Made by a program: the position numbers and the translations under genes | Source: Candidatus Falkowbacteria bacterium | GTDB lineage: Bacteria; Patescibacteriota; Patescibacteriia; UBA11705; JABHMO01 | Assembly: GCA_018674305.1 (NCBI GenBank) | Contig: JABHAL010000007.1 | Span: forward strand, 6,976 to 70,975 | Reading direction: 5' to 3' | DNA length: 64,000 bases | Shown: positions 1 to 64,000 of the stretch, in pieces | Position numbering within the stretch: the stretch's first letter is position 1 | How the letters are laid out: every line of letters begins with the position of its first letter | The notes under the pieces: model-generated | Databases searched by the model: none | What the model was told of the DNA's origin: nothing | Seen by the model: the letters and a program-made list of their open reading frames with translations, nothing else

Positions 1-94
1 CAAGAAAATAAACCTGAATAAGAAAGATAAAGCACCAAGGAATAAATGATTTACATTTATATCCTTTAGCACCTTTATCCATTTAACTATCTAT

Positions 95-295
95 ATGAGT
101 AAACAAAAAACTATAAAAGCTGTTGCAAAAAGATTTCGAATTACAAAAACCAAGAAAGTCATCAAACAAAAAGCTGGCAAAGGTCATTTTAATGCTCGTG
201 AATCAGGAAAAGTCACTCGAAGCAAAAGAACCTCAACTACAGTTGACAACAAAAAGCTAGCTAAAAATATTCAAAGATTTATTCCACATAATTAA
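95..295 (+). CDS. rpmI: 50S ribosomal protein L35
   Basis: 66-aa basic protein 'MSKQKTIKAVAKRFRITKTKKV...' matching the L35 consensus. It sits immediately upstream of rplT. Confidence 0.88.
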   Translation: MSKQKTIKAVAKRFRITKTKKVIKQKAGKGHFNARESGKVTRSKRTSTTVDNKKLAKNIQRFIPHN

Positions 296-380
296 ATAAC
301 CAATAGCGCGTGACCCATAACACATACTCCATACTTAAGTAGAGGATACGGGATACGGGACACGAGATACGTAAATATAT

Positions 381-770
381 ATGCCAAGAGTAAAAAGAGG
401 TACAACTCATGTAAAGAAAAGACGAAAAATCCTTAAAGCTGTTAAAGGCTATCGTCATGGTAGAAAAAACCTGATCAAATTAGCAAAAACTGCAATTCTT
501 AAAGCTGGTAGTTACGCTTACAGAGATCGGAAAGCAAAAAAAAGGTCTATGCGTAGACTTTGGCAGATTAAGCTTAACGCTGCTGTTCGTGTATTTGATC
601 TAAGCTACAGTAAATTTATAGACTTGCTTAAGAAAAATAAAATTGAACTAGATCGTAAAGTTTTAGCGGACATAGCTGAAAATAACACTGAAATTTTTGC
701 TAAGCTGGTTAAAACCCTTAAAGGCGATAAACCCAAGGCAGTCAAAGCTGAGGCAGAACAAGTTAAATAA
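381..770 (+). CDS. rplT: 50S ribosomal protein L20
   Basis: 'MPRVKRG...KAGSYAYRDRKAKKR..WQIKLNAA...SYSKFI' matches L20. The rpmI-rplT order is conserved. Confidence 0.92.
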   Translation: MPRVKRGTTHVKKRRKILKAVKGYRHGRKNLIKLAKTAILKAGSYAYRDRKAKKRSMRRLWQIKLNAAVRVFDLSYSKFIDLLKKNKIELDRKVLADIAENNTEIFAKLVKTLKGDKPKAVKAEAEQVK

Positions 771-796
771 AATTCACATTCAAGAATATCATAAAA

Positions 797-819
797 ACAC
801 GACAAACGTCGTGTTTTTA
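797..819 (+). terminator. Rho-independent terminator after rplT
   Basis: Stem ACACGAC/GTCGTGT followed by a TTTTTAT run. Confidence 0.6.
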
Positions 820-896
820 TGGCGGACCGGACGGGACTCGAACCCGCGATCTCCTGCGTGACAGGCAGGTGTGTTAACCAACTACACCACCGATCC
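820..896 (-). tRNA. tRNA-Asp (anticodon GTC)
   Basis: Reverse complement reads GGATCGGTGGTGTAGTTGGTTAACACACCTGCCTGTCACGCAGGAGATCGCGGGTTCGAGTCCCGTCCGGTCCGCCA. Anticodon loop CTGTCAC, T-loop GGTTCGAGTCC, encoded CCA. Confidence 0.9.
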
Positions 897-1022
897 AGAC
901 AAATTGTGTTTGTAATATACTCCTTTTCTTTCTTGACGTCAAGAGTTGTTGTTGACAAAACCAGCACTTGCCAAAATTATCAATATATATTATACTCTTC
1001 ACATAAATCGTAAAAATTCATT

Positions 1023-1106
1023 ATGGCAAAAAAGAACAAGAAACGCAGTACTGGTTTTAAAGTTCCACAAATCAAAAGACTGCAAAAAAGAAGTAAAACA
1101 AAATAA
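1023..1106 (+). CDS. Putative 27-aa highly basic peptide (MAKKNKKRSTGFKVPQIKRLQKRSKTK)
   Basis: ATG-initiated ORF. It ends 5 nt before a strong bidirectional terminator and follows a TTGACA-like -35 at 947-952. It is shorter than the ORF-track cutoff. Confidence 0.25.
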   Translation: MAKKNKKRSTGFKVPQIKRLQKRSKTK

Positions 1107-1110
1107 AAAA

Positions 1111-1158
1111 ATACTCAGCAAGCGAAGAATTTTTCTTCTTCTACTGAGTATTTTTTTA
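1111..1158. terminator. Bidirectional terminator hairpin
   Basis: ATACTCAG...CTGAGTAT stem with an A-run before it and a T7 run after it. Confidence 0.55.
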
Positions 1159-1169
1159 TTGGAGAAAAT

Positions 1170-1400
1170 TTATCCCACGTCAACTTCCAGTAGTCCTAAT
1201 GATACCAAAACATACAAAACCACTAAAGCCAGGGCGGCGATTATAAACCAGAACAAAACAATTTTCCATTTGGACCTCCAAAAATCTACTTTCTTAATCA
1301 CCTCCCCCTTACCAACTCGATAAAGAATGACGACTACCCAAAATGCACAAATTAAAACCACCAAGGCTAAAGTTCTTTTGTAAGTAAAAAATTCTAACAT
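1170..1400 (-). CDS. Small hydrophobic membrane protein
   Basis: 76 aa with two predicted TM helices. Confidence 0.4.
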   Translation of the reverse strand: MLEFFTYKRTLALVVLICAFWVVVILYRVGKGEVIKKVDFWRSKWKIVLFWFIIAALALVVLYVLVSLGLLEVDVG

Positions 1401-1534
1401 ATTTTTTTATTAAAAGCCGGCCACGGCATAATTATCTGTTAAAACACGATAAATTAACCAACCGCCTAAAACCACGAAAAACATCACTAAGTTGATTACC
1501 CAAAAAATTGTATGCTGTTTTGGTTTAAACATAT

Positions 1535-4500
1535 TTATTTTTTATTTAATGAATCTAAATTATAATAATCTTCATGCATCTCATTTAAATCAACGTCTTT
1601 AATTTCCCCTTTAAACTTTTGCCCCTCTGGTCTCACCACTTTTTGTTTACCTTCGACAACCTCTTCTTTTTGTTGTCCTAATCCAGTGCGCAAAGTAACT
1701 GGCTGATCTTTTTTCTGAGCTTCTTCAATTCCCTTGCCCAGCTTATGCGACCTTAACTTAAAATCTTCTGTTAAATAACCACTGGTTTCTTTTTCTAAAT
1801 TAAACACCTCACTGCGCTTCTGATAATAACCAGGCTTTTCAGCAGTAACATAATATTCCTGATTACCAACCAAAAAGGCATAACGTCCCTTGCTATCAGT
1901 AACTTGAGTTTCAAGTAATTTATTAAACCTAGTTTCAAACACTCTAACAATAGTTCTGCTCAGTGTTTTTTTGTTTTCCACATCTCGAACCAGCCCCCAA
2001 CTCTTTGGCTTGTCACCTTTAGCCAGTCGATTAAACAACAAATATAAAACAATTTGTCCGATAATCAATAACGCAAACTTTAGACTTGGATTGATGATAA
2101 ATGAAATAATAGCGGCCACTGGTGCGATCAGAGTAAGTAATGTTTGCATTCGCTTGAACCAATATAACTTCAATACTTTTTCCCCTTTTTGAACCATTTT
2201 AACTGGATCCATAGCGATTGGCATAGCAATCGCATCACGTTCTCTAACTTCAATCGTTTCACCATAGTATACGGCTTCAAACTGTCCATCCTTTTGTACA
2301 TTATTTAATAATTTACATGGAAACTTGTAATCTTTTTTCTGAACCTCAACATAGTATTTACCAGGATTAAGTATGAATTCATAACGACCAGCCTTGTCAG
2401 TTACTTTTGTTCTTACCAGTTTTTTAGTTTCCGCATTGTAAACTCGAACCACCGCTAAATCAACCGGCTTTTTACTGGCCGCATCATAAACAATTCCCCA
2501 GCCTCGTCTTCGTTTTTTAGTTAAAAGTAATAACGGCTGAGTGAATAAAAACTGTAAATATGTTAAAACACCTGCTCCACTTGCACCAGTTGCTCCAACT
2601 GTAGCTAGTGACGCCACTGAAGTTGCAGTTACTGTAGCTGCTGCTGGAGTTTTCACTGTCTCATTTGCTTTTTCCAAAGCTGGATTATCAACGGTCGCTT
2701 TCTGAACAATTTTAGTCGTCCTAACTACCGCCTTAACTGATTTTTCAACTTGCTGTTGCGCCTTTACTATATCAACCCGAGTGATCACACTGATAACTTT
2801 AGCAATTCCTTTTGTTGTACTTTGCACAACCTTGCCATCCATTAACTTTTCAGTTTCATATATTATTTCAAACTTAATCTCTTGTTCTGTTTTGTCCCAA
2901 GATTTTTTTGCATCAATATCTTCATAAATTTCAATCAACTCAGGATCCAATTTAATATTATCTGGAACATGACTTTGACCGACGACCACATCAATAATAT
3001 CGTCTTTAACAATCGGGCCTTGCCAATCATCAACAACCGGTACTCCTCCATCGTCACCTGTATTTGGTACTACCGGCAAAGGCACTACTGGTTCTCCTGG
3101 TCCTTCATCGTCATTATCACCAGGCTGACCATCATCGCCTGGTTGTAAATCATCAGCTTGTCCTCCGTCTGCTTCTGGAATTACTGGTGGAACAACTGGT
3201 TTTATAGGGGGAACAACCGGAGGAATGACTGGATCATCAATCGGTTCATCAATTGGTTCATCAATTGGTTCGTCAGCTGCTGGCTCGTTAAATGGCTCAT
3301 CGACTGGATCATCCCCAGGTTCATCAACTGGTTCGTCAACTGGCTCATCAACCGGCTCATCAACCGGTTCGTCAACCGGATCATCAACCGGTGGCTGTGA
3401 AGAAACTAAGAAAAATGACTCTTCGGTTGGTTCAACTGAAAGATTTTCAGCTTCATCAATCGCCTTAACCGAAACTTTATGTTCACCAGGATAATAGCTA
3501 TCTTCAAATGAATAGCGCCAACTATCAGAATCAACTTCAATCGTATCAATCAAAATAGTATCATCTAAATATATTAAAATTTGTTCTGTGTCAGCTTTAA
3601 TTTTTCCCGAAATAGTGACATCCGCCCCAATTTTATTATCAACTTCCTCTCCAACAATAATTGACATCAAGGTAATTGATGGCGCATCTGGCGGATTAGT
3701 ATCAACTAAAACAGTATGAATATCTGAACAAACATCTTCATTAGCAACTTTAATTGTATGCAATCCATCAATCAATGAATCACCTACCTGCCAAACAAAA
3801 TTTTTATCTGGCTGTGACACAAATGAATAAACTTCTATATTATCAATATAAATGACTACCCTCATTGAACCCTCGGCAGAAGCTCCGATTACATATGGCT
3901 CATTGTTATTGGTCACTATTCCATCAGCTGGTTCATTTAAAATTGGAGGCTCTATTTCTGGCACTGGATCTGGTATTGGTACAGGTATCGGTGCTGGCGC
4001 TGGATCACTCCCACCACCGCCACCAGAACGAGCTCCCAAAGTTTTAACATTTGTGCCACTAGAAAAGGAAGTCTCTTCTCCATCACCATTCCTAGATTTA
4101 ACTCTATATTGATATGTTGTCGACTCACTTAGACCTGTATTTTGCCAAGAATTTGTTTGTACCCAACCTGAATTTGTTCCCGCTGTAACATTTTCAAAAT
4201 ACAAACCAGAACCACCTGAAGTTAAATTATCCAAAGTTCCTAAAGCACTCATAGTTATACTGTCAATTAAAATACTACTTGTGCTAATTCCCGTTGGTGT
4301 ATTCTGGGAGGTGTAAACCGTTGTCGTCACCGAAGAAGTTTCAGTTAAATCTTCATTACGCGCTTTAACTGACACTTCATAAGCTGTGTTTGCTAACAAA
4401 CTTGACTGAGCCCAAGACATTCCGGGAATCCATCCACTATTATCTGAAGGCGTTAAAGTACTGGCATAATATGTGTCTTGAGCACCGCCACTACTCCAGC

Positions 4501-6916
4501 CCCACGTAATGGAAGCCGTCGTATTAGCACTGTGAGTTAAACTAGTCGGTGCATCTGCGTCAGTATAGGCACTGGCTGTACTTGAAGCAATCCCTGTACC
4601 TTTGGCATTAACGGCTCTAACATAAACTGTATATTGAGTATTAGCACTTAAAGAATCCCCACCATCAGTAATTGTTGTTTGAGTATAATTACTTGTAGCT
4701 GCGCCGACGGAACCAATTAAAGAATCATCAGAAGATCTATATACATAATAATCAGTGGCCCCAGCTACATCATCCCAATTCCAATCAATTGATCTGGTAT
4801 CTCCCGCAGAAGATGCCAATCCAGTTGGCCGAGCAGGCGGGGTAATTATCTCTGCCGTTTCTGGAGTTGAGGCGGTGTTCAAAGTACCATCTCCGTTATA
4901 TGATGAAAATCTAAATTTATAACAAGTAGCCGCACTTAAACTGGTAACTGTGTACGGACTGCTAGAATTATCTGAAACGTTATCAAACAAGGTTGTTTCA
5001 TATCCATCACAATCAGTATCTTGTTCAATTTTTAAACCCGTTTGCGACTGATCCGTCCAAGTTAAAGTCTGTTGATAACTAGCTTTTGTCGTCGCATCGG
5101 CCAATCCAACCCCTGAAACTTGATTCGCAGCAGTATACTTTGCAATTTCAACCGCATTACTCAGATGCCCATAATCATCTTCTGTCCAGATATTAGCCAC
5201 ATACTGAGTATTTGCAGTTAAACTTCCAATCTCATTAGTACCCCCTTGTGTATATGAACCTGAAGCAATAGTAACATCCAACGTATCCGAAGTAGCGACA
5301 CCAGAGGCACCAGCTTTATAGTAAACATTGTATTCGTTTAAATTTGTATCTGTGCCAACTGCACCTAGAGTATGAACAATTGTGCTTGTCGTAACGGTAT
5401 CTAAAGTCAGATTACCTGATGACACCGGAGCCACATTATCTAGAGTTAAAGTTGTTGTCACAGCTGTACCATCAACCACATCATCATTAGGTGTTATTTG
5501 AATACAGTAAGTACCGTCCGCAGAAGCTACATCAGTTGCAGTAGACCAGTCAAAAGTTACTGTGTTCGCACCCGATCCGGTATCAATCCTATAAGTAGCA
5601 GTTGTACCTATTTGATATGTATCATCATTTTCAACACTTGGCACGCCTCCACTATCACTGGTGTCTGCTGTAGAACTTACAGCTTCATCCATTGTTGGGT
5701 CACTGGTCCCGCTACTACAATCAGATCCAGCTTTATATTCAACTTTCAACATAACATCATCATCATCACCGTCATCAACCTCAACTGAAATATCGACTGT
5801 GCCAGTTCCATCTGTTTTTTGTACCGCTGAATTAATCGTCACAGTTGGCACCGAATTAAGAGGATCATCAGTAAAAATACCAGCACTACCAGCAGTAGCA
5901 ACCCCATAAGCTGTACCACCACTAACATCAACTGTTGAGATACTATTTGTATTATAATAAGCAATATAAATAATTCCACCACCGCCACCACCACCATCAT
6001 CACCACTAGCATCACTAGCGTTACCACCTTTTGCCGAGACTGATATCGGTGTTCCAGTAACAGTCCCTGCAGTGATTTTTATAGCACCCCCACCGCCACC
6101 ACCAGCTCCGTCTAAAAAATGCCAAGGGTTTCTACCAGCAGCCGTGATTGTACCATTAACAGTCAAAGTATCAGAAACATTCAATATAATTAAACCACCA
6201 CCAGCCCCGCCCAAAGCAGAATTATCACCAGAATCAGCTGCACCAGCACCACCAGCTCCTAGATATATTGGATTTGTTGCACTATCATATGCAGAACCAC
6301 CTGCATTGTCAGTATCACCAACACCACCAGCTCCATAATGAGCACCACCACCACCACCTTGATTTGCTCCAAATTTTCCTTCACCATCAGTACCAACTGG
6401 AGCATAACCATTAGCACCACCACCACCACTAGCACCACCATCAAAACCCAGTGCGTATACATTGATCGAGCCACCAGACTGGACATCTATATTTGCAGCA
6501 GTGATATCAACTTCATAAACATGTGTGGTGGAATTATTTCCATGATTTAATGTCCCTCCTGACTCGACGGTCAATGTTCCTGATATTGTCTGAGTGTTTA
6601 TATTACTTTGTGTCAACGTTCCACCACTCGCAATCGTAATATTAGCAACTTCATTAATAGTATAATCTCCAATATCGACAGCATGACTTACAGTCACACT
6701 ATCCCCCACCTGAGGAACTGTGCTAGCACAATTACTCCAAGTACCAACAGTAGCCCAAGCACCAGCACCAGCAGAGGTACAGCTAGAAGCTTGTGCCTTT
6801 TGCATAGTCAAAGATGGGGTGTCACCTGGAAGAAAATTAAAACTAGCGCTGTATATAATTACAATCAGCACAGTGGCTAAATTAATCCACTTAATTTTTT
6901 TCTTAAGCTTTTCCAT
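1535..6916 (-). CDS. Giant cell-surface protein (1793 aa)
   Basis: N-terminal signal/anchor (KKKIKWINLATVLIVIIYSA) followed by a Gly-rich region. Then come a Big-like domain, FN3-like repeats, a (PVDE)n acidic Pro-rich linker, TM segments and two CarboxypepD_reg/CnaB-like beta-sandwich modules ('DKAGRYEFILNPGKYYVEV'). Confidence 0.85.
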   Translation of the reverse strand: MEKLKKKIKWINLATVLIVIIYSASFNFLPGDTPSLTMQKAQASSCTSAGAGAWATVGTWSNCASTVPQVGDSVTVSHAVDIGDYTINEVANITIASGGTLTQSNINTQTISGTLTVESGGTLNHGNNSTTHVYEVDITAANIDVQSGGSINVYALGFDGGASGGGGANGYAPVGTDGEGKFGANQGGGGGAHYGAGGVGDTDNAGGSAYDSATNPIYLGAGGAGAADSGDNSALGGAGGGLIILNVSDTLTVNGTITAAGRNPWHFLDGAGGGGGGAIKITAGTVTGTPISVSAKGGNASDASGDDGGGGGGGIIYIAYYNTNSISTVDVSGGTAYGVATAGSAGIFTDDPLNSVPTVTINSAVQKTDGTGTVDISVEVDDGDDDDVMLKVEYKAGSDCSSGTSDPTMDEAVSSTADTSDSGGVPSVENDDTYQIGTTATYRIDTGSGANTVTFDWSTATDVASADGTYCIQITPNDDVVDGTAVTTTLTLDNVAPVSSGNLTLDTVTTSTIVHTLGAVGTDTNLNEYNVYYKAGASGVATSDTLDVTIASGSYTQGGTNEIGSLTANTQYVANIWTEDDYGHLSNAVEIAKYTAANQVSGVGLADATTKASYQQTLTWTDQSQTGLKIEQDTDCDGYETTLFDNVSDNSSSPYTVTSLSAATCYKFRFSSYNGDGTLNTASTPETAEIITPPARPTGLASSAGDTRSIDWNWDDVAGATDYYVYRSSDDSLIGSVGAATSNYTQTTITDGGDSLSANTQYTVYVRAVNAKGTGIASSTASAYTDADAPTSLTHSANTTASITWGWSSGGAQDTYYASTLTPSDNSGWIPGMSWAQSSLLANTAYEVSVKARNEDLTETSSVTTTVYTSQNTPTGISTSSILIDSITMSALGTLDNLTSGGSGLYFENVTAGTNSGWVQTNSWQNTGLSESTTYQYRVKSRNGDGEETSFSSGTNVKTLGARSGGGGGSDPAPAPIPVPIPDPVPEIEPPILNEPADGIVTNNNEPYVIGASAEGSMRVVIYIDNIEVYSFVSQPDKNFVWQVGDSLIDGLHTIKVANEDVCSDIHTVLVDTNPPDAPSITLMSIIVGEEVDNKIGADVTISGKIKADTEQILIYLDDTILIDTIEVDSDSWRYSFEDSYYPGEHKVSVKAIDEAENLSVEPTEESFFLVSSQPPVDDPVDEPVDEPVDEPVDEPVDEPGDDPVDEPFNEPAADEPIDEPIDEPIDDPVIPPVVPPIKPVVPPVIPEADGGQADDLQPGDDGQPGDNDDEGPGEPVVPLPVVPNTGDDGGVPVVDDWQGPIVKDDIIDVVVGQSHVPDNIKLDPELIEIYEDIDAKKSWDKTEQEIKFEIIYETEKLMDGKVVQSTTKGIAKVISVITRVDIVKAQQQVEKSVKAVVRTTKIVQKATVDNPALEKANETVKTPAAATVTATSVASLATVGATGASGAGVLTYLQFLFTQPLLLLTKKRRRGWGIVYDAASKKPVDLAVVRVYNAETKKLVRTKVTDKAGRYEFILNPGKYYVEVQKKDYKFPCKLLNNVQKDGQFEAVYYGETIEVRERDAIAMPIAMDPVKMVQKGEKVLKLYWFKRMQTLLTLIAPVAAIISFIINPSLKFALLIIGQIVLYLLFNRLAKGDKPKSWGLVRDVENKKTLSRTIVRVFETRFNKLLETQVTDSKGRYAFLVGNQEYYVTAEKPGYYQKRSEVFNLEKETSGYLTEDFKLRSHKLGKGIEEAQKKDQPVTLRTGLGQQKEEVVEGKQKVVRPEGQKFKGEIKDVDLNEMHEDYYNLDSLNKK
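3227..3393 (-). repeat. In-frame 12-bp tandem repeat encoding (P-V/I-D-E)n, about 7 perfect plus degenerate copies
   Basis: gactggatcatc / aactggctcatc units are visible directly in the sequence. Confidence 0.8.
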
Positions 6917-7034
6917 TTAAAATTTACTCTTTTAAATCAAAACTATTCGCGATGATTTTTCTACCGCAAAAAATACCAGACGCTAATTGCTAATACAAAA
7001 CCTGTCTAGTTTTTTCATACTATTTATTAGCTAA

Positions 7035-7060
7035 ATTATACCATTTTCAAGTTCTTTAAA
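7035..7060 (-). promoter_or_regulatory. Extended -10 promoter (TGGTATAAT on the minus strand) for giant gene 1
   Basis: The reverse complement of attataccat gives aTGgTATAAT. The promoter is duplicated upstream of paralog 2. Confidence 0.45.
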
Positions 7061-7065
7061 CAACA

Positions 7066-7100
7066 AAAAGTGTGTTTTTATCCACACTTTTTGTTATATA
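7066..7100 (-). terminator. Terminator hairpin of giant gene 2
   Basis: AGTGTG-GATAAAAA-CACACT stem plus a T-run on the minus strand. Confidence 0.5.
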
Positions 7101-7131
7101 ATTCTCACTTGAAAAAACTTTTTGCTCAGAC

Positions 7132-10100
7132 CTATTTCAAACTATCTACATCATAATAATCTTCATGCATTTGATCAAGATCAACATCTTTAATTTCACC
7201 CTTAAACTTCTCTTCGTCACGGCGAATAACTCGTTTTATACCTTGAATCATTTTTTCCTTTTGTTGTCCTAGTCCAGTACGCAAAGTAACTTGCTGATCT
7301 TTTTTCTGAGCTTGTTCAATTCCCTTGCCCAGCTTATGCGACCTTAACTTGAAATCTTCCGTTAAATAACCAGTCTCTTCTTTCTCCAAATTAAACACTT
7401 CACTTCTCTTCTGATAATAGCCTGGCTTTTCAGCAGTAACATAATATTCCTGATTACCTACCAAGAAAGCATATCGACCCTTACCATCTGTAACCTGGGT
7501 ATCTAATAATTTATTAAACTTTGTTTCAAACACTCTAACAATAGTTCTACTTAACGTTTTTTTATTCTCCAAATCACGCACAATTCCCCAACTCTTAGGT
7601 TTATCACCTTTAGCCAGACGACTGAACAAGAAATACAAGGCAACTTGCCCGACAATAAGTAAGCCAAATTTCAAAGTTGGATTAATAATAAATGAAACAA
7701 TAGCCGCCACTGGTGCAATCAAAGTAAACAGTGTTTGTGTCTTTTTGAACCAAAACAACTTCATCACTTTTTCACCTTTTTGGGCTAATTTAATCGGATC
7801 CAGAGCAATCGGCATAGATACGGCATCACGCTCTTGAACTTCAATCACTTCTCCATAATACACATCTTCAAAATGTCCATCAGTGGTTACCTTATCTAAT
7901 ATTTTACATGGAAACTTGTAATCTTTTTTCTGAACTTCAATATAATATTTACCTGGCTTCAAAATAAATTCATAACGACCAGCCTTGTCAGTTACTTTAG
8001 TTCGTACCAATTTCTTGGTTTCCGCATTGTAAACTCGAACCACTGCTAAATCAACTGGCTTTTTACTAGCTGCGTCATAAACAATTCCCCAGCCTTTACG
8101 TCTTTTTTTAGTTAGAAGTAATAACGGCTGAGTGAATAAAAACTGTAAATATGTTAAGACACCTGCACCACTAGCGCCAGTTGCACCAACTGTAGCCAGT
8201 GAAGCTACGGAAGTTGCAGTTACTGTAGCTGCTGCTGGAGTTTTCACTGTCTCATTAGCTTTTTCCAAAGCTGGATTATCAACGGTCGCTTTCTGAACAA
8301 TTTTGGTCGTTCTAACTACCGCCTTAACTGATTTTTCAACTTCCTGTTGCGCTTTTACTACATCAACGCGAGTAATCACACTAATAACTTTAGCAATTCC
8401 TTTTGTTGTACTTTGCACAACTTTGCCATCCATTAACTTTTCAGTTTCATATATTATTTCAAATTTAATTTCTTGTTCAGTTTTATCCCAAGAATTTTTT
8501 GCATCAATATCTTCATAAATTTCAATCAACTCAGGATCCAATTTAATATTATCCGGAACATGACTTTGACCAACAACCACATCAATAATATCGTCTTTAA
8601 CAATCGGACCTTGCCAGTCATCAACAACCGGCACTCCTCCGTCGTCACCTGCATTTGGTACTACCGGCAAAGGAACTACTGGAGCTCCTGGCCCTTGATC
8701 GTCATTATCACCAGGCTGACCATCATCTCCTGGTTGCGAATCATCAGCTTGTCCTCCGTCTGCTTCTGGAATTACTGGTGGTACAACTAGTGGCGCTACT
8801 GGTGGAATAACTGGTTTTATAGGAGGAATAACCGGAGGAACGACTGGATCGTCAACTGGTTTATCAACTGGTTCGTCAACTGGCTCATCGACTGGCTCAT
8901 CAACTGGCTCATCAACTGGCTCGTCAACTGGCTCGTCGACAGGCTCATCGACTGGTTCATCAACTGGCTCGTCGACAGGCTCATCGACTGGTTCGTCAAC
9001 TGGTTCGTCAACGGGTTCATCAACTGGTGGTTGTGAAGAAACTAATAAAAATGACTCTTCGGTTGGTTCATCTGAAAGATTTTTAGCTTCATCAATCGCC
9101 TTAACCGAAACTTTATGTTCACCAGGATAATAGCTATCTTCAAATGAATAGCTCCATTTTTCAGAATCAACTACGATTGTGTCAATCAAAATCGTATCAT
9201 CCAAATATATTAAAATTTGTTTTGTGTCAGCTTTAATTTTTCCCGAAATAGTAACATCCGCTCCAATTTTATTATCAACTTCCGCTCCTACAATAATTGA
9301 CATCAAAGTAATTGACGGTGCATCTGGCGGACTGGTGTCAACTAAAATACTATGGATATCTGAATAAACATCTTCATTGGCAACTTTGATTGAATGCAAT
9401 CCATCAGCTAATGGATCACTTATTTGCCAAACAAAATTCTTATCCGGTTGAGAAACAAATGAATGAACTTCTATATCATCAACATAAACATCTACTGTCA
9501 TTAAACCCTCGGTAGAAGATCCGATTACATATGGTTTATTATTATTGGTGACCATTCCATCAGCTGGTTCGCTTAAGACGGGGGGATCTATTTCTGGATC
9601 CGGATCTGGTATTGGTATAGGTATCGGTGCTGGATCACCACCTCCACCTGATCGAGCCCCCAAAGTTATAACATTAGTACCACTAGAAAAGGAAGTCTCT
9701 ACTCCATCACCATTCCTAGTTTTAACTCGATACTGATAAGTTGTAGATTCGCTTAATCCAGTTTCTACCCATGAGTTTGTTTGTACCCAACCTGAATTTG
9801 TTCCCGCTGTAACATTTTCAAAATACAAACCAGAACTATCTGAAGTTAAATTATCAAAAGTTCCTGTCGCAGACAAAGTTATACTATCAATCAAAATATT
9901 ACTAGAACTAATACCGCTTGGTGTATTTTGCGCTGTGTAAAATATGGTCGATGAAGAGTCTACTGTAGTAGAAGTTTCATCACTGTCACCATTTCTCGCT
10001 TTGACTGTATATGAATATTGAGTATTAGCACTTAAACTAGAATTTGCCCAACTATTAGTCTGGATCCAACCAGAATTTGTACTAGCCGTAGTATTTGTAA

Positions 10101-13100
10101 AATACAAGCCAGAACTTCCTTCAGTCAAATTACCCAAAGTTCCGTCAGCAATGATAGTCAATGAAGTTGTTGACAAATCACTTTTAGTAATACCAATCGG
10201 TATGTTCTGTGAAGTATATGCGGTATAAGTTGAAGGTGATGTTTCAGTTCCTTCTTCGTTTTTAGCTTTAACACTAACTTCAATCGCTGCATTTGCGGAC
10301 AACCCGCTCTGAACCCAACCATTAGCGGAAACCCAACCACTATTATCTGCCGGTGTAGCAGTACTAGCATAATATGAATTCTGTGCACCGCCACTACTCC
10401 AGCCCCAAGTGATAGAAGCCGTCGTATTAGCACTGTGAGTTAAGCTAGTTGGTGCATCTGCATCAGTATAGGCACTGGCAGGACTTGATCCAATACCAGC
10501 CCCTTGTGCATTGGTAGCACGAACATAAACTGTATATTGAGTATTAGCATCCAATGAACTTAACTGATATTGACTGGTAGCTGAACCAACAGTAGCAAGA
10601 CGAACATCATCCGAAGAACGATAAACATCATAATCAGTTGCCCCGGTTACATCATTCCAATCCCAAGTAATTGAATCTGCATCTGCTGCACTGTTTGTAA
10701 GTCCTGTTGGCTGAGCAGGACCAGTTGTATCCTGACTACTAGCTGCTCCGTCCGCCAAGTTATTATCACCATCCCCATCGTATGAAGATGTTCTAAACTG
10801 ATAACAAGTTCCCGCAGATAGTCCAGTGACCGAATATGGTGAGGTTGCCATCACTGAAGCATTGTTATACAAAACTGTATCATAAGTAGCATCACAACCG
10901 GTATCTTGTGCAATAGCCATACCACTTGGAGTAGGGCTTGGAACACTCCAAGTTAAAGTCATTACATAGTCATCCTTGTCAGTTGCCTCGGCCACCGTGA
11001 AACTGGTAACTGTACTAGCATGAGTATATTCAGTCACAGTTGAACCAAAAGCGGTTTCCGTATTATCTCCATTTCTAGCTTTGACTTTGAAACCATATCG
11101 CGTATTTGAGGTAAGACCTGTCATTGTAACTGTTCCCCAGGCAGACGCTGTTTGATAAGTTTCTGCCGCCTCCAGACTTCCATCACCCTTAAGATATTCT
11201 CCCGACACCGTTTCTTGGATCGCATATTCAGTTGTCGAAGGATTGCCATCGCCAGCAGTAACAGCCACCTGAATTTGAGTAGTTGTAAGGCCAGTAACGG
11301 TTGGCGATGACGGAGCATTAGCAAGAGTATATTTAAAAATTGAAGCCACACTTTGCTCATTACCATAATCATCAACTGCCCAAATATCAAAATAATATTT
11401 TTCATTCACTGATAATCCAGTTATTGTTGTTGTCGTGGTTGTCCGAGTTGCCAAAGCTACATCATCACCATTATCCCATTCAACAGCACCCCCACTTCGT
11501 CCTTCAGCATCAGCTTGGAATATGCTATACCAAATTTCATAATGATTAAAATTAGTTTCAGTTGCTATTGTCCAATCTACAGTCTGGGTAGTTGTAGTAG
11601 ATGAATCCCAGGCGAAAGCAAATAATCCAGTTGGATCAACATTGTCTAAGGTCATTGTCTGATTTGCCGCAGTTCCATCAGATGTATCATCATTAACAGT
11701 AACATTAATACAATTAGTGCCGTTAGCAGAAGCCAAATCAGTATCAGAATCCCAATCAAAACTTACCGAATTAGAGCCTGATGAAGTTATTACCCGAGTC
11801 CGAGTGGTTGCAGTCGCACCTATTTGATAAGCACCACCTGCAATATCCGGAGCGCCACCGCTATCATCAAAATCAGCCGTTGCAGCCGAACCTAATATTG
11901 TAGCCGCTGACCACGGACCATCACAAGCCCCATCACTATCAGATTCATATTGAATTTTTACTTTAGTGTCATCATCATCAGCATCATCCACTTCAATTGA
12001 AATCGTCACATCCCCGGAACCGTCCGTTTTCTGGGTAGCGCTATTCACACTAACAGTAGGATTTGAATTATACGAAATTGTTGCCGAAGAATAATTCAAA
12101 TCCGTCGCCGTAATATCTTGGTAGGAAATCCCCGTTAAAGAACCACTTCTAGCAATACTCACATATTCCCCAGTATTGTCAGTAGTATCAACCGTTTCAA
12201 ATGACCAACTACCATTATTATCACCAAAAACAAGGTCATTTGCTGTCTCGTCATAAAACGCAACTTGAGGAATTGTTCCGTCAAAAAGAAGACTTACCCA
12301 ATCCTGAACCGTATAAGTTCCTGTATGAATCTGCGTACAAGTCCAGCCGGCATTATCACAGCCAGAACCCGCTGACTGATAGGCATAATACAAATCATCT
12401 GAAAGAGGGTAAGCAATACCAACCTTATCGTTACTATCAATATCCATTCCAATATTTTCATGATATATAACTCCGGTAGCAATATCATCAACAGCATAAC
12501 AGGTCCAGTCTGAGTCATTGGCACCTGCGGCGTCACAACTAGCACCACCATCACGTTTTCCATAAATAAGCTTTTTGTCATTAATGTCATTACTAACAAT
12601 ATGTGGGACATTGTTACTATCAAACTTCAAAACATTATCATTACCAATATTATTAGTGGTGTAGACATCTTCACAAGACCAATCAGATGAGGCGCACCCA
12701 CTACCACCACCACCACCAACATACCAGGCATACCGCAGATCAGCAGTATTGCTATATTTATAGAGAATACCAGGATTATTAGAATCATTCAGATCCATAC
12801 TTGGAAAAAGCCCTACTGTATTAGTACTATCAATTGTTGTACAAGCCCAATTATTGTGAGTACAAGTTGATTCAGACCCTGAACCTGTATATATAGCATA
12901 CTCTAAGTCTCCACTATAAAAATTATAAAAAGCAATCCGCGGATTGTCCGAAGTATCAAACTTCAAGGAAACGCCCAACGCCTTAGCCGTATCCACCTGA
13001 ATAGGAGTACCCCAACTACTTCCATTGTAATAAACATAATACAAATCAAAACCTGACCCTCCCGTATTGCGAGCATAAGCAATACCCGGATTACCACTAC

Positions 13101-13260
13101 TATCATAATCCAAAGAAGTATGCCAAAGATTAGTAGTATCAACAGTCGTATTTGTCCAGGAATGTGCCAGAGCAATATAGGAAATCAAAAATATCGGAAC
13201 TAATACTAAGATCCATAGTCCAATAGTTTTACAAATAAAATTTTTGTTTAATCCCTTCAT
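7132..13260 (-). CDS. Giant cell-surface protein paralog (2042 aa)
   Basis: The C-terminal ~700 aa, including the 3' ~2.2 kb of DNA, are nearly identical to 1535..6916. The N-terminus differs and has YVYY/'DSNNPGI' beta-propeller-like repeats and extra FN3 modules. Confidence 0.85.
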   Translation of the reverse strand: MKGLNKNFICKTIGLWILVLVPIFLISYIALAHSWTNTTVDTTNLWHTSLDYDSSGNPGIAYARNTGGSGFDLYYVYYNGSSWGTPIQVDTAKALGVSLKFDTSDNPRIAFYNFYSGDLEYAIYTGSGSESTCTHNNWACTTIDSTNTVGLFPSMDLNDSNNPGILYKYSNTADLRYAWYVGGGGGSGCASSDWSCEDVYTTNNIGNDNVLKFDSNNVPHIVSNDINDKKLIYGKRDGGASCDAAGANDSDWTCYAVDDIATGVIYHENIGMDIDSNDKVGIAYPLSDDLYYAYQSAGSGCDNAGWTCTQIHTGTYTVQDWVSLLFDGTIPQVAFYDETANDLVFGDNNGSWSFETVDTTDNTGEYVSIARSGSLTGISYQDITATDLNYSSATISYNSNPTVSVNSATQKTDGSGDVTISIEVDDADDDDTKVKIQYESDSDGACDGPWSAATILGSAATADFDDSGGAPDIAGGAYQIGATATTRTRVITSSGSNSVSFDWDSDTDLASANGTNCINVTVNDDTSDGTAANQTMTLDNVDPTGLFAFAWDSSTTTTQTVDWTIATETNFNHYEIWYSIFQADAEGRSGGAVEWDNGDDVALATRTTTTTTITGLSVNEKYYFDIWAVDDYGNEQSVASIFKYTLANAPSSPTVTGLTTTQIQVAVTAGDGNPSTTEYAIQETVSGEYLKGDGSLEAAETYQTASAWGTVTMTGLTSNTRYGFKVKARNGDNTETAFGSTVTEYTHASTVTSFTVAEATDKDDYVMTLTWSVPSPTPSGMAIAQDTGCDATYDTVLYNNASVMATSPYSVTGLSAGTCYQFRTSSYDGDGDNNLADGAASSQDTTGPAQPTGLTNSAADADSITWDWNDVTGATDYDVYRSSDDVRLATVGSATSQYQLSSLDANTQYTVYVRATNAQGAGIGSSPASAYTDADAPTSLTHSANTTASITWGWSSGGAQNSYYASTATPADNSGWVSANGWVQSGLSANAAIEVSVKAKNEEGTETSPSTYTAYTSQNIPIGITKSDLSTTSLTIIADGTLGNLTEGSSGLYFTNTTASTNSGWIQTNSWANSSLSANTQYSYTVKARNGDSDETSTTVDSSSTIFYTAQNTPSGISSSNILIDSITLSATGTFDNLTSDSSGLYFENVTAGTNSGWVQTNSWVETGLSESTTYQYRVKTRNGDGVETSFSSGTNVITLGARSGGGGDPAPIPIPIPDPDPEIDPPVLSEPADGMVTNNNKPYVIGSSTEGLMTVDVYVDDIEVHSFVSQPDKNFVWQISDPLADGLHSIKVANEDVYSDIHSILVDTSPPDAPSITLMSIIVGAEVDNKIGADVTISGKIKADTKQILIYLDDTILIDTIVVDSEKWSYSFEDSYYPGEHKVSVKAIDEAKNLSDEPTEESFLLVSSQPPVDEPVDEPVDEPVDEPVDEPVDEPVDEPVDEPVDEPVDEPVDEPVDEPVDEPVDKPVDDPVVPPVIPPIKPVIPPVAPLVVPPVIPEADGGQADDSQPGDDGQPGDNDDQGPGAPVVPLPVVPNAGDDGGVPVVDDWQGPIVKDDIIDVVVGQSHVPDNIKLDPELIEIYEDIDAKNSWDKTEQEIKFEIIYETEKLMDGKVVQSTTKGIAKVISVITRVDVVKAQQEVEKSVKAVVRTTKIVQKATVDNPALEKANETVKTPAAATVTATSVASLATVGATGASGAGVLTYLQFLFTQPLLLLTKKRRKGWGIVYDAASKKPVDLAVVRVYNAETKKLVRTKVTDKAGRYEFILKPGKYYIEVQKKDYKFPCKILDKVTTDGHFEDVYYGEVIEVQERDAVSMPIALDPIKLAQKGEKVMKLFWFKKTQTLFTLIAPVAAIVSFIINPTLKFGLLIVGQVALYFLFSRLAKGDKPKSWGIVRDLENKKTLSRTIVRVFETKFNKLLDTQVTDGKGRYAFLVGNQEYYVTAEKPGYYQKRSEVFNLEKEETGYLTEDFKLRSHKLGKGIEQAQKKDQQVTLRTGLGQQKEKMIQGIKRVIRRDEEKFKGEIKDVDLDQMHEDYYDVDSLK
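8842..9027 (-). repeat. In-frame 12-bp tandem repeat encoding (PVDE)n, about 14 copies
   Basis: actggctcatca units. The repeat is expanded relative to the paralog. Confidence 0.85.
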
Positions 13261-13376
13261 TGAAAATTCACTTTTAAATCAAAACGTGTCACGACAATTT
13301 TTGTATCGTAAAAAATACTAGACGCTAAATTTGTAAACAAAACATGTCTAGTTCCTTCATACTATATATTAGCTAA

Positions 13377-13400
13377 ATTATACCATTTTCAAGACATTTA
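13377..13400 (-). promoter_or_regulatory. Extended -10 promoter (TGGTATAAT) for giant gene 2
   Basis: Same motif as at 7035-7043. The 5' leader is conserved between the paralogs. Confidence 0.45.
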
Positions 13401-13485
13401 AACAAACAAAAAATGTGGATTTATCCACATTATATTTAAATAATTAACCTTAAATAAACAAGATCAATTCGCCTGAACAATTGCT

Positions 13486-14301
13486 TTATTTTCTCCTCAG
13501 AAAACCCCTTATTCCCCGATAAACAAAAACGCTTAAGCAAACAAAAACTACAACAAAACTCAACAGCTGTGCCCAACGTAAGCCAAACACAATTGGACTA
13601 AAGTCTAACCGGTAAAACTCCAAAATTATTCGTTGAACTGAGTAAAGCAACAAATACACCAAGAATATATTACCCGCCTGCAAAGTTTTTCGCTTAAATC
13701 TCCAATACGTAAGCCCCAATAGAACTCCCAATATAATTAGATTACCGAAACTCTCATACAGAAACGTTGGGTGAAAAAATTCAAATTCAAAAAATCCGAC
13801 TGGACGATTAACTAAATCAATAGGAATCCCCCACGCTGCATCGGTCGGCCGGCCAAAAATTTCTTGATTAAAGTAATTACCAACTCTTCCAATGACCTGG
13901 GCTGCAACTAATCCAACCGCAATCAAATCCGCAACTAACCAAAAATCTCTTTTTTTCAACTTGGCATAAACATAGGTTGTGACAAACCCTCCTAGCATAA
14001 TCCCGTGAATAGCTAAACCACCTTGCCAAACATGAAACACGCTCCCCCAGTCACCACGGTACAATTCCCAAGCATAAATCACGTAATAAATTCGAGCACC
14101 CAAAACTGCCCCAACCACCCAGTAAATTAAAAGATTATGAAAAAACTTTTTATTTAACTTGTAGTGATCAGCTAACTTTAGAATCAAGGCAAAACCCAGG
14201 AGCCCACCGATCACCATCAACAAACCATACCAATGCACTTGGAGTGGCCCAAAACTAAAAACAGTTGGTTCTGGATGATAAGTATGTAAAAAATTAAACA
14301 T
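13486..14301 (-). CDS. lgt: Prolipoprotein diacylglyceryl transferase
   Basis: Lgt signatures 'GPLQVHWYGLLMVIG', 'GARIYYV', 'WQGGLAIHG' and 'GRVGNYFNQEIFG'. Confidence 0.9.
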   Translation of the reverse strand: MFNFLHTYHPEPTVFSFGPLQVHWYGLLMVIGGLLGFALILKLADHYKLNKKFFHNLLIYWVVGAVLGARIYYVIYAWELYRGDWGSVFHVWQGGLAIHGIMLGGFVTTYVYAKLKKRDFWLVADLIAVGLVAAQVIGRVGNYFNQEIFGRPTDAAWGIPIDLVNRPVGFFEFEFFHPTFLYESFGNLIILGVLLGLTYWRFKRKTLQAGNIFLVYLLLYSVQRIILEFYRLDFSPIVFGLRWAQLLSFVVVFVCLSVFVYRGIRGFLRRK

Positions 14302-14430
14302 AGTACTTCCATTATAGTAGAACTTCAGCCAAAAGAAAAGAGCCTCTTGTGAGGCTCTCTTCTTTCTCTTTAGGGTTTTCGCTTTTTTAACAAAGCTATA
14401 TATTAAACCTCACCTCTCGGCAAGTTCTAA

Positions 14431-14751
14431 TTATTTTTTCTTTTTTATTTCTTTCTGTATATCTGTCCAACGTAATTTTAATTCATTCATTATCTCGCCC
14501 CAAGCATCAGCAGTAAGTAAATCTTCCTTGGAATACTTTTTTACGATATTCTCAACAATTGTTTCGTACTCCTTTTTACCCAGTTTTTTAGCCTTAGCAA
14601 CCTCCTTAATTAATTGCTGGCTTACGGTTTTACTGACTTTATTAAATTTATCTCTATTTTTTTTGCCAGACTTTGGATTAAAAAAAACACTTATTGCTGA
14701 ACCCAATAAAGCACCTAAAGCTAAACCACTTAAAAACTTCTTAGTTTTCAT
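14431..14751 (-). CDS. YtxH-like membrane protein (DUF948)
   Basis: 'LALGALLGSAISVFFNPKSGKKNRDK' Gly-zipper motif. The start is assigned to the internal Met. Confidence 0.5.
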   Translation of the reverse strand: MKTKKFLSGLALGALLGSAISVFFNPKSGKKNRDKFNKVSKTVSQQLIKEVAKAKKLGKKEYETIVENIVKKYSKEDLLTADAWGEIMNELKLRWTDIQKEIKKKK

Positions 14752-15047
14752 AAATAAAAAAATACGGTTAATTCTCTTGATTGAATTATACCACATTAAA
14801 ATAAAAAATTCGCTAAATTATCCACAGTATCATAAAGCATAAATCATGAAACAGGAAGCAAAAACAAAAGAGAATTAAGAGATTAAGCGATTAAGAGGAT
14901 TTCAAATTGTAAAACTACATAATTACTAAATTGCCAAAAATTACTGCTTATTTTACCAAACCCTTGCATTTTTTTTTGGCATATGTTATCATTTTCCCAC
15001 AAGTAATTAATGACATGCGCTATGCGTTATACGCTACGCGACAAAAT

Positions 15048-15323
15048 ATGAAAAAAGCTATTCATCCAAAATACAACACCAGTGCTAAAGTAAAATGTGC
15101 TTGTGGTAATGAATTCACAGTTGGTTCAACTGTTGACCTTCTTAAAATTGAGTTATGTCACCTTTGTCACCCTTTTTATACCGGTAAACAAAAATTAGTT
15201 GACTCAGCTCGAAGAGTTGAAAAATTCAAAGAAAAAGTGGCCAAGCAAGCAACTACTGCTGAAACCAGAAAAGGTAAGAAAGTTAAACGAGAGAATGAGG
15301 CCAAGAAAAAGGCAGACAAATAA
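15048..15323 (+). CDS. rpmE: 50S ribosomal protein L31 with a Lys-rich C-terminal tail
   Basis: 'MKKAIHPKY...[15 protein letters not shown]...[13 protein letters not shown]'. The start is the internal ATG at 15048. Confidence 0.85.
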
Positions 15324-15489
15324 CTTCCTTTCATAAACCGTCTTTTTGTTTTATAATGAAAACGAACATGGGCGGTTTTTAAATTACAAGAAGAGCAAGG
15401 AGATATAGAAGGTAAAAAAGATAACATAAATTAATAATCCTAAAGTCATCCCCCTCAAACTTCTTTAGCCCTTTTTCTCCCCTTCTAAT

Positions 15490-16542
15490 ATGCAAGAAAA
15501 AATAGATAAAATTAAACAAACATTTAAAGAACTCGAAGATCAACTTCAAGATCCTTCAGTTACTTGTGATCAGGGCAAATTAAAAAAAATCGGCAGTGAA
15601 CACGCCGAACTAAAAGATTTAATTGAGCTAATAAATAAATTCGAAAAAATTGATTCTGACCTAAAACAAGCTCGCGAAACGTCAGAAACTGAAACTGGAG
15701 AATTAAAAGAATTTGCTCTAGCTGAAATTGAAGAACTAGAACCACAGATTAACCAACTCGAAGATCAATTAAAAAAAGAATTAACCACCAAAGACCCTAA
15801 CGACAAAAAGGATGTAATCATAGAAATCCGGGCAGGCACAGGTGGAGACGAATCTGCTTTATTTACAGCTGAACTTTTTCGAATGTACTCTCGTTACGCT
15901 GAATCCCAAGGTTGGAAAGTAAATATTTTATCCTCAAATCAAATTGGCATCGGTGGCTTCAAAGAAGTTATTTTTGAAGTTAAAGGACAATCAGTTTTTG
16001 CTACTTTCAAATATGAACGTGGTACACACCGAGTACAACGTGTACCAGAAACTGAAAAGCAGGGCCGCGTACATACTTCAGCAGTTACTGTTGCCGTTTT
16101 ACCAGAAGTTGAAGAAGTTGATGTAAAAATCGAAGACAAGGATTTAAAAATTGACACTTATGCTTCCGGTGGTGCTGGTGGGCAAAGTGTAAATACAACT
16201 AACTCCGCAGTTCGAATCACCCACCTACCAACCAATACAGTTGTTTCTTGCCAAGACGAAAGATCACAAGCTCAGAACAGAATAAAAGCCATGCGAGTAC
16301 TACGTTCCAAAATTTACGAAGGCGAGATGCAAAAACAACACGACGCGCTTGGTGCTGACCGAAAAAAACAGATTGGATCTGGCGATCGCTCAGAAAAAAT
16401 ACGCACTTACAATTTTCCACAAGATCGAATTACGGATCACCGAATTAAAACCAATTGGAATAATATACCAACCGTCCTTGATGGTGACATGGGCAAAATC
16501 ATTGAAACATTGAAAGCTGAGGAATTTAAACTTCAGGAATAA
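15490..16542 (+). CDS. prfA: Peptide chain release factor 1
   Basis: GGQ motif '[23 protein letters not shown]' and PxT-type tripeptide '[15 protein letters not shown]'. Confidence 0.92.
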
Positions 16543-16555
16543 AAATAAATACATT

Positions 16556-16879
16556 ATGAAAAAAATCATTACAATCCTTATTGTAACTCTTTTCATTGCA
16601 ACCGGCTGTACTCTAGCAAACCAAAAAAAATCCACTGCTATTAAATGTAAAAAACTTTCCAGTTCAGAATGTTCACAAAACTCTACCTGCGATCAAATCA
16701 CAAATCTCCCGAACACAGCACCCGGGACACTTGGCATTCTCGGGTTTAGTCAATATTGTGTACCAAAAGGCGATAATGATTCCTGCGCAAAATTTGCAAC
16801 TCAAAAATCTTGCTTAAGCAATGAACAATGCGCTTATGCTAATATTAAAAGTAGTGGGGTGTGTTATATTAATGATTAG
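16556..16879 (+). CDS. Cys-rich secreted lipoprotein
   Basis: Signal peptide plus lipobox 'FIATGC', with 10 Cys in the mature part. Confidence 0.5.
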   Translation: MKKIITILIVTLFIATGCTLANQKKSTAIKCKKLSSSECSQNSTCDQITNLPNTAPGTLGILGFSQYCVPKGDNDSCAKFATQKSCLSNEQCAYANIKSSGVCYIND

Positions 16880-16886
16880 AATTTAA

Positions 16887-16913
16887 CAAAAAAGACTCCG
16901 CTTGGCAGAGTCT
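16887..16913 (-). terminator. Terminator hairpin (AGACTC...GAGTCT)
   Basis: Stem-loop with a T-run on the minus strand, downstream of 16926..17111. Confidence 0.45.
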
Positions 16914-16925
16914 AGTATGAATTGT

Positions 16926-17111
16926 TTAACTACTACTTTTACGTTTACCCAGTCGCCGTCCCATCTCCTTGCAATAATAGCTAGCGTGATCATCATAATC
17001 CCGAATACCGCAATCACGTAAACCATATTTTACGGCATCAAAGAACTTTTCTTTGTTTTTCAATCTTTCGGCAACCACATCTGCAACTCTTTCCCACTGC
17101 TCTTCTGTCAT
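16926..17111 (-). CDS. Small hypothetical protein
   Basis: 61-aa ORF followed by a terminator. Confidence 0.3.
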   Translation of the reverse strand: MTEEQWERVADVVAERLKNKEKFFDAVKYGLRDCGIRDYDDHASYYCKEMGRRLGKRKSSS

Positions 17112-17249
17112 TACTAATCCTCATAGCTGAGTTAAACAATGAACTACCTAAAGCACTTAAGACATTAACATTAAAATTGTTTTGTGTCAAAAATCGTAAG
17201 GCAACAAGAACGATCAAAAAACAACGGCAATCTCCGTTGTTTTTCTAAA

Positions 17250-18275
17250 TTATTTTTCCAGTTCTTTTTTTATGTAATGATCCTGCATCGGCTTAACATA
17301 CAATTCACGAGAAATATTCGTTAAAAAAACTTTTATTGCCGACGATATTGAACCCTTTTTCCTAATCTGCTCAGATGCATAAAACTTATGCTGTAAACCT
17401 TTTTCTTTTTTTGTATCCATTAAAGGATCATCAAAAACGTCAATATCAATAATTTGAAAATTATAATCTGTATCAGAATCATTTGACCGTTCAACAAAAA
17501 CATTTCCCGTTCTAGAAACATCTCCGCGAGAAGGCTTTGCTCCTTGCGTAGAATCCGTAATATCCAAGACGACCTCTGATGTTGCCTGCAGAAGATCAAT
17601 TTGTTCTAAAAACTTTTTCCAAGCTTTTTGCAAATCATCATATTCTTGCCTTCCTGCCATTAACCTACCAACCGATTCTCCCTTCGCAAAAGGCTGATCA
17701 ATCATTCTTTTGTAATTTCCCTCTGCGTCGCGATAAATAACAATATTATCAAACAAAACATTGATATTAATTTCACCCTCTTGTAGACTCATAAACTCTT
17801 TTTGCTGACGTTCAAATAGTTCCAACGCGCACATATTGCGCATTAACTTAACTATTGAAATTGGATCTTGATCATGACGCCCCTTCGAAACTTTCAAAAC
17901 TCGTTTTTCACCTGCCGAATTAACGAAAATTAAATTCTTATTTTCGGCACCTTCGGTTTGTTCTGTTTCTGGATCCTTTTCCAAAGCATTTAAATATACT
18001 CGAGCTTCCTCCGTTATACTAGGTATTCTAGATAGTTCAGACTCCTGCTCTAAAATTTTTCGCTGTGCAGGACTAGCTTTTTCCATTTTTGCTAATAACT
18101 CCTCCAACCTACATTTACGTTCTTCGATCTCTTCAATTGACAATTCCTTATCTAACCAAAAAACACTGTCAGACGTTTTTACTTCTTTGATAAAATTACT
18201 AAAATTCAATTCTGACTCTTTTGGACCATCTTTTCCTTCAGCTGGTAAAAATTGGTTTGCTTTAAATTTTTCCAT
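17250..18275 (-). CDS. Hypothetical protein (341 aa)
   Basis: Long ORF with no recognisable motif. It is inserted between prfA and prmC. Confidence 0.5.
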   Translation of the reverse strand: MEKFKANQFLPAEGKDGPKESELNFSNFIKEVKTSDSVFWLDKELSIEEIEERKCRLEELLAKMEKASPAQRKILEQESELSRIPSITEEARVYLNALEKDPETEQTEGAENKNLIFVNSAGEKRVLKVSKGRHDQDPISIVKLMRNMCALELFERQQKEFMSLQEGEININVLFDNIVIYRDAEGNYKRMIDQPFAKGESVGRLMAGRQEYDDLQKAWKKFLEQIDLLQATSEVVLDITDSTQGAKPSRGDVSRTGNVFVERSNDSDTDYNFQIIDIDVFDDPLMDTKKEKGLQHKFYASEQIRKKGSISSAIKVFLTNISRELYVKPMQDHYIKKELEK

Positions 18276-18324
18276 ACTATACTTTTATTAATCTATATAT
18301 ATGTTACCATAAAAGCATCAAAAT

Positions 18325-19209
18325 ATGAAAACCATAAAACAATTATTAACAGAAGCTAATTCAAAATTACGAAAGAATAGTATTAAAACTGCACGTCTTG
18401 ACGCTGAGGTTATTCTAAGTTTTGTTTTGAATAAACCAAAGGAATATCTTTACACTTATCCTGAAGGAATTGTAAGTAAAGACACGATTAATCGCTTCTT
18501 AACTCTTATCAAAAAGAGATCTTCCCACTACCCAATCGCCTACCTCACCAACAACAAAGAATTTTTTGGACTAGACTTTTACGTTGATGAGAATGTATTG
18601 GTGCCGCGGCCGGAGACAGAGTCGCTGGTGGAAGAAACTCTTAAAGAAGTAAAGACGCGATTAATCGCGTCTCCACACTCAGAAATAAATATCGCGGAAA
18701 TCGGTACCGGCTCCGGGTGTATAGCAGTGGCGTTAGCAAAAGAAGTAGAGACGCGATTAATCGCGTCGCCACCAATTAAGATAATGGCCACTGACATTTC
18801 GGCCGCGGCACTGAAAATTGCTAGGCGCAACGCGCGTAAACACAAGGTCTTATCTAGAATTAAATTTTATCAAGGTAATCTGCTTGAACCACTTAAAAAC
18901 AAAAAAATTGACTTAATTGTAGCCAATCTTCCCTACCTTGATTCTGATTACAAAAATCTTTTAAACTCTTCAGATAAAAAAGCTCTTAAGTTTGAGCCTT
19001 CACTTGCTCTTTATTCAGGTAAAGAAGGCTTGAACCATTATGCTGAATTTTTTGAACAAGTGGCAGAGCTTAAACATAAGCCTAAATTCATTTTAGTTGA
19101 ATTTGGTCCAAAGCAAACCTCTGCACTCAAAAAAATCATTCACCAAAACTTAGGTCCAGCAAAATTAACCAAAGTCCAACCTGGAACTTTAATGATTGAA
19201 TTAACGTAA
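18325..19209 (+). CDS. prmC: Release-factor glutamine methyltransferase (HemK/PrmC family)
   Basis: SAM-binding 'IAEIGTGSGCIAVALA' and 'IVANLPYL' (NPPY-like). It contains a duplicated in-frame palindromic segment. Confidence 0.8.
   Translation: MKTIKQLLTEANSKLRKNSIKTARLDAEVILSFVLNKPKEYLYTYPEGIVSKDTINRFLTLIKKRSSHYPIAYLTNNKEFFGLDFYVDENVLVPRPETESLVEETLKEVKTRLIASPHSEINIAEIGTGSGCIAVALAKEVETRLIASPPIKIMATDISAAALKIARRNARKHKVLSRIKFYQGNLLEPLKNKKIDLIVANLPYLDSDYKNLLNSSDKKALKFEPSLALYSGKEGLNHYAEFFEQVAELKHKPKFILVEFGPKQTSALKKIIHQNLGPAKLTKVQPGTLMIELT
18644..18676 (+). repeat. 33-bp direct repeat copy 1 containing the 18-bp perfect palindrome GACGCGATTAATCGCGTC
   Basis: Seen directly. Copy 2 lies exactly 96 bp downstream at 18740..18772. 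Confidence 0.9.
18740..18772 (+). repeat. 33-bp direct repeat copy 2 (palindrome GACGCGATTAATCGCGTC)
   Basis: Two mismatches relative to copy 1. Both copies encode the peptide 'KEV(K/E)TRLIASP'. Confidence 0.9.
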
Positions 19210-19306
19210 TACAAAATTTTAAGTAAAATTAAATAATTGTTCATTTCACAAAGACCCTGAAGTACATTTGCGCAAGCTTAATAACTTCAGGACGAAGGAG
19301 TCTATA

Positions 19307-20332
19307 ATGAAGCCAAGATCTGCTTTTCGTAATCGTGGTAGATCAAAAGGAAGCCCACGAAGCAACTCCACCTTCTCTGAAATCAATAGGTACCTAGCAC
19401 CATTTAGCCAGCACATGAACAATTTTAAAAGTGTTGACAATATCGGATTGATTAAAAACTATCACCTGGTAAAGAGTCCCCGCGCAAAGACAAAAATCAG
19501 AGATCTACTTGTCTATAACAATATTAAACTGGTAGTCAAAATTGCCTTAAAATACTCTAACCAAGGAGTGCCAGTCGATGACTTGATCCAAGAAGGTGTT
19601 CTGGGTCTAATGAAAGCAATTGACAAATTTGACCCCGGAAGAGGCTTTTTATTGCCCACTTATGCAGTCTGGTGGATCCGACAAGCAGTTTCAAGAGCGG
19701 TTCAAGATCAAACCAATGAAGATCCCTACCGCGTCTCAAATAATTTCCGAGACAAAATATCAATTGTAAAAGTGGAAACCTACAAGCTCGTTCGCGATAG
19801 CAATGGAAAATGGCCCACTCCAGAAGAAGTACTTGTTGAAATTAAAAAAAGAGACACTCAAGCCAGTGAAAATTTCACACTTGAAGATGTCCAAAAAGTA
19901 CAAGCCCACTTAACCAATCGAAATATTCAACTTGATGTAGAGCTTGAATCTATCGAGAGTAAAGAAACAACATCAATAGAAAGCTTATTTCCGGACACAA
20001 TTCATTCCTATGCCGACATTGATACTATGATTCAAGCGCGCCGTAAATTTGCAGAAAGCCAGGAGTTTCTTGACACGATAGAACAATATATCTACAGATT
20101 AGAAATCAGAATGGGAGTAATTCTTAAACATCGACTGGGAATTAATGGTGCTGAAGAAATGACACTTGAAGAGCTTGCTCAAATTTTCAAAGTCAGTAGA
20201 GAAAGAATACGCCAGATTGAAGCCAAAGGATATGAACTTTTAGAAAAAACTCTCGGATTGGAAAAAAAAGAACTTCAATATTTAATTCTTTCTCACGAAG
20301 AAGTAGGCAAAATAGTAGGCTCCGATTCATAA
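19307..20332 (+). CDS. RNA polymerase sigma-70 family factor
   Basis: Region 2 'DLIQEGVLGLMKAIDKFDPGRGF..TYAVWWIRQAV' and region 4 'TLEELAQIFKVSRERIRQIEAKG'. SD AAGGAG lies 7 nt upstream of the ATG at 19307. Confidence 0.8.
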   Translation: MKPRSAFRNRGRSKGSPRSNSTFSEINRYLAPFSQHMNNFKSVDNIGLIKNYHLVKSPRAKTKIRDLLVYNNIKLVVKIALKYSNQGVPVDDLIQEGVLGLMKAIDKFDPGRGFLLPTYAVWWIRQAVSRAVQDQTNEDPYRVSNNFRDKISIVKVETYKLVRDSNGKWPTPEEVLVEIKKRDTQASENFTLEDVQKVQAHLTNRNIQLDVELESIESKETTSIESLFPDTIHSYADIDTMIQARRKFAESQEFLDTIEQYIYRLEIRMGVILKHRLGINGAEEMTLEELAQIFKVSRERIRQIEAKGYELLEKTLGLEKKELQYLILSHEEVGKIVGSDS

Positions 20333-20364
20333 AGAGTAAGTTGCACCGGACTTGCTCTTTTTTA
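20333..20364 (+). terminator. Terminator after the sigma factor gene
   Basis: AGAGTAAG...CTTGCTCT stem plus TTTTTTAT. Confidence 0.5.
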
Positions 20365-20459
20365 TTTAGCACAAAGTGGTCCCGTTGGGACAAAAAAACT
20401 GCCTTTGCTCTGTTGAGCTCCGGCAGGCAGACGAACCTTGTAAAATTCGTTATTCAAAT

Positions 20460-20696
20460 TTAAACTTTTTGATTTTCCTGCAAATCATCTTCGACATGAG
20501 GCCCATTATCAAGAAAACTCCAAAGATAGGTACCAATCAAGATGACCGCACCAAGAACGATTGGCCAAATAAAGCAAAGTAAAACCATTGCCAAATCAAC
20601 AAAAACGTTTGACTCTTTGGTTATCTGTGACCTGACAATATGAGTGTAACAAAGGACAATTCCAACTAACCATGTGAACAATAATATTGTATTCAA
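20460..20696 (-). CDS. Small membrane protein
   Basis: 78 aa with two TM helices. Confidence 0.35.
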   Translation of the reverse strand: MNTILLFTWLVGIVLCYTHIVRSQITKESNVFVDLAMVLLCFIWPIVLGAVILIGTYLWSFLDNGPHVEDDLQENQKV

Positions 20697-20774
20697 TGGG
20701 TCCTCCTCTTGAGTTTATAAAGTCAAAAGTTTGTAAAGTTTATAAAGTTAGACTGACAATAAAACTATCTAATT

Positions 20775-21311
20775 CTACTTTACCAAAACCACATCACTAT
20801 ATTCTACTTTTAACTTTTCTAAGACTTCATCAATATTTTCCAAATCTGAATATTTAACTCGGGCAATATACGTCACTTCATCAGAAATTATTTTGTTGTT
20901 CTGAAAATTTTCAATTGACAAATCCTTCAATTCAGGAAAATCCTCTAGAAATGTTTTTATTAGCTTATCAGTTTGTTCTTTATTTGACAATCCTAACGAA
21001 TCTTTGAAATAAATATAGCCAGTAACTATTTCAAATTGCAATTGTTCTACCTGTATAGCTTCAGCCGCCTTCTCTTTCTTTAGTCTCTCTGCTTCCTGTT
21101 CAATTAAACTTGATAAATATTCGCCCACTTCTGCATTATCATTTTTCCAGGTTTCAACATAAAAACCACCGTCCTCATAAGCTGAAAGATCAATTTGTGG
21201 TGCTTTTGCCAAATTTCTGCCGTGCATTAAATTCCAACCATAAATTATCAGGCCGGAAGTGACTACCACCACAATAAAAATTTTTATGAATGTATCAAAA
21301 GGTTTCTCCAT
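20775..21311 (-). CDS. Membrane-anchored hypothetical protein
   Basis: N-terminal TM helix followed by a coiled-coil-like region. Confidence 0.5.
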   Translation of the reverse strand: MEKPFDTFIKIFIVVVVTSGLIIYGWNLMHGRNLAKAPQIDLSAYEDGGFYVETWKNDNAEVGEYLSSLIEQEAERLKKEKAAEAIQVEQLQFEIVTGYIYFKDSLGLSNKEQTDKLIKTFLEDFPELKDLSIENFQNNKIISDEVTYIARVKYSDLENIDEVLEKLKVEYSDVVLVK

Positions 21312-21421
21312 ATATAATTAGACAATTACACTAATTGACCTAAACAGCTCCTAATAAACAATAACCGGTCCACAAGTTAACTTGGCGTTTATAGCTGGGG
21401 CATTATTTAGAGTAATTTTCA

Positions 21422-22495
21422 CTACTGAATCATTTGCTCAAGATCCTCCTCCACTACAACTTTAGGAAAATGATCTGGAACTACTTCAATCCAAGTCTTC
21501 CCACTATTAAATAATATTTCCTGACCAGATTGATTATAAAATCTAGTTCGTGAGGTTAAATTTGGTCGCTTCCAGGTCGCCTGTATAACTTGGCCATCTA
21601 GAAAAACTATTGCCTTAGCTGAACCAATGGTCGTAGTTTTTCGCCGGCCATAACTATCAATTACTGTACTTTCGGTATAAATAATGGCAATATTTTTTGC
21701 TTTAATCTTTGCACCATCACTATCTTCGTGCTCTTGGCCAGCTTGGTACCGTTGGTAGTTATTGTTTTCTCTATCGTAATACCAATCTATCGTAAAATCT
21801 CTAGTGGCAAAATCAACAGTAATCTTTTTTGTTTTACCTCTTTGTACTAATTCTGTATCTGGTTTAAATTTCCAACTTTCAAAATCATAGGCAGGTTGCC
21901 AACCTTTATTGTCCACGGCTTTGGTAATCAATTCACTAGAAGTATATACATTATGTGGCTGGCGCCTCAACCAAGAACGCCAAAAATATTGGCCTGAAGA
22001 AAACTCATTCAAATCAAAAGAATAAACCTTACTAATTAAATCCAGAGCTTCATTACTACCACCAACATGCACATATGGCCCATTGAACTCTCTAGCCCAA
22101 TCAACATAAAACGGTCGGGCGGAACGGACAGGGCCAATTTTCTCAATCACTTTATCAGCACTAAAAACTGCTAAAAATCGGGTTATTGGCGACTCTACAA
22201 TTGCTTCATAAACCAGGCTCGCTTCAGCCAAGCCACTGGGTGGACGTGAATCAACATGATTTTCTATCATCACCGCATAAACACCGGGCTCTTCATCCTC
22301 CGTAAAACACAAACCATCAATTTTTTTAATTTTTTCACAAATATCTAAAGTTTGCTGAATAATTTCATTAATTTCAGATTGATCTTGCTGTTGTTTTCTT
22401 CTTTCTTTTTGTAAATACAACAAACCTGTAACTGCCAAACCGACGATTACTAAAATCAACACACCTGTTATATAAAATTTAAATTTCTTATCCAT
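21422..22495 (-). CDS. Membrane-anchored hypothetical protein (possibly DUF3048-like)
   Basis: N-terminal TM helix followed by a large extracytoplasmic domain. The family assignment is tentative. Confidence 0.5.
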   Translation of the reverse strand: MDKKFKFYITGVLILVIVGLAVTGLLYLQKERRKQQQDQSEINEIIQQTLDICEKIKKIDGLCFTEDEEPGVYAVMIENHVDSRPPSGLAEASLVYEAIVESPITRFLAVFSADKVIEKIGPVRSARPFYVDWAREFNGPYVHVGGSNEALDLISKVYSFDLNEFSSGQYFWRSWLRRQPHNVYTSSELITKAVDNKGWQPAYDFESWKFKPDTELVQRGKTKKITVDFATRDFTIDWYYDRENNNYQRYQAGQEHEDSDGAKIKAKNIAIIYTESTVIDSYGRRKTTTIGSAKAIVFLDGQVIQATWKRPNLTSRTRFYNQSGQEILFNSGKTWIEVVPDHFPKVVVEEDLEQMIQ

Positions 22496-22557
22496 TTTGT
22501 TAAATTAAAAGTGCTCCATTATCTTCTATAATAGAGCACTTTAATATTCGAAGCAAA

Positions 22558-23247
22558 TTATTCTTTTTTATCTTCAGCTACAGGGTCTGAGCCTTCACTC
22601 TTTTCCTCAGCACTATCACCTTCAGTTTTATCACCTTCTTCAGCATCCTCCGCCTGTTCCTCTGCAACCTTAACCTCAGCTTCTGTAGGTTTTTCCTCAA
22701 CAGTTGGTGGTGCAACCAAGGCAACAACTTCTTCTAGGTCAGCCAAAATCTCAACCGTGTCTGGTAAATTCAAATCTTTAATTTTAATCCTGTCTTCAAA
22801 AGTCTTCAAAAGACCAAGATCAACTTTAACCTCTGAAACGATATCTCTTGGCAGGCAACGAATAGTTACGCTGTCCAAATTAGTAATCAAAATTCCACTA
22901 TGAACCTTTTCTGCTGGGGCTTCGCCAACCAACACAATTTGAGCTTCAATTTCCAATTTTTGACCACGCTTAATTTGATACAAGTCAACATGTAAAAACA
23001 TTGTCTTAACAGGATCAGAACTGACATCTTTTACTAAAACTTCTCGCGGCTCTTTTTCTCCTTCAATAGAAAGATTGATTAATGAACTTTCTCCTGCTTT
23101 TTCATAAAGCTTATCAAAGTCAACAGCACTTAAGTGGATCAAAACATTTTCCTTAAGTTCAGGACCATAAACAACAGCTGGAATTTGCCCTTCTGGTCTT
23201 ACCTCTGCCTTTTGGTCTCTTTTTTTAGCTTTTAATTCGTATACCAT
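22558..23247 (-). CDS. rplY: 50S ribosomal protein L25 / general stress protein Ctc
   Basis: 'MVYELKAKKR...EGQIPAVVYG' L25 N-terminus plus an acidic C-terminal tail. Confidence 0.85.
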   Translation of the reverse strand: MVYELKAKKRDQKAEVRPEGQIPAVVYGPELKENVLIHLSAVDFDKLYEKAGESSLINLSIEGEKEPREVLVKDVSSDPVKTMFLHVDLYQIKRGQKLEIEAQIVLVGEAPAEKVHSGILITNLDSVTIRCLPRDIVSEVKVDLGLLKTFEDRIKIKDLNLPDTVEILADLEEVVALVAPPTVEEKPTEAEVKVAEEQAEDAEEGDKTEGDSAEEKSEGSDPVAEDKKE

Positions 23248-23254
23248 ATTAATA

Positions 23255-23566
23255 TTATTTTATTAATTGTTTAGCTTGTAATTTTTTATAAAAATCCAGT
23301 AAATCATCTGACACTAATGGGCCACGATGAATAAATTTTATGATCTCCTCTGAATTTAACTCCGTCAATACACCAACTAAATTAATACCCTGTTCCGATG
23401 TTGACAGCAAAACGACTACGGCGCCATGACAGCTTTTACATTCAATATGTAACATCTGACCTTGATCGGTTTCCTCAATCATTTTGATTGTTGCTGGAAA
23501 CTGCTTTTTTTTGCAAACCGGACACTCAGCAATTAATTTAGAATTTTTAAATTGCTCAAAAATCAT
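23255..23566 (-). CDS. Zinc-ribbon hypothetical protein
   Basis: CPVC...CKSC motif. Confidence 0.4.
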   Translation of the reverse strand: MIFEQFKNSKLIAECPVCKKKQFPATIKMIEETDQGQMLHIECKSCHGAVVVLLSTSEQGINLVGVLTELNSEEIIKFIHRGPLVSDDLLDFYKKLQAKQLIK

Positions 23567-23703
23567 ATAAAACTAAGAGTTTGTTTTTATTTTAGGGACT
23601 GTTTCCGAATACAAGTCTGTACTCTCCTCGCTTTTAATCCCCTATAAGTCAAACAGGATTGTAACAAAAAAACAAAATCTTGTCAAATGTGTTAATTAAC
23701 TAT

Positions 23704-24798
23704 TTATCGGTGAACAGCAACACTTTCAGCAAGGCCAACCATTATTAAACAGGCTATCAAAAAACTGCCTCCATAACTTAAAAAGGGTAAAGAAATTCCC
23801 ATAACTGGCATGATCCCCATATTCATTCCAACATTTACCATTATATGCAGAAAAAATATAACCATTACACCAAGGACAATAAATAAGCCAAAATCATTAC
23901 GTGCTTGTTTGGCGATCTTAATCAAACGATAAAAGATTAACCCACAAAGACCCAACACTAAAGATACCCCAAACAACCCCAACTCTTCAGCAATTACAGC
24001 AAATATAAAATCTGTTTGAGCTTCTGGGATAAAACGCAACTGACTCTGCGATCCGAAACCCAATCCCCGACCCCACAAACGCCCTGAGCCAATACCGATA
24101 ATTGACTGGGATACATTATAACCACCACCCAAGGGATCAAGCTGTGGATTAATAAAAACCATTATTCTCTCTTTTTGGTAATCTTCCAAAAATAACACCC
24201 AGGACAACATAGAAAACACAACAGCTATAATTAACAAGACCACAATATACTTTTTATCGACCCCTGTTAAAACTAACAAAATGAACCAACAACCAGCCAA
24301 AATCAAAGTAGACCCTAAATCTGGTTGAAACATGACCGGAATCGCCATTGCTAAAAATATCCCCAGACTAACAATTACATGCTTACTGGAATTGAACCGC
24401 TGGAAACGATTACTAAAAAATTTAGCCAATAAAATTATTAATGCAACTTTTGCTAATTCAACAGGTTGTAATCCCAAGCCACCAATTGAAAACCAACCCC
24501 TAGTACCGCGAACCGTCGTTCCTATAAATAATACCAGAGTCAACATTGACAAAATTGCTACAAAAATCAAACGACTATGCACCCACCAACTAGAATAGTT
24601 TATTAAACTAATAATAAATAGTAAAAGAAAACCTATTACTCCAAAAACTATCTGTTTATTAAAATCATTAAAATCCGCTTGCTCTTGACTAAGACTAACG
24701 CTATAAATTGCTGCCAAACCTAAACAAAATAACAAAAGAACACCCAGACACAATAGCCAGTCAAATTTCTGAAAATCCTGGATGATTCTTTTGAACAT
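23704..24798 (-). CDS. rodA: SEDS family peptidoglycan polymerase (RodA/FtsW)
   Basis: 'RFIPEAQTDFIFAVIAEELG' SEDS signature. It has about 10 TM helices. It is called rodA because the ftsW copy sits in the mraY-murD cluster. Confidence 0.8.
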   Translation of the reverse strand: MFKRIIQDFQKFDWLLCLGVLLLFCLGLAAIYSVSLSQEQADFNDFNKQIVFGVIGFLLLFIISLINYSSWWVHSRLIFVAILSMLTLVLFIGTTVRGTRGWFSIGGLGLQPVELAKVALIILLAKFFSNRFQRFNSSKHVIVSLGIFLAMAIPVMFQPDLGSTLILAGCWFILLVLTGVDKKYIVVLLIIAVVFSMLSWVLFLEDYQKERIMVFINPQLDPLGGGYNVSQSIIGIGSGRLWGRGLGFGSQSQLRFIPEAQTDFIFAVIAEELGLFGVSLVLGLCGLIFYRLIKIAKQARNDFGLFIVLGVMVIFFLHIMVNVGMNMGIMPVMGISLPFLSYGGSFLIACLIMVGLAESVAVHR

Positions 24799-24875
24799 AA
24801 TTAGGGATTCCTAAAAGATGGAGTATTAACTCCATCTTAGCTAAATATCATAAATTTGTATAGGGACATTTTAGG

Positions 24876-25754
24876 CTATGGCAGATCAACCTCAAAACTC
24901 TTGAAAACATCTGGATTAAGAATATTTATATCAGGTACAATTTTCAAATCGACACCACGAGGAATGGCTTGAAAAATGTTTAGACTTTCTGTTTTTTGCT
25001 CTCCCGAATTAATACTATCCAAGATAGTTTGAGTAACTGCGATCACCTTGTCACGCTTCAATACGAATACGACAAATCGCGGCTGCCAAAAGTTATAAGC
25101 GCTTTTATTAATTACATCAAAACGCATATTCGCTATGTCTTCTTTTTTACTTAGCCCACTCTGTTTAGCGGCCAATATTTCAATATTTTCAAATGAAAAA
25201 TTTAAAAATTTATTTCTGGTCTCTTCGTAATCAAATACTTTCAACCATTTAACATTTTCAACTATTAAATTGGCAGAATTGACGATTCCCTGGGATTTAA
25301 AACCTAAATTGAGCACGTACTTTGTTTGTTCTGGTAAAACAAAATCAGTTTTTATTTCTGTTTTTTCGTCATCACCTAATATAAAATAGTAATCAAATGA
25401 TTCAATATACCAACGCTGATTCGGATTATAAACTTCCGTATACAAATCGTACATATTTTCACCAGTTTTGATTACCTCCGTTTCCAGGACTTGAAGATCT
25501 GAAGGATTATTCAATTCTACCAAAAGTTGTTGGTTTAATTTATTTTTACTAATGTCAGCTAAAAGTGCCTCACGACTGCTAGCATCTGTACCATAATAAT
25601 CAATTATTCCCTTAATACCAAAAACTAACAAGGAGCCAGCTAATATAGCTAAAATAAAAATTCCAAGCTTGCGTAGCAAAACCCGATGCGTTACATACCA
25701 ATAACCAGCCTTGAGCTGATCATCTGATAAATTGTTATAAATATTATTTGGCAT
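24876..25754 (-). CDS. Membrane-anchored hypothetical protein
   Basis: The start is assigned to 'MPNNIYNN'. It has a single TM helix. Confidence 0.45.
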   Translation of the reverse strand: MPNNIYNNLSDDQLKAGYWYVTHRVLLRKLGIFILAILAGSLLVFGIKGIIDYYGTDASSREALLADISKNKLNQQLLVELNNPSDLQVLETEVIKTGENMYDLYTEVYNPNQRWYIESFDYYFILGDDEKTEIKTDFVLPEQTKYVLNLGFKSQGIVNSANLIVENVKWLKVFDYEETRNKFLNFSFENIEILAAKQSGLSKKEDIANMRFDVINKSAYNFWQPRFVVFVLKRDKVIAVTQTILDSINSGEQKTESLNIFQAIPRGVDLKIVPDINILNPDVFKSFEVDLP

Positions 25755-25790
25755 ACATTTTACTAAAAATATTATACCACAAACTGGAAC

Positions 25791-25845
25791 CAATACACAA
25801 TATCAAATACACAATACCCAATACACAATACCCAATACACAATAG
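25791..25845. repeat. Four tandem copies of a 14-bp unit (AATACACAATACCC) in the divergent promoter region upstream of gyrB
   Basis: Seen directly. Confidence 0.85.
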
Positions 25846-26062
25846 AACAACTAAACAAACATTCCATTAACTGTTAAATATTTGGACAATATTGGGGCAA
25901 TACTTGAGTAATATTAATATTAGCTTATTAACTTTTTATCCCCCGAAGCTCTTCACAAAGCCATTTTTTCATGCTAAAATGTAGATGAAACAATTAATCA
26001 AAAAATTAAGAATATCCAATATTTGTATAATTTTAAATTTGTGTATTCTTGCGTTTTTATAA

Positions 26063-28186
<2,124 letters not shown>

Positions 28187-28286
28187 GAAAATGCCTCGAC
28201 GTAAGTCGGGGTTTTTTATGCGAAATGATTTCGCATAGAAACAAGTTATGTGAAATACATTTTTACTTTTTTATTCTCAAAAAATT

Positions 28287-29048
28287 ATGCCAGAAAAATT
28301 CAAACCTAATGCTGAGCGAGAACTTAGACGTGAAATAACTATCCGCACATTGACGCCTATTCAGGTCGGTGTTGAGGGTCCCAAATACATTGCTGAAGTG
28401 GAAGATCCAACATCGAAAGATCCTTATACTATGTTTGTAAAATCGATGTACGAGAGAAAAGACGCACTTCAGCAGCAAAGACAGTGGCAAGATTTAAAGG
28501 AACTCGGCATTAATGTTCCTGAAAGGGCCTGGGCTCATGAATTTAACAATGGTGCACAAACATTAGTGGCGACTGACTTGTCTGGAAATGGTAGAAGATT
28601 AGTGCTTTCATGTAATAATCCAGAGCTTAAAACTCCAGAAGGGAGAGGGGTAATAAAGACGATCCCCACCGAAACAAAGCAAATGATTAAAGATCATCTG
28701 TTATTTTCTGCAATCGCCGTTTCAGGACTTGGGCCAACACAAATTGCGAGAAGATACTCATTATCAAATGATACTTTCGCACTTGTAATAGATCCACAAC
28801 ATCCTGAAACAGCTAAGCCAGTCGCCATTGATTACGGAGTTGATTTACATGAGCCCAGACCCAACGAAGCACAACAAGATTTATTGCGTAGCAGTCTGTT
28901 TGGCGCGGGTTGTTTTTATGCAATTGTTGTTGGAGAAGAGCTAGAGTTGCCAGACGATCCAATTTTTGCTTCGGTAGATCGCGCTGCACTTAAAAAATAC
29001 TGTCAAGAAACAGTTGAATTTTTCTGGCATGAAAATGAAAAAAAGTAA
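28287..29048 (+). CDS. Hypothetical protein (253 aa)
   Basis: Long ORF that is somewhat GC-richer than the neighbouring genes. Confidence 0.5.
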   Translation: MPEKFKPNAERELRREITIRTLTPIQVGVEGPKYIAEVEDPTSKDPYTMFVKSMYERKDALQQQRQWQDLKELGINVPERAWAHEFNNGAQTLVATDLSGNGRRLVLSCNNPELKTPEGRGVIKTIPTETKQMIKDHLLFSAIAVSGLGPTQIARRYSLSNDTFALVIDPQHPETAKPVAIDYGVDLHEPRPNEAQQDLLRSSLFGAGCFYAIVVGEELELPDDPIFASVDRAALKKYCQETVEFFWHENEKK

Positions 29049-29240
29049 AAATGTACATCATATAACACGCAGTATGCGGTTTCGCTCCCGTTGGTCGCTC
29101 CACTCATATTTGGCAATGGTAAGCTCCTCCGTCGCAAATTTTACCACTGCCAAACATCGCATACTGCGGAACGTTAAACGAAATACCAATAAATTCTTTT
29201 CATTTTAATTTGGGGAAATTTTATTTTCACGTCAAAATAT

Positions 29241-29762
29241 ATGGCAAAATCACTTAATATAAAATTTGAAAAAGCTGTGCGAATTCTGTCAGAGTATATG
29301 CCACTGTCAGATAAAAATAGCAGAAAGCCAATTATGTTTCACGACATACGCGTTGGCGTGTATTTATATGAAAATGGTTATTCAGAAGATATTGTTTTAG
29401 CTGGCATTTTGCACGATGCGATTGAGTGGTCTGGTGCTGACGAACAATTACTGAGAGATGAGTTCGGCGATAATGTTGTACGCTTGATTTGTGCTAGTAC
29501 CAAAGATGATACGATTGCAGACAAAGAAAAAAGAACCAACGAACTGATTCAACGGTGTGTACAAAACGGGCAAGACGCTCTCATTGTTAAAACGGCTGAT
29601 ATTATTGATAGTTTCAAGTGGTATTCCAGCCAAAACAACGAGAATGAATTAAAAAAACATTGCATAAAGAATGCCAACGCTATTTTCAAGTTTAAACCGG
29701 AAGATTTTGACGATAAAATATTTAACGAATTAAAAAGTTGGCAAGAAAGGTTTGCGAATTAA
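29241..29762 (+). CDS. HD-domain phosphohydrolase
   Basis: 'MFHDIRVG...LAGILHDAIE' H..HD motif. Confidence 0.7.
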   Translation: MAKSLNIKFEKAVRILSEYMPLSDKNSRKPIMFHDIRVGVYLYENGYSEDIVLAGILHDAIEWSGADEQLLRDEFGDNVVRLICASTKDDTIADKEKRTNELIQRCVQNGQDALIVKTADIIDSFKWYSSQNNENELKKHCIKNANAIFKFKPEDFDDKIFNELKSWQERFAN

Positions 29763-29907
29763 ACCGAATAAAACTTCCTTAAATACAATAAGGAATAAAT
29801 TGCGCGTGGCTGGACAAAATATTAGAGGCTTCTTTTGAGAAATAATTTTATTTTATAAAACTCATTAATTTCACTAAATTTATATAATCCCTCAACCTTT
29901 TTATAAT

Positions 29908-30627
29908 ATGCCAAAAACTGGTTTCTCAACAGGAAGTTTACGCAGAGCAAATGTTCCCTTTGATGAAAGAATCCAATTGTATCATTCATTAGGAGCGGAT
30001 GCGATTGAACTTAGCTTTGCAACACCCACTGAATTATTCGGGTATAGGTTATCAGATCAATCAAAGCAAAACATTGAAAAATTTTCGGCTGTTTCAATTC
30101 ATGCTCCATGGAAAGAACTTAGATACAATTCAGATTCTAAAACTCAGGAAATAATCAACAAACTAAAAGAATTATCTGATCAACTTCCCATTACAGGGTT
30201 AGTCTTACATCCAGATATTATTGATGATTTTAAGATATTAGAACAATCAGGATTACCATTTTTATTAGAAAACATGGACAGAAGAAAAACCTATGGGACT
30301 CATCCAGAACATTTCAACGAATTGAAAACAAAATGTGACTTTAGGTTTGTTTTGGATGTTGAACATGCATATGAACATGATCCAAGCATGAAACTTGCTA
30401 AAGAATTCGTTGAAGTTATGGGAGATAGATTAAACCACATGCACGTTAGTGGCTGTAGTGACTCAGCGGGTCATGTTCCTACTTATTGCGCTATTAACAA
30501 AAAAGAAATTACTGAAATACTAAAACTAAAATTAGCAGTACCAATAATACTAGAGGGAGCCATATTAGAAGATGTTTCAAATTCAATCTCAAAAGAACTA
30601 GATTACATTAGAAGTTTTGAAAATTAA
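29908..30627 (+). CDS. Xylose-isomerase-like TIM-barrel protein (sugar phosphate isomerase/epimerase or AP endonuclease 2 family)
   Basis: 'GADAIELSF', 'SIHAPW', 'LLENMD' and 'HMHVSG' motifs. Confidence 0.6.
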   Translation: MPKTGFSTGSLRRANVPFDERIQLYHSLGADAIELSFATPTELFGYRLSDQSKQNIEKFSAVSIHAPWKELRYNSDSKTQEIINKLKELSDQLPITGLVLHPDIIDDFKILEQSGLPFLLENMDRRKTYGTHPEHFNELKTKCDFRFVLDVEHAYEHDPSMKLAKEFVEVMGDRLNHMHVSGCSDSAGHVPTYCAINKKEITEILKLKLAVPIILEGAILEDVSNSISKELDYIRSFEN

Positions 30628-30650
30628 TAAATTAACATCAACCCATACTT

Positions 30651-31136
30651 ATGCTAAAAATCAAACCATTCAAACAATCTTACGGAATGTGTGGGGCCGC
30701 TTCAATGAAGATGGTTATGGATTATTATGGAATTATTCACTCTGAAAAATATTGGGCAATGAAAATCGCCAACAAAATCGATCCAAAAACCGGTAAGATT
30801 ATCCTTTTTAACGGACTATCTGATAAGAAGATGTTGAGAATCGCTAAATCATTGGGATTTAAAGGAGTTTGGAAAGAAGAAGCCTTAATTTCAGAACTCA
30901 GAAAATACATTAGCAAAAACATTCCGGTAATCGTCAATTGGTACTCCCCTGAACAAGGCGGACATTTTTCTGTAGTCGTGGGCTTTGAAAAAAATAATAT
31001 TTTATTGGCTGACCCACACTTTGGCAAAATAAAAAAAATGTTAACTGACGATTTTAAGGACAAATGGTTTGACTTTATTGGACCACCCGCCAAAAAAAAT
31101 TTACTGGTAAGACCAATTGTTGTTTGGTACAAATAA
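30651..31136 (+). CDS. Papain-like (peptidase C39-like) domain protein
   Basis: 'QSYGMCGAASMKMVMDYYG' active-site Cys context and a downstream 'GGHFSVVVG' His. Confidence 0.45.
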   Translation: MLKIKPFKQSYGMCGAASMKMVMDYYGIIHSEKYWAMKIANKIDPKTGKIILFNGLSDKKMLRIAKSLGFKGVWKEEALISELRKYISKNIPVIVNWYSPEQGGHFSVVVGFEKNNILLADPHFGKIKKMLTDDFKDKWFDFIGPPAKKNLLVRPIVVWYK

Positions 31137-31165
31137 TATACTACAAAATTCCAATATCAAAAAAA

Positions 31166-31188
31166 ACCGGCGTGAGCCGGTCTTTTTT
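31166..31188. terminator. Bidirectional terminator (ACCGGCGTGAGCCGGT plus T-run)
   Basis: GC-rich stem flanked by an A-run and a T-run. Confidence 0.6.
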
Positions 31189-31191
31189 ATT

Positions 31192-31668
31192 TTATTTTTT
31201 CAATTGTCTTTTCTTCCAAAATATATATACAAATAATATTAACAAAACCGAGTAATTCCCTATCATAAACCATCCATTGCCCCAGCTAATACCTGGGAAC
31301 TTCCATTCTGATACTGGCCACAAGAATGGGGTCGGCAGAAAATCTCTGGTGTGAGTAAAAAGATCAAAAACAATTGCGATCGGCCAGGACAGCATATAAA
31401 CTGGAAATTTTTTCAGAACCAAGAACACAATCAAAATACATGCACCTGCCACAAACAAACTATGGCTGATATTATAAAGTGTGAATGTCCAATCAGGAAT
31501 ATTATTCAAATCTGGCTCACCAAACTTGCGCTCAAAAATAATTTTATAAATAGCAAAAATCAACCAAGACATTGAATCTGGTAATAGGCCGAACAATACG
31601 GCTAGCTTAACTTGTTTTAGTTTGTGAAATAAGCCATAACTCCACAAACCGTGAGCTAGATAGTCCAT
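31192..31668 (-). CDS. Integral membrane protein (YdjM-like metal-dependent hydrolase?)
   Basis: 158 aa with 4 TM helices and an N-terminal 'MDYLAHGLW'. Confidence 0.4.
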   Translation of the reverse strand: MDYLAHGLWSYGLFHKLKQVKLAVLFGLLPDSMSWLIFAIYKIIFERKFGEPDLNNIPDWTFTLYNISHSLFVAGACILIVFLVLKKFPVYMLSWPIAIVFDLFTHTRDFLPTPFLWPVSEWKFPGISWGNGWFMIGNYSVLLILFVYIFWKKRQLKK

Positions 31669-31804
31669 GATTCAATTATAACATGTTCCAAAATAGTCAA
31701 CAAAAAATACCTTCATCCAACCTGTATAATCTTTACATGGTTTATTTTAGAGACAAAATTTACAATTTTAAGGTTTCGACTTTTTGACCCAAAAAGTAGC
31801 AAAA

Positions 31805-31888
31805 AGGCTGGGGCTCCACTCCTTCGACAAGCTCAGGATGACAAGTGGAGTTTACCCCGAGCCAGTCGAGGGGCCCCAGACCCCGCCC
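31805..31888 (+). ncRNA. GC-rich structured element of unknown class
   Basis: Nested stems (GGGGCTCCACT / AGTGGAGTTTACCCC). An extended -10 TGTATAAT lies at 31723-31730. No CDS is present. Strand and extent are uncertain. Confidence 0.3.
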
Positions 31889-31965
31889 TGCTAATAATAT
31901 TCTAAGCGTCAAATCAATTAAGCAACAACCTAATTCTAATTGAAAAATGACTTGTTATTTATGAA

Positions 31966-31995
31966 TAAAAAAGCCCACTGAATTGTTCAGTGAGC
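31966..31995 (-). terminator. Terminator of the VWA gene
   Basis: GCTCACTGAA-CAA-TTCAGTGGGC plus T7 on the minus strand. Confidence 0.55.
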
Positions 31996-32010
31996 TTTGT
32001 AACAGTCCCA

Positions 32011-33663
32011 TTAACGAAGGTTGCGCACAACCACTTGCAGGGCTGTACCAAACTCTTCCAGACACTCTTCCATTGAAGTGTAAATCAATTCAATAGGATA
32101 AATATCTGGAACGTGATGCACTCCAACCATGAAATGCACAACAATGATCCCCCTAGCCAGAAGTTGTTGAGTCATTTTTCTAACCAGAGCAATATCATCT
32201 GGCCCATCATCGCAAAGAACGAGAAGTACCTTACGACGCTTGGTCGACCTAGCCAACTTTGAACCAGCGCTCTTCAACATGTGAGTATCTGAATTAGCAC
32301 CTTCACCTTCTAGGTTAACAAACCCAGAGTCTCGACTGGCTGGGCCAAAATCGTACACTGCCTCCGAACTAAAACCCCAAAGATGTCCTTCACAAGCTGG
32401 ACTTAGTCGTAAAATCGCTTCGGTAAACAGCGTAGCAATTCGTTTGGCTTTTTCCAGTTTGCTTTCACTCATTGAACCGCTGGTATCAACCGCTAAATGA
32501 ATTTCAGCGTCAATGTTACGTTCAACAATTGTTTCCGTAAAAACATCTGGAAATCCAAGCGCAATACCAGCTGCCTCATCCATATCCAGATCACCCTCAT
32601 ACTGACTATACAGCTCCGAATATTCTGGGTTTTCCAAAAATCGAAACTTTCGCATCAAGGGTTTAAGCAATTCTCTATTTTGCTGTAAATACTTTTGATA
32701 CAGCGCATGATTAGCTGAATCTGCTTTTACTTTTTTAACTTTAACATTGTTCTTTAACCCGACTGAAATTGGGCCAGGGTGAACCATGTTCAGAGATTTC
32801 AACTTTTGAGCCAGTTGTTTCAGCCCAGTGTTACGCACCGTAGCTACATGTAATTTAGCAATCTGCCTCAGCGCCTTTAACAATGCCTTGGGCAACTCCC
32901 CTTTTCCTCTTGCAAAATTGCTAAAGAACTGAGAGAAGAGCCAAAATTCAATCTCTGGCCGTTCATCTTCGGAATTCCGTATTTGCCATTCGCCAAGAAT
33001 GTTTTTGACTTTTAGAGCTCGCCAATAAAACTCTTCTGGCGTTGCCGTAACCAGGATTTTTCTACGCAACTGCTTCATTGCTCTACGAGTTTCTTTAAAC
33101 TTCGGGCTTTTGTGCCACTTAGCAGCAAAGAAAAAATCCTCATAAACATCTTCAGCTGGCCAGTTACGTAAGAACTGGTACATTTGAGCCTTATTCATGC
33201 CACGTTTAGTCAAAAAACCCTCGTACTTTTCATAGCGTGAATTTACACACAAGTACAACAATCGACCACGCAAGGCCTTAGCAAAACCAGGCGAATCATC
33301 AGCTAACAAAATATCATCCTTGCGATCCAACATGATTTGCAAGATATGATACAATGTCCGGTCTTCCTTGTCCATTGCCCTTTTCAATAACTCAGGACCA
33401 AATGGTGAAAACAGGATATGACCAGCTTCATGATAAACGCTACCATAGCCAACCTGCTCAAACCCTTTCACAAAATAGTATGGGTTCATGAAAATATCAG
33501 CCTTGCAGTCGGTAGCCGCAGTTTCAACACGGGGATCCCAAATAAACCTGAATGGCCGATTAATAATCATCGCCACATCATTGCATAGATAAGGAAACTC
33601 TCGTTCCAACAAGGCCATATCTTGTTCTGATAATGGCTTGTCAAATAAAAGGTCTGGATTCAT
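32011..33663 (-). CDS. DUF2201-like protein: N-terminal putative HExxH metallopeptidase domain plus C-terminal VWA (MIDAS) domain
   Basis: 'YHEAGHILFSPFG' (HExxH), 'HLAVDTSGSM' MIDAS DxSxS motif, 'VLLVLCDDGPDD'. Confidence 0.7.
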   Translation of the reverse strand: MNPDLLFDKPLSEQDMALLEREFPYLCNDVAMIINRPFRFIWDPRVETAATDCKADIFMNPYYFVKGFEQVGYGSVYHEAGHILFSPFGPELLKRAMDKEDRTLYHILQIMLDRKDDILLADDSPGFAKALRGRLLYLCVNSRYEKYEGFLTKRGMNKAQMYQFLRNWPAEDVYEDFFFAAKWHKSPKFKETRRAMKQLRRKILVTATPEEFYWRALKVKNILGEWQIRNSEDERPEIEFWLFSQFFSNFARGKGELPKALLKALRQIAKLHVATVRNTGLKQLAQKLKSLNMVHPGPISVGLKNNVKVKKVKADSANHALYQKYLQQNRELLKPLMRKFRFLENPEYSELYSQYEGDLDMDEAAGIALGFPDVFTETIVERNIDAEIHLAVDTSGSMSESKLEKAKRIATLFTEAILRLSPACEGHLWGFSSEAVYDFGPASRDSGFVNLEGEGANSDTHMLKSAGSKLARSTKRRKVLLVLCDDGPDDIALVRKMTQQLLARGIIVVHFMVGVHHVPDIYPIELIYTSMEECLEEFGTALQVVVRNLR

Positions 33664-33931
33664 TTTATTACCTCATTTTTTTAATGATCAATATTTTATT
33701 TAAAAAATGAAAGATTCAAGATTTAAGGTCAAAGACCCAGGAAAGGTTCAGGGCTCAAGACACGAAGAAAAAAAAGGCTTTATTATTTAGTCTAAATCCG
33801 CCTAGTCTCTTACTCCTTGAACCTTACTACTTCCCTTTCCCTTTGCTCTTGAATCCTTAACCCTTTATCTTTTATACTATTCTATTTCTAATTTCAAGTT
33901 TCTCTTGGAACCTTTGAAACCAGAAATAGAA

Positions 33932-33979
33932 GCGGGAAATGAATTTCACTTCCCGCTATGACTGATGTTTGCTAATGGT
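33932..33979. repeat. Repeat unit 0 of the structured-repeat family
   Basis: Hairpin AGCGGGAAATGAATTTCACTTCCCGCT plus downstream GTTTGCTAATGG motif. This is the same architecture as units 1-9. Confidence 0.7.
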
Positions 33980-34195
33980 GAGCTTGGGTTTGTCAGCCAC
34001 TGTCAGGCCGTAGCCTGCAGTGAAGGAAACAACAATAGCGCGTCAGCGCGACGTTGACGAGCAAAGGCCGACCTGACTGAGGCTGACTAACTGCACTCAA
34101 GCTAAACCTAACGGAACGCTTCTTACTGACATTGATACAATATCAGCTTAACGAAGATCTGATTTAGAAAAATCAGCGGTTCAAACAAACTCAGT

Positions 34196-35347
34196 CTATA
34201 TTGAAAGATCAGCAATACTTTTTCTCATTGCAGAAAAAGCTTTAGCTACTTCACTGTTGGCATCTCTGGGTTTTCGGTCCCTTGTGCCATTGACACCAAT
34301 TTCACCTTCATACCACCCCAGGAATCCCTTGATAATAGCGGACTCCAAATCAACACCATGCTTGAGCAAGTAGCCTACTGTTCGACAACCACGATAACTG
34401 GGTGAAAACGCCAAATTGCCAGCACGCTCTGCAGTTCGCAAATTACGTGCAACTTCAACAATTTTCAGAGCCTGTGATTCCAAAATGCCGACTTCAGAAG
34501 CCAGCTTTTGAGACTCATAATCCTTAGGCATCTCCCTGACCCGCATCGGTGCAAAGCGATCCTTAAGTGCCGCATCAACACCATGTGTCCCCAGATATTC
34601 ATCACCCATGTTCATAGTGCCCATAAAGTGAATATTCCCTGGCAACACAATTGTGTTACTACCTTCCGCGGTAGGAAAGGTGACCTGACGAGTGTCATCG
34701 AACAAGCCATGCATACTCTCATTAGTCTTGGCATGCACTCGGTTAATTTCATCCAGCACTACCAAAAACTGCGTTGCCAAACCTTCTCTCTCCGCAATCA
34801 TGGCGCGTTCAATGTAATCGTAAAAGCCAGAACGGATAAAAAGACTTGAGCCATTGGCTGCCGCATTGGAGCCAAACAGATCTGTGGTCTTTTTCATGGT
34901 GTAAACATCAACCTTATACGGTTGCTGCCAGCCCAAAGCCTGAGCAATGGCAAAAGGTAAAGTTGTCTTGCCAGTTCCTTTCGGTCCAATCAGCAAAACA
35001 TCAATACCTTCGTTAAGCCAAACCAACAAAGTTTTCAGGTCGAGATTCTCGATCCAAAAATTGCTCAATTCAGCAATACTTTCCCATTTCTTCAACTTTT
35101 GCACTTTGGCAACCAATTGCACAATAGCGATTTTTTGACGCCCTTTACCAGGCCGCCTTTCAACCAGTTCAACCTGCCAGACATCGCCATTTTCAATCTT
35201 GATTCCACTTGGCGGATGGTTCACTTGAACCAGGGTACTTCGCATATCTTCATCTACGAATTTCCAACCCAAGACACCACTGGCATCAAATTTTGCTCTC
35301 ACTTTCAGGATATCAGCCATTTTTACCTCTCTTTTTGTAATGTTCAA
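34196..35347 (-). CDS. MoxR-like AAA+ ATPase (AAA_5 family)
   Basis: Walker A 'LLIGPKGTGKTTL' and Walker B 'FLVVLDEINRV'. Confidence 0.8.
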   Translation of the reverse strand: MNITKREVKMADILKVRAKFDASGVLGWKFVDEDMRSTLVQVNHPPSGIKIENGDVWQVELVERRPGKGRQKIAIVQLVAKVQKLKKWESIAELSNFWIENLDLKTLLVWLNEGIDVLLIGPKGTGKTTLPFAIAQALGWQQPYKVDVYTMKKTTDLFGSNAAANGSSLFIRSGFYDYIERAMIAEREGLATQFLVVLDEINRVHAKTNESMHGLFDDTRQVTFPTAEGSNTIVLPGNIHFMGTMNMGDEYLGTHGVDAALKDRFAPMRVREMPKDYESQKLASEVGILESQALKIVEVARNLRTAERAGNLAFSPSYRGCRTVGYLLKHGVDLESAIIKGFLGWYEGEIGVNGTRDRKPRDANSEVAKAFSAMRKSIADLSI

Positions 35348-35397
35348 ATTTCCAAATTCTTATCACCTATTTAATCAAATAAGTTTCAAGAATTTGA

Positions 35398-37634
35398 GCT
35401 GGAAGTGTTACACTTCCAGCTAAGTTAGTTTGCTAAGGACCTGTAGGACCGTAACAGTTTCGCTACGAAATGAGATTTGCTCATTGTCATTCGTAACGAC
35501 TTTTCGTTACGAATGCGTAGCGACAACAGTTACGGTGCCGTAGCGTGAACCGCATGAGTCCCGAAGGGCGGGGAACGCTACGAGGACTAGCAATAATATA
35601 CTTAAACGCAAACCTTGTATTGATACAATACAAGTAAAGCTTTTGCCAAAGCTTCAAACAAACTAACTTCTAATCTCTAAATCCAATCCTTTAGCTTCAG
35701 AGATTAAAGGGGAAATGGTTCACTTCCCCTGAATCAGTTTGCTATGGCTGTTGTAGGCTTGTGAAAAACTTGCTGTCAAGAATGCAGCAAGAATTGCAGC
35801 AGGGTTGCAGCAAATTTGTCACAAGGCCGTCACGGGAACTTCCCACCGGAGTGACCGTGAGGAACCCTGGCAACACCAAATTAAACCTTAACCTTACATT
35901 GCTACAATGCAAGCAAAGGACAAAGTCCTCCAACAAACTGATTTTCAACCTTTAAATCCAAATCCTTAGATTCAAAGGTTAAAGGGGAAATGATTCACTT
36001 CCCCAAAGCTGTTTTGTTTGCATAAGGTTGCTTCTGTTTGTGACGCAAGCCGTAGGCGGGGTCACAAACCGAACCCCAGTTGCGATGCGCGACTGGGTGA
36101 GAGCACTGGCTAAACCTTAAGGGTTGTTGTCTCACTGACTTTGATAACAAAATCAACTATAACGACAACTCACTACAAGTAGTGACAACAACAAACCAAA
36201 CTACAGCTCACCTGAACAATTAAATATCAAGTTTAACTACTCAGGTAAGCCGGGGAAATGATTCACTTCCCCGGAGCTGTTTTGTTTGCATATGGTTGCC
36301 GGAGTCTGTGACACCTAAAGCGAAGTGTAGTGTCACAGATCAGGCTAGCCCCACGCCCTCAGGGGAATACGTGGGGCTGGACTGGGTACTGGCGCAACCT
36401 TATGATCGTTGTCTCACTAACTTTGCAAGTCAAAGATAGTTAAAACGACAACTCACTATAAATAGTGACAATTAACCAAACTACAGCTCACCTGAATAAT
36501 TAAAATCAATTTAACTACTCAGGTAAGCCGGGGAAATGATTCACTTCCCCGGAGCTGTTTTGTTTGCATATGGTTGCCGGAGTCTGTGACATCTAAAACG
36601 CAGTGTAGTGTCACAGATCAGTTTAGCCTCACGCCCTTTAGGGGAAACGTGGGGCTAAACTGGGGAACTGGCGCAACCTTACGATCGTTGTCTTACTAAC
36701 TTTGCTAATCAAAGCTAGTTAAAACGACAACTCACTATAAATAGTGACGATTAACCAAACTACAGCTCACTTGAATACTTTAATATAAAACACTCAAGTG
36801 AACTGGGGAATGTTGCATTCCCCATGTGCTAGTTTGCTATGGTTAATGATCCAGTCTCAGTAAAGATTTCACAGAAAACTTTCTGAGACTGGCCAGTGCA
36901 GGGGTTCCATTAACAGGCGAAGCCCGGGAGCCCAAGCTGGTAGTGGTTGGCAACTACCTATAAAAATGCCTATCTTATTTTGCTACAAAATAAGTTTTAG
37001 CAGACTTTTGCTAAAGCCCAACCAACAAACTAACTTCAACTAAAAAGCTCAAACAGATTGAACACTTTAGTTGAAGGAGGAATGCTGCATTCCTCCTAAT
37101 AAAAGTACAAATTTGCTATGGCACGAAAAGCAACGCGACATTTTGACCTTGCTTCTAAGCGAAGCGCAACAGAGAAAGGTCAAAATATAGTTCGCCATCA
37201 ACCAGGGATCGTTATCCAAACCAATCTTGATTCAAGACTGGCAGTCTACCATGATATTTACACGATTGGGTAGAATCTATAACAATCAAACAAATCTGCC
37301 AACCACTAATTTCAAATTAATTAAAAGCATTGGTTGACTGGAGAATGCTGCATTCTCCAGTAGGGGCGCTCCCCAAAAAGCTAGTTTCATTGGTTGTGAT
37401 GTTATCAGGATTTCGAAGAAATCCGGATAACTTGTGACGTTGAGGGTCGGTGGTGTTAACCAGAAAACCCGAAGCGTCAAAAAACACTGGCTGGAGCTAT
37501 CCAACCCTACAAACTTGTTTTGAATTCAAAACAAGTACGACCCGTGAAAAAGGTCAAACAAACTAGCTTTCAACTTGTAAACTTTAACTCAAAGCTACAA
37601 TTCACAAGTTGAAGGGAAACTCTAGGAGTTTCCC
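35398..37634. repeat. Tandem array of nine ~260-280-bp non-coding structured repeat units
   Basis: Unit-initial GC hairpins at 35398-35420, 35709-35729, 35984-36004, 36250-36274, 36528-36552, 36805-36823, 37076-37096, 37338-37360 and 37614-37634. Each is followed after 7-17 nt by a G/ATTTGC(T)A(W)GG motif (absent from truncated unit 9). Each unit ends with a long-range inverted repeat. Hairpin stems differ between units by paired compensatory substitutions. Units 4 and 5 are about 90% identical. Confidence 0.85.
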
Positions 37635-37654
37635 TTGTAATTATACTAGAACCA

Positions 37655-39208
37655 CTACTTCAATGCCATATGCGCCAAACTGTGAGCACTGGTATTCAAT
37701 TCACGTGGCACATGGTGAAAACGCACTGTACCAATTTCCTTAACAAGTGCCTTCACCTGTGCAACCAGGGTTCGCAAATGAGGCTTACTCACTGCAAACT
37801 TGCCGTTAAGCTGATTCACAACCAGCATACTGTCGGTAAAGCAGTCCAACTCAGCAATGCCAAGTTCTTTAGCTGCCGTCAAACCAACAATTATTGCTTG
37901 ATATTCAGCCTGATTACTTGTCGCCTTCCCAATCAGCTGGGAAATAGTTGATACTTCAGTTCGATCCTTAATCAAAACTGCACCGATACCAGCCTGGTAA
38001 GACTTCCTGGCCGCACCGTCAACAAACAATAGATTGTCACCAAGCAACTGAGAAGAAACATCACCTTGGCCGTCAATCACTACCATGCTCAACTGCTTTG
38101 CCAAATCCTGCAAACCACTCGGCAACAAGGCGTTGTCCAAATATTGCAATGACTTCGCAACCTTGCCAGCATGCAAACGATCTTCAATCTTGCCAACCAG
38201 AACGCGCAGTTTGGATGGTAGCTTCTCCGGATACAACTGACGAACCGCACCCAATGTGCCATTCACCTTACCCAGAATGTGCTCATCCCAAACTTCGATT
38301 TTGAGCCAGTTGTTAAAAGCAGCTCGTAACTGATTCACTTTCCGCGGCGCCATGGTCAAACGACCATCAGGACAAATCACGATCCCAGTTACAATCGGAA
38401 CTTCACCGGTTTCAGGACTGTAGTACTTAGTTTTGTCAGGCCGAGTGTGAGGAATAAAGCCATGCTCCTTGATTAGCGCAAGGATCTTGGCCCTCATTTC
38501 CTCTGGGATCTCTTTGTCAGAAGATACCGTAATGTCATCAAACCAAGAAGTCATGTTAAAACCCTGCAAAGGGCTTGAACTTTCGTGCAGATAACTGAAT
38601 ATAGCTGTGTCCATTTTGTAACACACAATACCCAGAATACGCGGTGAAGTTGGTGGGCCTTGCGGAAGTCGATCATGCAAACAAAGCAAATCAACTACTG
38701 CCTCCAGCATGTTCTTCACGTCATCTTCCAACCAAGTAACATCACCAAACTGTCGGAGCATGAATCGAAATGGTTTTTGCAAACACTTACGAATTCGACT
38801 GCGAAGAACTGTAGGATAAGCATTAATAATATCAACGCCAAACGCAACCTTGTTACCCATGTGCGCAGCCGCATGCTCCACGATCCCAGTTCCACCCTGG
38901 CAACCATAACGAGAAAAATGGATCGGAATCTGATCCAAAAACTGCGCCTTGATTGATCGTTGTACAGTCTTCAACTCAGCACAGGGCGCTGCAAAATAGC
39001 GATAACCCTTGCCACGACCCTTGAACTTACGCCACTCTCGGTATGCCTTTCCCTGACGAATCTTGTCCAAAGCAAAGTTCCAGCTAGCCTTATCCAGCTT
39101 AAAAAGCAGACGCAAATACTGTGCCAAACGCTCGGACAACACCAGGATGGTGCCAAAGTCCGTGTACTCGTCCAGAGGATTGACCTTTTTCTTCTTTTCC
39201 GTTGGCAT
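37655..39208 (-). CDS. Reverse transcriptase fused to a C-terminal RNase H (archaeal type 1 / RVT_3-like) domain
   Basis: RT motifs 'RYFAAPCAELKTVQRSI', 'GVDIINAYPTV', 'LPQGPPTSPRILGIVCY' and 'WFDDITVSS' (YxDD-type). RNase H motifs 'VDGAA..GIGAVL', 'SNQAEYQAII', 'CFTDSMLVV' and 'HHVPRELNTSAHSLA'. RBS AGGAGG. TTGACA -35 on the minus strand at 39282-39277. Confidence 0.85.
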   Translation of the reverse strand: MPTEKKKKVNPLDEYTDFGTILVLSERLAQYLRLLFKLDKASWNFALDKIRQGKAYREWRKFKGRGKGYRYFAAPCAELKTVQRSIKAQFLDQIPIHFSRYGCQGGTGIVEHAAAHMGNKVAFGVDIINAYPTVLRSRIRKCLQKPFRFMLRQFGDVTWLEDDVKNMLEAVVDLLCLHDRLPQGPPTSPRILGIVCYKMDTAIFSYLHESSSPLQGFNMTSWFDDITVSSDKEIPEEMRAKILALIKEHGFIPHTRPDKTKYYSPETGEVPIVTGIVICPDGRLTMAPRKVNQLRAAFNNWLKIEVWDEHILGKVNGTLGAVRQLYPEKLPSKLRVLVGKIEDRLHAGKVAKSLQYLDNALLPSGLQDLAKQLSMVVIDGQGDVSSQLLGDNLLFVDGAARKSYQAGIGAVLIKDRTEVSTISQLIGKATSNQAEYQAIIVGLTAAKELGIAELDCFTDSMLVVNQLNGKFAVSKPHLRTLVAQVKALVKEIGTVRFHHVPRELNTSAHSLAHMALK

Positions 39209-39252
39209 TTTCAGCCTCCTATTTTAATATAATGAACATACTTTAACTGATA

Positions 39253-39282
39253 ACTTTAGCAAATTTTCTAACTTTTGTCAAG
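39253..39282 (-). promoter_or_regulatory. Putative sigma-70 promoter of the RT gene (TTGACA-17-TAAAGT)
   Basis: Read from the minus strand. The -10 element is weak. Confidence 0.3.
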
Positions 39283-39311
39283 ATTTAGGTCAATTTAGTC
39301 TAAAACTGCAC

Positions 39312-39340
39312 AAAAAAACAGTAAATTAATAATTTACTGT
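39312..39340 (-). terminator. Terminator hairpin ACAGTAAATTA..TAATTTACTGT plus T7
   Basis: Immediately follows the stop of ORF 39341..39628. Confidence 0.55.
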
Positions 39341-39628
39341 TTATCTCATAGGCGAATTGTTCTTCCAATTTTCCACTTCCAGCTCATCGGCTATTTTTCG
39401 TTTAAGTTTAGCTGTCAATTTAATAATTTTTTTACATTTCTGACAAGTAATTACCGCGCAACTTAAATGTGCCTTAGTTACAACTTGAGAATGCTCACAA
39501 GGAAGCTGAATCCTTTTTGTCATTACCATAACGTTCCCCTCCGTAACGTTCATCTCGTTAATTAATCTATCTATACCATATCTATTAATAAATAACAACC
39601 CACTGACTTGACATAATTTTATTTTCAT
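39341..39628 (-). CDS. Small Cys-containing hypothetical protein
   Basis: 95-aa ORF (possibly starting at the internal Met 'MNVTEG'). 'CEH..C...TCQKC' pattern. Confidence 0.3.
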   Translation of the reverse strand: MKIKLCQVSGLLFINRYGIDRLINEMNVTEGNVMVMTKRIQLPCEHSQVVTKAHLSCAVITCQKCKKIIKLTAKLKRKIADELEVENWKNNSPMR

Positions 39629-39708
39629 TTATAATATAGTCATAGAGGCCAGAGGGCCTTTTTAGAATACTTTCATATAATAAAAACACATAAAGATAAC
39701 AAATCAAT

Positions 39709-39900
39709 ATGGATTTCAAAGACAACCGAATGGTCAAGTATTTAATTGAAGCTAAGCAGGAATTAAAGAAAGTAACTTGGCCAACAAAAAAAGAAACAAC
39801 CAAACACACTTTAATTGTAATTGGACTAAGTTTATTCGTAGCTGCATTCCTGGGTGTTTTGGACTTTGCATTTTCTAGAGCACTAGCACTCTTTTTATAA
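39709..39900 (+). CDS. secE: Preprotein translocase subunit SecE
   Basis: 'AKQELKKVTWPTKKETTKHTLIVIGLSLFVAAFLGVLDF' matches the SecE core. It precedes nusG. Confidence 0.8.
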   Translation: MDFKDNRMVKYLIEAKQELKKVTWPTKKETTKHTLIVIGLSLFVAAFLGVLDFAFSRALALFL

Positions 39901-40020
39901 AAAAGAAGGGACAAAAGTTATAATTCAGGTAACCGATTATTGTTACCCCCTTTATCTCCTTTATCCCCTTGGCGTGAAGTTATTCGAAGAATATACTTCA
40001 TGCATTTATCCCCTTTTAAT

Positions 40021-40563
40021 ATGGCAAAACAAGTAAGACGTGGGAAACGTTGGTATGTCATTCATACTTACTCTGGTTACGAAGAAAATGTTTCTGAAAA
40101 TTTAAAACAGAGAATTGAGTCAATGGACATGGAAGACAAAATTTTCAACATTCTAATTCCCACAGAGAAAAAAATAAAAATTAAAAACGGCAAAAGAAAA
40201 ATTATCACTGAGAAGATTTTTCCTGGTTATGTATTTGTAGAACTTCTAGTGACTGATGACTCTTGGTACGTTGTAAGAAACACTCCAAACGTAACTGGTT
40301 TCATTGGAACAGGAACAATTCCTACACCTATTTCTGAGAAAGAAATGAAAGAGCTACAAAAACGAATGGGCGTGGACGAACCAAAATACACAATTGATGT
40401 TTCAGTCGACTCCCCTGTCAAAATCATTGACGGACCATTCAAGAACTTTGAAGGTAAAATTTCAGCGGTTGATGATGAAAGAGGAAAGATTAAAGTGTTA
40501 GTTAGTATGTTTGGGAGAGAAACTCCAATTGAATTGGACTATTTACAAGTAACGAAAATATAG
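40021..40563 (+). CDS. nusG: Transcription antitermination factor NusG
   Basis: 'KRWYVIHTYSGYEENV' NGN domain and C-terminal KOW 'GPFKNFEGKISAVD'. The start is the internal ATG at 40021. Confidence 0.9.
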   Translation: MAKQVRRGKRWYVIHTYSGYEENVSENLKQRIESMDMEDKIFNILIPTEKKIKIKNGKRKIITEKIFPGYVFVELLVTDDSWYVVRNTPNVTGFIGTGTIPTPISEKEMKELQKRMGVDEPKYTIDVSVDSPVKIIDGPFKNFEGKISAVDDERGKIKVLVSMFGRETPIELDYLQVTKI

Positions 40564-40734
40564 ACAAAAAGGAAAAAAGAGCAAGAAGGCTAAAGAAGAT
40601 TATACAATTATTATAGTTCTATTATCCCCTTTACCTCCTTAAGCTCCTTTATCTCCTATAACCAAGTTGCTGAGATTTTATCATTGTTCCATATTCCATG
40701 TTTCATGATAGATACCCCAGCTCTTACAAACAAT

Positions 40735-41157
40735 ATGGCAAAAAAAGAATTAACAAAGATCAAATTGCAAATTCAAGGTGGTAAAGCCACTCCGGCCCCA
40801 CCAGTTGGACCAGCCCTTGGTCAACATGGTATTGCAATTCAGGATTTTTGTAGTCAATTTAATGAAGCGACCAAAAATCAAGGTGGAGACATTGTCCCAG
40901 TTGTTATTACAGTATACGAGGATCGCAGCTTTGATTTCATAATGAAAACCCCACCAGCTTCTGAGCTTATTAAAAAAGCTGCTGGAATAAAAAAAGGTGC
41001 GAGTAATCCATTAACAGATAAAGCTGGTAAAATTACGAAACAACAACTTCGAGAAATCGCTGAAAAAAAGTTACCAGATTTAAACACCAACGACGTAGAT
41101 CAAGCTGCCAAGATTATTGCTGGAACAGCTAGACAAATGGGTATTACCGTTGAATAG
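40735..41157 (+). CDS. rplK: 50S ribosomal protein L11
   Basis: '[33 protein letters not shown]'. The start is at 40735. Confidence 0.92.
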
Positions 41158-41186
41158 TTGACAAAACAAATTAAATACAATAGAAT
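41158..41186 (+). promoter_or_regulatory. Sigma-70 promoter (TTGACA-17-TAGAAT) directly after the rplK stop
   Basis: Near-consensus hexamers. It precedes a 200-nt structured leader ahead of rplA. Confidence 0.5.
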
Positions 41187-41229
41187 AGGAAATGTTGTGG
41201 AAGTTCTAAATAACTTTAGAACGTTCGTA

Positions 41230-41332
41230 CCACGACCCAATCCATTTCATGGATTGCAGGGACAGAATAGTATTCTGGCCCGATGGAAAATATTTATATT
41301 TTCCAAGGTCGTGGTTAAAGCCACGATTTTTT
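41230..41332 (+). promoter_or_regulatory. Leader with mutually exclusive structures upstream of rplA (attenuator-like; L1 autoregulatory site?)
   Basis: Long-range stem CCACGACC(41230-37)/GGTCGTGG(41307-14) overlaps the terminator hairpin CGTGG-TTAAAG-CCACG (41310-25) plus T6. Confidence 0.4.
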
Positions 41333-41381
41333 ATTCTTCTATTACTAATTACTTTTTACTCATTACTAATTACACAAACTT

Positions 41382-42065
41382 ATGGCACAAAACACACGAT
41401 TAAAAAAGCTTTATACCTCTTTTGATAGAGACAAGCTTTACACAATCGAAGAAGCGCTAGCAACTGTAAAAAATTCAGCTACTGCTAAATTCGATGAAAC
41501 AATTGAATTACACATTAGATTGGGTATTGACCCAAAAAAGGGTGACCAACAAGTTCGTAGCACCGTTGTCTTACCTCACACTTTCGGTGAAGCAAAAAAA
41601 GTAGCTGCCTTTGTACCAACAGACAGAGAAAAAGAAGCCAAGGAATCTGGTGCTGACAAAGTTTATACTGAAGCTGATGTTCAAGCTTTGAAGAAATCAG
41701 GCAAAATCGATTTTGATATTGCTGTTTCTGTCCCAGAATTTATGAAGAACCTAGCGCCATTAGCTAGAATTCTTGGTCCAAAAGGTTTAATGCCATCACC
41801 AAAAAATGACACTATTACTACCAACCTAAAAAAAACTATTGCTGAATTAAAAAAAGGTAAAATCGCATTTAAAAATGATGATTCTGCTAATATTCACCAA
41901 GCAATTGGTAAGGTCAGTACAGACGACAAAGCTTTGATCGAAAATTACAGAACCTTCTTAGAAGCTGTAACCAAAGCTAAACCAGAAACATCCAAAGGCA
42001 CTTTTGTCAAAGGTTCAACTTTGTGTTCAAGCATGGGCCCTGGCGTAAAAGTTACACTGGAATAA
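41382..42065 (+). CDS. rplA: 50S ribosomal protein L1
   Basis: 'FDETIELHIRLGIDPKKGDQQVR..VVLPH' L1 signature. Confidence 0.92.
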   Translation: MAQNTRLKKLYTSFDRDKLYTIEEALATVKNSATAKFDETIELHIRLGIDPKKGDQQVRSTVVLPHTFGEAKKVAAFVPTDREKEAKESGADKVYTEADVQALKKSGKIDFDIAVSVPEFMKNLAPLARILGPKGLMPSPKNDTITTNLKKTIAELKKGKIAFKNDDSANIHQAIGKVSTDDKALIENYRTFLEAVTKAKPETSKGTFVKGSTLCSSMGPGVKVTLE

Positions 42066-42212
42066 ATTTATTCCTTCAAATAAAAAACACCGCTCACATC
42101 CCAGGCTGTCATCCTGAACTTGTTTCAGGATCTAGCCTGCGAGAATAAACCCACTCAACAATTTTAGATTCTGAAATGAATTCATAATGACAAAATTGTT
42201 GGATTAAAAAAA

Positions 42213-42239
42213 ACCGCTCACTTGGTGAGTCGGTTTTTT
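42213..42239. terminator. Terminator hairpin ACCGCTCACTTGGTGAGTCGGT plus T-run (copy 1)
   Basis: Bidirectional: A-run before and T-run after. A near-identical copy lies at 42914-42942. Confidence 0.55.
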
Positions 42240-42244
42240 GTTGT

Positions 42245-42481
42245 TCAAAACGGCGGATTCATATGATAGTTTTTGTCCGCCTCCATCCCCTTTTCTTTCT
42301 CCAAGCGAAGAGCTCGCCGTTCTCGCAAAATCGCGCAGGCCGCCAATGACTGTGTAGCATTCGCAGCTACCCTCTTTTCATCTTTCTTGTTAAAACTTTC
42401 AGATCTTGTAAGGACCATTTGTGAAAACTCCAACAATTCTTCATCAGTCATGTCTTTGATCTTCTTTTTACCATCCACCAT
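42245..42481 (-). CDS. Small hypothetical protein
   Basis: 78 aa, hydrophilic. Confidence 0.35.
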   Translation of the reverse strand: MVDGKKKIKDMTDEELLEFSQMVLTRSESFNKKDEKRVAANATQSLAACAILRERRALRLEKEKGMEADKNYHMNPPF

Positions 42482-42490
42482 ATTATCCTC

Positions 42491-42853
42491 CTATAAGAAT
42501 AAGGCAAAACCATTCCCAATAAACAAAGATGCATAAAACCATGTAAGACTGGTATAGTTCATTATGTTAGTTTCTTGTGGAGATTCAACAACTCCAAACA
42601 AAATTAAAAGTGTAAAAACCAATAAGGCTGCCAGGCTACAAATAAAACTAACTGCTCGGCCGTATATAATTGAAAAAAATATGGCTGACAAAAAAACAAT
42701 CACGCACAAACTTTCAGTTAAAAACATACCCACCTGAGCATGATTCACGCGAAGCAGTAGTAAATTTACAATCTTAAGAACAAACAACATTCCAACAAGA
42801 CAAATGACCAATTGATGATTTTTCTTCTCAACTTCACATTTCAATGAGCTCAT
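42491..42853 (-). CDS. Small membrane protein
   Basis: 120 aa with 3-4 TM helices. Confidence 0.4.
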   Translation of the reverse strand: MSSLKCEVEKKNHQLVICLVGMLFVLKIVNLLLLRVNHAQVGMFLTESLCVIVFLSAIFFSIIYGRAVSFICSLAALLVFTLLILFGVVESPQETNIMNYTSLTWFYASLFIGNGFALFL

Positions 42854-42913
42854 TTTTCACCTCCATATTGAACTAAATTTACCATCTAGAATCAGACTTG
42901 TCAATAATAAAAA

Positions 42914-42942
42914 ACCGCTCACTTGGTGAGACGGTTATTTTT
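42914..42942. terminator. Terminator hairpin ACCGCTCACTTGGTGAGACGGT (copy 2)
   Basis: Direct repeat of 42213-42239 with one substitution. Confidence 0.5.
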
Positions 42943-43163
42943 GGGAACTAACTACTTTACCCCGCAATCTTCACTTAATCTTATTGATCGAACTTTCTAC
43001 GGAGTTCAGCCAAACGCAACGTTGAGTCTGCTAGCCTAGCACATGCTATCTTGATCTCTGGCTGGAAATGATCGACACCTGTCTCAATCAAAGAAGCAGC
43101 ATAATCCAACAACTCATCCTGATCCATGTATTGAATTTTTTTTGGTGCATCCATTATACACTC

Positions 43164-43469
43164 CTAATCAACTGGCACAAAACCGGGGGTACTCTCTTCG
43201 ATGAACTCTTCAAAACAATTAAAGCATATCACTTCGCCATGACGATAAGTGTTTCGCAAGTATTCTTCTAGCTTTGCCCTAAAGGCTCTATCTAGATTTA
43301 AAATGACAACTCCCCGCTTGACCTTCACAATTTCAAACTGACGGTGAATACCATCACCCTGCTCATCACATTCTGCGCAAGATCGCTCCACTCCTTCCTC
43401 AATAATGCTGAAAAAAATATGCAAGCCATTGAATCCAGCCTCAGCGTTCTTTACTACACATTTATACAT
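43164..43469 (-). CDS. Hypothetical protein (101 aa)
   Basis: ORF with a CAEC...CFNC Cys pattern. A possible 57-aa ORF lies immediately upstream on the same strand (42977-43150). Confidence 0.4.
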   Translation of the reverse strand: MYKCVVKNAEAGFNGLHIFFSIIEEGVERSCAECDEQGDGIHRQFEIVKVKRGVVILNLDRAFRAKLEEYLRNTYRHGEVICFNCFEEFIEESTPGFVPVD

Positions 43470-43632
43470 GACATCCTCCTGTAAAATGAACCTAGTCTAA
43501 ATTAAAAGCATTCTTTTAATCATTTTCTAATCCTAGCATTTACTATAATTTTTGTCAACCTTATACACTTCTCAGGCCTCAACTTATCTGGTAAAATAAT
43601 TATGACAATGAAACTCATCTCATGCTTGTTGT

Positions 43633-44466
43633 ATGGCTACTCAATATGATGAACAATTCCGAGCAGCGGTTCTCAAAATAATGAATGAAGGGTTTGATGA
43701 ATACAATGAAAGAACCGGCCACACCTGTAAAGTTTTACCAGGTGTGACTTTTGAATTAGACACAGGGTTCCCTTTGCTAACCTTGAGAAAAATCCCAATA
43801 AAACTATTCGTGGCTGAGCAAATTTGGTATATTATGGGTAGTAGAAACCCCGATGACTTTGTTAATAAATTCACAGGAATTTGGAAAGATTTCACAGAAG
43901 AAGATGGCACCATTCCTGCAGCTTATGGTCACCGCTGGAGAAGCGCCTTTGGGAGAGATCAATTAGGCCTACTAGTTAAACATTTACAAGAAAATCCCGG
44001 CTCACGCCATGGAGTAGTCATTACCTGGGATCCACGTGAAGATGGTCTCGGTAATCCAGAATCAAAAAAGAACGTCCCCTGCCCTTACACTTGGACGGCT
44101 AACATTATAGGAAACAAACTACATATTCATTCTGTAATTAGATCAAACGACATGATGCTCGGCTGTCCACACGATGTGGCAGGTTTTTATTTATTACTTT
44201 GTGTCGTGGCTGCGAAACTTGGAGTTAAACCAGGAAAATTGACCCATACAATTTCCAATGCCCACATTTATGACATTCACTTTCAACATGCCTGGGAATT
44301 GGTGGAAAGAAATAATGATCACCCACCCCTTCAGTTTGAATCTCAAGCAGATCATTATGACCGAGCCGAAGCTGGTGATGAATCTTTGGTTCAAGAAATT
44401 GTAGACCAATTACAAAAAAATTATAATCCACTTGGTCCAATAAAAGGAATGAAGATAGTGTTATAA
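43633..44466 (+). CDS. Thymidylate synthase family pyrimidine C5-(hydroxy)methylase; Asp replaces the dUMP-specificity Asn
   Basis: Gap-free alignment to E. coli ThyA. 'VPCPY' aligns with PCH (catalytic Cys). 'RSNDMMLGCPHD' aligns with 'RSCDVFLGLPFN', so N177 becomes D. E58 and Y94 equivalents are present. Confidence 0.8.
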   Translation: MATQYDEQFRAAVLKIMNEGFDEYNERTGHTCKVLPGVTFELDTGFPLLTLRKIPIKLFVAEQIWYIMGSRNPDDFVNKFTGIWKDFTEEDGTIPAAYGHRWRSAFGRDQLGLLVKHLQENPGSRHGVVITWDPREDGLGNPESKKNVPCPYTWTANIIGNKLHIHSVIRSNDMMLGCPHDVAGFYLLLCVVAAKLGVKPGKLTHTISNAHIYDIHFQHAWELVERNNDHPPLQFESQADHYDRAEAGDESLVQEIVDQLQKNYNPLGPIKGMKIVL

Positions 44467-44592
44467 AATTATCAATTTTTCAATTTTCATTAAATTATAA
44501 ATTATCAGTTTTCAAATTATTCACACGACACGATAATTGAAAATTAGATCATTGAGAATTTATTGCAAATTGGAAATTACAAATTGAAAATT

Positions 44593-45105
44593 ATGAAAAA
44601 CACCCTCATGATGGTAATCACAACAGACGGTTTTATTGCCAAAAATGCTGGCCAGCCGTCAATCGAATGGACGTCAAATGCGGACAAAGAACTTTTTGTT
44701 GAAAAAACTAAGCAAGCTGGCGTAATCATAATGGGCAATTCAACTTACAAAACTATCAACAGACCGTTACCCGGTCGATTAATTAAAGTTTTAACGCGAA
44801 TTCCTGAGCAATTTACAAACATTGAAGGACAAATTGAATATACAAACAAACAACCACAAGAACTTCTAAAAGAACTTGAAGACAAAGGATTTACTGAAGC
44901 AATCCTGGCCGGCGGAACACAGGTCAATTCCCTATTTTTAGATCAAGGGTTAGTTGACGAATTGCTAATCACTATTGAACCAATTTTATTCGGTGGTGGA
45001 TTAAATCTATTCAAGGATTTAAATTTGAACATTAAACTTGAACTTCTAGAATATAAGGATTTGGGAAGTAATGTAATTAATTTAAAATATAAAATAATAA
45101 AATAA
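44593..45105 (+). CDS. Dihydrofolate reductase-like (RibD C-terminal / DHFR family)
   Basis: 'MMVITTDGFIA' and 'ILAGGTQVNSLFLDQGLVDELLITIEPILFGGG'. Confidence 0.65.
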   Translation: MKNTLMMVITTDGFIAKNAGQPSIEWTSNADKELFVEKTKQAGVIIMGNSTYKTINRPLPGRLIKVLTRIPEQFTNIEGQIEYTNKQPQELLKELEDKGFTEAILAGGTQVNSLFLDQGLVDELLITIEPILFGGGLNLFKDLNLNIKLELLEYKDLGSNVINLKYKIIK

Positions 45106-45134
45106 GCGAGGGGTAATTATTCTAACAAAACAAT

Positions 45135-45860
45135 ATGTCTACTCTAACTAAAAAAGAAATCCTACAAAGAATCCAAGAAGGAAAAATTACTTTCGCTCCA
45201 GAACTAGATGAATTTCAACTATCACCGAACTCAATTGATCTTCGTGTTGGCTGGAGTTTTTATATTCCTCACAGTTGGAAAATGAATTCAAAAGGTCGAG
45301 TAGCTGTTATTGCTGATTACCTGGACTACCAGAACATGGAAGAATATTTTAAGTTAATTAAACTTAGCCCAGGTCAATGCTTTGAAATTCTTCCGAAGGA
45401 ATTCATCTTGATTTCTACCTTAGAAAAAATAACCTTAAACTGTGGGGACATTGCTGGAACACTAATGCCCAGAAGTTCCGCGCTAAGAAGGGGCCTACAA
45501 ATTGAAACTGGAATGATTGATTGTCGTTATAGTGGCCAATTAACTATTCCCGTGGTTAACAACTCTCATCATATTATAAAATTGTATCCAGGAGAAAGAA
45601 TTTGCCAGGTACAACTATACAAACTAGAGAGTGATTTATCAAAAGAGGATGCAAAGAAACACGGCAAACAAGATGCTAAATATGCCGGTTCAACGCCCTA
45701 CTCTCTAGAATCCAAGGCTGACAACACTGAAGAAATTGAACAAATTAAACAAGGTAACCTAATAGAGCTCAAGCAAAAAAATAATTTGAAGACGTTGGCA
45801 GAAACGTCGCAACAGCTACCCAAAACTAATCAAGGAAATACTAATGCTCAGCAACTATAA
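45135..45860 (+). CDS. dCTP deaminase / dUTPase-superfamily protein with a long C-terminal tail
   Basis: 'SPNSIDLRVG' and 'RSSALRRGLQIETGMIDCRYSGQLTIPVVN' Dcd-like motifs. Confidence 0.65.
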   Translation: MSTLTKKEILQRIQEGKITFAPELDEFQLSPNSIDLRVGWSFYIPHSWKMNSKGRVAVIADYLDYQNMEEYFKLIKLSPGQCFEILPKEFILISTLEKITLNCGDIAGTLMPRSSALRRGLQIETGMIDCRYSGQLTIPVVNNSHHIIKLYPGERICQVQLYKLESDLSKEDAKKHGKQDAKYAGSTPYSLESKADNTEEIEQIKQGNLIELKQKNNLKTLAETSQQLPKTNQGNTNAQQL

Positions 45861-46317
45861 ATCACTAAAGGCATATCCATATATGCCGCCTGGATGTGAA
45901 ATTGTGTACGTCAAAGACGATAATCCTTTTATCCAGGCGGCGAAAAAAGTCGCTCTAGAATCTGGCTGTGTTAAACAATCAACTGGAGCTGTGATTGTAA
46001 TTGACAATCAAATAGTTGCCCAAGGCTCTAATGCAGGCCTGCGAGTTGAAGTTTGCCCACGAGTAGTTGAGAAATGCGCCACTGGGAAAGGTTATCATCA
46101 CTGCAAAGAGACTTGCAAACAAGATGGCCATGCCGAAGAACAAACAGCCAAGGATTTTCAAAGGAAAGCCTTAAGTTCTGAAGGTGCTGAAATGTTTCTT
46201 TGGGGTCATTGGTGGTGTTGTGAACCTTGCTGGGATTGGATAAAGAAAATTGGTTTAACAAAAGTTCATTTACTCGAAGGTGCCACTGAGATGTTTGACC
46301 TTGATGCCTCAAAATAA
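45844..46317 (+). CDS. dCMP / cytidine deaminase family zinc enzyme
   Basis: 'HAEEQ' and 'CCEPC' zinc-binding motifs (HAE...PCxxC). Confidence 0.7.
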   Translation: MLSNYKSLKAYPYMPPGCEIVYVKDDNPFIQAAKKVALESGCVKQSTGAVIVIDNQIVAQGSNAGLRVEVCPRVVEKCATGKGYHHCKETCKQDGHAEEQTAKDFQRKALSSEGAEMFLWGHWWCCEPCWDWIKKIGLTKVHLLEGATEMFDLDASK

Positions 46318-46359
46318 GGGCAAAAACTGCCCTTTTTATTTTACATAACACATATTAAT

Positions 46360-46917
46360 ATGAAAAAATTAATTATTGGATTTGTCGGTGAAATTGCTAG
46401 TGGCAAGGGCGAAGCTAGCGACTACATAACCAAAAAACACCAAACCGGTTATTTTCGTTTCTCTACAATTATCAGGGAAGTTCTCAAACGACTTCATCTA
46501 GAAGAATCACGAGAAACAATGCAAAGAATCTCTCTTGTTCTTCGAGAAAATTTTGGCCAGGACCTATTTGCAAAAGTAATAGCAAAAGATGCAGAAAATG
46601 ATCCACATCAAATTGTTTGCGTAGACGGAATTCGAAGAACTCCCGACATAAAATATCTCCGAGAGCTCCCCAATTTTCATTTAATTAATATCCAAACTGA
46701 AGAAAAAATTCGATTTGAAAGAATCATCAGGCGTGCAGAAAACCCTGACGATAAAAACAAAACTTTTCAGGAATTTCAAAAAGATCAGCAAGGAGAAACT
46801 GAACTAACCATTCGCGAAGTTGCCAAGCAAGCTAATTTCATTGTAAATAACAATGGAACATTCGAAGAATTGTACTCTCAGCTTGACGACTTGATTACCA
46901 AATTAAATACAGGCTAA
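46360..46917 (+). CDS. P-loop deoxynucleoside-monophosphate kinase, T4 gp1-like
   Basis: N-terminal 'MKKLIIGFVGEIASGKGEASDYI' and C-terminal 'IVNNNGTFEELYSQLDDLI' resemble T4 gp1 ('MKLIFLSGVKRSGKDTTADFI' ... 'VITNDGSLEELFSKIKNTL'). Confidence 0.55.
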   Translation: MKKLIIGFVGEIASGKGEASDYITKKHQTGYFRFSTIIREVLKRLHLEESRETMQRISLVLRENFGQDLFAKVIAKDAENDPHQIVCVDGIRRTPDIKYLRELPNFHLINIQTEEKIRFERIIRRAENPDDKNKTFQEFQKDQQGETELTIREVAKQANFIVNNNGTFEELYSQLDDLITKLNTG

Positions 46918-46943
46918 AAAAATGATTAATAAAATATAAAAAT

Positions 46944-47483
46944 ATGATTTTAGGAGTTGACGAACTTCATCGTCTAGTTAAAGAACAAAATCTAGTAGAA
47001 AATCTTTGTGATCGAGAATTAAATAATCCAGAGGGTTGTGGATTTGATCTTCGACTTGGTGCTGTATACGAAATTCAAGGTCAAGGCTATCTAGGTATTG
47101 AACAAAGAAAAACCCCAACCGAAAAGTTATTAGCTGAATATGACCCAACCAACAAACAATCATTCATTTTTGAACCTGGTAAATATTATTTAATGAAAAC
47201 AATTGAACGTATCAACACCCCAGACAATCTGGCGGTTCTTTTTCGCCCTAGAACAACTATCTTTCGCTCCGGAATGATGATATTCACAGGAAACGTTGCT
47301 CCAGGTTACAAAGGTGAATTAATTTTTGGAATCACAAACATGGGAAATAACCCAATCAACATTGAATTGGGCGCTCGCGTAGTTCATGCCTTATTTATTG
47401 AAGTCAAAGGTTCAACTAACTTATACAGGGGCCAATGGCAGAACGGTCGAGTTAGCGCCAACCAACTTGAAACTCAAGTTTGA
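46944..47483 (+). CDS. Second dCTP deaminase / dUTPase-superfamily protein
   Basis: 'GNVAPGYKGELIFGITNMGNNPINIELGARVVHALF' Dcd/dUTPase motif. Confidence 0.65.
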   Translation: MILGVDELHRLVKEQNLVENLCDRELNNPEGCGFDLRLGAVYEIQGQGYLGIEQRKTPTEKLLAEYDPTNKQSFIFEPGKYYLMKTIERINTPDNLAVLFRPRTTIFRSGMMIFTGNVAPGYKGELIFGITNMGNNPINIELGARVVHALFIEVKGSTNLYRGQWQNGRVSANQLETQV

Positions 47484-47486
47484 CAT

Positions 47487-48434
47487 ATGAATATTCAGAC
47501 CAAAAATCTCACCGCCAGTCTTATTCAGCTAACTGCTGAGAATATTTCGTTTTATGCTTTTCAACTTATAGTTGGTAATTGTTTAACCAGCAAATATAAG
47601 TTTACCAATGAATATATTCAACCACGAAAAACAGTCGAAGAATATGTAAACTTAATAAATGATTTTAAAAAACTAAACTTCAAGGGACACTTCCCTACTT
47701 TTGCCAGTTTAGTAAATGCTGAATTTATTCTAAACCAATCACAACTAAAAACTGTTCTTCACAAATCACTTAATCAAAACAAACCAGAATTGACACAACT
47801 TGCAGAACAATTAACATCTGATTCAATTACAACAACAACTACAGAAAATTTTGAGTCCCTTGAATATTCAAGTCAAGAAAAAAATTGCCCCTCTATCAGG
47901 ATTTTAGACATCGACAAGTCATTCAAAAACAAACTCTTGTTTTATTATCTATTTTTCAGAAACAGCAACCCAATATCAGAACTGATGGACAAAGCTGAAC
48001 TAATGACCATGGAAACTCAAGAACAAATTATCAAAAACATTTTCAACGCCGGTATTCAAGCTTCACTACCTTCGACCATAAGTAAATACCCATTTTGTAC
48101 TACTCAATTAGCGGTTCCTTTCTCAGAATATTTACCAATTTTTAATATTATCCAACCATCAGTTTGTTTTCAACCTTTTTCCACCAGACATGGCTTTTCG
48201 ACACCAGAGGAAGCTCCCAAATCAGAGCAACATGAACTATTATTAACTACCATGCAAAAAGCTAAAGATAATTTCGAAAAAAACAAGGACCCATATATCA
48301 TTCCACTCAACTTCAAGCAAAGCGCCAATCTAACTATAAACCTACTCCAATACGAAAAGTTAAAAAAATCTAATCAACCAATAAGTCAATCAATCATAAA
48401 AGAAATAAAAAATAATTTTAATTTTTTACCATAA
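47487..48434 (+). CDS. Hypothetical protein (315 aa) within the nucleotide-metabolism cluster
   Basis: ORF tightly packed between Dcd-like and tmk. Confidence 0.45.
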   Translation: MNIQTKNLTASLIQLTAENISFYAFQLIVGNCLTSKYKFTNEYIQPRKTVEEYVNLINDFKKLNFKGHFPTFASLVNAEFILNQSQLKTVLHKSLNQNKPELTQLAEQLTSDSITTTTTENFESLEYSSQEKNCPSIRILDIDKSFKNKLLFYYLFFRNSNPISELMDKAELMTMETQEQIIKNIFNAGIQASLPSTISKYPFCTTQLAVPFSEYLPIFNIIQPSVCFQPFSTRHGFSTPEEAPKSEQHELLLTTMQKAKDNFEKNKDPYIIPLNFKQSANLTINLLQYEKLKKSNQPISQSIIKEIKNNFNFLP

Positions 48435-48463
48435 GCAATAATTATATGATGGAGGATCAAATC

Positions 48464-49090
48464 ATGGGACAATTCATTGTTTTTGAAGGCGGTGAAGGGA
48501 CTGGGAAAACCACCCAAATTCAACGACTAGAAAACCGATTCAAGAAACACGGTCATAACGTTTTTTTGACTCGTGAACCAGGTGGCACAGAATGTGTTCT
48601 GGCTGAAAAAATCAGAACCCTATTAAAAGATCCGGCCCACACGGAAATGGTGCCGGAAGCTGAATTATTTTTATTTTTGGCTTCACGTGCACAACACGTT
48701 CGTCAAGTTATTCTCCCTCATATAAAACGAGGGGAAATTGTTATTTCTGACCGTTTTCATGGTTCCACATTTGCCTATCAACATTTCGGACGTGGCCTGT
48801 TTAACTTAGAAGAAGTAAAAAAGATTAATCAATTTGCCACTGGTGGCCTTGAGCCACATTTAACAATTTTATTAGACATCGACCCTCATGCTGGAATTGG
48901 GAGGATTGGTGATAGAAGAGATGGTGATCGACTGGACAGTGAAAGCATGGGTTTTCACCAAAAAGTTCGTACTGGTTTTTTAACTCTAGCGGAAACTCGC
49001 GCAGACTGGGCAGTAGTTAATGCAGACAATAACATTGAAGCTATTCATGATGATATTTGGCGACATATAGTTCACAAACTAGAATTATAA
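48464..49090 (+). CDS. tmk: Thymidylate kinase
   Basis: 'FIVFEGGEGTGKTTQ', 'LTREPGGT' and 'DRF'. SD GGAGGA lies 7 nt upstream of the ATG at 48464. Confidence 0.85.
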   Translation: MGQFIVFEGGEGTGKTTQIQRLENRFKKHGHNVFLTREPGGTECVLAEKIRTLLKDPAHTEMVPEAELFLFLASRAQHVRQVILPHIKRGEIVISDRFHGSTFAYQHFGRGLFNLEEVKKINQFATGGLEPHLTILLDIDPHAGIGRIGDRRDGDRLDSESMGFHQKVRTGFLTLAETRADWAVVNADNNIEAIHDDIWRHIVHKLEL

Positions 49091-49102
49091 TGGAGGTTAT
49101 TA

Positions 49103-49732
49103 ATGTTTAGACGAGGTTGTATTGACGTAATTGTTAGTTGTATGCGTGGAGGAAAAAGTGAACTTGCTCTTCATTGGATAAACCAAGAAAGCTATGGTAA
49201 AGGCAGAAAATACTTAATATTTCAACCTGATATTGCTGACCGAGAAGTGTGCTTGACTAATGGTGAAAAAATTGAGACCAAAGGTAGAGCTGTAAGTCGT
49301 TGTGGAACAATTTCTCATGAAAATGCAATTATTTTTCCTAAAAATGATCCTTGGAAAATCCTGGAATTCATTACTCCGGACATCACCACTGTTCTGATTG
49401 AAGAAGGCCATTTTTGTCACACTGACTTAGTTAAAGTTTGTAAAATTCTGGCTGAAAAGCATCTAATTCGAGTAATTGTTACTGGATTAGATCAAACTTT
49501 CCTAGAAGAACCTTTTGGTCCTATGCCCCACCTTTTATGTGAAGCTGACCATGTGAGAAAACTAAGTGCTGTATGCATGCACTGTGGTGAAGCTCCAGCA
49601 ACTAAAAGCTGGTTACATCCGACTTACAGAGAAAAAGTTCTTTCTGGATCAATTCATGTTGGTGATGAAGACTATCTTTCTGTTTGTCGACATTGCTTCC
49701 GCGAACTTGAAGCTAATCCACCGAAACCTTAA
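49103..49732 (+). CDS. tdk: Thymidine kinase (TK1 family)
   Basis: P-loop 'CMRGGKSE' and C-terminal zinc ribbon 'CMHCGE...CRHCF'. Confidence 0.7.
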   Translation: MFRRGCIDVIVSCMRGGKSELALHWINQESYGKGRKYLIFQPDIADREVCLTNGEKIETKGRAVSRCGTISHENAIIFPKNDPWKILEFITPDITTVLIEEGHFCHTDLVKVCKILAEKHLIRVIVTGLDQTFLEEPFGPMPHLLCEADHVRKLSAVCMHCGEAPATKSWLHPTYREKVLSGSIHVGDEDYLSVCRHCFRELEANPPKP

Positions 49733-49749
49733 ACAAAACAAGGGCTGTC

Positions 49750-49788
49750 TGCCACTCTCAGGCGCCCTTTATTTTTTAACCCAAATTT
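49750..49788 (+). terminator. Terminator after tdk
   Basis: AAGGGC...GCCCTT stem plus TTTATTTTTT. Confidence 0.45.
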
Positions 49789-49838
49789 GTTATAATCTTC
49801 TTGTTATCACCTTTATCCCTTTTATCCCCTTTTTCCAT

Positions 49839-51365
49839 ATGAAACTTGAGACAATAATTGGCTTGGAGCTCCACGTTCAGCTAAAAACCAAAACTAAAAT
49901 GTTTTGTTCCTGTTCCAATGCCGAAGCTGATCAACCAAATAAGAATATTTGTCCAATCTGCCTTGGTCATCCAGGAGTTCTACCAACTATAAACCAAGAA
50001 GCTGCCAGCATGGCCATCCGAGTAGCACTCGCTTTGAATTGTAAAATTGCCAACTTCACTAAATTTGATCGGAAAAATTACTTTTACCCAGACCTTCCAA
50101 AAGGTTATCAAATTTCACAATACGATAAACCAATTGCGGAACATGGCTGGATCGCCATTAATAACAAAGCTAAAGATGCTCTATCTGGTCGACTGGACAA
50201 AGAAGATGAACTCAAACGCATTGGTATCATTCGGTTACACATGGAGGAAGATTCGGCTAAATCAACTCATTCAGATAAAGACAGTTTAATTGATTATAAT
50301 CGTGGAGGAACACCACTAATTGAGATTGTAACCGCTCCCCATTTTTCGACTCCAGGAGAAGCTAAAGCTTTTGCACAAGAATTAAGATTAATCATGCGTC
50401 ACCTGGAAATATCTGATGCTGATATGGAGAAAGGTCACCTGCGTTGCGATGCTAACATTTCCCTTCGTCCTGAAGGAGATAGTAATTTATATCCCAAAGC
50501 CGAAATTAAAAATATCAATTCTTTTCGATCCATTGAAAGGGCCATGGCTCACGAGATTGAAAGACAAACCATTCTTTGGAGAGAAAACAATCCTCCGACC
50601 ACAGAAGAAACTCGAGGCTGGGACGACGCCAAGGGGCAAACTGTTTCACAGAGAACCAAAGAGCAGGAACATGATTATAGATATTTTCCTGAACCAGATT
50701 TACCACCATTAACCTTCACTGAAAAACAAATCGACGAATTTAAAGCTGAACAACATGAACTACCACAAGACAAACGTCGTCGTTTTATGGACATGTATGG
50801 CTTCACAGGAGAGGAATCAAAAATATTAACTGAGGAGAAAAAGTTATCTTTTTACGTTGAACAAATTATTTCTGAACTCAAAGACTGGCTTCATTCACTA
50901 GAAGGCATTGAAGGAACAGAAGAAGAAATCTGGAATAGAAATAAGAAAAAAATTATCAAGCTAGTAACCGGATGGATAATTAATAAGTTTTTACCACTAC
51001 TAGATGAACTAAAAATTCCGTTAACAAAAAATAAAATAACTGCCGAAAACTTTGCAGAATTTATTACTCTAATCTATCAAAATAAAGTTAACAGTGCTGC
51101 TGCACAAATGATTCTAAAGCAAATGGCCAAAACCGGAGCTGACCCCTCTCATGTAATGGACGACTTTGACTTAAGCCAAATTAGTTCAGAGAAAGATTTA
51201 GCAAGCATTATTCAAAAAGTCATAAAAGATAACCCCGAGCAAGTTGAACAATTCAAGGCTGGCAAAGAAACTGTTCTAAAATATTTTGTGGGACTAGTCA
51301 TGCGAGAAACCAAAGGTAAGGCTGACCCAAAGAAAACAGAAAAGCTACTTAAAGATAAACTGTAA
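49839..51365 (+). CDS. gatB: Asp/Glu-tRNA(Asn/Gln) amidotransferase subunit B
   Basis: 'MKLETIIGLELHVQL...MFCSCS...ICPICLGHPGVLP' at the N-terminus and a C-terminal YqeY-like domain. The start is the internal ATG at 49839. Extended -10 TGTTATAAT lies at 49783-49791. Confidence 0.9.
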   Translation: MKLETIIGLELHVQLKTKTKMFCSCSNAEADQPNKNICPICLGHPGVLPTINQEAASMAIRVALALNCKIANFTKFDRKNYFYPDLPKGYQISQYDKPIAEHGWIAINNKAKDALSGRLDKEDELKRIGIIRLHMEEDSAKSTHSDKDSLIDYNRGGTPLIEIVTAPHFSTPGEAKAFAQELRLIMRHLEISDADMEKGHLRCDANISLRPEGDSNLYPKAEIKNINSFRSIERAMAHEIERQTILWRENNPPTTEETRGWDDAKGQTVSQRTKEQEHDYRYFPEPDLPPLTFTEKQIDEFKAEQHELPQDKRRRFMDMYGFTGEESKILTEEKKLSFYVEQIISELKDWLHSLEGIEGTEEEIWNRNKKKIIKLVTGWIINKFLPLLDELKIPLTKNKITAENFAEFITLIYQNKVNSAAAQMILKQMAKTGADPSHVMDDFDLSQISSEKDLASIIQKVIKDNPEQVEQFKAGKETVLKYFVGLVMRETKGKADPKKTEKLLKDKL

Positions 51366-51387
51366 ACAATAAACTTTCAATATAAAA

Positions 51388-51426
51388 AGAGCGGACCTCA
51401 CGTGAGAAGTCCGCTCTTTGGTTTTA
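51388..51426. terminator. Bidirectional terminator GAGCGGAC..GTCCGCTC
   Basis: Flanked by an A-run and a T-run. It sits between the convergent gatB and the Cys-rich gene. Confidence 0.6.
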
Positions 51427-51996
51427 CCACTCGTAGCAGTAGTGATCCGTCGCGCAGAAGAAACCACCTGGGCAATCGTAATCACTCCAGCAAACTTCTT
51501 CTTCGTAGCAGTGTCCGTCTACGTCACAATAGTACCCAGCTACACAATCATAGTCTGAATAACAACCGTCCTCGTAGTCGTAACAACTACCATCATCTGC
51601 GCAATAGGAATTCGTTGGACAATCGTAATCATCCCAGCAACCGTAGTCCGAACTTGAATACCCCGACTCATGACAGTAGCCGTACATATCACAGTACGTA
51701 CCGTACGGACATTCGTCACTTGTGTAACAAGCGAATTCCACTGCTTCATAGCAGTAACCATCGGTGGCACAGTATGTATCGTACATACAATCACTGTCTG
51801 AGTAGCAATAGTCAGAAACCACAACGACCGAAGCACTCGGAGAAGAATAGGCATAGCAATATCCATCACTAGCACAATATTCATCCGAATAGCAGTCATA
51901 ATCATCCCAACAAGCTGGATAGCAATCAATGCAATCAAGAACGCACCCAGACATCAAAATTACCACAATCACAAAGATAAACAAATATCTCATCAC
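51424..51996 (-). CDS. Repetitive Cys/Tyr/Asp-rich secreted lipoprotein
   Basis: Signal peptide plus lipobox 'LMSGC'. It has about seven repeats of 'DYDC....YC..DG.CY' and about 30 Cys in 190 aa. Confidence 0.55.
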   Translation of the reverse strand: MMRYLFIFVIVVILMSGCVLDCIDCYPACWDDYDCYSDEYCASDGYCYAYSSPSASVVVVSDYCYSDSDCMYDTYCATDGYCYEAVEFACYTSDECPYGTYCDMYGYCHESGYSSSDYGCWDDYDCPTNSYCADDGSCYDYEDGCYSDYDCVAGYYCDVDGHCYEEEVCWSDYDCPGGFFCATDHYCYEW

Positions 51997-52493
51997 TCAC
52001 CTCCTGGTTATTCACCATTAACATTATACTATATTTAACAGTTGAGTATAGCAAATATAGCACAAAAAGTCAATACTAGATCAAAGATATTGCACGTATA
52101 TTACGCTAATATTAGACAAATATTATCATAACAGAAGCTGAATATTTGCTGAATATTTGTTCAATCTTTGATTTTAACATTGACATTCATTTTCAATTAT
52201 GATAATTTAATTTCGAGCCTTGATGATTGCTGCGGAAATTGCGATCGGATGGGTTTTGGGGCACGGTAACTCCTGGTGCTCAGTTATGTGAGCGAAAGCT
52301 CACTGAGATAAAACTGGGATTTTCTAAAGCCTTAGGGACAGCTTATTAGCCGATGTGCTTTCAAGCAAGAACACCGTGGGACAATGCGGTGATCAGGCAC
52401 CCAGGAATTTGCTTTTAGTGATTGGATCGATCCATAAAACGTTTTTCACAAAAAAGCTTTTTCCCGAAAGGTTACCACCGACCCAAACAAAAA

Positions 52494-52527
52494 AGTCTCG
52501 CAGTCAAACTGTGAGACTTTTCTTTTT
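52494..52527. terminator. Bidirectional terminator downstream of miaA
   Basis: AGTCTCGCAG..CTGTGAGACT stem with flanking A and T runs. Confidence 0.5.
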
Positions 52528-53521
52528 ATATAAAGTCGTTCACTAGATTATTCGCTTCATTATAATCCTTAATCCAATGGATTGTTTTATCTCTTTTGAA
52601 CCAGGTTAACTGCCGTTTGGCGTAACGGCGCGTATCTCGTTTAACTAAACGAACGGCCTCTACGCCGTTAATTTCATTATTTAAAAATTGACAAACCTGC
52701 CGATAACCAATACCGCTCATAGAAGAAGAACTACAGTCATAACCTTTTTTGATCAAAGACTTTACTTCTTCAACTAAACCTTCCTTCATCATTTGATCTA
52801 CTCGTTTGTCAATTTTTGCATACAGTTCTTCTCTTGGTAAAGCTATCCCAAGTTGTAAAAATTCAAATTCACCTTCCCCCACTTGAGGTTCCAATGGCTT
52901 TTTGGTTTTTAAAATAATTTCTGCCGCGCGCACAACTCTACGTGAATTGGAGGTGTCAATTTTATTTTCAATTCCTGGATCGATTTCCCTTATCTCACTT
53001 AGCAAAGCCTTAATCCCCTTTTTCTCAATCTGCTTTTCTAACCTGGCTCGAAGTTTCTCATCAAAACCGTCTAATAATTGATAATCATTTACCAATGCAG
53101 AAATATATAGTCCGGTTCCACCGACAATAATTGGCATCCGACTAGGATTGTCTTTTATAATTTGTTTAACTTGTTTTAACCAGTCGTCCAGACTAAACTC
53201 CTGATTCGGTTCAATAATATCCACCATGTATTCTTGAATTTGGTCCGAATGTTCCAAGTTTTTTTTCTTTAATCCTTGCTCCTTAATCTTTCCTGGCTCT
53301 TGGCTCTTGAATCCTGAATCCTCACCAACAAGATAATATTTTCCCTCTTTCCAAACACCTGGATCCTTGTTGGTGCCAATATCCATCTGTTTATAAACCT
53401 GGCGCGAATCTGCAGAAATCAAAAAACCGTTAAACTGTTTTGCGAGTTTGAGAGCGATACCTGATTTACCACTGGCGGTTGGACCAAGGACGATGATTAC
53501 TTTTTGTTTTTTCTTGTTCAT
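52526..53521 (-). CDS. miaA: tRNA dimethylallyltransferase
   Basis: 'VIIVLGPTASGKSGIALKLA' P-loop and 'ADSRQVYKQMDIGTNK'. The start is assigned to the ATG at 53521. Confidence 0.85.
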   Translation of the reverse strand: MNKKKQKVIIVLGPTASGKSGIALKLAKQFNGFLISADSRQVYKQMDIGTNKDPGVWKEGKYYLVGEDSGFKSQEPGKIKEQGLKKKNLEHSDQIQEYMVDIIEPNQEFSLDDWLKQVKQIIKDNPSRMPIIVGGTGLYISALVNDYQLLDGFDEKLRARLEKQIEKKGIKALLSEIREIDPGIENKIDTSNSRRVVRAAEIILKTKKPLEPQVGEGEFEFLQLGIALPREELYAKIDKRVDQMMKEGLVEEVKSLIKKGYDCSSSSMSGIGYRQVCQFLNNEINGVEAVRLVKRDTRRYAKRQLTWFKRDKTIHWIKDYNEANNLVNDFI

Positions 53522-53672
53522 AAAAACATTAAAACAATAACAATAAAACATTAACTGGTCAATAGGTTGACTTTATTCAAAATACAATTACTTAAACAAT
53601 CTATAAAGCTATTTTTTCATTTTAAAACCGTTCAAACGTTTGAACGGTTTATTGTTTTTTTGAAAATCTTTT

Positions 53673-53990
53673 TTAATTAATTCCATTTCCATCATTTCCT
53701 CTTGCCATAGTAGTTGCCCTTAGATTGAGCTCAATCATTTGTTGCTCTGACAAGTTAAAAATTGAACCAATTGTTTGATCATGACAAAATTCTAATACCC
53801 CCGCGGCAATTTCACTTGAGATAGCTAACTTTTCATCACTAGCAGTCCCATCAAACACATTACCTCCAGGAATATCATTTGTCCGACAAAATTTCATAAT
53901 ATCTGCCATCAACATTGCATGCATGGGCATATTGCCAGTTTTTCGTATCAGTTCAGCGCGTTCCAGCATTTTTCTAATATCTGCATTCAT
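53673..53990 (-). CDS. Hypothetical protein (105 aa)
   Basis: ORF only. Confidence 0.35.
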   Translation of the reverse strand: MNADIRKMLERAELIRKTGNMPMHAMLMADIMKFCRTNDIPGGNVFDGTASDEKLAISSEIAAGVLEFCHDQTIGSIFNLSEQQMIELNLRATTMARGNDGNGIN

Positions 53991-54038
53991 ATCTCCTCCC
54001 CAAATTTAGAGTGCCGTTCTTAATCTATTTTAACACAA

Positions 54039-55316
54039 CTACTTTATTAATTCACCATACAACAACCACTCTTGAGCTTTATTTACTTTTACCTTTATTA
54101 AATCGCCTACTTTCACATTGTCATTTTTCACTCGAACTCTTTTCATTTCCAAACTATTTCCCTCAGCATAACGAGTCGTCACTTTATCAATCAAAACCTC
54201 TACAACTTTATCTAAATACTTTTGATTTATTTCGAGAGCAATTTTTTTAACCAACGTTTGAATTTTATGCCAACGCCTTTTCTTTTCTTCATAGGAGACA
54301 TCATCTTTAAATTCTGCTGCTTTAGTTCCGCTTCTTGGTGAATACATGGCATGATAGGAAATATCTAATCTTAATTTTTCATATAATTTCAAAGTGTTTT
54401 CGAACTGTTCTTTTGTTTCTCCAGGAAATCCCACAATAATATCCGTTCCAATCGTAATCTCTGGTTTAATTTTTCTTAATTTTTTAATAAGTAATAAAAA
54501 GTCCTCCGCTGTATATTTTCGATTCATCTTTTTTAGTATTTGATTATCACCTGACTGTAAAGCTAAATGAAGATGATTAATCATTTTTGGCAAGGCTAAA
54601 GCTTGAATCACATCATCATGTAAATCTTTTGGGTGACTAGAAGTGAAACCAATTCGTTTTAAATCCTTTATTTGATCCACCTCCCAGAGAAGTTTGGCAA
54701 AATTTTGTTTAAATGGATTTTCAGCAGAAAAACCATTGCTGGGATTATATGAATTGACATTCTGACCTAGCAAATGAATTTCTTTTACACCAGAAGCAAC
54801 CAAACTTTTAACCTCCTCCACAACTTTTTTAACCGGGCGACTAACTTCTCGACCACGAGCATATGGCACAGCGCAATAACTACAATAATTATTACAACCA
54901 GTCATAATTGGGACATATGCTAGATAATCTTTTTTTAATTTTGGTAGAGTGTCAAAATAGTTTTCACTGGTATACTCCTGTTTTGAGTGTAAGAACTTTT
55001 CTAGTTCACTCAATTTTTTTATATTAAAAACAAAATCAAACTTTTTTTGAAAACTTTTCTTATCTTCATCAAGCAAACAGCCAGTTAAAATAGTAGTAAG
55101 TTCTTTTTTTGATTTTAACATCTTACATTTTTTAACAATCCCCCAAATTCGATCAATTGCAGTTTGTCTTACGCTACAAGCATTTACCACGATAAAATCT
55201 GCTTGCTCCATTTTCTCTACTAGTGAATAACTTAGGTGTTCAAAAACAGCCGCCACTCTTTCAGAATCCGACTTATTCATTTGACAACCATAAGTTATAA
55301 CATGATATGTTTTCAT
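54039..55316 (-). CDS. miaB: tRNA methylthiotransferase (radical SAM; MiaB/RimO family)
   Basis: 'YHVITYGCQMN' N-terminal Cys triad and 'IMTGCNNYCSYCAVPYARGRE' radical-SAM CxxxCxxC. ATG at 55316. Confidence 0.85.
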   Translation of the reverse strand: MKTYHVITYGCQMNKSDSERVAAVFEHLSYSLVEKMEQADFIVVNACSVRQTAIDRIWGIVKKCKMLKSKKELTTILTGCLLDEDKKSFQKKFDFVFNIKKLSELEKFLHSKQEYTSENYFDTLPKLKKDYLAYVPIMTGCNNYCSYCAVPYARGREVSRPVKKVVEEVKSLVASGVKEIHLLGQNVNSYNPSNGFSAENPFKQNFAKLLWEVDQIKDLKRIGFTSSHPKDLHDDVIQALALPKMINHLHLALQSGDNQILKKMNRKYTAEDFLLLIKKLRKIKPEITIGTDIIVGFPGETKEQFENTLKLYEKLRLDISYHAMYSPRSGTKAAEFKDDVSYEEKKRRWHKIQTLVKKIALEINQKYLDKVVEVLIDKVTTRYAEGNSLEMKRVRVKNDNVKVGDLIKVKVNKAQEWLLYGELIK

Positions 55317-55429
55317 ACGTACAAAATAGCATAATTTACACAATTATTCAAGCTTGACAAAACTCTTCAAATTACGCAAAATATATGCTACAATGTCAAA
55401 GAATTTAAGATTTTGAAATTCGCTTATAT

Positions 55430-55831
55430 ATGTTGATTCATTTCCATCAATTTATCAATAAGTTAAAAAACACTCCCGCCTGGAAAAATAAGTTAATTTT
55501 GATTTCCAGTGGGATTGGTATTTTAATTAATATTTTGATCTGGTTGCTAATTTATTACAAGTTCTACCCAGCAGTTTATAACCTACCAGAAGAACAAGCT
55601 TTTATTCCCTTGCATTATAATATTTATTTAGGCATTGATCTTTTTGGTCGCTGGCAAAAAATATTCTACTTACCTGGAATTGGCTTAGCAATTTTTCTAA
55701 TAAACACAATTTTTGCGCTGATTATCTACAACAAAAAAGAACTGGTCAGCTACTTTCTAACAATTACTTCAACTGTGTGCCAAGTATTATTATTTTTCTC
55801 AACATTACTAACAATTTTAATTAATATTTAG
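55430..55831 (+). CDS. Small membrane protein
   Basis: 133 aa with 4 TM helices. Confidence 0.4.
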   Translation: MLIHFHQFINKLKNTPAWKNKLILISSGIGILINILIWLLIYYKFYPAVYNLPEEQAFIPLHYNIYLGIDLFGRWQKIFYLPGIGLAIFLINTIFALIIYNKKELVSYFLTITSTVCQVLLFFSTLLTILINI

Positions 55832-55833
55832 TT

Positions 55834-56883
55834 ATGGAAACAGCCCTAGTATTTAAAATCGGACTTTTAAGTCTTTTTTCTTTCTTAATTGCTTTTTTTT
55901 CAACTCCGCTATTAACTCATTTTTTGTACAAATATAAAATGGGAAAGCAAATCCGAGACTCTAAGTCAGCTCCAATTTTTGCTTCCCTACACAAAGCAAA
56001 GTCAGGTACCCCAACCATGGGTGGGATTTTAATTTGGGCGCCTGTACTATTCTTAGCTCTACTCTTCCCTTTTCTAGAAATGTTCTGGCCCGGAAGCGTT
56101 GTCAGTAAATTAAACTTTTTGACCCGAGAACAAACCTTATTGCCACTAGGTCTATTAATGTTTGCTGCCGTTGTCGGTCTGATCGATGATTATCTAGGTG
56201 TTCGAAAAATAGGTCCCAAAGGAGGTGGTCTAAGCGTTATTTACCGACTTAGCCTGTACACTATCATTGCGGCCATTGGTGCGCTATGGTTTTATTTCAA
56301 GTTAGATTGGGACGTTTTTCATGTACCCTTTGTCGGCAATTTTGAAATTGGTTTTTGGTATATTCCATTATTTGTTTTCATAATCGTGGCTACTGCTTTT
56401 TCAGTCAACGAAATTGATGGTCTCGATGGTCTTGCTGGTGGAACTTTAGCCACAACTTTTGCAGCACTAGGTGCCATTTGCTTTGCTCAAGGGAAATTTG
56501 AATTAGCTGCTATGTGTGGCGTTATCATGGGAGCCCTGGTGGCTTTTTTATGGTTCAATATCAATCCAGCCCGCTTCTTTATGGGTGACACTGGAGCAAT
56601 GAGCTTAGGAATAACCGTTGGAATCATTGCTATGTTAACCAATACAGCATTGCTATTACCCATAATCGGATTACTCTTTGTAATTGAATCTTTATCTGTA
56701 ATAATTCAAGTGTTGTCAAAAAAAATTCGCAAAAAGAAAGTCTTTCTTTCAGCTCCGATTCATCACCATTTTCAAGCTCTTGGCTGGCCAGAGCAAAAAG
56801 TTGTTATGCGATTTTGGCTAATTTCTTCAATTACTGCAGTGGCCGGTGTAATAGTTTTTCTATTAGATAAAGGCTGGTATTAA
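55834..56883 (+). CDS. mraY: Phospho-N-acetylmuramoyl-pentapeptide transferase
   Basis: 'VNEIDGLDGLAGG', 'IDDYLGV' and 'HHHFQALGWPEQKVVMRFW' MraY signatures. Confidence 0.88.
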   Translation: METALVFKIGLLSLFSFLIAFFSTPLLTHFLYKYKMGKQIRDSKSAPIFASLHKAKSGTPTMGGILIWAPVLFLALLFPFLEMFWPGSVVSKLNFLTREQTLLPLGLLMFAAVVGLIDDYLGVRKIGPKGGGLSVIYRLSLYTIIAAIGALWFYFKLDWDVFHVPFVGNFEIGFWYIPLFVFIIVATAFSVNEIDGLDGLAGGTLATTFAALGAICFAQGKFELAAMCGVIMGALVAFLWFNINPARFFMGDTGAMSLGITVGIIAMLTNTALLLPIIGLLFVIESLSVIIQVLSKKIRKKKVFLSAPIHHHFQALGWPEQKVVMRFWLISSITAVAGVIVFLLDKGWY

Positions 56884-56904
56884 CCCTATAATATCCAATA
56901 CGCA

Positions 56905-58248
56905 ATGCCAAATAAAACATTACCAAACTATAAAAATAAAAAAATTCTAATCTTAGGATTAGGTTTACTTGGTCGTGGTCTCAAAGACGCGATTTTTTTT
57001 GCTGAGAAAGGCGCGCAAGTCACAGTTACAGATTTGAAAACTGCCGAAGAACTTGAAACCTCACTAGAAAAACTAAAACCTTATTCAAATATCAAATATA
57101 CACTGGAAGAACACAAAGAAGAAGACATTCTAAGTGCAGACTTGATCATTCGCAATGCAGGAATTCCACTAAAGTCCCCCTTTTTGAAATTAGCTTTCAA
57201 AAATAACATTCCCGTTGATATGGACGAATCATTATTTGCTGAATATTGTCCCTGTCCAATTATTGGTATAACTGGGACTCGTGGTAAAAGTACAACCACC
57301 ACAATAATTGGACAAATGCTGCAAAAAATTTGGGCAAATGAAAAAAGGAATGTTTATATTTCAGGAAATCTCCAAGGTGAAGCGACCTTACCCCTAATCA
57401 ATCAGGTAACAAAAAATGATTTAGTCGTTTTGGAATTATCCAGTTGGCAATTACAAGGATTCGGCTGGAAAAAAATCAGTCCACACATTGCTGTTTTCAC
57501 TAATATCTTTCCAGATCATCTCAATAGCTACAAATCCATGCGCGAGTATATTAATGACAAAAAACTAATTTTTCAAAATCAAAAAAAATCTGACTACTGT
57601 TTAATTAATGCTGAAAATAACTACACAAAAAAGATTTCCTCTGAAATCAAATCAAAAACAATAAATTTTCACAAAAAGGATGTCCCAGCCTCCTGGAAAC
57701 TAAAAGTTGATGGAGCTCACAATCTAGAAAACTTGTCAGCCGCGTTAGCGGTAGGTAAAATTTTAGGTTTCACAAAAAAACACATGAGGGACTCAATCGA
57801 AGCTTTTTCAGGAATTGAACACCGACTAGAAAAAGTTGGCACTGTTAACGATATTAAATTTATAAATGACACCACTAGCACAACTCCAATAGCTGGAAAA
57901 ATGGCTCTAAATTCAGTCGAGCCTCCAGTTATACTTTTAGCTGGTGGAGCAACAAAAAATCTCAATCTGACAGAATTCGCAAGAACTATTGTTAAAAAAG
58001 TAAAAGTAGTTGTTCTTCTCGAGGGGTCTGCGACTGATGAACTTGAAAAGAAAATAATAAAATATGGCGGTAAAAACATTATTGCTGGTAGGTATAATGA
58101 TTTCAAGAAAGCGATTGAACACGCCTACAGCCTAAGCCTGCCTGGTGATACAATTCTACTTTCTCCAGGTTGCGCCAGCTTTGGAATGTTTATTAACGAA
58201 TTTGATCGTGGTGAGCAATTTAAAACTTTTGTTAAACAACTTAAATAA
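56905..58248 (+). CDS. murD: UDP-N-acetylmuramoylalanine--D-glutamate ligase
   Basis: Mur ligase P-loop 'IIGITGTRGKSTTTTI'. Position between mraY and ftsW. Confidence 0.85.
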   Translation: MPNKTLPNYKNKKILILGLGLLGRGLKDAIFFAEKGAQVTVTDLKTAEELETSLEKLKPYSNIKYTLEEHKEEDILSADLIIRNAGIPLKSPFLKLAFKNNIPVDMDESLFAEYCPCPIIGITGTRGKSTTTTIIGQMLQKIWANEKRNVYISGNLQGEATLPLINQVTKNDLVVLELSSWQLQGFGWKKISPHIAVFTNIFPDHLNSYKSMREYINDKKLIFQNQKKSDYCLINAENNYTKKISSEIKSKTINFHKKDVPASWKLKVDGAHNLENLSAALAVGKILGFTKKHMRDSIEAFSGIEHRLEKVGTVNDIKFINDTTSTTPIAGKMALNSVEPPVILLAGGATKNLNLTEFARTIVKKVKVVVLLEGSATDELEKKIIKYGGKNIIAGRYNDFKKAIEHAYSLSLPGDTILLSPGCASFGMFINEFDRGEQFKTFVKQLK

Positions 58249-59370
58249 ATGCACCAAAAAAGATCAAAATACCATTCTCCTGACATGCCCCTAATCGTAA
58301 CATTGGGGGTACTTATTGTCTTAGGCTTGATTGTCTTGTCGTCAGCTGGTACAGCAGTTGGTTATCAAAAGTTCAATGATAGTTACTATTTTGCAAAACA
58401 TCAAATTCTATTTGGGTTACTTCCAGGATTAGCTTTACTTTTTATTTTTGCTAGAATTAATTACCAAATTTGGAAGAAATTCATTTTGCCCTTATTAGCT
58501 GTTTCAATATTACTTTTGGTCATAGTTTTTATACCTGGTGTTGGTGTTCAATATGGAACGGCGAAAAGTTGGATCAACATGGGTGGATTCTCTTTTCAGC
58601 CAGCTGAACTTGTTAAATTGACCTTTTTATTGTACTTGGCAACCTGGTTAGAAAAACGAGGAACTTTCGGTGTTAAGGATTTGTATTCCGGATTTTTACC
58701 ATTTGTCTTTCTAATCGGTATAATTTCAGTATTGATGTTACTACAACCAGACATGGGAACTTTATCAATTATCATTTTCATGTGTATTGCAGTTTACTTT
58801 GCCTCAGGCGCAAAATTCAAACATGTGTTTTTTTTATTTCTGGCTGGCGCCAGCTCAATTTACCTTCTAATAATCAACTCTGCTTACCGAGCAGCCAGAT
58901 TAACCACTTTTCTACATCCAGAACTTGATCCGCAAGGAATTGGCTATCACATTAATCAGGCTTTTTTAGCAATTGGATCTGGTGGTTTTTGGGGACGAGG
59001 CTTTGGTCACTCCAGACAAAAATTTCAATATTTACCAGAAGCAACTGGTGATTCAATTTTCGCAATATACGCTGAGGAGCTAGGTTTTATTCTCTGTATC
59101 TTCTTGTTGGCATTATTTATTTTCCTAATGTATAGAGGATTAATAATTGCGAAACATTCTATTGATCAATTTGGTCGACTTGTGGCTACTGGTATTGTAA
59201 GTTGGTTAGTGTTTCAAGCATTTTTCAATATTGCTTCCATGTCTGGACTTTTACCGATGACCGGCATCCCCTTGCCATTCATAAGCTATGGGGGTTCAGC
59301 GCTAGCTGTAACTATGATGGCCATGGGCATATTAATAAATATTTCTAAACAAACAAAAATGCTAAAATAA
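58249..59370 (+). CDS. ftsW: SEDS family cell-division protein FtsW
   Basis: 'FQYLPEATGDSIFAIYAEELG'. Located in the mraY-murD-ftsW cluster. Confidence 0.85.
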   Translation: MHQKRSKYHSPDMPLIVTLGVLIVLGLIVLSSAGTAVGYQKFNDSYYFAKHQILFGLLPGLALLFIFARINYQIWKKFILPLLAVSILLLVIVFIPGVGVQYGTAKSWINMGGFSFQPAELVKLTFLLYLATWLEKRGTFGVKDLYSGFLPFVFLIGIISVLMLLQPDMGTLSIIIFMCIAVYFASGAKFKHVFFLFLAGASSIYLLIINSAYRAARLTTFLHPELDPQGIGYHINQAFLAIGSGGFWGRGFGHSRQKFQYLPEATGDSIFAIYAEELGFILCIFLLALFIFLMYRGLIIAKHSIDQFGRLVATGIVSWLVFQAFFNIASMSGLLPMTGIPLPFISYGGSALAVTMMAMGILINISKQTKMLK

Positions 59371-59415
59371 AAATCAGCTTTTCCAGCTGATTTTTACTTC
59401 ATGTGCTTTCCACTG

Positions 59416-60582
59416 TTACGGCGCCATCTGCCGTAATTTTTTTATAGTTGAAGTTATAACTTTAATAAAATGACTGATTTCATCTTCAGAATTAAATCTT
59501 CCAAGAGAGATACGAACACTGCCATGAGACCACTCAGGTTTAATTCCCATCGCGGTTAAAACATGAGAAGGTTCCAAAGACCCAGAAGAACAAGCGCTAC
59601 CAGTTGAAATTGCAATACCCTCCATGTCCAACATCATCAAGATGCTTTCACCTTCTGCTTTTAGAAAACTAATATTGATCAAATTTGGCAATTGACTTTC
59701 AGACTCGCCATTAAAACGAACATTTTCAATATTTTCCAATTCCTTGACTATCTGTTCTTTGATTTTTTTCACTTTTTTACTTTCTTCTCCTACTAATTCA
59801 ATTGCCTCGCCTAATCCCGCAACGCCTGGCACATTCAAAGTACCTGGTCGCAAATTATATTCCTGATGACCTCCACAAATGATTGGTTCCAGCTTAGCAG
59901 CAGCTCGAATATATAGCGCACCAACACCTTTGGGGCCATATATTTTATGACCTGATAAACTCAAAAAATCAACGCCAAGATTATCAACCTTGCAATCAAG
60001 ATAATTAACTGCTTGGACTGCATCAGTGTGAAAATAAATTGGTAGCCCTGAACTCCCCCTGTTCGTCTGAACTTGTTTTAGGATTTCGTCAACCTTTTTT
60101 AATGGCTGAATAGAACCGACTTCATTATTGGCATACATTATTGAAACCAAAACTGTGTTATCTTTTATTTTACTTTCCAGTTGTTCAAGATCAATAATTC
60201 CAGCTTTATCAACCTTAACATAATCAACTTCGACCATTGGACGTTTTTCCAATTCCTTACAAACTTCCAATACTGCTGGGTGTTCAATCTGAGATGTTAT
60301 TATGTGAATTTCTTTATTTTGTTTTGTAAAGTACTTAACGACTCCTTGTAAAATCAAATTATTTGATTCCGTTGCGCCTGATGTGAAAATAATTTCCTGG
60401 GCTTCACAACCCAAAAATCTGGCCACCTGGTCTCTGGCTTTATCAACTGCAGCTAATGCCTTTTGACCAAAACTGTGCATTGATCCAGAATTACCAAACT
60501 CTTCCTGTAAATATGGCGCCATGGTTTCAAAAACTTTTGGATCAACCTTAGTGGTTGCTGAATTGTCGTAATAAATTTTCAT
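59416..60582 (-). CDS. iscS: Cysteine desulfurase (class V aminotransferase)
   Basis: 'SLSGHKIYGPKGVGALYIR' PLP-Lys motif and 'SSGSACSS' active-site Cys loop. Confidence 0.88.
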   Translation of the reverse strand: MKIYYDNSATTKVDPKVFETMAPYLQEEFGNSGSMHSFGQKALAAVDKARDQVARFLGCEAQEIIFTSGATESNNLILQGVVKYFTKQNKEIHIITSQIEHPAVLEVCKELEKRPMVEVDYVKVDKAGIIDLEQLESKIKDNTVLVSIMYANNEVGSIQPLKKVDEILKQVQTNRGSSGLPIYFHTDAVQAVNYLDCKVDNLGVDFLSLSGHKIYGPKGVGALYIRAAAKLEPIICGGHQEYNLRPGTLNVPGVAGLGEAIELVGEESKKVKKIKEQIVKELENIENVRFNGESESQLPNLINISFLKAEGESILMMLDMEGIAISTGSACSSGSLEPSHVLTAMGIKPEWSHGSVRISLGRFNSEDEISHFIKVITSTIKKLRQMAP

Positions 60583-60659
60583 AAAAGTTAATTAAACGAA
60601 CTGGGTGAATTAAGTTAAATTAGCTGAATTACTTAATCTCTTAATTCTCTTTTCAAAAA

Positions 60660-60878
60660 TTAAACAGCTTCAACATCTTTCACCTCTGGAAATTCCTCTT
60701 TTAATAATCTTCCGATACCATCTTTGAGTGTGACTTGCGACATTGGACAACCATGGCAAGCGCCAGTTAATTTAACTTTAACAATACCATCCACAAAATC
60801 AACAAACTCAACGTCTCCGCCGTCAGCTTGTAACATTGGTCTTATTTTTTCTAGAGCTTTTTCAATTTTATCTTTCAT
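60660..60878 (-). CDS. nfu: NifU C-terminal-like (Nfu) Fe-S carrier
   Basis: 'GACHGCPMS' CxxC motif. Confidence 0.75.
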   Translation of the reverse strand: MKDKIEKALEKIRPMLQADGGDVEFVDFVDGIVKVKLTGACHGCPMSQVTLKDGIGRLLKEEFPEVKDVEAV

Positions 60879-60899
60879 AAATTTAATATTTACTATTAA

Positions 60900-61280
60900 T
60901 TATTTACTTTTGTAATCTTCTATTGCTTTTTTTAACCCTTCTTCTGCTAAAACTGAACAATGATATTTAAGAGCTGGGACTTGTCCTAATTTCTTTACAA
61001 TATCGTCTTTTGTAATAGCAAAAGCTTGTTTAAAAGTCTTTCCCTTGGCCAACTCGGTCAAAACTGAAGTTGCAGCAATAGCTGCTGCGCAACCTAAAGT
61101 TTCAAATTTAACATCTTCTAAAATTGTATCGTCTCCTAGTTCTTCACCTACTTTAATATATATTTTCATTACATCACCGCACTTAATATTACCAACCTCC
61201 CCGACACCATCAGCATCTTCTATCTGACCTTGATTTCTGGGACTTTTAAAATGATCCATTAGTTCTTCTGAATATTGCAT
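60900..61280 (-). CDS. iscU: Fe-S cluster scaffold IscU/NifU N-terminal family
   Basis: 'GNIKCGDVMKIYIKV', 'LGCAAAIAATS' and 'KYHCSVLAEE'. Confidence 0.85.
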   Translation of the reverse strand: MQYSEELMDHFKSPRNQGQIEDADGVGEVGNIKCGDVMKIYIKVGEELGDDTILEDVKFETLGCAAAIAATSVLTELAKGKTFKQAFAITKDDIVKKLGQVPALKYHCSVLAEEGLKKAIEDYKSK

Positions 61281-61285
61281 ATTTT

Positions 61286-61669
61286 TTATAATTCACTTAG
61301 TTTAATATTTTTTAACGTTTTAGTTATTTGTTTATAAAGTTTAGTCCAAATTGGTAAAACTTTGCACTTGCAATCACAACATGCCCCACTTGTTACACAC
61401 TCATACGGAGCAACTGAACCCTCAAGAGCTTCAATTACTTGAAGAGAATTTATCTTGCTTGCAGGCTTGGTTAAATAATAACCACCCTTAACACCTTTAT
61501 CTGCCTTTACCAAACCAGCTTTTTTTAGACTAGCAAATAATCGTTCCAAATAAGATAGCGAGATTTTTTCCTTATCAGCAATCCAAGCCAAAGAAACTGA
61601 CTTTTTGCCAGCTTTATCTAAATGTACAATTGCCCTTAGACCATACTCTGCTTTGGTGCTAAATTTCAT
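61286..61669 (-). CDS. iscR: Rrf2-family regulator (IscR-like)
   Basis: 'MKFSTKAEYGLRAIVHL' wHTH and a Cys cluster 'CVTSGACCDCKCK'. Confidence 0.75.
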   Translation of the reverse strand: MKFSTKAEYGLRAIVHLDKAGKKSVSLAWIADKEKISLSYLERLFASLKKAGLVKADKGVKGGYYLTKPASKINSLQVIEALEGSVAPYECVTSGACCDCKCKVLPIWTKLYKQITKTLKNIKLSEL

Positions 61670-61733
61670 AAAAATAAATACCAACTAGTTTAGTTGGTAT
61701 TAGTGTAGCACACTTAAAAATAGTGTCAAGTTG

Positions 61734-62843
61734 TTAGTTCTCTACAGATTTAATCCGAGCATTCCTCATATCGCTCAGCCCCTCATACAACCCTGCTTTG
61801 TATTTATCCAGTGATTCACCGTAAAAAAGAATTCTTATTGCATCAGCAAAGTTTCTAGTCACGGGAATAACTGTTAACTTTTTCAAAACAGCTCTTTTCT
61901 CTGGATCAATCGGAATTGTGTCAGTTACAATTACTTCCTGGATTGAGGTATTGGCTTCCATGGCAGCTAAGCCCTTCATGGAACTAAACACTGCGTGAGT
62001 CGGTGCTAAAATTAAGGATTTAACACCTTTTGAAATGAGAAAGTCTGCACCATCATTCATTGTTCCACCACTGGCTACTTCGTCGTCTGGCATAATGCCA
62101 ATTCGTCCCTTGACTCTATCAACGCCAATTAACGCTTCTGGCACGGCCTTTTCATCATCACCATATCGACGTTTATCAATGATTGCCATAGGTAAACCCA
62201 GGTTAGTTGCCAAGGCACCACAGGGCTTGGAATCACCGACGTCAGGTGCAATTACCGCATAATTAGTTAAATCATGCTTTTCCAAAAAATGTCGAGCAAT
62301 GATCGGCTTTCCCTTGAGAACCTCCACTTTGACTCTTTTCTCATCAAAGAAACCATTAATCTGAGCAAAGTGTGGGTCCATCAATAATATGCGATCAGCT
62401 CCTGATTCAGTAAGCAAATCAGCCATTAATCGCGCGCCTATACAAACTCTCGCATGATCTTTTTTGTCACTACGCACATACGGCATATATGGCATCACAA
62501 CCGTGACGCTGGATGCTCCGGAAGTTTTCAAAGCATGAATCATCAAAAATAACTCCATGATCATATCGCTAAGCCGAAGATTACATCCCCACAGGTCATT
62601 ACCCTGTTCGTCTTTTCCTATCAAGGCCCTGCCGTGTGCTTGAGTTTGGATTATAAAACAATGAAAATCTCTGACATTTTCCTTGATATCAACCAAACAG
62701 TTGCCATTAGAGAACCAAGTAATTTGTTTGCCTTTTTTGTCAGCCAGATCAGGTTCATACAACTTCACATCTAAATGCCTTGCAACTTCACGTGCAAACT
62801 TCAAATGTGAATTACCTGCAAATAACTTCAATCCCTTAGGCAT
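61734..62843 (-). CDS. prs: Ribose-phosphate pyrophosphokinase
   Basis: 'GADRILLMDPHFAQINGFFD' and 'IIDKRR...DDEVASGGTM' PRPP-binding motifs. The protein is longer than usual. The start is assigned to the ATG at 62843. Confidence 0.75.
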   Translation of the reverse strand: MPKGLKLFAGNSHLKFAREVARHLDVKLYEPDLADKKGKQITWFSNGNCLVDIKENVRDFHCFIIQTQAHGRALIGKDEQGNDLWGCNLRLSDMIMELFLMIHALKTSGASSVTVVMPYMPYVRSDKKDHARVCIGARLMADLLTESGADRILLMDPHFAQINGFFDEKRVKVEVLKGKPIIARHFLEKHDLTNYAVIAPDVGDSKPCGALATNLGLPMAIIDKRRYGDDEKAVPEALIGVDRVKGRIGIMPDDEVASGGTMNDGADFLISKGVKSLILAPTHAVFSSMKGLAAMEANTSIQEVIVTDTIPIDPEKRAVLKKLTVIPVTRNFADAIRILFYGESLDKYKAGLYEGLSDMRNARIKSVEN

Positions 62844-62983
62844 AGTTTTTCTCCCTTGATTCAGGTGCAATGTGTAATCTGAACCGTAGAACATAATAAA
62901 TATTGGTCACAACAATAGTTTAGCAAACCAGTCAATTTTGTCAAAATAAAAAAGCTACTCAATATAAGTAGCTATTCTCTATG

Positions 62984-63775
62984 TTAATTATCGAGAATTC
63001 CTTTTACTAACAGAACTCGTTTGGAACCCTTTAACATCTTCTTTTCTTTTTCATCATCTTCAACTAATTCATCGTATGGGCGAAATGGTTGGCCATCAGT
63101 TTTTAAGGGCAGATCATGAATTGCTTCAATAATCGTTTGGTATTTATATTTATAACCATCCCCTTTTCGGGTTCCCACATCATTGGTAATAAATTCATTG
63201 CGGTCATAACCACGAATAACTAAGAAGTGATATAAAGGACCAGGCTCTGTATAATTTGGATTACCCAATTCACGGCCAGCAGTCGGGATTAATATTAAAT
63301 AACCCTGGCTTAAATATTTTTTCATTAAATCAACTTCAACCTGCTCAACAATTTTCACATCCAAATTAAAATACTCTTTTGCCATAATCTCAACTTCTAC
63401 AAGCTCAGTATCAGAATACAAGCCAAACTTTTGTTTCTCCCACTCAACAACTTCAATGATTTCTTTGTCCATTAATTCATTGGTCAATTTTTTATTATTA
63501 AAATAATAATAAGCTTGAATTAGAGCTGCTTCTTCACAAGCTTCCTGATATGGCAAGTCCCAATTAGCCAGCGGAGCTTGAGAGGCAAAATCCACATTTA
63601 AATTTACCGTAGTTGGAACTTCTTCTTCTTTAGGCTCATTTTCTAAATCAACTTGCCAATCTTTTACTTTGTATTCAAAACTAGCCAACTGATCCTGAAC
63701 CTGGCCAATAGCTTGATCATAGCTTGCTCCGTTAAGAACAGCCAAACTAATTAGAATTAAGATGAATAACTTCAT
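62984..63775 (-). CDS. Secreted papain-like (C39-like) domain protein
   Basis: Signal peptide. 'PYQEACEEAALIQAYYY' Cys context and a C-terminal 'YHFLVIRGYD' His region. It is a distant paralog of 30651..31136. Confidence 0.45.
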   Translation of the reverse strand: MKLFILILISLAVLNGASYDQAIGQVQDQLASFEYKVKDWQVDLENEPKEEEVPTTVNLNVDFASQAPLANWDLPYQEACEEAALIQAYYYFNNKKLTNELMDKEIIEVVEWEKQKFGLYSDTELVEVEIMAKEYFNLDVKIVEQVEVDLMKKYLSQGYLILIPTAGRELGNPNYTEPGPLYHFLVIRGYDRNEFITNDVGTRKGDGYKYKYQTIIEAIHDLPLKTDGQPFRPYDELVEDDEKEKKMLKGSKRVLLVKGILDN

Positions 63776-64000
63776 ATAATTGATTTATACATATAGCAAA
63801 CCAAATTTTTGAGTAACTGTCAATTTAATACCTTAAATAACTAAATTTGTTGATAAATACTTGACAAAGTCGATAAATTTTTATAAACTGTATATCAGCT
63901 AATGACTGATGAATTCTAAAAACATAAATAACTAAATTTAGCGATATATGGCACATAAAAAAGCGGGTGGTAGTAGTTCAAATTTAAAAGATTCAAATGC

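Follow-up and report, generated by a model that had tools for sequence, protein, structure and literature searches.

[quoted passage not shown] The vWA-MoxR "VMAP" ternary systems, which are presumed conflict systems, link a MoxR-vWA couple to DGR-clade RTs, TR/VR effector mutagenesis, a VMAP protein as third component, and numerous effector domains, and are found in multicellular bacteria (Kaur et al., 2020, PMC7159879). Pairs of an AAA_5 ATPase with intact Walker motifs and a protein with a C-terminal VWA domain and a complete MIDAS are known as NorQ-NorD, CobS-CobT, CbbQ-CbbO, and RavA-ViaA, and the same couple occurs in midasin/Rea1. In the UG/DRT-class defence RTs DRT2 and DRT9, an adjacent structured ncRNA serves as template. 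Ro60, a VWA/MIDAS protein with a TROVE domain, is associated with Y RNAs, whose long closing stem has conserved junctions and whose internal modules vary; sometimes they occur in several copies.

The operon described here lies in a 64-kb window (the whole stretch of DNA that was analysed) of Candidatus Falkowbacteria, a candidate-phyla-radiation host, and resembles each of these systems in part. As in retrons, its RT belongs to the same clade and has the NAxxH and VTG motifs, the adjacent ncRNA is on the same strand with ends paired like a1/a2, the 5′ part of each RNA unit forms short hairpins (msr-like) and the 3′ part one or two long hairpins (msd-like), the organization is tripartite (RT, RNA, accessory proteins), and RNase H is predicted to act in maturation. 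In contrast to classical retrons, where the RNA lies upstream of the RT, the RNAs are situated downstream of it and between the accessory genes, they come in arrays whose units differ but have a constant domain in common and number from 1 to at least 8, and RNase H is fused to or located beside the RT in some members. The MoxR AAA+ and MIDAS/VWA-HExxH accessory pair occurs in none of the 13 types (PMC7736814). The hosts are also different, being Patescibacteria, and the msDNA made by retrons is here predicted from sequence alone. We know of no arrays of retron RNAs; this and the downstream position of the units count against a retron reading.

The MoxR-VWA pair resembles those listed above, but it is tied to an RT and RNAs instead of to a metalloenzyme or to the assembly of ribosomes, and it has a family-specific HExxH domain in the VWA protein and an extra N-terminal domain in the ATPase. 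The operon shares the MoxR-vWA couple and an RT with the VMAP systems, whereas its RT is of the retron clade and neither TR/VR sequences nor a VMAP gene are present. Like DRT2 and DRT9, it combines an RT with an adjacent structured ncRNA (the template role being predicted here), but the RT belongs to another clade, with no DRT model among the best 25 of 35 PADLOC matches, and those systems have a single ncRNA and lack the MoxR-VWA pair. It differs from Ro60/Y RNAs in having an RT and no TROVE domain and in the conserved core of its RNA.

The combination of RT, RNA array, and MoxR-VWA was found neither in the searchable literature nor among the 13 published retron types, in agreement with an earlier, sequence-only reading of the window, and the operon is apparently undescribed. 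The same reading considered that it could be a new RT-based defence or diversification system; no description of the combination was found, but the RT class is known, and given the retron-clade RT and the msr-msd-like unit layout, the system is better regarded as a new kind of retron than as one of an entirely new category. With moderate confidence, we propose a retron-type system of Patescibacteria, in which a retron-clade RT, tandem msr-msd-like RNAs, and a MoxR/MIDAS-VWA-HExxH accessory pair would produce several single-stranded DNAs. If true, this would be the first case of a retron-like system that has multiple template RNAs.

Organization of the operon

The RT-RNase H, repeats, MoxR, and VWA genes reported by the sequence-only reading are all present on one strand (minus), in the order promoter, RT-RNase H, eight units of ~270 nt, MoxR AAA+, one unit, VWA/HExxH, terminator:

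39340–39312: terminator hairpin of the upstream gene, read from the sequence
39281–39253, minus strand: sigma-70-like promoter TTGACA-17-TAAAGT with TG, 5′ of the RT gene (best-scoring site of the region, with 10 of 12 positions matching; a consensus match only)
~39222–39217, minus strand: AGGAGG ribosome-binding site 3′ of the promoter, from the sequence
39208–37655, minus strand: retron-clade RT with C-terminal RNase H fusion, 517 aa (ORF, Pfam, profile searches)
35347–34196, minus strand: MoxR-class AAA+ ATPase (AAA_5), likely true start ATG at 35320 (ORF, Pfam)
33873–33700, minus strand: imperfect hairpin of ~170 nt with purine-rich and pyrimidine-rich arms, 5′ of the VWA gene (z −4.1)
33663–32011, minus strand: VWA protein, 550 aa (ORF)
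31998–31970, minus strand: intrinsic terminator (hairpin) at the operon end

Thus, the RT gene has its own candidate promoter and SD sequence, and both bounding terminator hairpins exist as claimed, the one at 39340–39312 being the end of the upstream gene. The GC-rich structured element (~31800–31900) previously counted as part of the block sits past the terminator, outside the operon. The higher G+C content assigned to the block is real (0.431 vs. 0.367 in the remainder of the window) but not unique in the window; 1.5-kb windows outside the block have a standard deviation of 0.026 and reach 0.430. The GC3 of the three operon genes (0.48, 0.43, and 0.39) is likewise shifted relative to the flanking genes (0.22–0.36). 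Together with the patchy distribution, GC and GC3 suggest horizontal acquisition of the operon. The proposed defence-island setting was not supported: housekeeping genes adjoin the operon in all loci. No defence genes lie nearby, which counts against the retron reading.

The RT and its RNase H

Pfam assigned residues 66–263 to RVT_1 and 393–515 to RVT_3/RNase_H. The RT domain (residues ~47–330) carries the motifs HAAAH (NAxxH variant), FDD, and IVTG, while the RNase H domain (393–516) has kept the catalytic D, E, and D, with His in place of the fourth carboxylate. NAxxH and VTG are retron hallmarks (PMC7736814), and the H of the former and the G of the latter are invariant in the RT family alignment. 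The best 25 of 35 PADLOC matches were all retron-type RT models (retron RT_VI, 4e-32), and a PDB search with the RT family profile returned retron RTs only (Ec86, 1e-26) and no DGR or group II RTs. The best NCBIfam match was retron_St85_RT (1e-35), but at 123 bits it is under the cut-off of 235, which counts against the retron reading. Judged by these profiles, the RT is a member of the retron clade, not of an orphan class. The sequence-only reading would have been contradicted by an RT of known class with its canonical partners elsewhere; the class is indeed known, but the partners are at the locus and are non-canonical.

The C-terminal RNase H fusion was found in 5 of 80 RT homologues among the matches listed. 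At one further locus (L026), an ORF of its own immediately upstream of the RT encodes RNase H, and at two others (L013 and L040) an RNase H-like stretch lies just upstream of it. Most RT homologues have no RNase H in the locus, which also counts against the retron reading. The strict co-inheritance of the RT and the repeated recruitment of RNase H beside it argue that an RNA:DNA hybrid is made.

The accessory pair

The MoxR ATPase has a Walker A motif GPKGTGKT, a Walker B DE, and an extra N-terminal domain of ~100 aa. It is closest to midasin, NorQ, and CobS; in the PDB, its profile matched midasin AAA modules best (4e-40), followed by McrB, NorQ, CobS, and CbbQ at ~1e-12 to 1e-9. The C-terminal MIDAS/VWA domain of the VWA protein, with the DxSxS motif at D393, S395, and S397, is of the NorD, CobT, and midasin type and most similar to NorD and to the MIDAS domain of midasin. 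Its N-terminal ~300 aa form a helical, weakly zincin-like domain with an invariant HExxH (H78, E79, H82). The DUF2201 label given to this protein was not supported, as the N-terminal half had no Pfam match in any of 32 members, and no convincing fold match was obtained for the HExxH domain, which counts against the retron reading. The VWA family comprises 43 representatives (E ≤ 1e-30) among 1.84 billion proteins.

The RNA array

The repeats have a period of ~270 nt and are arranged as follows, all on the minus strand:

37654–37571: array leader with a possible −10 box TATAAT (37645–37640), hairpin A0 (37636–37612), and hairpin B0 (37611–37571)
37570–37377: unit 1, closing stem AAAGCUAGUUU/GAAACUAGCUUU, 5′ domain P2 hairpin apex UUGAAUUCAA, variable 3′ hairpins
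37299–37107: unit 2, P2 apex UUGAAUCAA
37034–36828: unit 3, P2 apex UUGUAGCAA
36768–36552: unit 4, first of three recent duplicates, scoring highest in the window against the family covariance model (41.9 bits)
36489–36274: unit 5, 92% identity to unit 4
36209–36006: unit 6, akin to units 4 and 5
35944–35732: unit 7, P2 apex UUGUAGCAA, GUCAC/GUGAC motifs in the 3′ domain
35669–35422: unit 8, P2 apex UUGUAUCAA, long 3′ hairpin with GUAAC/GUUAC motifs
34196–33960: unit 9, 5′ arm starting with the final nucleotide of the MoxR stop codon, P2 apex UUGUAUCAA
33959–33880: hairpins A and B 3′ of unit 9
Within 37376–35350: inter-unit spacers, each with hairpin A (GGGGAAGUG-NNN-CAUUUCCCC type) then hairpin B, at 37376–37300, 37106–37035, 36827–36769, 36551–36490, 36273–36210, 36005–35945, 35731–35670, and 35421–35350

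Ten repeats (9 + 1) had been claimed. The array is present, but the closed RNA domains number nine, eight between RT and MoxR and one between MoxR and VWA; the hairpin A/B modules that flank them number ten (9 + 1, i.e., the leader and one after each unit), and these were probably what was counted. The hairpin A motif matched ten times in the 64 kb (0.7 expected), always within the array. Its pairing is maintained in 94% of cells, 8 of 10 pairs have changes on both sides, and one position is a G·U in 5 of the 10 copies. Only units 4–6 are alike in sequence (87–92%), while the others have the architecture in common, not the sequence. The window units fit the family model weakly (41.9, 29.6, and 26.1 bits for units 4–6, fragments for the others), and their junction is UUUGA or UUGG instead of CUUGACCG; both observations count against the retron reading.

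The units are tripartite throughout the family: the two arms of a long-range closing stem covary freely, the 5′ domain is conserved, and the 3′ domain is palindromic and hypervariable. The 5′ domain is rich in G·U and stable in the sense strand only (13.6% G·U in its helices; mean energy −37.7 kcal/mol sense vs. −28.5 antisense), whereas the 3′ domain is poor in G·U and its complement is equally stable (4.3% G·U, Fisher p 9e-26; −52.3 sense vs. −55.9 antisense), and the nine units of the window follow the same trend. This layout is msr-msd-like, as in retron RNAs, although the 3′ domains could alternatively be poor in G·U because they act as double-stranded DNA palindromes or are simply very stable RNA hairpins. 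The helices of the 5′ domain were paired in 90.5% of cells versus 74% in shuffles, with 84 double-change cells versus 22.6, a number reached by none of 500 shuffles. For the closing stem, 84% versus 57% were paired with 183 versus 66 double-change cells, and the arm-swap control gave a mean best stem of 9.5 bp versus 6.8 bp. The NATC junction, which played no part in selection, was found in 62 of ~125 candidates, and unguided RNAalifold recovered the same helices. No Rfam family matched the units.

Conservation in Patescibacteria

Wherever there was enough DNA, at more than 20 loci of Patescibacteria, the order of RT, RNA units, MoxR, and VWA is kept without exception. The RT-gap-AAA_5-gap-VWA arrangement was seen at every such locus whose RT is 38% or more identical and also in a distant clade; the syntenic loci span several candidate phyla, down to 36–41% protein identity. 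Either gap holds 1 to at least 8 units, and their number varies from 1 to 8 even among close relatives. The sequence-only reading had treated the three genes and the array as one system, and this was borne out: the RT, MoxR, and VWA families are found on the same contigs, and comparison of the loci showed that the four components are inherited together.

The covariance model R1 gave 92 matches, all on the gene strand. Every match with E < 0.01 fell within the two gaps (21 complete non-redundant loci), and in the window all were in the array, while outgroup RT loci and 629 kb of viral DNA gave none. The units were also absent from the ±8–10 kb flanks and from the rest of the window. Hence, the repeats are specific to this operon, not a common dispersed element.

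Proposed mechanism and alternative explanations

We infer from the sequences that the system may synthesize DNA and, only by analogy with retrons, that it may serve in defence. Hairpins A and B would be the sites at which the transcript of the operon, or a separate one of the array starting at the leader, is cleaved or insulated into single units, and the RT would bind their constant 5′ domain (P1a, P1b, and P2 with its UG-NNN-CA apex). The nearly invariant G in the CUUG junction beside the closing stem would serve for priming, and DNA synthesis would begin on the 3′ side, at the conserved AUC junction; in the predicted model, this candidate priming G is base-paired (helix P1a), which counts against the retron reading. 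The variable 3′ domain would be converted to a single-stranded DNA hairpin and the template removed by RNase H, supplied by the RT fusion, an adjacent gene, or the host. The cell would then hold a panel of different msDNA-like hairpins, many with short motifs of GTNAC or TGACA type on one helical face. By analogy with retrons, the RT-RNA-DNA complexes may be guarded or sensed, and the midasin-like ATPase and its MIDAS partner could remodel a disturbed complex so that the HExxH effector is released or activated. Anti-phage abortive infection as the outcome is the least certain step.

It is rather unlikely, though worth weighing, that the units act as RNA only: Y-RNA-like or vault-RNA-like units would assemble with the VWA protein and be remodelled by the midasin-like ATPase, with the RT copying none of them, or another RNA, and with a role in RNA quality control or RNP assembly in reduced genomes. 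The closest structural relatives of the pair are indeed remodellers of RNPs and complexes (midasin; the MDN1/Rea1 MIDAS domain), the closing stem with its conserved junctions matches the Y RNA layout, the neighbours are housekeeping genes, and most loci lack RNase H. However, an RT that is strictly co-inherited and repeatedly joined by RNase H argues for an RNA:DNA hybrid, the avoidance of G·U in 3′ domains whose complement folds equally well is needless for an RNA scaffold, and the VWA protein has no TROVE domain, its Ro60 matches running through the VWA domain only.

Units lying exactly in the two intergenic gaps, often with U-rich tracts 3′ of hairpin A in other loci, might instead act in cis for regulation or insulation, as attenuators or as structures for processing or stabilisation, setting the RT:MoxR:VWA ratio without being RT substrates. 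We regard this as improbable, because regulation would need far less than a series of different units (up to at least 8) of 200–350 nt, each with a conserved four-helix 5′ domain and a hypervariable 3′ domain, their number differs from 1 to 8 between close relatives, and the window hairpins have no U-runs.

A mobile or selfish retroelement, or the DGR-like diversifier that had been considered earlier, would use the RT to copy the units for retrotransposition or target-gene mutagenesis. RT plus RNase H is a classic retroelement combination, GC and GC3 are unlike those of the flanks, and the array contains tandem duplicates, but this explanation is very improbable: neither an integrase nor an endonuclease nor a target-site repeat is present, units were never seen outside the operon, gene order is kept over deep divergence, no group II intron RNA was found, and the RT profile matches retron RTs and lies outside the DGR clade, with neither a TR/VR pair nor, in the window, any sequence resembling a unit with A-to-N changes. 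Finally, MoxR-VWA pairs occur in many unrelated contexts (PMC7159879), but a chance juxtaposition of a retron-like RT, an unrelated pair of this kind, and repetitive DNA is effectively refuted by the synteny data, that is, the same order in more than 20 independent loci of several candidate phyla down to 36–41% protein identity and in the distant clade, with the three families on the same contigs.

Layout and composition of the operon

The operon is encoded on the minus strand, and its parts are arranged as follows.

Features of the operon in the window
39340–39312, minus-strand reading: terminator of the upstream gene
39281–39253, minus: sigma-70-like promoter and AGGAGG site, 5′ of the RT ORF
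39208–37655, minus: RT-RNase H ORF, 517 aa (Pfam RVT_1, RVT_3, RNase_H)
RT–MoxR gap, minus: non-coding DNA, 2.3 kb, repeating every ~270 nt
37570, 37299, 37034, 36768, 36489, 36209, 35944, 35669, minus: 5′ arms of units 1–8 in the RT–MoxR gap
35347/35320–34196, minus: gene of the AAA_5 (MoxR-class) ATPase
MoxR–VWA gap, minus: 0.5 kb of non-coding DNA
From 34196, minus: unit 9 in the MoxR–VWA gap
33663–32011, minus: VWA ORF, 550 aa (HExxH, invariant; VWA domain of the MIDAS type)
31998–31970, minus: intrinsic terminator closing the block

The RT is annotated by NCBI as a ‘reverse transcriptase-like protein’ and the VWA protein as ‘hypothetical’. The higher G+C content that the sequence-only reading had noticed by eye was confirmed by calculation (0.431 in the block and 0.367 elsewhere in the window), and GC3 was also raised, being 0.39–0.48 for the three operon genes compared with 0.22–0.36 for their neighbours.

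The repeat array consists of closed RNA domains

Each unit forms a closed RNA domain of 193–248 nt, read from the minus strand. From 5′ to 3′, it starts with a 5′ arm ending in GUUUG, which is followed by a junction (UUUGA or UUGG), a set of short hairpins, one of which has the apex UUG-NNN-CAA, and one or two long hairpins, and it ends with a second junction (UAG or AUG) and a 3′ arm, CAAAC at its start, that is complementary to the 5′ arm. Hairpin A, of the GGGGAAGUG-NNN-CAUUUCCCC type, and then hairpin B come after every unit, and a further copy of both (A0 and B0, in the leader) lies ahead of unit 1. Ten repeat units had been counted in the sequence-only reading; nine closed units were found, with ten hairpin modules around them, which probably explains the earlier count. 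Hairpin A was 94% paired, with changes on both sides in 8/10 pairs, and a scan of the 64 kb for its strict motif detected it only in the array. Closeness in sequence was limited to units 4–6, the remaining units being alike in structure, not in sequence.

A sigma-70-like site with a perfect TATAAT was found at 37640–37669 (minus strand), within the last codons of the RT and a few bases 5′ of A0, and consequently the array may also be transcribed on its own, as judged from this site. The same UG-NNN-CA apex closing a triloop occurs in the P2 hairpin inside the units and in hairpin A between them, in the window and in all loci, which hints at one protein recognising both. Neighbouring units that are identical or nearly so were seen in the related locus L017 (at 11290, 11656, and 12022) as well as in window units 4–6. 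Such neighbours represent recent tandem duplications, thus the arrays grow and shrink fast between related genomes; the comparisons of L017 with L039 and of L010 with L027 illustrate this turnover.

The units belong to an RNA family shared by related loci

The consensus of the unit was sharper in related Patescibacteria loci than in the window. Its 5′ half comprises a variable 5′ arm, CUUGACCG, inner hairpins, GGNCGUUUGA, the P2 hairpin with its UG-NNN-CA apex, and GUGAGNCC, while the 3′ half comprises CGGUCC, a variable region of 60–210 nt, YAUC, and the complementary 3′ arm. In 25 aligned 5′ domains, the GACCG/CGGUC helix, the inner stem, and P2 were 90.5% paired, compared with 74% after shuffling and no more than 44% after sliding, and double-change cells numbered 84 versus 22.6 expected (0/500 shuffles). 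The closing stem was analysed in 56 distinct units, where pairing at the inner nine pairs was ~90% or higher and involved many types of pair, and the stem overall was 84% paired versus 57%, with 183 double-change cells versus 66. Since the 3′ arms had been picked for complementarity, two independent controls matter here: the best stem, 9.5 bp long on average, fell to a mean of 6.8 bp when arms were swapped between units, and the NATC junction, which was not a selection criterion, was present in 62 of ~125 candidates. RNAalifold recovered all these helices unaided from seven whole units, whose 3′ domains it could not align. As the 3′ domains and hairpin B could not be aligned in register by MAFFT, pair counts are not given for either. 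G·U outnumbered A·C mismatches in the 5′-domain helices (60 versus 13) and in the closing stem (15 versus 5), indicating RNA read from the gene strand.

Units were detected with a covariance model, R1, built from the 25-sequence 5′-domain alignment, detection by regular expression and greedy search being noisy. When 0.5 Mb was scanned, R1 gave 92 matches, without exception on the strand of the genes. For the tabulated set of 21 complete, non-redundant loci, all matches with E < 0.01 lay within one of the two gaps of the operon. It had no matches in the outgroup RT loci or in the window outside the array. Hence the repeats did not behave, in the window or the loci scanned, as a dispersed element unrelated to the RT. 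In viral DNA, the unit core had 70 exact pattern matches, all attributable to chance, and R1 found none in the 629 kb chosen for the core motif. Array size ranged from one unit to 7 + 1 (L010), 6 + 2 (L029), and 8 + 1 (window), and either gap can hold units. R1 misses the RNA of the distant-clade locus L121 and is weak on the window units, which form a divergent branch of the family (26–42 bits for U4–U6, fragments for the others), so the unit counts based on it are lower bounds. A candidate for the branching G that retrons have beside the a2 arm is the G of the CUUG junction, 4 nt past the 5′ arm, which is at least 90% conserved and is paired in the model; the corresponding window junctions read UUUGA/UUGG. 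At the gathering threshold, no Rfam 15 model matched the block, and at E ≤ 5 only chance-level matches were obtained for the window array and the locus L035.

The 5′ and 3′ domains differ as an RNA part and a template would

In a retron, the msr part functions solely as RNA. The msd part serves as template for a DNA that must itself form the hairpin, and in this copy C·A mismatches stand where the RNA had G·U pairs. The two domains of the units were compared on this basis.

Pairing and folding of the two domains in 51 non-redundant units
G·U among predicted pairs: 5′ domain 13.6%; 3′ domain 4.3%
Mean energy, sense (kcal/mol): 5′ domain −37.7; 3′ domain −52.3
Mean energy, complement (kcal/mol): 5′ domain −28.5; 3′ domain −55.9

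The difference in G·U content was significant (Fisher p 9e-26). The sense fold of the 5′ domain was much stronger than that of its complement (p 2e-9), while the complement of the 3′ domain folded at least as stably as the sense strand by mean energy. The nine units of the window followed the same trend, with 10.7% G·U in the 5′ and 4.9% in the 3′ domains, and a folding energy of the 3′ domains that averaged −48.4 in sense and −50.4 in the complement. G·U-poor 3′ domains with stable complements are what would be predicted for a reverse-transcribed template, and we lean, if narrowly, towards the view that the RT copies the 3′ domains. The same signal in the 3′ domain might also come from RNA hairpins of very high stability or from palindromes in double-stranded DNA. 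The main rival explanation, an RNA-only ribonucleoprotein remodelled by a midasin-like machine, is considered rather improbable. The units lie in the gaps between the genes of an operon, as regulatory hairpins might, yet arrays of up to at least eight different units, each with a conserved 5′ domain and a hypervariable 3′ domain, make this role unlikely.

GTNAC was found 65 times in the 3′ domains versus 22 expected, with an 11-nt spacing in 16/46 intervals, and TGACA and UUCG-type loops were also enriched. GTNAC (often CGTNACG) and TGACA/TGTCA were observed in long hairpins of L003, L006, L010, L014, L017, and window units 4–8. The motifs recur at ~11-nt spacing, that is, on one helix face, and the motif differs from unit to unit. 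The variable domains were also considered as invader-derived spacers, an idea that found no support: they are self-complementary hairpins without matches in the phage databases, which are poor for CPR phages.

The reverse transcriptase is related to retron enzymes

The RT class, which the sequence-only reading had left to profile searches, proved to be that of retrons. All 25 PADLOC matches listed (the best 25 of 35) were retron-type RT models (RT_VI, 4e-32), and a profile of the RT family searched against all PDB chains retrieved retron RTs alone (Ec86 at 1.3e-26, Ec67, Kva2, Ec78, and Ec83). The best NCBIfam model was the retron St85 RT (NF038233), at 123.4 bits, under its cut-off of 235. 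NAxxH in region X and VTG in region Y are hallmarks of retron RTs (PMC7736814). The family consensus of region X is TNAxxHAG with an invariant H116, the window protein reading HAAAH, and in the VTG of region Y, G275 is invariant and T274 at least 90% conserved, the window protein reading IVTG. By these sequence criteria, the RT is a retron-clade enzyme. The RNase H domain retains the catalytic D, E, and D residues, the fourth carboxylate being replaced by His. The fusion is carried by 5 of the 80 listed RT homologues, and most are ~400–440 aa long without RNase H; L026 encodes RNase H as a separate 141-aa ORF directly 5′ of the RT, and L013 and L040 have an RNase H-like stretch just 5′ of it.

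The RTs of Patescibacteria/CPR have been reported as mostly DGRs (PMC8632793), and vWA-MoxR conflict systems occur with DGR RTs (Kaur et al., PMC7159879). A DGR or a mobile element is unlikely here: no DGR RT was among the PDB matches at E ≤ 0.001, and the array showed no TR/VR-like similarity to the remaining window. A group II intron was likewise rejected, as neither the gathering threshold nor E ≤ 5 gave a group II match in Rfam, and the RT profile did not match group II RTs.

The MoxR ATPase and the VWA protein form a pair

The ATPase matched PF07728 (AAA_5) at 3e-13, and its Walker A (GPKGTGKT) and Walker B (DE) motifs are invariant. Its profile retrieved from PDB the AAA modules of midasin (4e-40), then McrB, NorQ, CobS, and CbbQ (~1e-12 to 1e-9). 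As expected of a MoxR/VWA pair, it is adjoined by a VWA-domain protein with a MIDAS motif. Residues 1–100 of the ATPase (window 34196–35347) constitute a conserved domain before the AAA+ core, without a Pfam match and with G45, D46, W48, and V50 conserved, which could be the nucleic-acid- or partner-binding part. The description of the 550-aa protein as VWA/HExxH held, both the HExxH and the MIDAS-type VWA domain being recovered, and its structure was predicted with a pLDDT of 85.8. The N-terminal domain that bears the HExxH is weakly zincin-like and had no convincing fold match. Its earlier DUF2201 label had to be dropped, since the N-terminal 300 residues had no Pfam match in 32/32 family members, and neither PF09967 nor PF13203 matched the window protein or the 32 members at E ≤ 0.05. 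In PADLOC, the MoxR protein had no match above noise (best E ~0.005) and the VWA protein had none. A Ro60-Y RNA system was also rejected, as Ro60 aligned via the VWA domain alone (ranks 20 and 47), and no TROVE/HEAT match was found N-terminally.

The gene order is conserved in Patescibacteria

The RT homologues belong to Patescibacteria, in records named Falkow-, Uhr-, Andersen-, and Yanofskybacteria, some being labelled Saccharibacteria. Wherever the RT was at least 38% identical and the downstream DNA was long enough, the locus had the order RT, gap, AAA_5, gap, VWA homologue, so the synteny with MoxR and VWA looked for after the sequence-only reading was present throughout, and the three families co-occur on the same contigs. 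A search of 1.84 billion proteins gave 43 representatives of the VWA family at E ≤ 1e-30, which makes it a small one. A distant member (E 1e-86) is likewise preceded by an RT and an AAA_5 gene, and the gap between these two is 432 nt long and highly structured (z −4.7). A coincidental neighbourhood of these components is thus unlikely. The flanking genes are housekeeping genes that vary from genome to genome, hence the suggested defence-island context was not borne out. With regard to viral origin, no relative of the RT was found among IMG/VR viral contigs, and the array had no blastn match in 50,697 phage records. In L001, a gene for a 736-aa SMC_N/AAA_23 protein (15309–17519) lies directly 3′ of the VWA gene; such a neighbour was not observed in the other loci.

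A candidate retron variant with arrayed cassettes

The best-supported interpretation is a new retron variant, in which a retron-clade RT is combined with arrayed cassettes and a MoxR-MIDAS/HExxH pair, each cassette consisting of a constant RT handle and a variable template. The units resemble retron RNAs in that their ends pair by a covarying closing stem, like a1/a2, and in having a 5′ domain with conserved short helices and a 3′ domain with one or two long hairpins. Unlike in known retrons, the RNA is located 3′ of the RT and is multi-copy. The 13 retron types of Mestre et al. (PMC7736814) include no AAA, vWA, or RNase H1-type accessory, which places the MoxR-VWA accessory outside them. A literature search (retrons with MoxR/vWA, retrons in CPR/Parcubacteria, ‘type XIV’, and a census preprint; subscription-only papers lay outside its scope) returned no description. 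Both the array architecture and the accessory module appear unprecedented for retron-type RTs.

By analogy with retrons (PMC7736814), the RNA would be processed at hairpins A and B, DNA synthesis would be primed at the conserved junction G and would proceed from the AUC junction into the 3′ domain, RNase H would remove the RNA, and the ATPase pair would sense or remodel the complex. The predicted DNA is complementary to the 3′ domain, and its 5′ end would lie across from the AUC/UAG junction; the DNA of unit 8 would start with 5′-CTAAGGACCTGTAGGACCGTAACAG. From the G·U-poor, complement-stable 3′ domains and the recruitment of RNase H we infer that msDNA may be produced. A defence role, suggested by analogy, patchy distribution, and atypical composition, is held with less confidence than the copying of the 3′ domains.

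More tentatively, the whole might work as a multiplex retron, although we think this full scheme somewhat doubtful. One RT would serve an expandable array of RNA cassettes with a common handle and different templates, so the cell would keep a repertoire of distinct single-stranded DNA hairpins. With their short motifs at helical periodicity, these could act as a panel of baits or sensors, perturbation of which would be read by the midasin-like AAA+/MIDAS machine with its metalloprotease-like effector, and the whole would be a modular system of immunity or surveillance, based on retrons and specific to the candidate phyla radiation.

To our knowledge, retrons are one-RT, one-RNA systems, and a retron-type RT with arrays of up to eight or more cassettes would alter this picture. 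MoxR-VWA would be the fourteenth accessory type in the retron classification, the system would be the first retron-like one typical of Patescibacteria, and MoxR/midasin-MIDAS remodelling machinery would be tied to a nucleic-acid complex in bacteria. Multiplexed retron editing aims to engineer a common RT handle with swappable templates, therefore a natural arrangement of this kind is of practical interest; if the multiplex reading is true, it would offer a natural platform making many DNAs from one RT. The retron hypothesis is open to a simple expression test with the RT and a single unit.

Minor elements in and around the operon

The tRNA/tmRNA scan found a single tRNA-Asp, distant from the block. 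A 95-aa ORF with CxxC-like motifs and its own terminator (39341–39628, minus) lies directly 5′ of the promoter of the RT gene, with the operon on one side and secE-nusG-rplK-rplA on the other. About 60 nt past the operon terminator, a GC-rich element of ~110 nt (31800–31900, minus), which includes GUCAUCCUGAGC...GAAGGAG, folds at −58.8 kcal/mol (z −3.1); it matched no Rfam family and might represent a small RNA of its own. An imperfect hairpin of ~170 nt with purine-rich and pyrimidine-rich arms was observed at 33700–33873 (minus, z −4.1), after unit 9 and before the start of the VWA gene, and it weakly resembles the pyrimidine-rich stretch at 53259–53322 (74–78% over 55–63 nt, in both orientations).

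Follow-up and report, generated by a model that had tools for sequence, protein, structure and literature searches.

A locus of Candidatus Falkowbacteria and its relatives that links a retron-type reverse transcriptase and a tandem RNA array to a MoxR-like ATPase and an HExxH-VWA protein

[quoted passage not shown] 2020, PMC7736814). Hallmarks of their RTs are NAxxH in region X, in which the histidine is most conserved, and VTG in region Y, in which the glycine is most conserved (PMC7736814). Retrons represent a major antiviral class as well as a genome-editing tool; those described all use a single non-coding RNA, and none has been described with a MoxR-VWA partner. Structured RNAs also lie beside the RTs of DRT2 and DRT9, where an RNA of about 250-300 nt serves as template. 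AAA_5 ATPases that adjoin a VWA/MIDAS protein are encountered in NorQ-NorD, CbbQ-CbbO, CobS-CobT, GvpN and Midasin/Rea1, and docking and remodelling have been described mechanistically for NorQ-NorD (PMC13036017). MoxR proteins paired with a VWA protein that carries an N-terminal HExxH are found in jumbo phages (Iyer et al. 2021, PMC7824862) and in DUF2201 (PF13203 + PF09967). Moreover, VMAP ternary systems, which are predicted conflict systems, combine MoxR-vWA with an RT, and their NTPase is conceived as a 'thresholding' switch (Kaur et al. 2020, PMC7159879).

Here we describe a locus in a 64,000-nt stretch of DNA from a Candidatus Falkowbacteria bacterium (the window), together with its relatives. 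Like retrons, it has an RT that matches the retron clade and bears both hallmarks, a structured non-coding RNA with an inverted-repeat closing stem that adjoins the RT, and accessory genes in the same predicted operon; ATPase-containing effector modules are likewise known from retron types I-A and I-B. Unlike classical retrons, in which the RNA lies upstream, it carries its RNA downstream of the RT, and in place of a single msr-msd it has between 1 and about 15 different units in tandem, with a two-hairpin junction between units and genes. In addition, RNase H is often fused to the RT, the hosts belong mainly to the CPR, and the partners, a MoxR AAA_5 ATPase and an HExxH-VWA protein, are unlike those of any described retron type. 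For the present system, msDNA is predicted. DRT2 and DRT9 differ in RT clade and in having one RNA rather than many different units; as no unit holds a stop-free frame, a Neo-like repeat gene is lacking.

The nearest match of the ATPase profile is Midasin, and in fold the VWA domain most resembles NorD and the Rea1 MIDAS domain. Unlike the AAA_5-VWA remodelling pairs, the locus has an RT and RNA array in place of a metalloenzyme client gene, the partner carries an N-terminal HExxH, and an additional ~100 aa form an N-terminal domain of the ATPase. Phage-context CobS/CobT-like pairs come within reach of a profile search, at about 1e-23. The jumbo-phage pairs come without RT or RNA arrays, and tblastn of the VWA protein gave no match in GenBank phages. 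The VMAP-DGR form differs by its RT, by its template and variable repeats and VMAP/FGS effector, neither of which is present here, and by its multicellular bacterial hosts. In the literature searched, no retron is described as linked to MoxR, vWA or CPR, and term searches within the retron classification and the 2026 SPIRE survey likewise gave no mention of such a system.

Organization and conservation of the locus

The features of the locus are collected in Table 1. They follow one another in the order promoter, RT with or without RNase H, RNA array, MoxR, 0 to ~9 units, VWA and terminator. In the window, the promoter-like site lies just 5' of the RT start and is probably the operon promoter, and the terminator-like hairpin probably marks the operon end. 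Because a strong terminator follows the VWA stop and a terminator scan found none between the promoter-like site and that stop, co-transcription from RT to VWA is plausible.

Table 1. Features of the RT-array-MoxR-VWA locus, in window coordinates and operon order
Feature	Position	Strand	Evidence
Promoter-like site, TTGACA-17-TAAAGT with extended TG	39253..39281	-	Consensus scan, pattern match only
Retron-type RT with C-terminal RNase H	37655..39208	-	Pfam, PADLOC, NCBIfam and PDB matches
Leader junction J0	37550..37652	-	Covariance-model match (E = 8e-9), fold
Array of eight tandem RNA units, U1-U8	35350..37572	-	Repeats, folds, junction-model matches
MoxR-like AAA+ ATPase, AAA_5 branch, 374 aa	34196..35320	-	Pfam AAA_5, family profile
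Ninth RNA unit, U9, with junction	33880..34199	-	Fold (z = -9.9), model match at 33864-33974
Palindromic element, ~190 nt	33690..33880		Missing from orthologous locus L067
HExxH + VWA protein, 550 aa	32011..33663	-	Alignment invariants, AlphaFold models
Intrinsic-terminator-like hairpin, 13 bp + T-run	31970..31998	-	12 nt past the VWA stop

The window locus is flanked by the housekeeping genes secE-nusG and gyrB, without a recognisable defence island in these flanks, and its G+C content is higher than theirs. The palindromic element, of which a second copy lies at about 53220-53360 of the window, is probably not a part of the system. Two further ORFs, one of 95 aa upstream of the RT and a membrane ORF of 158 aa downstream, were left out of the system, since neither is conserved in other loci.

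RT, a non-coding gap, MoxR, a second gap and VWA succeed each other on one strand in 31 of the 31 related loci with enough sequence, including 15/15 genome loci and every metagenome contig found through its RT that extends at least about 3.5 kb downstream. This order is kept in the close relative L067, which occupies the same chromosomal site as the window locus, and in the distant loci L069 (33% protein identity) and L070 (26-28%), and the genomic context varies between genomes. The three families are equal in size, at about 80 clusters each with sharp drop-offs; AAA_5/VWA pairs outside the RT-linked clade come without RT, and no further conserved gene was found at the loci. The initial annotation had tied the MoxR-VWA pair to the RT-array locus, a link that would be coincidental if the pair were never RT-linked in relatives; it is linked in all 31 informative loci, and RNA units flank MoxR. 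Judging from the genomes and contigs recovered, the system occurs mainly in CPR/Patescibacteria (ultra-small bacteria). Among 2.9 million viral contigs, the MoxR profile detected generic AAA_5 proteins only (<= 29% identity), tblastn of the VWA protein against GenBank phages gave no match, and the array had a single 35-nt chance match in phages.

The RNA units and their junctions

The gaps of the related loci contain 1 to about 15 tandem units of 230-320 nt, and U1-U8 of the window measure 263-323 nt. Each unit of the window array is closed by a stem, P1 (NNNNGTTTG ... CAAACNNNN), which in the folds of every unit encloses two short hairpins and a large 3' domain. P1 is followed by a conserved hairpin 1 (GGGGAAGUG-NNN-CAUUUCCCC) and an AT-rich hairpin 2, and this two-hairpin junction sets off each unit and each gene. 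In J0, both hairpins directly follow the RT stop and precede the 5' strand of the closing stem of unit 1, and the closing stem of U9 begins at the MoxR stop codon. Units are gained, lost or duplicated between close relatives. U4 and U5 are duplicates with 92% identity, and U9 has an ortholog in L067 that is 86% identical.

Folding z-scores of the units range from -6.6 to -12.3 versus shuffled sequences, compared to -2.8 to +0.3 for coding controls. In hairpins 1 and 2, 93.8% of the alignment cells are paired and double changes occur at 20/20 pairs, a level of covariation that was reached by 0/500 shuffles. Cognate P1 strands pair with a median of -16.3 kcal/mol, versus -9.8 kcal/mol for non-cognate strands from other loci (p = 2e-9) and -12.65 kcal/mol for non-cognate strands of the same locus (p = 0.0015). 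Moreover, the evolutionary rate of paired positions between the window and L067 is half that of unpaired positions. Pairing of the 3' strand of a unit with the 5' strand of the next unit was rejected, as its median is -7.4 versus -16.3 kcal/mol and a partner of this kind is missing for the first and last units.

Junctions were scored with covariance models; iterated nhmmer drifted and collected reverse-strand palindrome matches, and a strict regular expression for the closing stem missed bulged stems. In 0.49 Mb of related loci, the junction model yielded 66 matches with E <= 0.05, all of which lie inside gaps on the operon strand, and it found no unit copies outside the locus in either the 64-kb window or these 0.49 Mb. 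A repeat unit with hairpin had been reported directly 5' of both the MoxR and the VWA gene. This holds for MoxR, where the junction-bearing unit ends at 35340 and where the junction abuts the gene start in 14 loci. Some 10 loci have a junction 5' of VWA, and in most of them 15-50 nt separate it from the start of this gene, with a larger distance in the window, L014 and L055; in the window it amounts to ~200 nt, owing to insertion of the palindromic element. A unit directly 5' of VWA is not universal; five loci have no full unit between MoxR and VWA.

An invariant G that could serve as branch point was not assignable from the unit alignments. Rfam 15 gave only chance-level sRNA matches at E <= 1 for the region 30000-41000. 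Altogether, each unit looks like a retron msr-msd, with a covarying a1/a2-like closing stem, short hairpins and a large 3' stem domain.

The reverse transcriptase, the ATPase and its HExxH-VWA partner

The window RT protein consists of an RT domain (residues about 50-330) and an RNase H domain (about 393-516), and matches Pfam RVT_1, RVT_3 and RNase_H. Retron models were its best matches both in PADLOC (best 4e-32) and in NCBIfam, where retron_St85_RT matched at 1e-35, which is below the curated cut-off, and every RT matched in a PDB search was a retron RT. Both hallmark motifs are present, with HAAAH at 112-116, where the family consensus is TNAxxHAG and H116 is invariant, and VTG at 273-275, with an invariant G275 and with T274 conserved to at least 90%. 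By these profile matches, PDB matches and hallmarks, the RT is classified as retron-type. The second Asp of the YxDD box is replaced by Asn in 9 of 24 aligned RTs. RNase H is fused to the RT C-terminus in at least 7 loci and is encoded just upstream of the RT in L043 and L057; this recurrent fusion or adjacency argues that RNA-DNA hybrids are made.

The MoxR ORF spans 34196-35347 if read from a TTG; its real start is placed at the ATG at 35320, which is preceded by GAGAGG, because MADIL is the N-terminus of the homologues and of database protein P0001 (374 aa), which is identical. The motifs on which the AAA+ assignment had been based are intact, with Walker A GPKGTGKT at 34964-34987 and Walker B VVLDEINR at 34739-34762, and the Pfam search that had been proposed as a check returned AAA_5 (PF07728) at E = 3.1e-13, with 50.4 bits versus a cut-off of 22. 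AAA_3, the family of MoxR proper, scores 23.5 and stays below its cut-off of 27. The family profile retrieves the AAA domains of Midasin at 4e-43, followed by NorQ, McrB, CobS and CbbQ at about 1e-12. Among 23 sequences, G121, K127, T128, D199, E200, N246, R264 and R319 are invariant, and N246, R264 and R319 may have roles in ATP hydrolysis. The protein is, by these motifs, a MoxR-like AAA_5 ATPase compatible with ATP hydrolysis. Its extra domain precedes the AAA_5 core, and the N-terminal 105 aa matched no PDB sequence.

The partner, identical to database protein P0085, was confirmed to combine HEAGH (33418-33432) and DTSGSM (32470-32487) in one protein, which comprises an N-terminal domain of ~290 aa and a C-terminal VWA domain with a complete MIDAS. 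In 27 homologues H78, E79 and H82 are invariant, as are the MIDAS residues D393, S395, S397 and D485, with T460 at least 90% conserved; the HExxH domain also holds an invariant DRKDD segment, and the VWA C-terminus is well conserved rather than hypervariable. In AlphaFold models (pLDDT 84.6 for the VWA part and 86.6), a three-stranded sheet (39-59) is followed by a helix (69-85) that bears HExxH, and the modelled topology of this domain is zincin-like. Metallopeptidase activity is putative: against known structures, Foldseek found for the HExxH domain faint BlaR1 and jannalysin matches only, with a best E-value of 0.5. For the VWA part it retrieved the NorD VWA domain (1.8e-9), the Rea1/MDN1 MIDAS domain (3e-8) and many further VWA domains, and on its model the domain is CobT_C/NorD/Midasin-like. 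The assignment is made on fold and motif as the domain is divergent: at E <= 1, VWA is matched by 23/27 members and CobT_C by 19/27, the window protein's own matches to both are below the curated cut-offs (VWA, 18.2 bits versus 23.8), and NCBIfam gave nothing for this protein. The earlier label 'DUF2201-like' is not sustained, since 0 of the 27 members match PF13203 or PF09967 at E <= 1; a single distant homologue, P0249, matches PF13203 at 3.2e-4, with 20.8 bits versus a cut-off of 23.2.

Proposed role and alternative explanations

With moderate confidence, we propose that MoxR and the HExxH-VWA protein form the accessory or effector module of an undescribed retron-like system found mainly in CPR/Patescibacteria, and we read the ATPase-MIDAS pair as NorQ/NorD- or Midasin-style, equipped with a zincin-like domain. 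The RT would bind each unit and copy part of it into DNA, this cDNA synthesis being predicted, and the resulting RT-RNA/DNA particles would then interact with the MoxR-VWA machine. The VWA/MIDAS domain would dock on the ATPase hexamer, like NorD on NorQ and the Rea1 MIDAS domain on its own ring, and ATP-driven remodelling would switch the complex. Upon nucleic-acid disturbance, this might release or activate the zincin-like domain as a toxic effector in retron-style abortive infection; alternatively, remodelling might serve to assemble and recycle the particles. Several different units could represent several sensor or bait species. The argument for a defence role is one of analogy with retrons, given that PADLOC has no meaningful model for MoxR or VWA and that housekeeping genes flank the locus. 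Chaperoning or gating of the RT-ncRNA complex by MoxR-VWA, as suggested in the initial annotation, is reasonable, the gating mechanism being one that we infer, and an effector role would be at least as likely.

A pure maturation chaperone is a less likely alternative, in which MoxR-VWA is no effector but a dedicated assembly or recycling factor that places the RT on one RNA unit after another, inserts metal or strips the RT from its products, the biological output residing wholly in the RT-RNA/DNA particles. Every MoxR-VWA pair characterised so far acts as a chaperone in remodelling or metal insertion (NorQD, CbbQO, CobST, RavA-ViaA), Midasin, the closest solved relative of the ATPase, remodels a ribonucleoprotein, and junctions border both genes, suggesting that the pair is tightly coupled to the RNA. 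However, such a role leaves the invariant HExxH domain and DRKDD unexplained, and known retrons always carry an effector, for which no other conserved gene is available here. It is improbable that the locus is a selfish retroelement, with the RT-RNase H and array being mobile or accompanied by non-autonomous passengers and MoxR-VWA aiding particle assembly, a function proposed for MoxR-VWA pairs of phages and archaeal viruses. Retrotransposons and retroviruses typically carry RT-RNase H fusions, and the elevated G+C content, the differing genomic contexts and the turnover of units would fit mobility, as would the virion assembly role proposed for the jumbo-phage MoxR and metallopeptidase-vWA pair (PMC7824862). 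Against it stand the shared chromosomal site of the window and L067, the lack of an integrase or endonuclease at the locus, of dispersed unit copies in the window or the 0.49 Mb of related loci and of close relatives in the viral contigs or GenBank phages, and the assignment of the RT to the retron clade, which is non-mobile.

RT-linked MoxR-vWA systems are known only in the VMAP-DGR form (PMC7159879), which raises the question of a DGR variant in which units act as template repeats that mutagenise a target gene. This is effectively refuted and receives hardly any of our credence, because the units match none of the window's coding sequences, which leaves no template/variable repeat pair, the RT matches retron and not DGR models, and there is no Avd-like gene, FGS/C-type lectin target or VMAP effector at the locus; the conserved VWA C-terminus also argues against it. 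That MoxR-VWA serves an unrelated cellular function beside the RT by chance is least credible of all: the commonness of MoxR-VWA pairs is the sole point in its favour, and it is refuted by synteny, with order and strand kept in 31/31 loci down to 26-28% identity, three co-extensive families and RNA units on both sides of MoxR.

Within the retron-like reading, we put forward with low confidence the view that the array is an expandable cassette library, in which each unit would be reverse-transcribed into its own RNA-DNA species and act as a separate bait or sensor, a Midasin-like, ATP-driven MoxR-VWA machine would remodel these nucleoprotein particles and turn their disturbance into activation of the zincin-like domain, and units might turn over between strains in analogy to CRISPR arrays. 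If true, the system would be a multiplexed retron, and a bacterial MoxR-VWA pair would for the first time have a nucleic-acid client. The units, which are compact, and the conserved junction hairpin lend themselves to direct tests in heterologous hosts. If the retron-like system as such is real, it would provide a natural multiplexed RT template array and a new effector logic based on an AAA+/MIDAS remodeller with a metallopeptidase-like domain. It would also offer a possible nucleoprotein client for bacterial MoxR-VWA pairs, paralleling eukaryotic Midasin, and a candidate immune or RNA-DNA system in the CPR, whose defences are poorly known.

A conserved locus of RT, RNA array, ATPase and VWA genes

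Homologues of the MoxR-like ATPase, of its HExxH-VWA partner and of the reverse transcriptase (RT) belong to three compact families, each of about 80 clusters and with a sharp drop-off; they share contigs and originate almost exclusively from metagenome-assembled genomes (MAGs) of the ultra-small CPR/Patescibacteria. The order RT, gap, MoxR, gap, VWA is kept on one strand in 15 of the 15 loci found via the ATPase, and in a metagenome search via the RT, MoxR and VWA were present whenever a contig had an RT sharing at least 42% identity and continued for about 3.5 kb beyond it; RT-bearing contigs without MoxR/VWA end too soon downstream. Moreover, searching 1.84 billion representatives with a profile retrieved a further tier of VWA homologues, whose loci again comprise RT, repeat-bearing non-coding gap, MoxR and VWA, including the distant loci L069 (33-34% identity) and L070 (26-28%). 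The initial annotation had let its reading depend on whether such pairs are linked to RT genes or repeat arrays in relatives. They are, in the ATPase-retrieved loci, the RT-first contigs, L069 and L070 alike, which decisively establishes the linkage as real and as the central result of this analysis.

In L070 (GCA_900089805.1, FLOH01000056.1), the RT at 3784-4632 was not called by the annotators, who called two short minus-strand ORFs instead, and the 2.2 kb of "empty" DNA downstream of it contain about seven repeat units; loci of this kind are easily missed by annotation-based surveys. Remoter relatives (E ~1e-20) are AAA_5/VWA pairs without RT, one of them is CobS/CobT-like and has a phage-like context, and in another a giant HEAT-repeat protein adjoins the AAA_5 gene. 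No further gene conserved with the triad was found across the loci, and no close relatives of the system were found in IMG/VR or among GenBank phages. One complete locus (L014, JBDGRK010000035.1) comes from a contig of 7.9 kb that was assigned in binning to a Candidatus Nanohaloarchaea (DPANN) archaeon, and several more come from MAGs to which the label "uncultured Gammaproteobacteria" was given automatically; the binning or the labels may be wrong, or the system may truly have spread outside CPR.

Coordinates of the locus features in the window
Feature	Position	Strand	Detail
95-aa ORF	39341-39628	-	Cys-rich C...C...CxxC segment; between RT promoter region and secE
Probable operon	39281 to 31970	-
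Promoter-like site	39281-39253	-	before RT
RT-RNase H fusion	37655-39208	-	517 aa; upstream of MoxR; Pfam RVT_1, RVT_3, RNase_H
RNase H fourth catalytic position	37655-37700	-	RT residues 505-510
Units U4 and U5	36211-36769
ATPase start codon	35320	-	ATG
ATPase N-terminal domain	34996-35320	-	residues 1-100 from the ATG
Walker A	34964-34987	-	GPKGTGKT
Walker B	34739-34762	-	VVLDEINR
Palindromic element	33690-33880		~190 nt; purine-rich, AGGATTCAAGAGCAAAGG... and complement; between last junction and VWA start
Palindromic element, second copy	~53220-53360		20 kb away
VWA partner gene	32011-33663	-	550 aa
HExxH motif	33418-33432	-	HEAGH
MIDAS motif	32470-32487	-	DTSGSM
Terminator hairpin	31998-31970	-	13 bp and T-run; after VWA stop

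The genes probably constitute one operon, since a promoter-like site precedes the RT, a terminator hairpin follows the VWA gene, and no comparable terminator was found between the promoter-like site and the VWA stop. The locus is higher in G+C than its flanks and is bordered by housekeeping genes, with secE-nusG at one end and gyrB plus ftsW-like genes at the other end. The small Cys-rich ORF is kept (68% identity) only in L067, a close relative at the same chromosomal site, and is absent from the other loci of the system; the palindromic sequence, which looks like a small MITE/REP-like element, is missing in the orthologous L067 locus.

Structure and turnover of the RNA units

The 2.3-kb RT-MoxR gap is devoid of credible ORFs and holds eight tandem units (U1-U8) of 263-323 nt each, and a ninth (U9) lies between the MoxR and VWA genes. 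All window units fold into one architecture, in which the stem P1 (NNNNGTTTG ... CAAACNNNN) closes around two short hairpins and a large 3' domain and is followed by the GC-rich hairpin 1 (GGGGAAGUG-NNN-CAUUUCCCC) and then by the AT-rich hairpin 2. Folding z-scores ranged from -6.6 to -12.3 for the units versus -2.8 to +0.3 for coding controls. A junction covariance model, spanning the P1 3' strand, hairpins 1 and 2 and the next P1 5' strand and iterated once, matched 66 times (E <= 0.05) across 0.49 Mb; every match is on the operon strand within one of the two gaps, and 19 of 27 sources contain matches. The GC-rich loci that the model left undetected have, on visual inspection, this architecture as well. 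Of the cells in hairpins 1 and 2, 93.8% were paired, compensatory double changes occurred in 20/20 pairs, none of 500 shuffles reached covariation as high and slid controls were far lower, in an alignment that was fitted to the model and thus biases the result towards structure. Hairpin 1 also contains a conserved G·U pair, which is compatible with the operon strand only. Comparison of the window with L067 revealed that paired positions were substituted half as often as unpaired ones (rates of 0.097 versus 0.206), and that 62 of 122 changed pairs were still paired, versus 37% in slid controls.

With respect to the identity of the units, they are laid out like retron msr-msd RNA, in that an inverted repeat closes the structure, the hairpins towards the 5' end are short and the stem domain on the 3' side is long, and a branching G could not be assigned from the unit alignments. 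A repeat gene of the DRT2 type and a diversity-generating retroelement (DGR) template were both excluded, because the units contain no stop-free frame and match nothing else in the window. Partner-swap calculations for P1 yielded a median of -16.3 kcal/mol for cognate 5' and 3' strands, versus -9.8 with strands of other loci (p = 2e-9) and -12.65 with other units of the same locus (p = 0.0015). The alternative in which P1 strands pair between units reached a median of -7.4 versus -16.3 kcal/mol for cognate pairing, and was rejected in favour of the closing stem within each unit.

Across loci, total non-coding length lies between about 730 nt and about 4.4 kb, or roughly 2 to 15 units, and the units are split variably between gap 1 (always at least 312 nt) and gap 2 (32 to 2781 nt). 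The junction punctuates genes and units alike, as it is found after the RT stop, adjoins the MoxR start in 14 loci and, in most of about ten loci that have one ahead of the VWA gene, is separated from the VWA start by 15-50 nt; the distance is greater in the window, L014 and the related locus L055. The earlier proposal of a unit and hairpin directly 5' of each gene holds for MoxR in the window; before VWA such a unit is not present in all loci, and in the window its junction ends about 200 nt from the VWA start. The L067 locus, with genes 88-91% identical at the nucleotide level, has an array that is collinear with the window array and contains two extra units. Units U4 and U5 are 92% identical, correspond to a single unit in L067 and are, judged from sequence, a recent tandem duplication; array turnover thus involves units being gained, lost and duplicated. 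In the related locus L015, two neighbouring junctions (9109 and 9496) are identical.

Retron-type RT and the ATPase/VWA pair

The RT is of the retron type: its top PADLOC matches are retron RT models (4e-32), its top NCBIfam match is retron_St85_RT (1e-35, under the cut-off of that model), and among RTs in the PDB it matches only those of retrons (Ec86, Ec78, Ec67, Ec83 and Kva2). Moreover, both hallmarks of retron RTs described by Mestre et al. (PMC7736814), NAxxH between RT2 and RT3 (H most conserved) and VTG in RT7 (G most conserved), were found, with family consensus TNAxxHAG and invariant H116 (HAAAH in the window), and VTG with invariant G275. In the RT family alignment (A3), the first Asp of the YxDD box and the motif-A Asp are conserved, and the second YxDD Asp is Asn in 9 of 24 aligned RTs (YADN, WTDN and similar); the window RT has FDD (residues 223-225). 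The aligned RTs carry a strongly basic N-terminal stretch (KKKRRRRRK-like), and those without RNase H a Lys/Arg-rich low-complexity C-terminal tail, which suggest extra nucleic-acid contacts of the RT.

RNase H is fused C-terminally to the RT in the window and the related loci L004, L010, L015, L039, L056 and L067, and is encoded unfused directly upstream of it in L043 (8001-8378) and L057 (8001-8369), so the RT/RNase H link is kept in two arrangements. RNA-DNA hybrids are the substrate of RNase H, and its repeated association with the RT therefore points indirectly to cDNA synthesis by the RT. The first three catalytic positions of the window RNase H are intact (VDGA, AEY, TDS), and the fourth carboxylate position is His (SAHSL; RADAL in relatives).

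The AAA+ ATPase and VWA ORFs are both present on the minus strand where the initial annotation had placed them. Its assignment of a MoxR-type ATPase with Walker A and B motifs is borne out, as AAA_5 matches above threshold (E = 3e-13; AAA_3 below threshold) and both motifs were located and are intact. The ATPase start is assigned to the ATG (MADIL...) and not to the TTG at 35347, because homologues begin there and the identical database protein P0001 comprises 374 aa. The family profile is nearest to Midasin AAA domains (4e-43), followed by NorQ, McrB, CobS and CbbQ at about 1e-12, and the top TIGRFAM match is GvpN. An additional conserved N-terminal domain of about 100 aa (GDVWQVELV..., with W57 and D55 nearly invariant) had no detectable relatives in Pfam and PDB sequence searches, and is a candidate nucleic-acid- or partner-binding domain.

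In the partner protein, the claimed HEAGH and MIDAS motifs were located and are real and under selection rather than chance strings, since H78, E79 and H82, as well as D393, S395, S397 and D485, are invariant across 27 homologues; D113, D116 and D117 of a DRKDD segment are invariant too, and T460 of the MIDAS is at least 90% conserved. The proposed DUF2201-like identity was not supported by Pfam, which placed none of the 27 members in DUF2201 or DUF2201_N and 19 weakly in CobT_C, and a lone distant member gave a sub-threshold DUF2201_N match. In the predicted structure (pLDDT 84.6), the C-terminal half is a VWA domain whose nearest matches are NorD from NorQD complexes and the MIDAS domain of Rea1/MDN1; the NorD and Rea1 MIDAS domains dock on AAA_5 rings. 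A separate model of the N-terminal 290 aa (pLDDT 86.6) has, in order, a helix, a sheet of three strands and the helix that bears HExxH; this predicted topology is zincin-like, and the model had no significant match among solved structures. The nearest described architecture to the ATPase/partner pair is the MoxR plus metallopeptidase-vWA pair noted in jumbo phages by Iyer et al. (PMC7824862).

Precedents and proposed function

An association of RT with MoxR-vWA has been described in DGR-linked VMAP ternary systems of multicellular bacteria (PMC7159879), which differ from the present system in RT clade and in logic; the literature searched, of incomplete coverage, yielded no other. The AAA, VWA and CPR terms looked for were absent from the retron classification (PMC7736814) and from a 2026 metagenome survey of retrons. 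We rate the multi-unit non-coding RNA array, its junction punctuation and the MoxR-VWA partner as unprecedented in the literature searched, and an earlier description elsewhere may exist.

We consider it fairly probable that the locus encodes a retron-like system in which MoxR-VWA serves as the dedicated partner module. In such a system, the RT would reverse-transcribe the RNA units, and the VWA protein would dock on a putative MoxR hexamer in the way that NorD docks on NorQ (PMC13036017). ATP-driven remodelling would then couple the state of the RT-RNA/DNA particle to the activity of the HExxH domain, the output of which may be that of an abortive-infection effector, following the retron paradigm, or an assembly or recycling step. 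Within this retron-like reading an effector is favoured over a pure chaperone, being roughly twice as probable, and because its basis is analogy, a role of the system in defence is given about even chances.

What the first reader, a model, noticed from the sequence alone, without database searches (positions are those of the whole stretch)
35398..37634. Tandem array of ~270-bp non-coding units with compensatory (covarying) hairpins, a candidate multi-copy structured RNA
Sequence: nine units have spacing of 262-311 bp. Each opens with a GC-rich hairpin whose stem sequence differs between units while base-pairing is preserved: GCTGGAAGTGTTACACTTCCAGC, GGGGAAATGATTCACTTCCCC, GGGGAATGTTGCATTCCCC, GGAGGAATGCTGCATTCCTCC, CTGGAGAATGCTGCATTCTCCAG and GGGAAACTCTAGGAGTTTCCC. 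A conserved single-stranded motif G/ATTTGC(T)A(W)GG follows 7-17 nt later. Each unit closes with a long-range inverted repeat that also covaries (for example CTCACCTGAA...CTCAGGTAAG versus CTTCAACTAAA...TTTAGTTGAAG). Units 2-3 share an internal hairpin CTTRYATTG-NTA-CAATRCAAG. Unit 0 (33932-33979) sits on the other side of the MoxR gene. No ORFs of any length are present. Inference: structure-preserving divergence implies selection at the RNA (or ssDNA) level. The units may be separate ncRNA templates or guides for the adjacent RT, a retron-like msr/msd multiplied, or a new class of arrayed sRNA. This is not CRISPR: the unit is about 270 bp and there is no short repeat/spacer pattern.
Basis: seen in the sequence. 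Interest (0 to 1): 0.88.

Follow-up and report, generated by a model that had tools for sequence, protein, structure and literature searches.

The report
Arrayed structured RNAs beside retron-like RT
The window holds nine tandem copies of a previously uncatalogued, roughly 270-base structured RNA gene that in candidate-phyla-radiation bacteria is found only inside a three-gene cassette (retron-like reverse transcriptase, MoxR ATPase, vWA protein), so it looks like a retron-type system with its RNA component multiplied into an array.

Summary
Eight complete ~270-nt units lie at 35398-37613, with an extra hairpin at 37614-37634, and a ninth unit lies at 33932-34196 beyond the MoxR gene. The RNA strand is minus, the same as the genes: G·U outnumbers A·C about 3:1 in helices, and minus-strand folds are always more stable.

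Each unit has three modules: a linker hairpin, a 190-250-nt body closed by a 5'/3' stem (P1), and a GC hairpin (H1). The body has a conserved 5' domain (P2/P2b/P3) and variable long hairpins. P1, P2/P2b/P3 and H1 all show strong covariation.

In 39 related loci from Patescibacteria, a covariance model finds 97 units. All are on the gene strand, and all lie in the RT-to-MoxR gap (0-8 per locus) or the MoxR-to-vWA gap (0-4). None lies elsewhere in 397 kb. There is no Rfam match and I found no paper describing it.

The RT is closest to retron RTs and is fused to, or adjacent to, RNase H. The best reading is a retron-like system with arrayed msr/msd-like RNAs and a MoxR-vWA partner. cDNA synthesis is inferred, not shown. 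Phased 11-nt heptamer palindromes in the variable hairpins are unexplained.

The parts
37655..39208 (-). Reverse transcriptase (residues ~50-330) fused to an RNase H domain (residues ~393-516), 517 aa. It is the first gene of the cassette.
   Evidence: - Pfam: RVT_1 5.6e-8, RVT_3 2e-26, RNase_H 9e-7.
- All 25 PADLOC families shown (of 35 matched) are retron RT models, the best being RT_VI at 4e-32.
- NCBIfam: retron St85 family RT at 1e-35, which is below that family's cut-off.
- Every solved RT-domain match is a retron RT, starting with Ec86 at 2.5e-10.
- The sequence contains IVTG and WFDD.
39253..39281 (-). Promoter-like site upstream of the RT gene (TTGACA-17-TAAAGT, with TG before the second hexamer).
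   Evidence: Consensus scan only. This is not evidence of function.
37614..37634 (-). Stand-alone H1-type GC hairpin (GGGAAACTCC-TAG-GAGTTTCCC on the RNA strand), 20 nt after the RT stop codon. It is preceded by a promoter-like ATGGCA-18-TATAAT at 37669-37640.
37338..37613 (-). Unit U8: linker hairpin 37612-37570, P1-closed body 37569-37378, small hairpin 37374-37363, H1 37360-37338.
   Evidence: Minus-strand minimum-free-energy fold gives -108.6 kcal/mol, z = -10.1. nhmmer E = 2.5e-34.
37076..37337 (-). Unit U7: linker hairpin 37336-37300, body 37299-37107, H1 37096-37076.
   Evidence: Weak covariance-model hit at 37194-37299.
36805..37075 (-). Unit U6: linker hairpin 37075-37035, body 37034-36828 (P1 is GTTAGTTTGT/GCAAACTAGC), H1 36823-36805.
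36530..36804 (-). Unit U5: linker hairpin 36801-36767, body 36766-36554, H1 36550-36530. It is a recent duplicate of U4.
   Evidence: 88-92% identical to U4. Covariance-model hit at 36670-36807, 42 bits.
36252..36529 (-). Unit U4: linker hairpin 36524-36490, body 36489-36274, H1 36272-36252.
35984..36251 (-). Unit U3: linker hairpin 36251-36205, body 36201-36011, H1 36004-35984.
35709..35983 (-). Unit U2: linker hairpin 35983-35944, body 35943-35732 (P1 is AATCAGTTTGTTG/TAGCAAACTGATT), H1 35729-35709. The variable hairpin carries TGCNGCA repeated every 11-12 nt.
35398..35708 (-). Unit U1, the last unit before MoxR: linker hairpin 35707-35670, body 35669-35422 (P1 is 13 bp), H1 35420-35398. The long variable hairpin contains CGTNACG-type sites.
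34196..35347 (-). MoxR-type AAA+ ATPase (AAA_5). The likely real start is the ATG at 35320, preceded by GAGAGG.
   Evidence: Pfam AAA_5 3e-13. NCBIfam GvpN-like 1e-13. The ortholog in L081 was called at 374 aa. The start codon was read from the sequence.
33932..34196 (-). Unit U0: body 34196-33960, with P1 GACTGA.GTTTG/CAAAC.a.TCAGTC, and H1 33956-33932. It lies between MoxR and the vWA gene.
   Evidence: (hit at 34101-34194).
33880..33931 (-). Linker-type hairpin after U0 (arms of 18 nt, 89% complementary).
   Evidence: Inverted repeat I2.
32011..33663 (-). 550-aa protein. The N-terminal helical domain has an invariant HExGH. The C-terminal domain is a vWA/MIDAS domain with DxSxS.
   Evidence: - Alignment A1 invariant residues: H78, E79, G81, H82, D393, S395, S397.
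- AlphaFold2 model: pLDDT 85.7.
- CobT profile hit at 6e-4.

Best explanation
The array is a set of nine genes for one new family of structured non-coding RNA. They are transcribed on the minus strand together with, or just behind, the RT gene, as part of an RT(-RNase H) / MoxR ATPase / vWA-protein cassette specific to Patescibacteria.

**What is shown**
- Each unit folds on its own into three modules: a linker hairpin, a body closed by pairing of its 5' and 3' ends (P1), and a terminal GC hairpin (H1).
- P1 contains an invariant core, GUUUG/CAAAC.
- The body has a conserved 5' domain: the junction YUUG with an invariant unpaired G, then P2, P2b and P3.
- The body also has a variable 3' domain of long hairpins.

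**What is inferred**
- The units work like the msr/msd RNA of retrons.
- The retron-like RT recognises the conserved 5' domain.
- It copies part of the variable 3' domain into cDNA, and P1 brings the priming site and the template together.
- The fused or neighbouring RNase H trims the template.
- The resulting RNA-DNA-protein particles are held or remodelled by the MoxR-vWA pair, whose HExGH domain is a possible protease effector. Together they form a conflict (anti-phage) module.
- Multiplying the RNA into an array gives one RT several different variable hairpins at once.
- H1 and the linker hairpins act as insulators, 3'-end or processing modules between units.
For: **Structure and covariation**
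- P3/P2/P2b: 88% of cells paired against 33-44% when the partner columns are slid. Covariation score is 0.55 against 0.08-0.17 slid, and 0 of 500 shuffles reach it.
- P1: 87% paired against 27-47% slid. 8 of 12 pairs have changes on both sides, including GUUUG/CAAAC switching to GUUUC/GAAAC. A permutation control agrees.
- H1: all 9 pairs covary.
- Window against its ortholog L081: substitutions are 13.4% in stems and 26.5% in loops, with 38 double compensatory changes.

**Strand**
- The minus-strand fold is more stable in all nine units.
- G·T against A·C at isolated non-Watson-Crick positions is 94:37 and 168:57. The control classes are balanced: TT about equal to AA, GG about equal to CC.
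- The 5' motif occurs about 60 times on the gene strand and twice on the other strand.

**Linkage to the cassette**
- The order RT, MoxR, vWA holds in every locus with enough sequence.
- All 97 covariance-model hits lie in the two intergenic gaps on the gene strand, and none lies elsewhere in 397 kb.

**Retron likeness**
- RT matches are listed, and the VTG motif is.
- RNase H is fused to the RT (window, L081-L084, L095, L097) or is a separate gene just upstream (L086, L087).
- Retron RTs normally lack RNase H and depend on the host enzyme (PMC8989520).
- There is an invariant unpaired G four nucleotides after P1.

**Layout**
- Conserved 5' domain plus variable 3' hairpins.
Against: - No cDNA, transcript or phenotype data exist for this system.
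- The units lie downstream of the RT, whereas retron ncRNAs lie upstream.
- The units are multi-copy, which I have not seen described for natural retrons.
- The RT scores below NCBIfam's retron cut-off: 123 bits against 235. It has HAAAH where, from my memory of retron RTs, NAxxH would be expected.
- None of the 13 retron types has MoxR or vWA partners.
- The candidate branching G is four nucleotides from the stem rather than abutting it.
- The long variable hairpins are G·U-rich on the RNA strand (14:5 and 26:10). Their heptamer sites are phased at 11.0 nt, the A-form repeat. Both suggest that the RNA duplex, not a DNA hairpin, is what selection sees.
- A defence role rests only on analogy and on the cassette's varied genomic contexts.
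Confidence: 0.5

Rival explanations
1. The units are RNA-only scaffolds or decoys. They function as RNAs and are not reverse-transcribed. Their long hairpins display one protein-binding heptamer per helical turn. They assemble or sequester a protein: the RT, the MoxR-vWA machine, or an invader's nucleic-acid-binding protein. The RT does something else, for example untemplated or protein-primed synthesis as in some defence-associated RTs.
For: - Heptamer palindromes are strongly enriched: CGTNACG 68 observed against 8.2 expected, CTGNCAG 30 against 8.5.
- Same-class spacings peak at 11, 22 and 33 nt, which matches the A-form helical repeat. A lag-11 autocorrelation gives z = 5.5.
- G·U outnumbers A·C even in the longest helices.
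- The vWA domain is closest to the MIDAS domains of NorD and Rea1, which dock AAA+ remodellers onto their substrates, including ribonucleoprotein particles.
Against: - Sequence-specific reading of an A-form RNA duplex is unusual.
- The conserved RNase H, fused or adjacent, argues that RNA:DNA hybrids are made.
- The RT belongs to the templated, retron-like branch.
Confidence: 0.27
2. The units are cis-acting mRNA elements of the operon, such as terminators, attenuators, stabilisers or REP-like intergenic repeats, and have no function of their own in trans.
For: - The units lie only in intergenic gaps of one operon and are co-oriented with it.
- H1 is terminator-like in some loci, with a CT- or T-rich tail.
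- No unit-specific promoter is evident in the linkers (and my reading of the sequence).
Against: - A 190-250-nt multi-helix body with invariant nucleotides and covarying helices is conserved across relatives whose cassette proteins are only about 40-60% identical.
- Copy number ranges from 1 to 8 in one gap.
- That is far more than a terminator or stabiliser needs. Units can also abut directly, without H1 between them.
Confidence: 0.1
3. The units are a mobile or selfish repeat (MITE-like, or remnants of a retroelement) that has accumulated next to the RT.
For: - Copy number differs between close relatives: L081 has one more unit.
- U4 and U5 are a recent duplication.
Against: - There are no copies anywhere else in the 64-kb window or in 397 kb of related loci.
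- I noted no target-site duplications or terminal inverted repeats typical of a MITE.
- The units always sit at the same two positions and in the same orientation within the cassette.
Confidence: 0.03
4. The units are templates for a de novo gene (DRT2/Neo-like), or the template repeat of a diversity-generating retroelement.
For: An RT lies next to non-coding repeats, and a closing stem could juxtapose the template ends.
Against: - No consistent stop-free frame or strand exists across units.
- No template-repeat/variable-repeat-like match of the array exists anywhere in the window; the only hit, at E = 7e-5, is a low-complexity tract in the spacer upstream of the vWA gene.
- All 25 PADLOC families shown (of 35 matched) are retron RT models, not other RT classes.
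Confidence: 0.03

Closest known systems
Retrons (RT + msr/msd ncRNA + effector; types I-XIII of Mestre et al. 2020, PMC7736814)
   Same: - The RT's best matches in PADLOC, NCBIfam and the PDB are all retron RTs, and it has the VTG motif.
- The ncRNA is adjacent to the RT and co-oriented with it.
- The RNA ends pair in a closing stem, like a1/a2.
- The 5' stem-loops are conserved (msr-like) and the 3' hairpins are long and variable (msd-like).
- Both depend on RNase H; here it is built in.
- Extra genes are present that could be effectors.
   Different: - The RNA lies downstream of the RT, not upstream.
- There are 2 to about 9 units per locus in tandem, rather than one.
- The partners are a MoxR AAA+ ATPase and an HExGH-vWA protein, which are absent from all 13 retron types.
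- RNase H is fused or adjacent.
- The RT scores below the retron family cut-off.
- No Rfam family matched the array on either strand.
- msDNA has not been shown.
ncRNA-templated defence-associated RTs (DRT2, DRT3, DRT9, DRT10)
   Same: One RT works with a dedicated structured ncRNA of 200-300 nt encoded next to it, and the system acts through cDNA synthesis rather than retrotransposition.
   Different: - Those RTs belong to the UG/Abi lineage, whereas this one is retron-like.
- They have a single ncRNA, usually upstream.
- There is no conserved open frame or short repeat template here.
- Their partners differ.
MoxR-vWA remodelling pairs (NorQ/NorD, CobS/CobT, RavA/ViaA, Rea1/Midasin)
   Same: - An AAA_5 ATPase gene is followed by a gene for a protein with a MIDAS-bearing vWA domain.
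- The fold is closest to NorD VWA and the Rea1 MIDAS domain.
- There is a CobT profile match.
   Different: - I found no report of any of these pairs being linked to an RT or to ncRNA arrays.
- The N-terminal HExGH domain matched no Pfam family at E <= 0.1.
Bacterial Y RNAs with Ro60 (Rsr)
   Same: Several tandem ncRNAs whose 5' and 3' ends form a closing stem are encoded next to a protein with a C-terminal vWA domain. This comparison is from my own knowledge.
   Different: - There is no TROVE domain. The N-terminal half carries HExGH and matches no Ro60 sequence or Pfam family. The fold searches returned only vWA matches and were uninformative about it.
- The units are two to three times longer.
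- An RT and RNase H are present.
Engineered retron arrays ('multitrons', from my own knowledge of work by the Shipman laboratory)
   Same: Several retron ncRNAs are placed in tandem and served by one RT.
   Different: Those are synthetic. This would be a natural counterpart, if the units are templates.

Membership tests
Retron | The RT belongs to the retron clade (retron-specific motifs; passes retron family models). | tested here: inconclusive
   - All best hits are retron RTs: PADLOC RT_VI 4e-32, NCBIfam St85 family 1e-35, PDB Ec86 2.5e-10.
- VTG is present.
- The NCBIfam score of 123 bits is below the cut-off of 235.
- The sequence has HAAAH where, from memory, retron RTs have NAxxH.
Retron | The ncRNA is flanked by inverted repeats (a1/a2) that pair its 5' and 3' ends. 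| tested here: met
   The P1 closing stem is 8-13 bp and shows strong covariation.
Retron | A conserved branching G lies at the end of the 5' repeat and primes cDNA through its 2'-OH. | tested here: inconclusive
   An invariant unpaired G sits four nucleotides 3' of P1, in GUUUG-YUUG. Its role cannot be tested by computation.
Retron | Production of multicopy single-stranded DNA (msDNA). | not testable with these tools
   It needs expression and nucleic-acid analysis. The indirect evidence is mixed: RNase H linkage argues for it, while G·U-rich, 11-nt-phased hairpins argue for an RNA-level function.
Retron | A single msr-msd gene lies immediately upstream of the RT in the same transcript. | tested here: not met
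   The units lie downstream of the RT and downstream of MoxR, with 1-8 and 0-4 copies respectively.
Any Rfam 15 family (including retron and RT-associated motifs) | A match at the family's gathering score. | tested here: not met
   There is no hit in the array at gathering thresholds. With E <= 10 there are only chance-level hits, below 24 bits, to unrelated families.
CRISPR / TIGR-type arrays | Short (25-50 nt) identical repeats alternating with unique spacers of similar size. | tested here: not met
   The period is 262-311 nt. The units are 70-92% alike over their whole length, with no short repeat/spacer pattern.
Y RNA / Ro60 module | A TROVE-domain protein (Ro60) is encoded next to the RNAs. 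| tested here: not met
   There is no TROVE hit by Pfam, NCBIfam or PDB sequence search. HExGH is invariant in the N-terminal half. The fold searches returned only vWA matches and do not bear on the N-terminal half.
MITE-like / dispersed repeat | Copies scattered at unrelated loci. | tested here: not met
   There are no copies outside the cassette in the 64-kb window or in 397 kb of related loci. Complete genomes were not available.
Diversity-generating retroelement | A template repeat matches a variable repeat in a nearby target gene. | tested here: not met
   No such match exists between the array and the rest of the window. The RT's best hits are retron RTs.
MoxR-vWA chaperone pair | An AAA_5/MoxR ATPase gene is adjacent to a gene for a protein with a MIDAS-containing vWA domain. 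| tested here: met
   - AAA_5 at 3e-13.
- DxSxS is invariant.
- NorD and Rea1 MIDAS are the best structural matches.

The most novel reading that the evidence does not exclude
The array is a natural multiplexed repertoire. Each unit uses the same RT-binding 5' domain but displays a different long hairpin, and each hairpin carries its own class of heptamer palindrome (CGTNACG, CTGNCAG, TGCNGCA and others) once per helical turn. The hairpins, or their RNA:DNA products, would act as a panel of baits for different invader nucleic-acid-binding or -modifying proteins. Disturbance of any one bait would release the MoxR-vWA/HExGH effector. This would be an innate sensor array built from structured RNAs: it has the array logic of CRISPR, but it works by decoy rather than by guide.
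Probability: 0.15. Interest if true: 0.92.

Novelty: new variant of a known kind. Interest (0 to 1): 0.78.

Why it matters
- It adds a large, well-supported structured RNA family to the candidate phyla radiation, a huge and little-studied part of bacterial diversity. The family has four covarying helices and about 100 examples in the 40 sequences searched here.
- If the units are templates, this is the first natural retron-type system I am aware of in which one RT serves an array of different RNAs. Engineers have had to build such arrays by hand for multiplexed genome editing.
- It links reverse transcription to a MoxR-vWA remodelling pair, a combination absent from the retron and defence-RT classifications I checked.
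- The RNase H that classical retrons borrow from the host is built in here.
- The phased palindromes give a concrete, testable handle on what the variable hairpins bind.
- Gene callers place spurious ORFs across these arrays (L084), so annotation pipelines are missing them.

Tried and rejected
Rejected by fold energies and by the G·U/A·C asymmetry.
2. **Ro60/TROVE plus Y-RNA idea for the 550-aa vWA protein.** Rejected. The protein has an invariant HExGH, no TROVE match, and its vWA domain is closest to NorD, Rea1 and CobT.
3. **DRT2/Neo-like template.** No consistent open frame.
4. **Diversity-generating retroelement.** No template/variable repeat pair.
5. **MITE-like repeat.** No dispersed copies.
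6. **Rfam.** No match at gathering scores or at E <= 10. tRNA scan: nothing in the array.
7. **Genome-contig scan with the whole RT.** It returned only RNase H-domain matches and gave no useful loci, so that scan was wasted.
8. **Phage links.** The IMG/VR scan with the RT found no relatives. A phage database search with the array gave one 35-nt hit at E = 5e-3, taken as chance.
9. **N-terminal HExGH domain.** Fold searches did not identify it, because the vWA domain dominates the hit lists.
10. **Per-unit promoters or terminators.** The scan was not significant: 10 terminator-like sites against 6.7 expected.
11. **Literature.** Seven full-text searches and look-ups in four papers found no description of an RT-MoxR-vWA cassette or of natural ncRNA arrays next to a retron-like RT. 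Absence from this library is not proof of absence.
Full report
**What is there.**
- The region lies inside a minus-strand gene cassette:
  - an RT fused to RNase H (37655-39208);
  - a 2.3-kb gap with no ORF of 100 aa or more;
  - a MoxR-type AAA_5 ATPase (34196-35347, likely start 35320);
  - a 0.5-kb gap;
  - a 550-aa vWA protein (32011-33663).
- nusG, rplK and rplA follow on the other strand, so this is a bacterial chromosome.
Successive starts are 262-311 bp apart.
- A profile of the units finds nine copies in the 64-kb window and nothing else at E<=10. Eight are at 35401-37612 and one is at 33934-34186.
- U4 and U5 are a recent duplication, 88-92% identical. The other units have diverged.

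**Strand.**
- Every unit folds more stably on the minus strand, by 8-23 kcal/mol, with z from -6.5 to -10.
- I then ran a test that does not depend on energy rules. I seeded hairpins with Watson-Crick pairs only and tabulated the isolated non-Watson-Crick positions inside them.
- On the gene strand, G·T outnumbers A·C by 94 to 37 over 25 non-redundant loci, and by 10 to 2 in the window.
- With a lower helix-length threshold the count is 168 to 57. Mismatch classes that cannot pair on either strand are balanced: TT 22 and AA 23, GG 19 and CC 21.
- On the RNA strand each unit has three top-level modules in all nine minimum-free-energy folds:
  - a body of 191-248 nt, closed by pairing of its own ends (P1);

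**A conserved family, tied to one cassette.**
- The RT has close relatives only in Patescibacteria metagenomes: Uhrbacteria, Andersenbacteria, Falkowbacteria and Parcubacteria.
- I fetched eight contexts through exact-protein look-ups.
- I fetched 33 more loci through a metagenome scan with an alignment of the vWA protein.
- In every locus with enough sequence the order is RT, MoxR, vWA. The RT-to-MoxR gap is up to 2.9 kb. The MoxR-to-vWA gap is 0.1-1.4 kb.
- The 5' motif GUUUGYUUG occurs about 60 times on the gene strand of these gaps and twice on the other strand.
- The units share a conserved 5' domain in this order:
  - P1 ending in GUUUG;
  - the junction YUUG;
  - P2 (GACCG/CGGUC), which encloses a variable hairpin;
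  - a short helix P2b;
  - an asymmetric internal loop (UUUGA opposite NAG);
  - hairpin P3, with an invariant UG/CA closing a triloop.
- After the 5' domain come long variable hairpins, then (C)C-N-A-U-C-CAAAC, which closes P1.
- The window's units are a simplified version of this plan.
- A covariance model of the 5' domain (R1) was searched over the window and 39 loci, 397 kb on both strands. It gives 97 hits at E<=0.005.
  - All are on the gene strand.
  - All lie in the RT-to-MoxR gap (0-8 per locus) or the MoxR-to-vWA gap (0-4).
  - None lies elsewhere.
- Arrays are therefore a general property of the system, not a peculiarity of this window.
- Units can abut directly, or be separated by H1 plus a second hairpin.

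**Covariation.**

| Helix set | Cells paired | Paired when slid | Covariation score | Score when slid | Shuffles reaching it |
|---|---|---|---|---|---|
| P2/P2b/P3 (20 units, 12 loci) | 88% | 33-44% | 0.55 | 0.08-0.17 | 0/500 |
| P1 (29 units) | 87% | 27-47% | 0.54 | 0.08-0.15 | 0/500 |
| H1 (23 hairpins) | 98.6% | 44-57% | 1.05 | 0.18-0.27 | 0/500 |

- In P3, 7 of 10 pairs have changes on both sides.
- In P1, 8 of 12 pairs have changes on both sides, including GUUUG/CAAAC switching to GUUUC/GAAAC in three units.
- A permutation that repeats my own search procedure with flanks from other units gives 2.1 contiguous pairs. The unit's own flank gives 3.8.
- In H1, all 9 pairs covary and a G·U is present at one position in 10 of 23 hairpins.
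- The H1 arms were picked by a folding program, so only the shuffle control is informative there.
- An alignment that owes nothing to structure is the window against its ortholog L081 (about 85% DNA identity). It shows substitutions at 13.4% of stem positions and 26.5% of loop positions. There are 38 double compensatory changes, where by my rough estimate about 5 would be expected by chance.

**Known families.**
- Rfam 15 has no match, and the tRNA scan finds nothing in the array.
- Seven literature searches and look-ups in four papers found no description. The papers included the retron classification (PMC7736814) and the UG/Abi classification (PMC9226505).

**The proteins.**
- The RT's best hits are retron RTs in every library:
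  - PADLOC RT_VI at 4e-32, with all 25 families shown (of 35 matched) being retron RT models;
  - NCBIfam St85-family at 1e-35, below the family cut-off;
  - PDB Ec86, Ec78/St85, Kva2, Ec67 and Ec83.
- The RT has VTG and a WFDD catalytic box.
- RNase H is fused to the RT in the window and several relatives. It is a separate gene just upstream in L086 and L087. This fusion/fission pattern argues for a functional link.
- Classical retron RTs lack RNase H and rely on host RNase H1 (PMC8989520).
- The 550-aa protein has an invariant HExGH in its helical N-terminal half and a MIDAS motif in its vWA domain.
- Its AlphaFold2 model (pLDDT 85.7) is closest to NorD VWA in the NorQ-NorD complex and to the Rea1/MDN1 MIDAS domain. 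A profile search also hits CobT.
- It is therefore the adaptor half of a MoxR-vWA remodelling pair, with a possible metallopeptidase domain.
- The family is small: 43 cluster representatives at E<=1e-30 among 1.84 billion.

**How it most likely works.**
- Shown:
  - a modular, covarying RNA fold on the gene strand;
  - strict linkage to the cassette;
  - a retron-like RT with RNase H.
- Inferred:
  - the conserved 5' domain is the RT's handle (msr-like);
  - the variable hairpins are the payload (msd-like);
  - P1 plays the part of the retron a1/a2 stem;
  - the invariant unpaired G after P1 is a candidate priming nucleotide;
  - RNase H trims the template;
  - MoxR-vWA holds or remodels the particle and controls an effector;
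  - H1 and the linker hairpins let neighbouring units fold independently and may define 3' ends.
- I put this retron-like reading at about 0.5.
- The main rival, at about 0.27, is that the RNAs act as RNAs. This rests on an observation the retron model does not explain.
  - The variable hairpins are enriched eight-fold for the heptamer palindrome CGTNACG (68 observed, 8.2 expected).
  - They are enriched three-fold for CTGNCAG, TGTNACA and TGANTCA.
  - Copies of one class follow each other at 11, 22 and 33 nt (lag-11 autocorrelation z = 5.5).
  - This is the helical repeat of an A-form duplex, so it places one site per turn on one face.
- Together with the G·U bias in the longest helices, this points to selection on the RNA duplex or an RNA:DNA hybrid, not on a B-form DNA hairpin.

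**Rejected alternatives.**
- Not a MITE: no dispersed copies.
- Not CRISPR-like.
- Not a Y-RNA/Ro60 module: no TROVE domain.
- Not a DRT2-type gene template: no consistent open frame.
- Not a diversity-generating retroelement: no template/variable repeat pair.
- No similarity to phage sequences.

**Verdict.**
- It is a new, conserved family of structured RNAs, arrayed in up to eight or more copies. It belongs to an undescribed retron-related RT / RNase H / MoxR / vWA system of candidate-phyla-radiation bacteria.
- I rate it a new variant of a known kind (RT plus dedicated ncRNA). The interest is high because of three things:
  - the natural arraying of the RNAs;
  - the new protein partners;
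  - the unexplained phased palindromes.

Noticed in passing
window 35440-35540 (U1), 35777-35813 (U2), 33985-34090 (U0); also L092 2500-2650, L119 1040-1190 and 2700-2800, L084 4580-4680, L100 4270-4380: The long variable hairpins carry 7-nt palindromes with a free centre, repeated every 11 nt. Counts are CGTNACG 68 observed against 8.2 expected, CTGNCAG 30 against 8.5, and TGCNGCA 17 against 8.2. Same-class spacings peak at 11, 22 and 33 nt. The function is unknown. The pattern suggests one protein-binding site per turn of an A-form helix, or growth of the hairpins by 11-nt duplications.
   Followed up: partly
window 37655-38030 (RNase H part of the RT); L086 6365-6790; L087 6365-6790: The RNase H domain is fused to the C-terminus of the RT in some relatives. 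In others it is a separate 141-aa gene immediately upstream of the RT.
   Followed up: partly
window 33420-33440 (codons 78-82 of the vWA protein): An invariant HExGH (zincin-type motif) and several invariant acidic residues lie in the N-terminal helical domain of the vWA protein. No Pfam family matched it and no structural match was identified. It could be a protease effector.
   Followed up: partly
H1 hairpins, e.g. window 35709-35729, 35984-36004; L094 6840-6860; L118 2224-2246; L097 ~3080: H1 keeps a sequence consensus across distant loci, GGGGARGUG-loop-CAYYUCCCC, with a conserved G·U. Its 5' arm resembles a Shine-Dalgarno sequence (GGAGGUG) and its 3' arm resembles the anti-Shine-Dalgarno sequence. 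In some loci a CU- or U-rich tail makes it terminator-like.
   Followed up: no
L089 6634-6766, L090 6611-6742, L092 5466-5599: The last unit before the vWA gene shares a distinctive inner hairpin (GCUC...GAGCGCACA) in three otherwise different loci. This hints at position-specific sub-families of units.
   Followed up: no
L081 2972-3208 and about 4060-4308, compared with window 35348-37654: The closest relative (RT 94% identical) has a 280-bp longer array, one more unit, but is otherwise colinear at 83-88% DNA identity. Arrays therefore gain or lose whole units on a short timescale.
   Followed up: partly
L084 3111-3671 (-) and 3692-4468 (+): Gene callers placed 186-aa and 258-aa 'genes' across a GC-rich array that in fact holds five covariance-model hits. 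These arrays are therefore likely mis-annotated as hypothetical proteins in public records.
   Followed up: partly
proteins P0194, P0213, P0227, P0265 and others: Distant relatives of the whole 550-aa protein (E about 1e-17 to 1e-22) form the C-terminal third of proteins of 1100-1700 aa. I did not examine what they are fused to.
   Followed up: no
window 37640-37669 (-): A promoter-like site (ATGGCA-18-TATAAT) overlaps the end of the RT gene, just before the first hairpin of the array. The array might therefore also be transcribed independently of the RT.
   Followed up: no
window 1535-6916 and 7132-13260 (-): Two very large ORFs (1793 and 2042 aa) lie upstream in the window. They were not examined.
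   Followed up: no
window 33713-33864 compared with 53259-53322: There is a weak similarity (E = 7e-5) between the pyrimidine-rich spacer upstream of the vWA gene and a low-complexity stretch inside the ORF at 52526-53551. I judged it compositional.
   Followed up: partly
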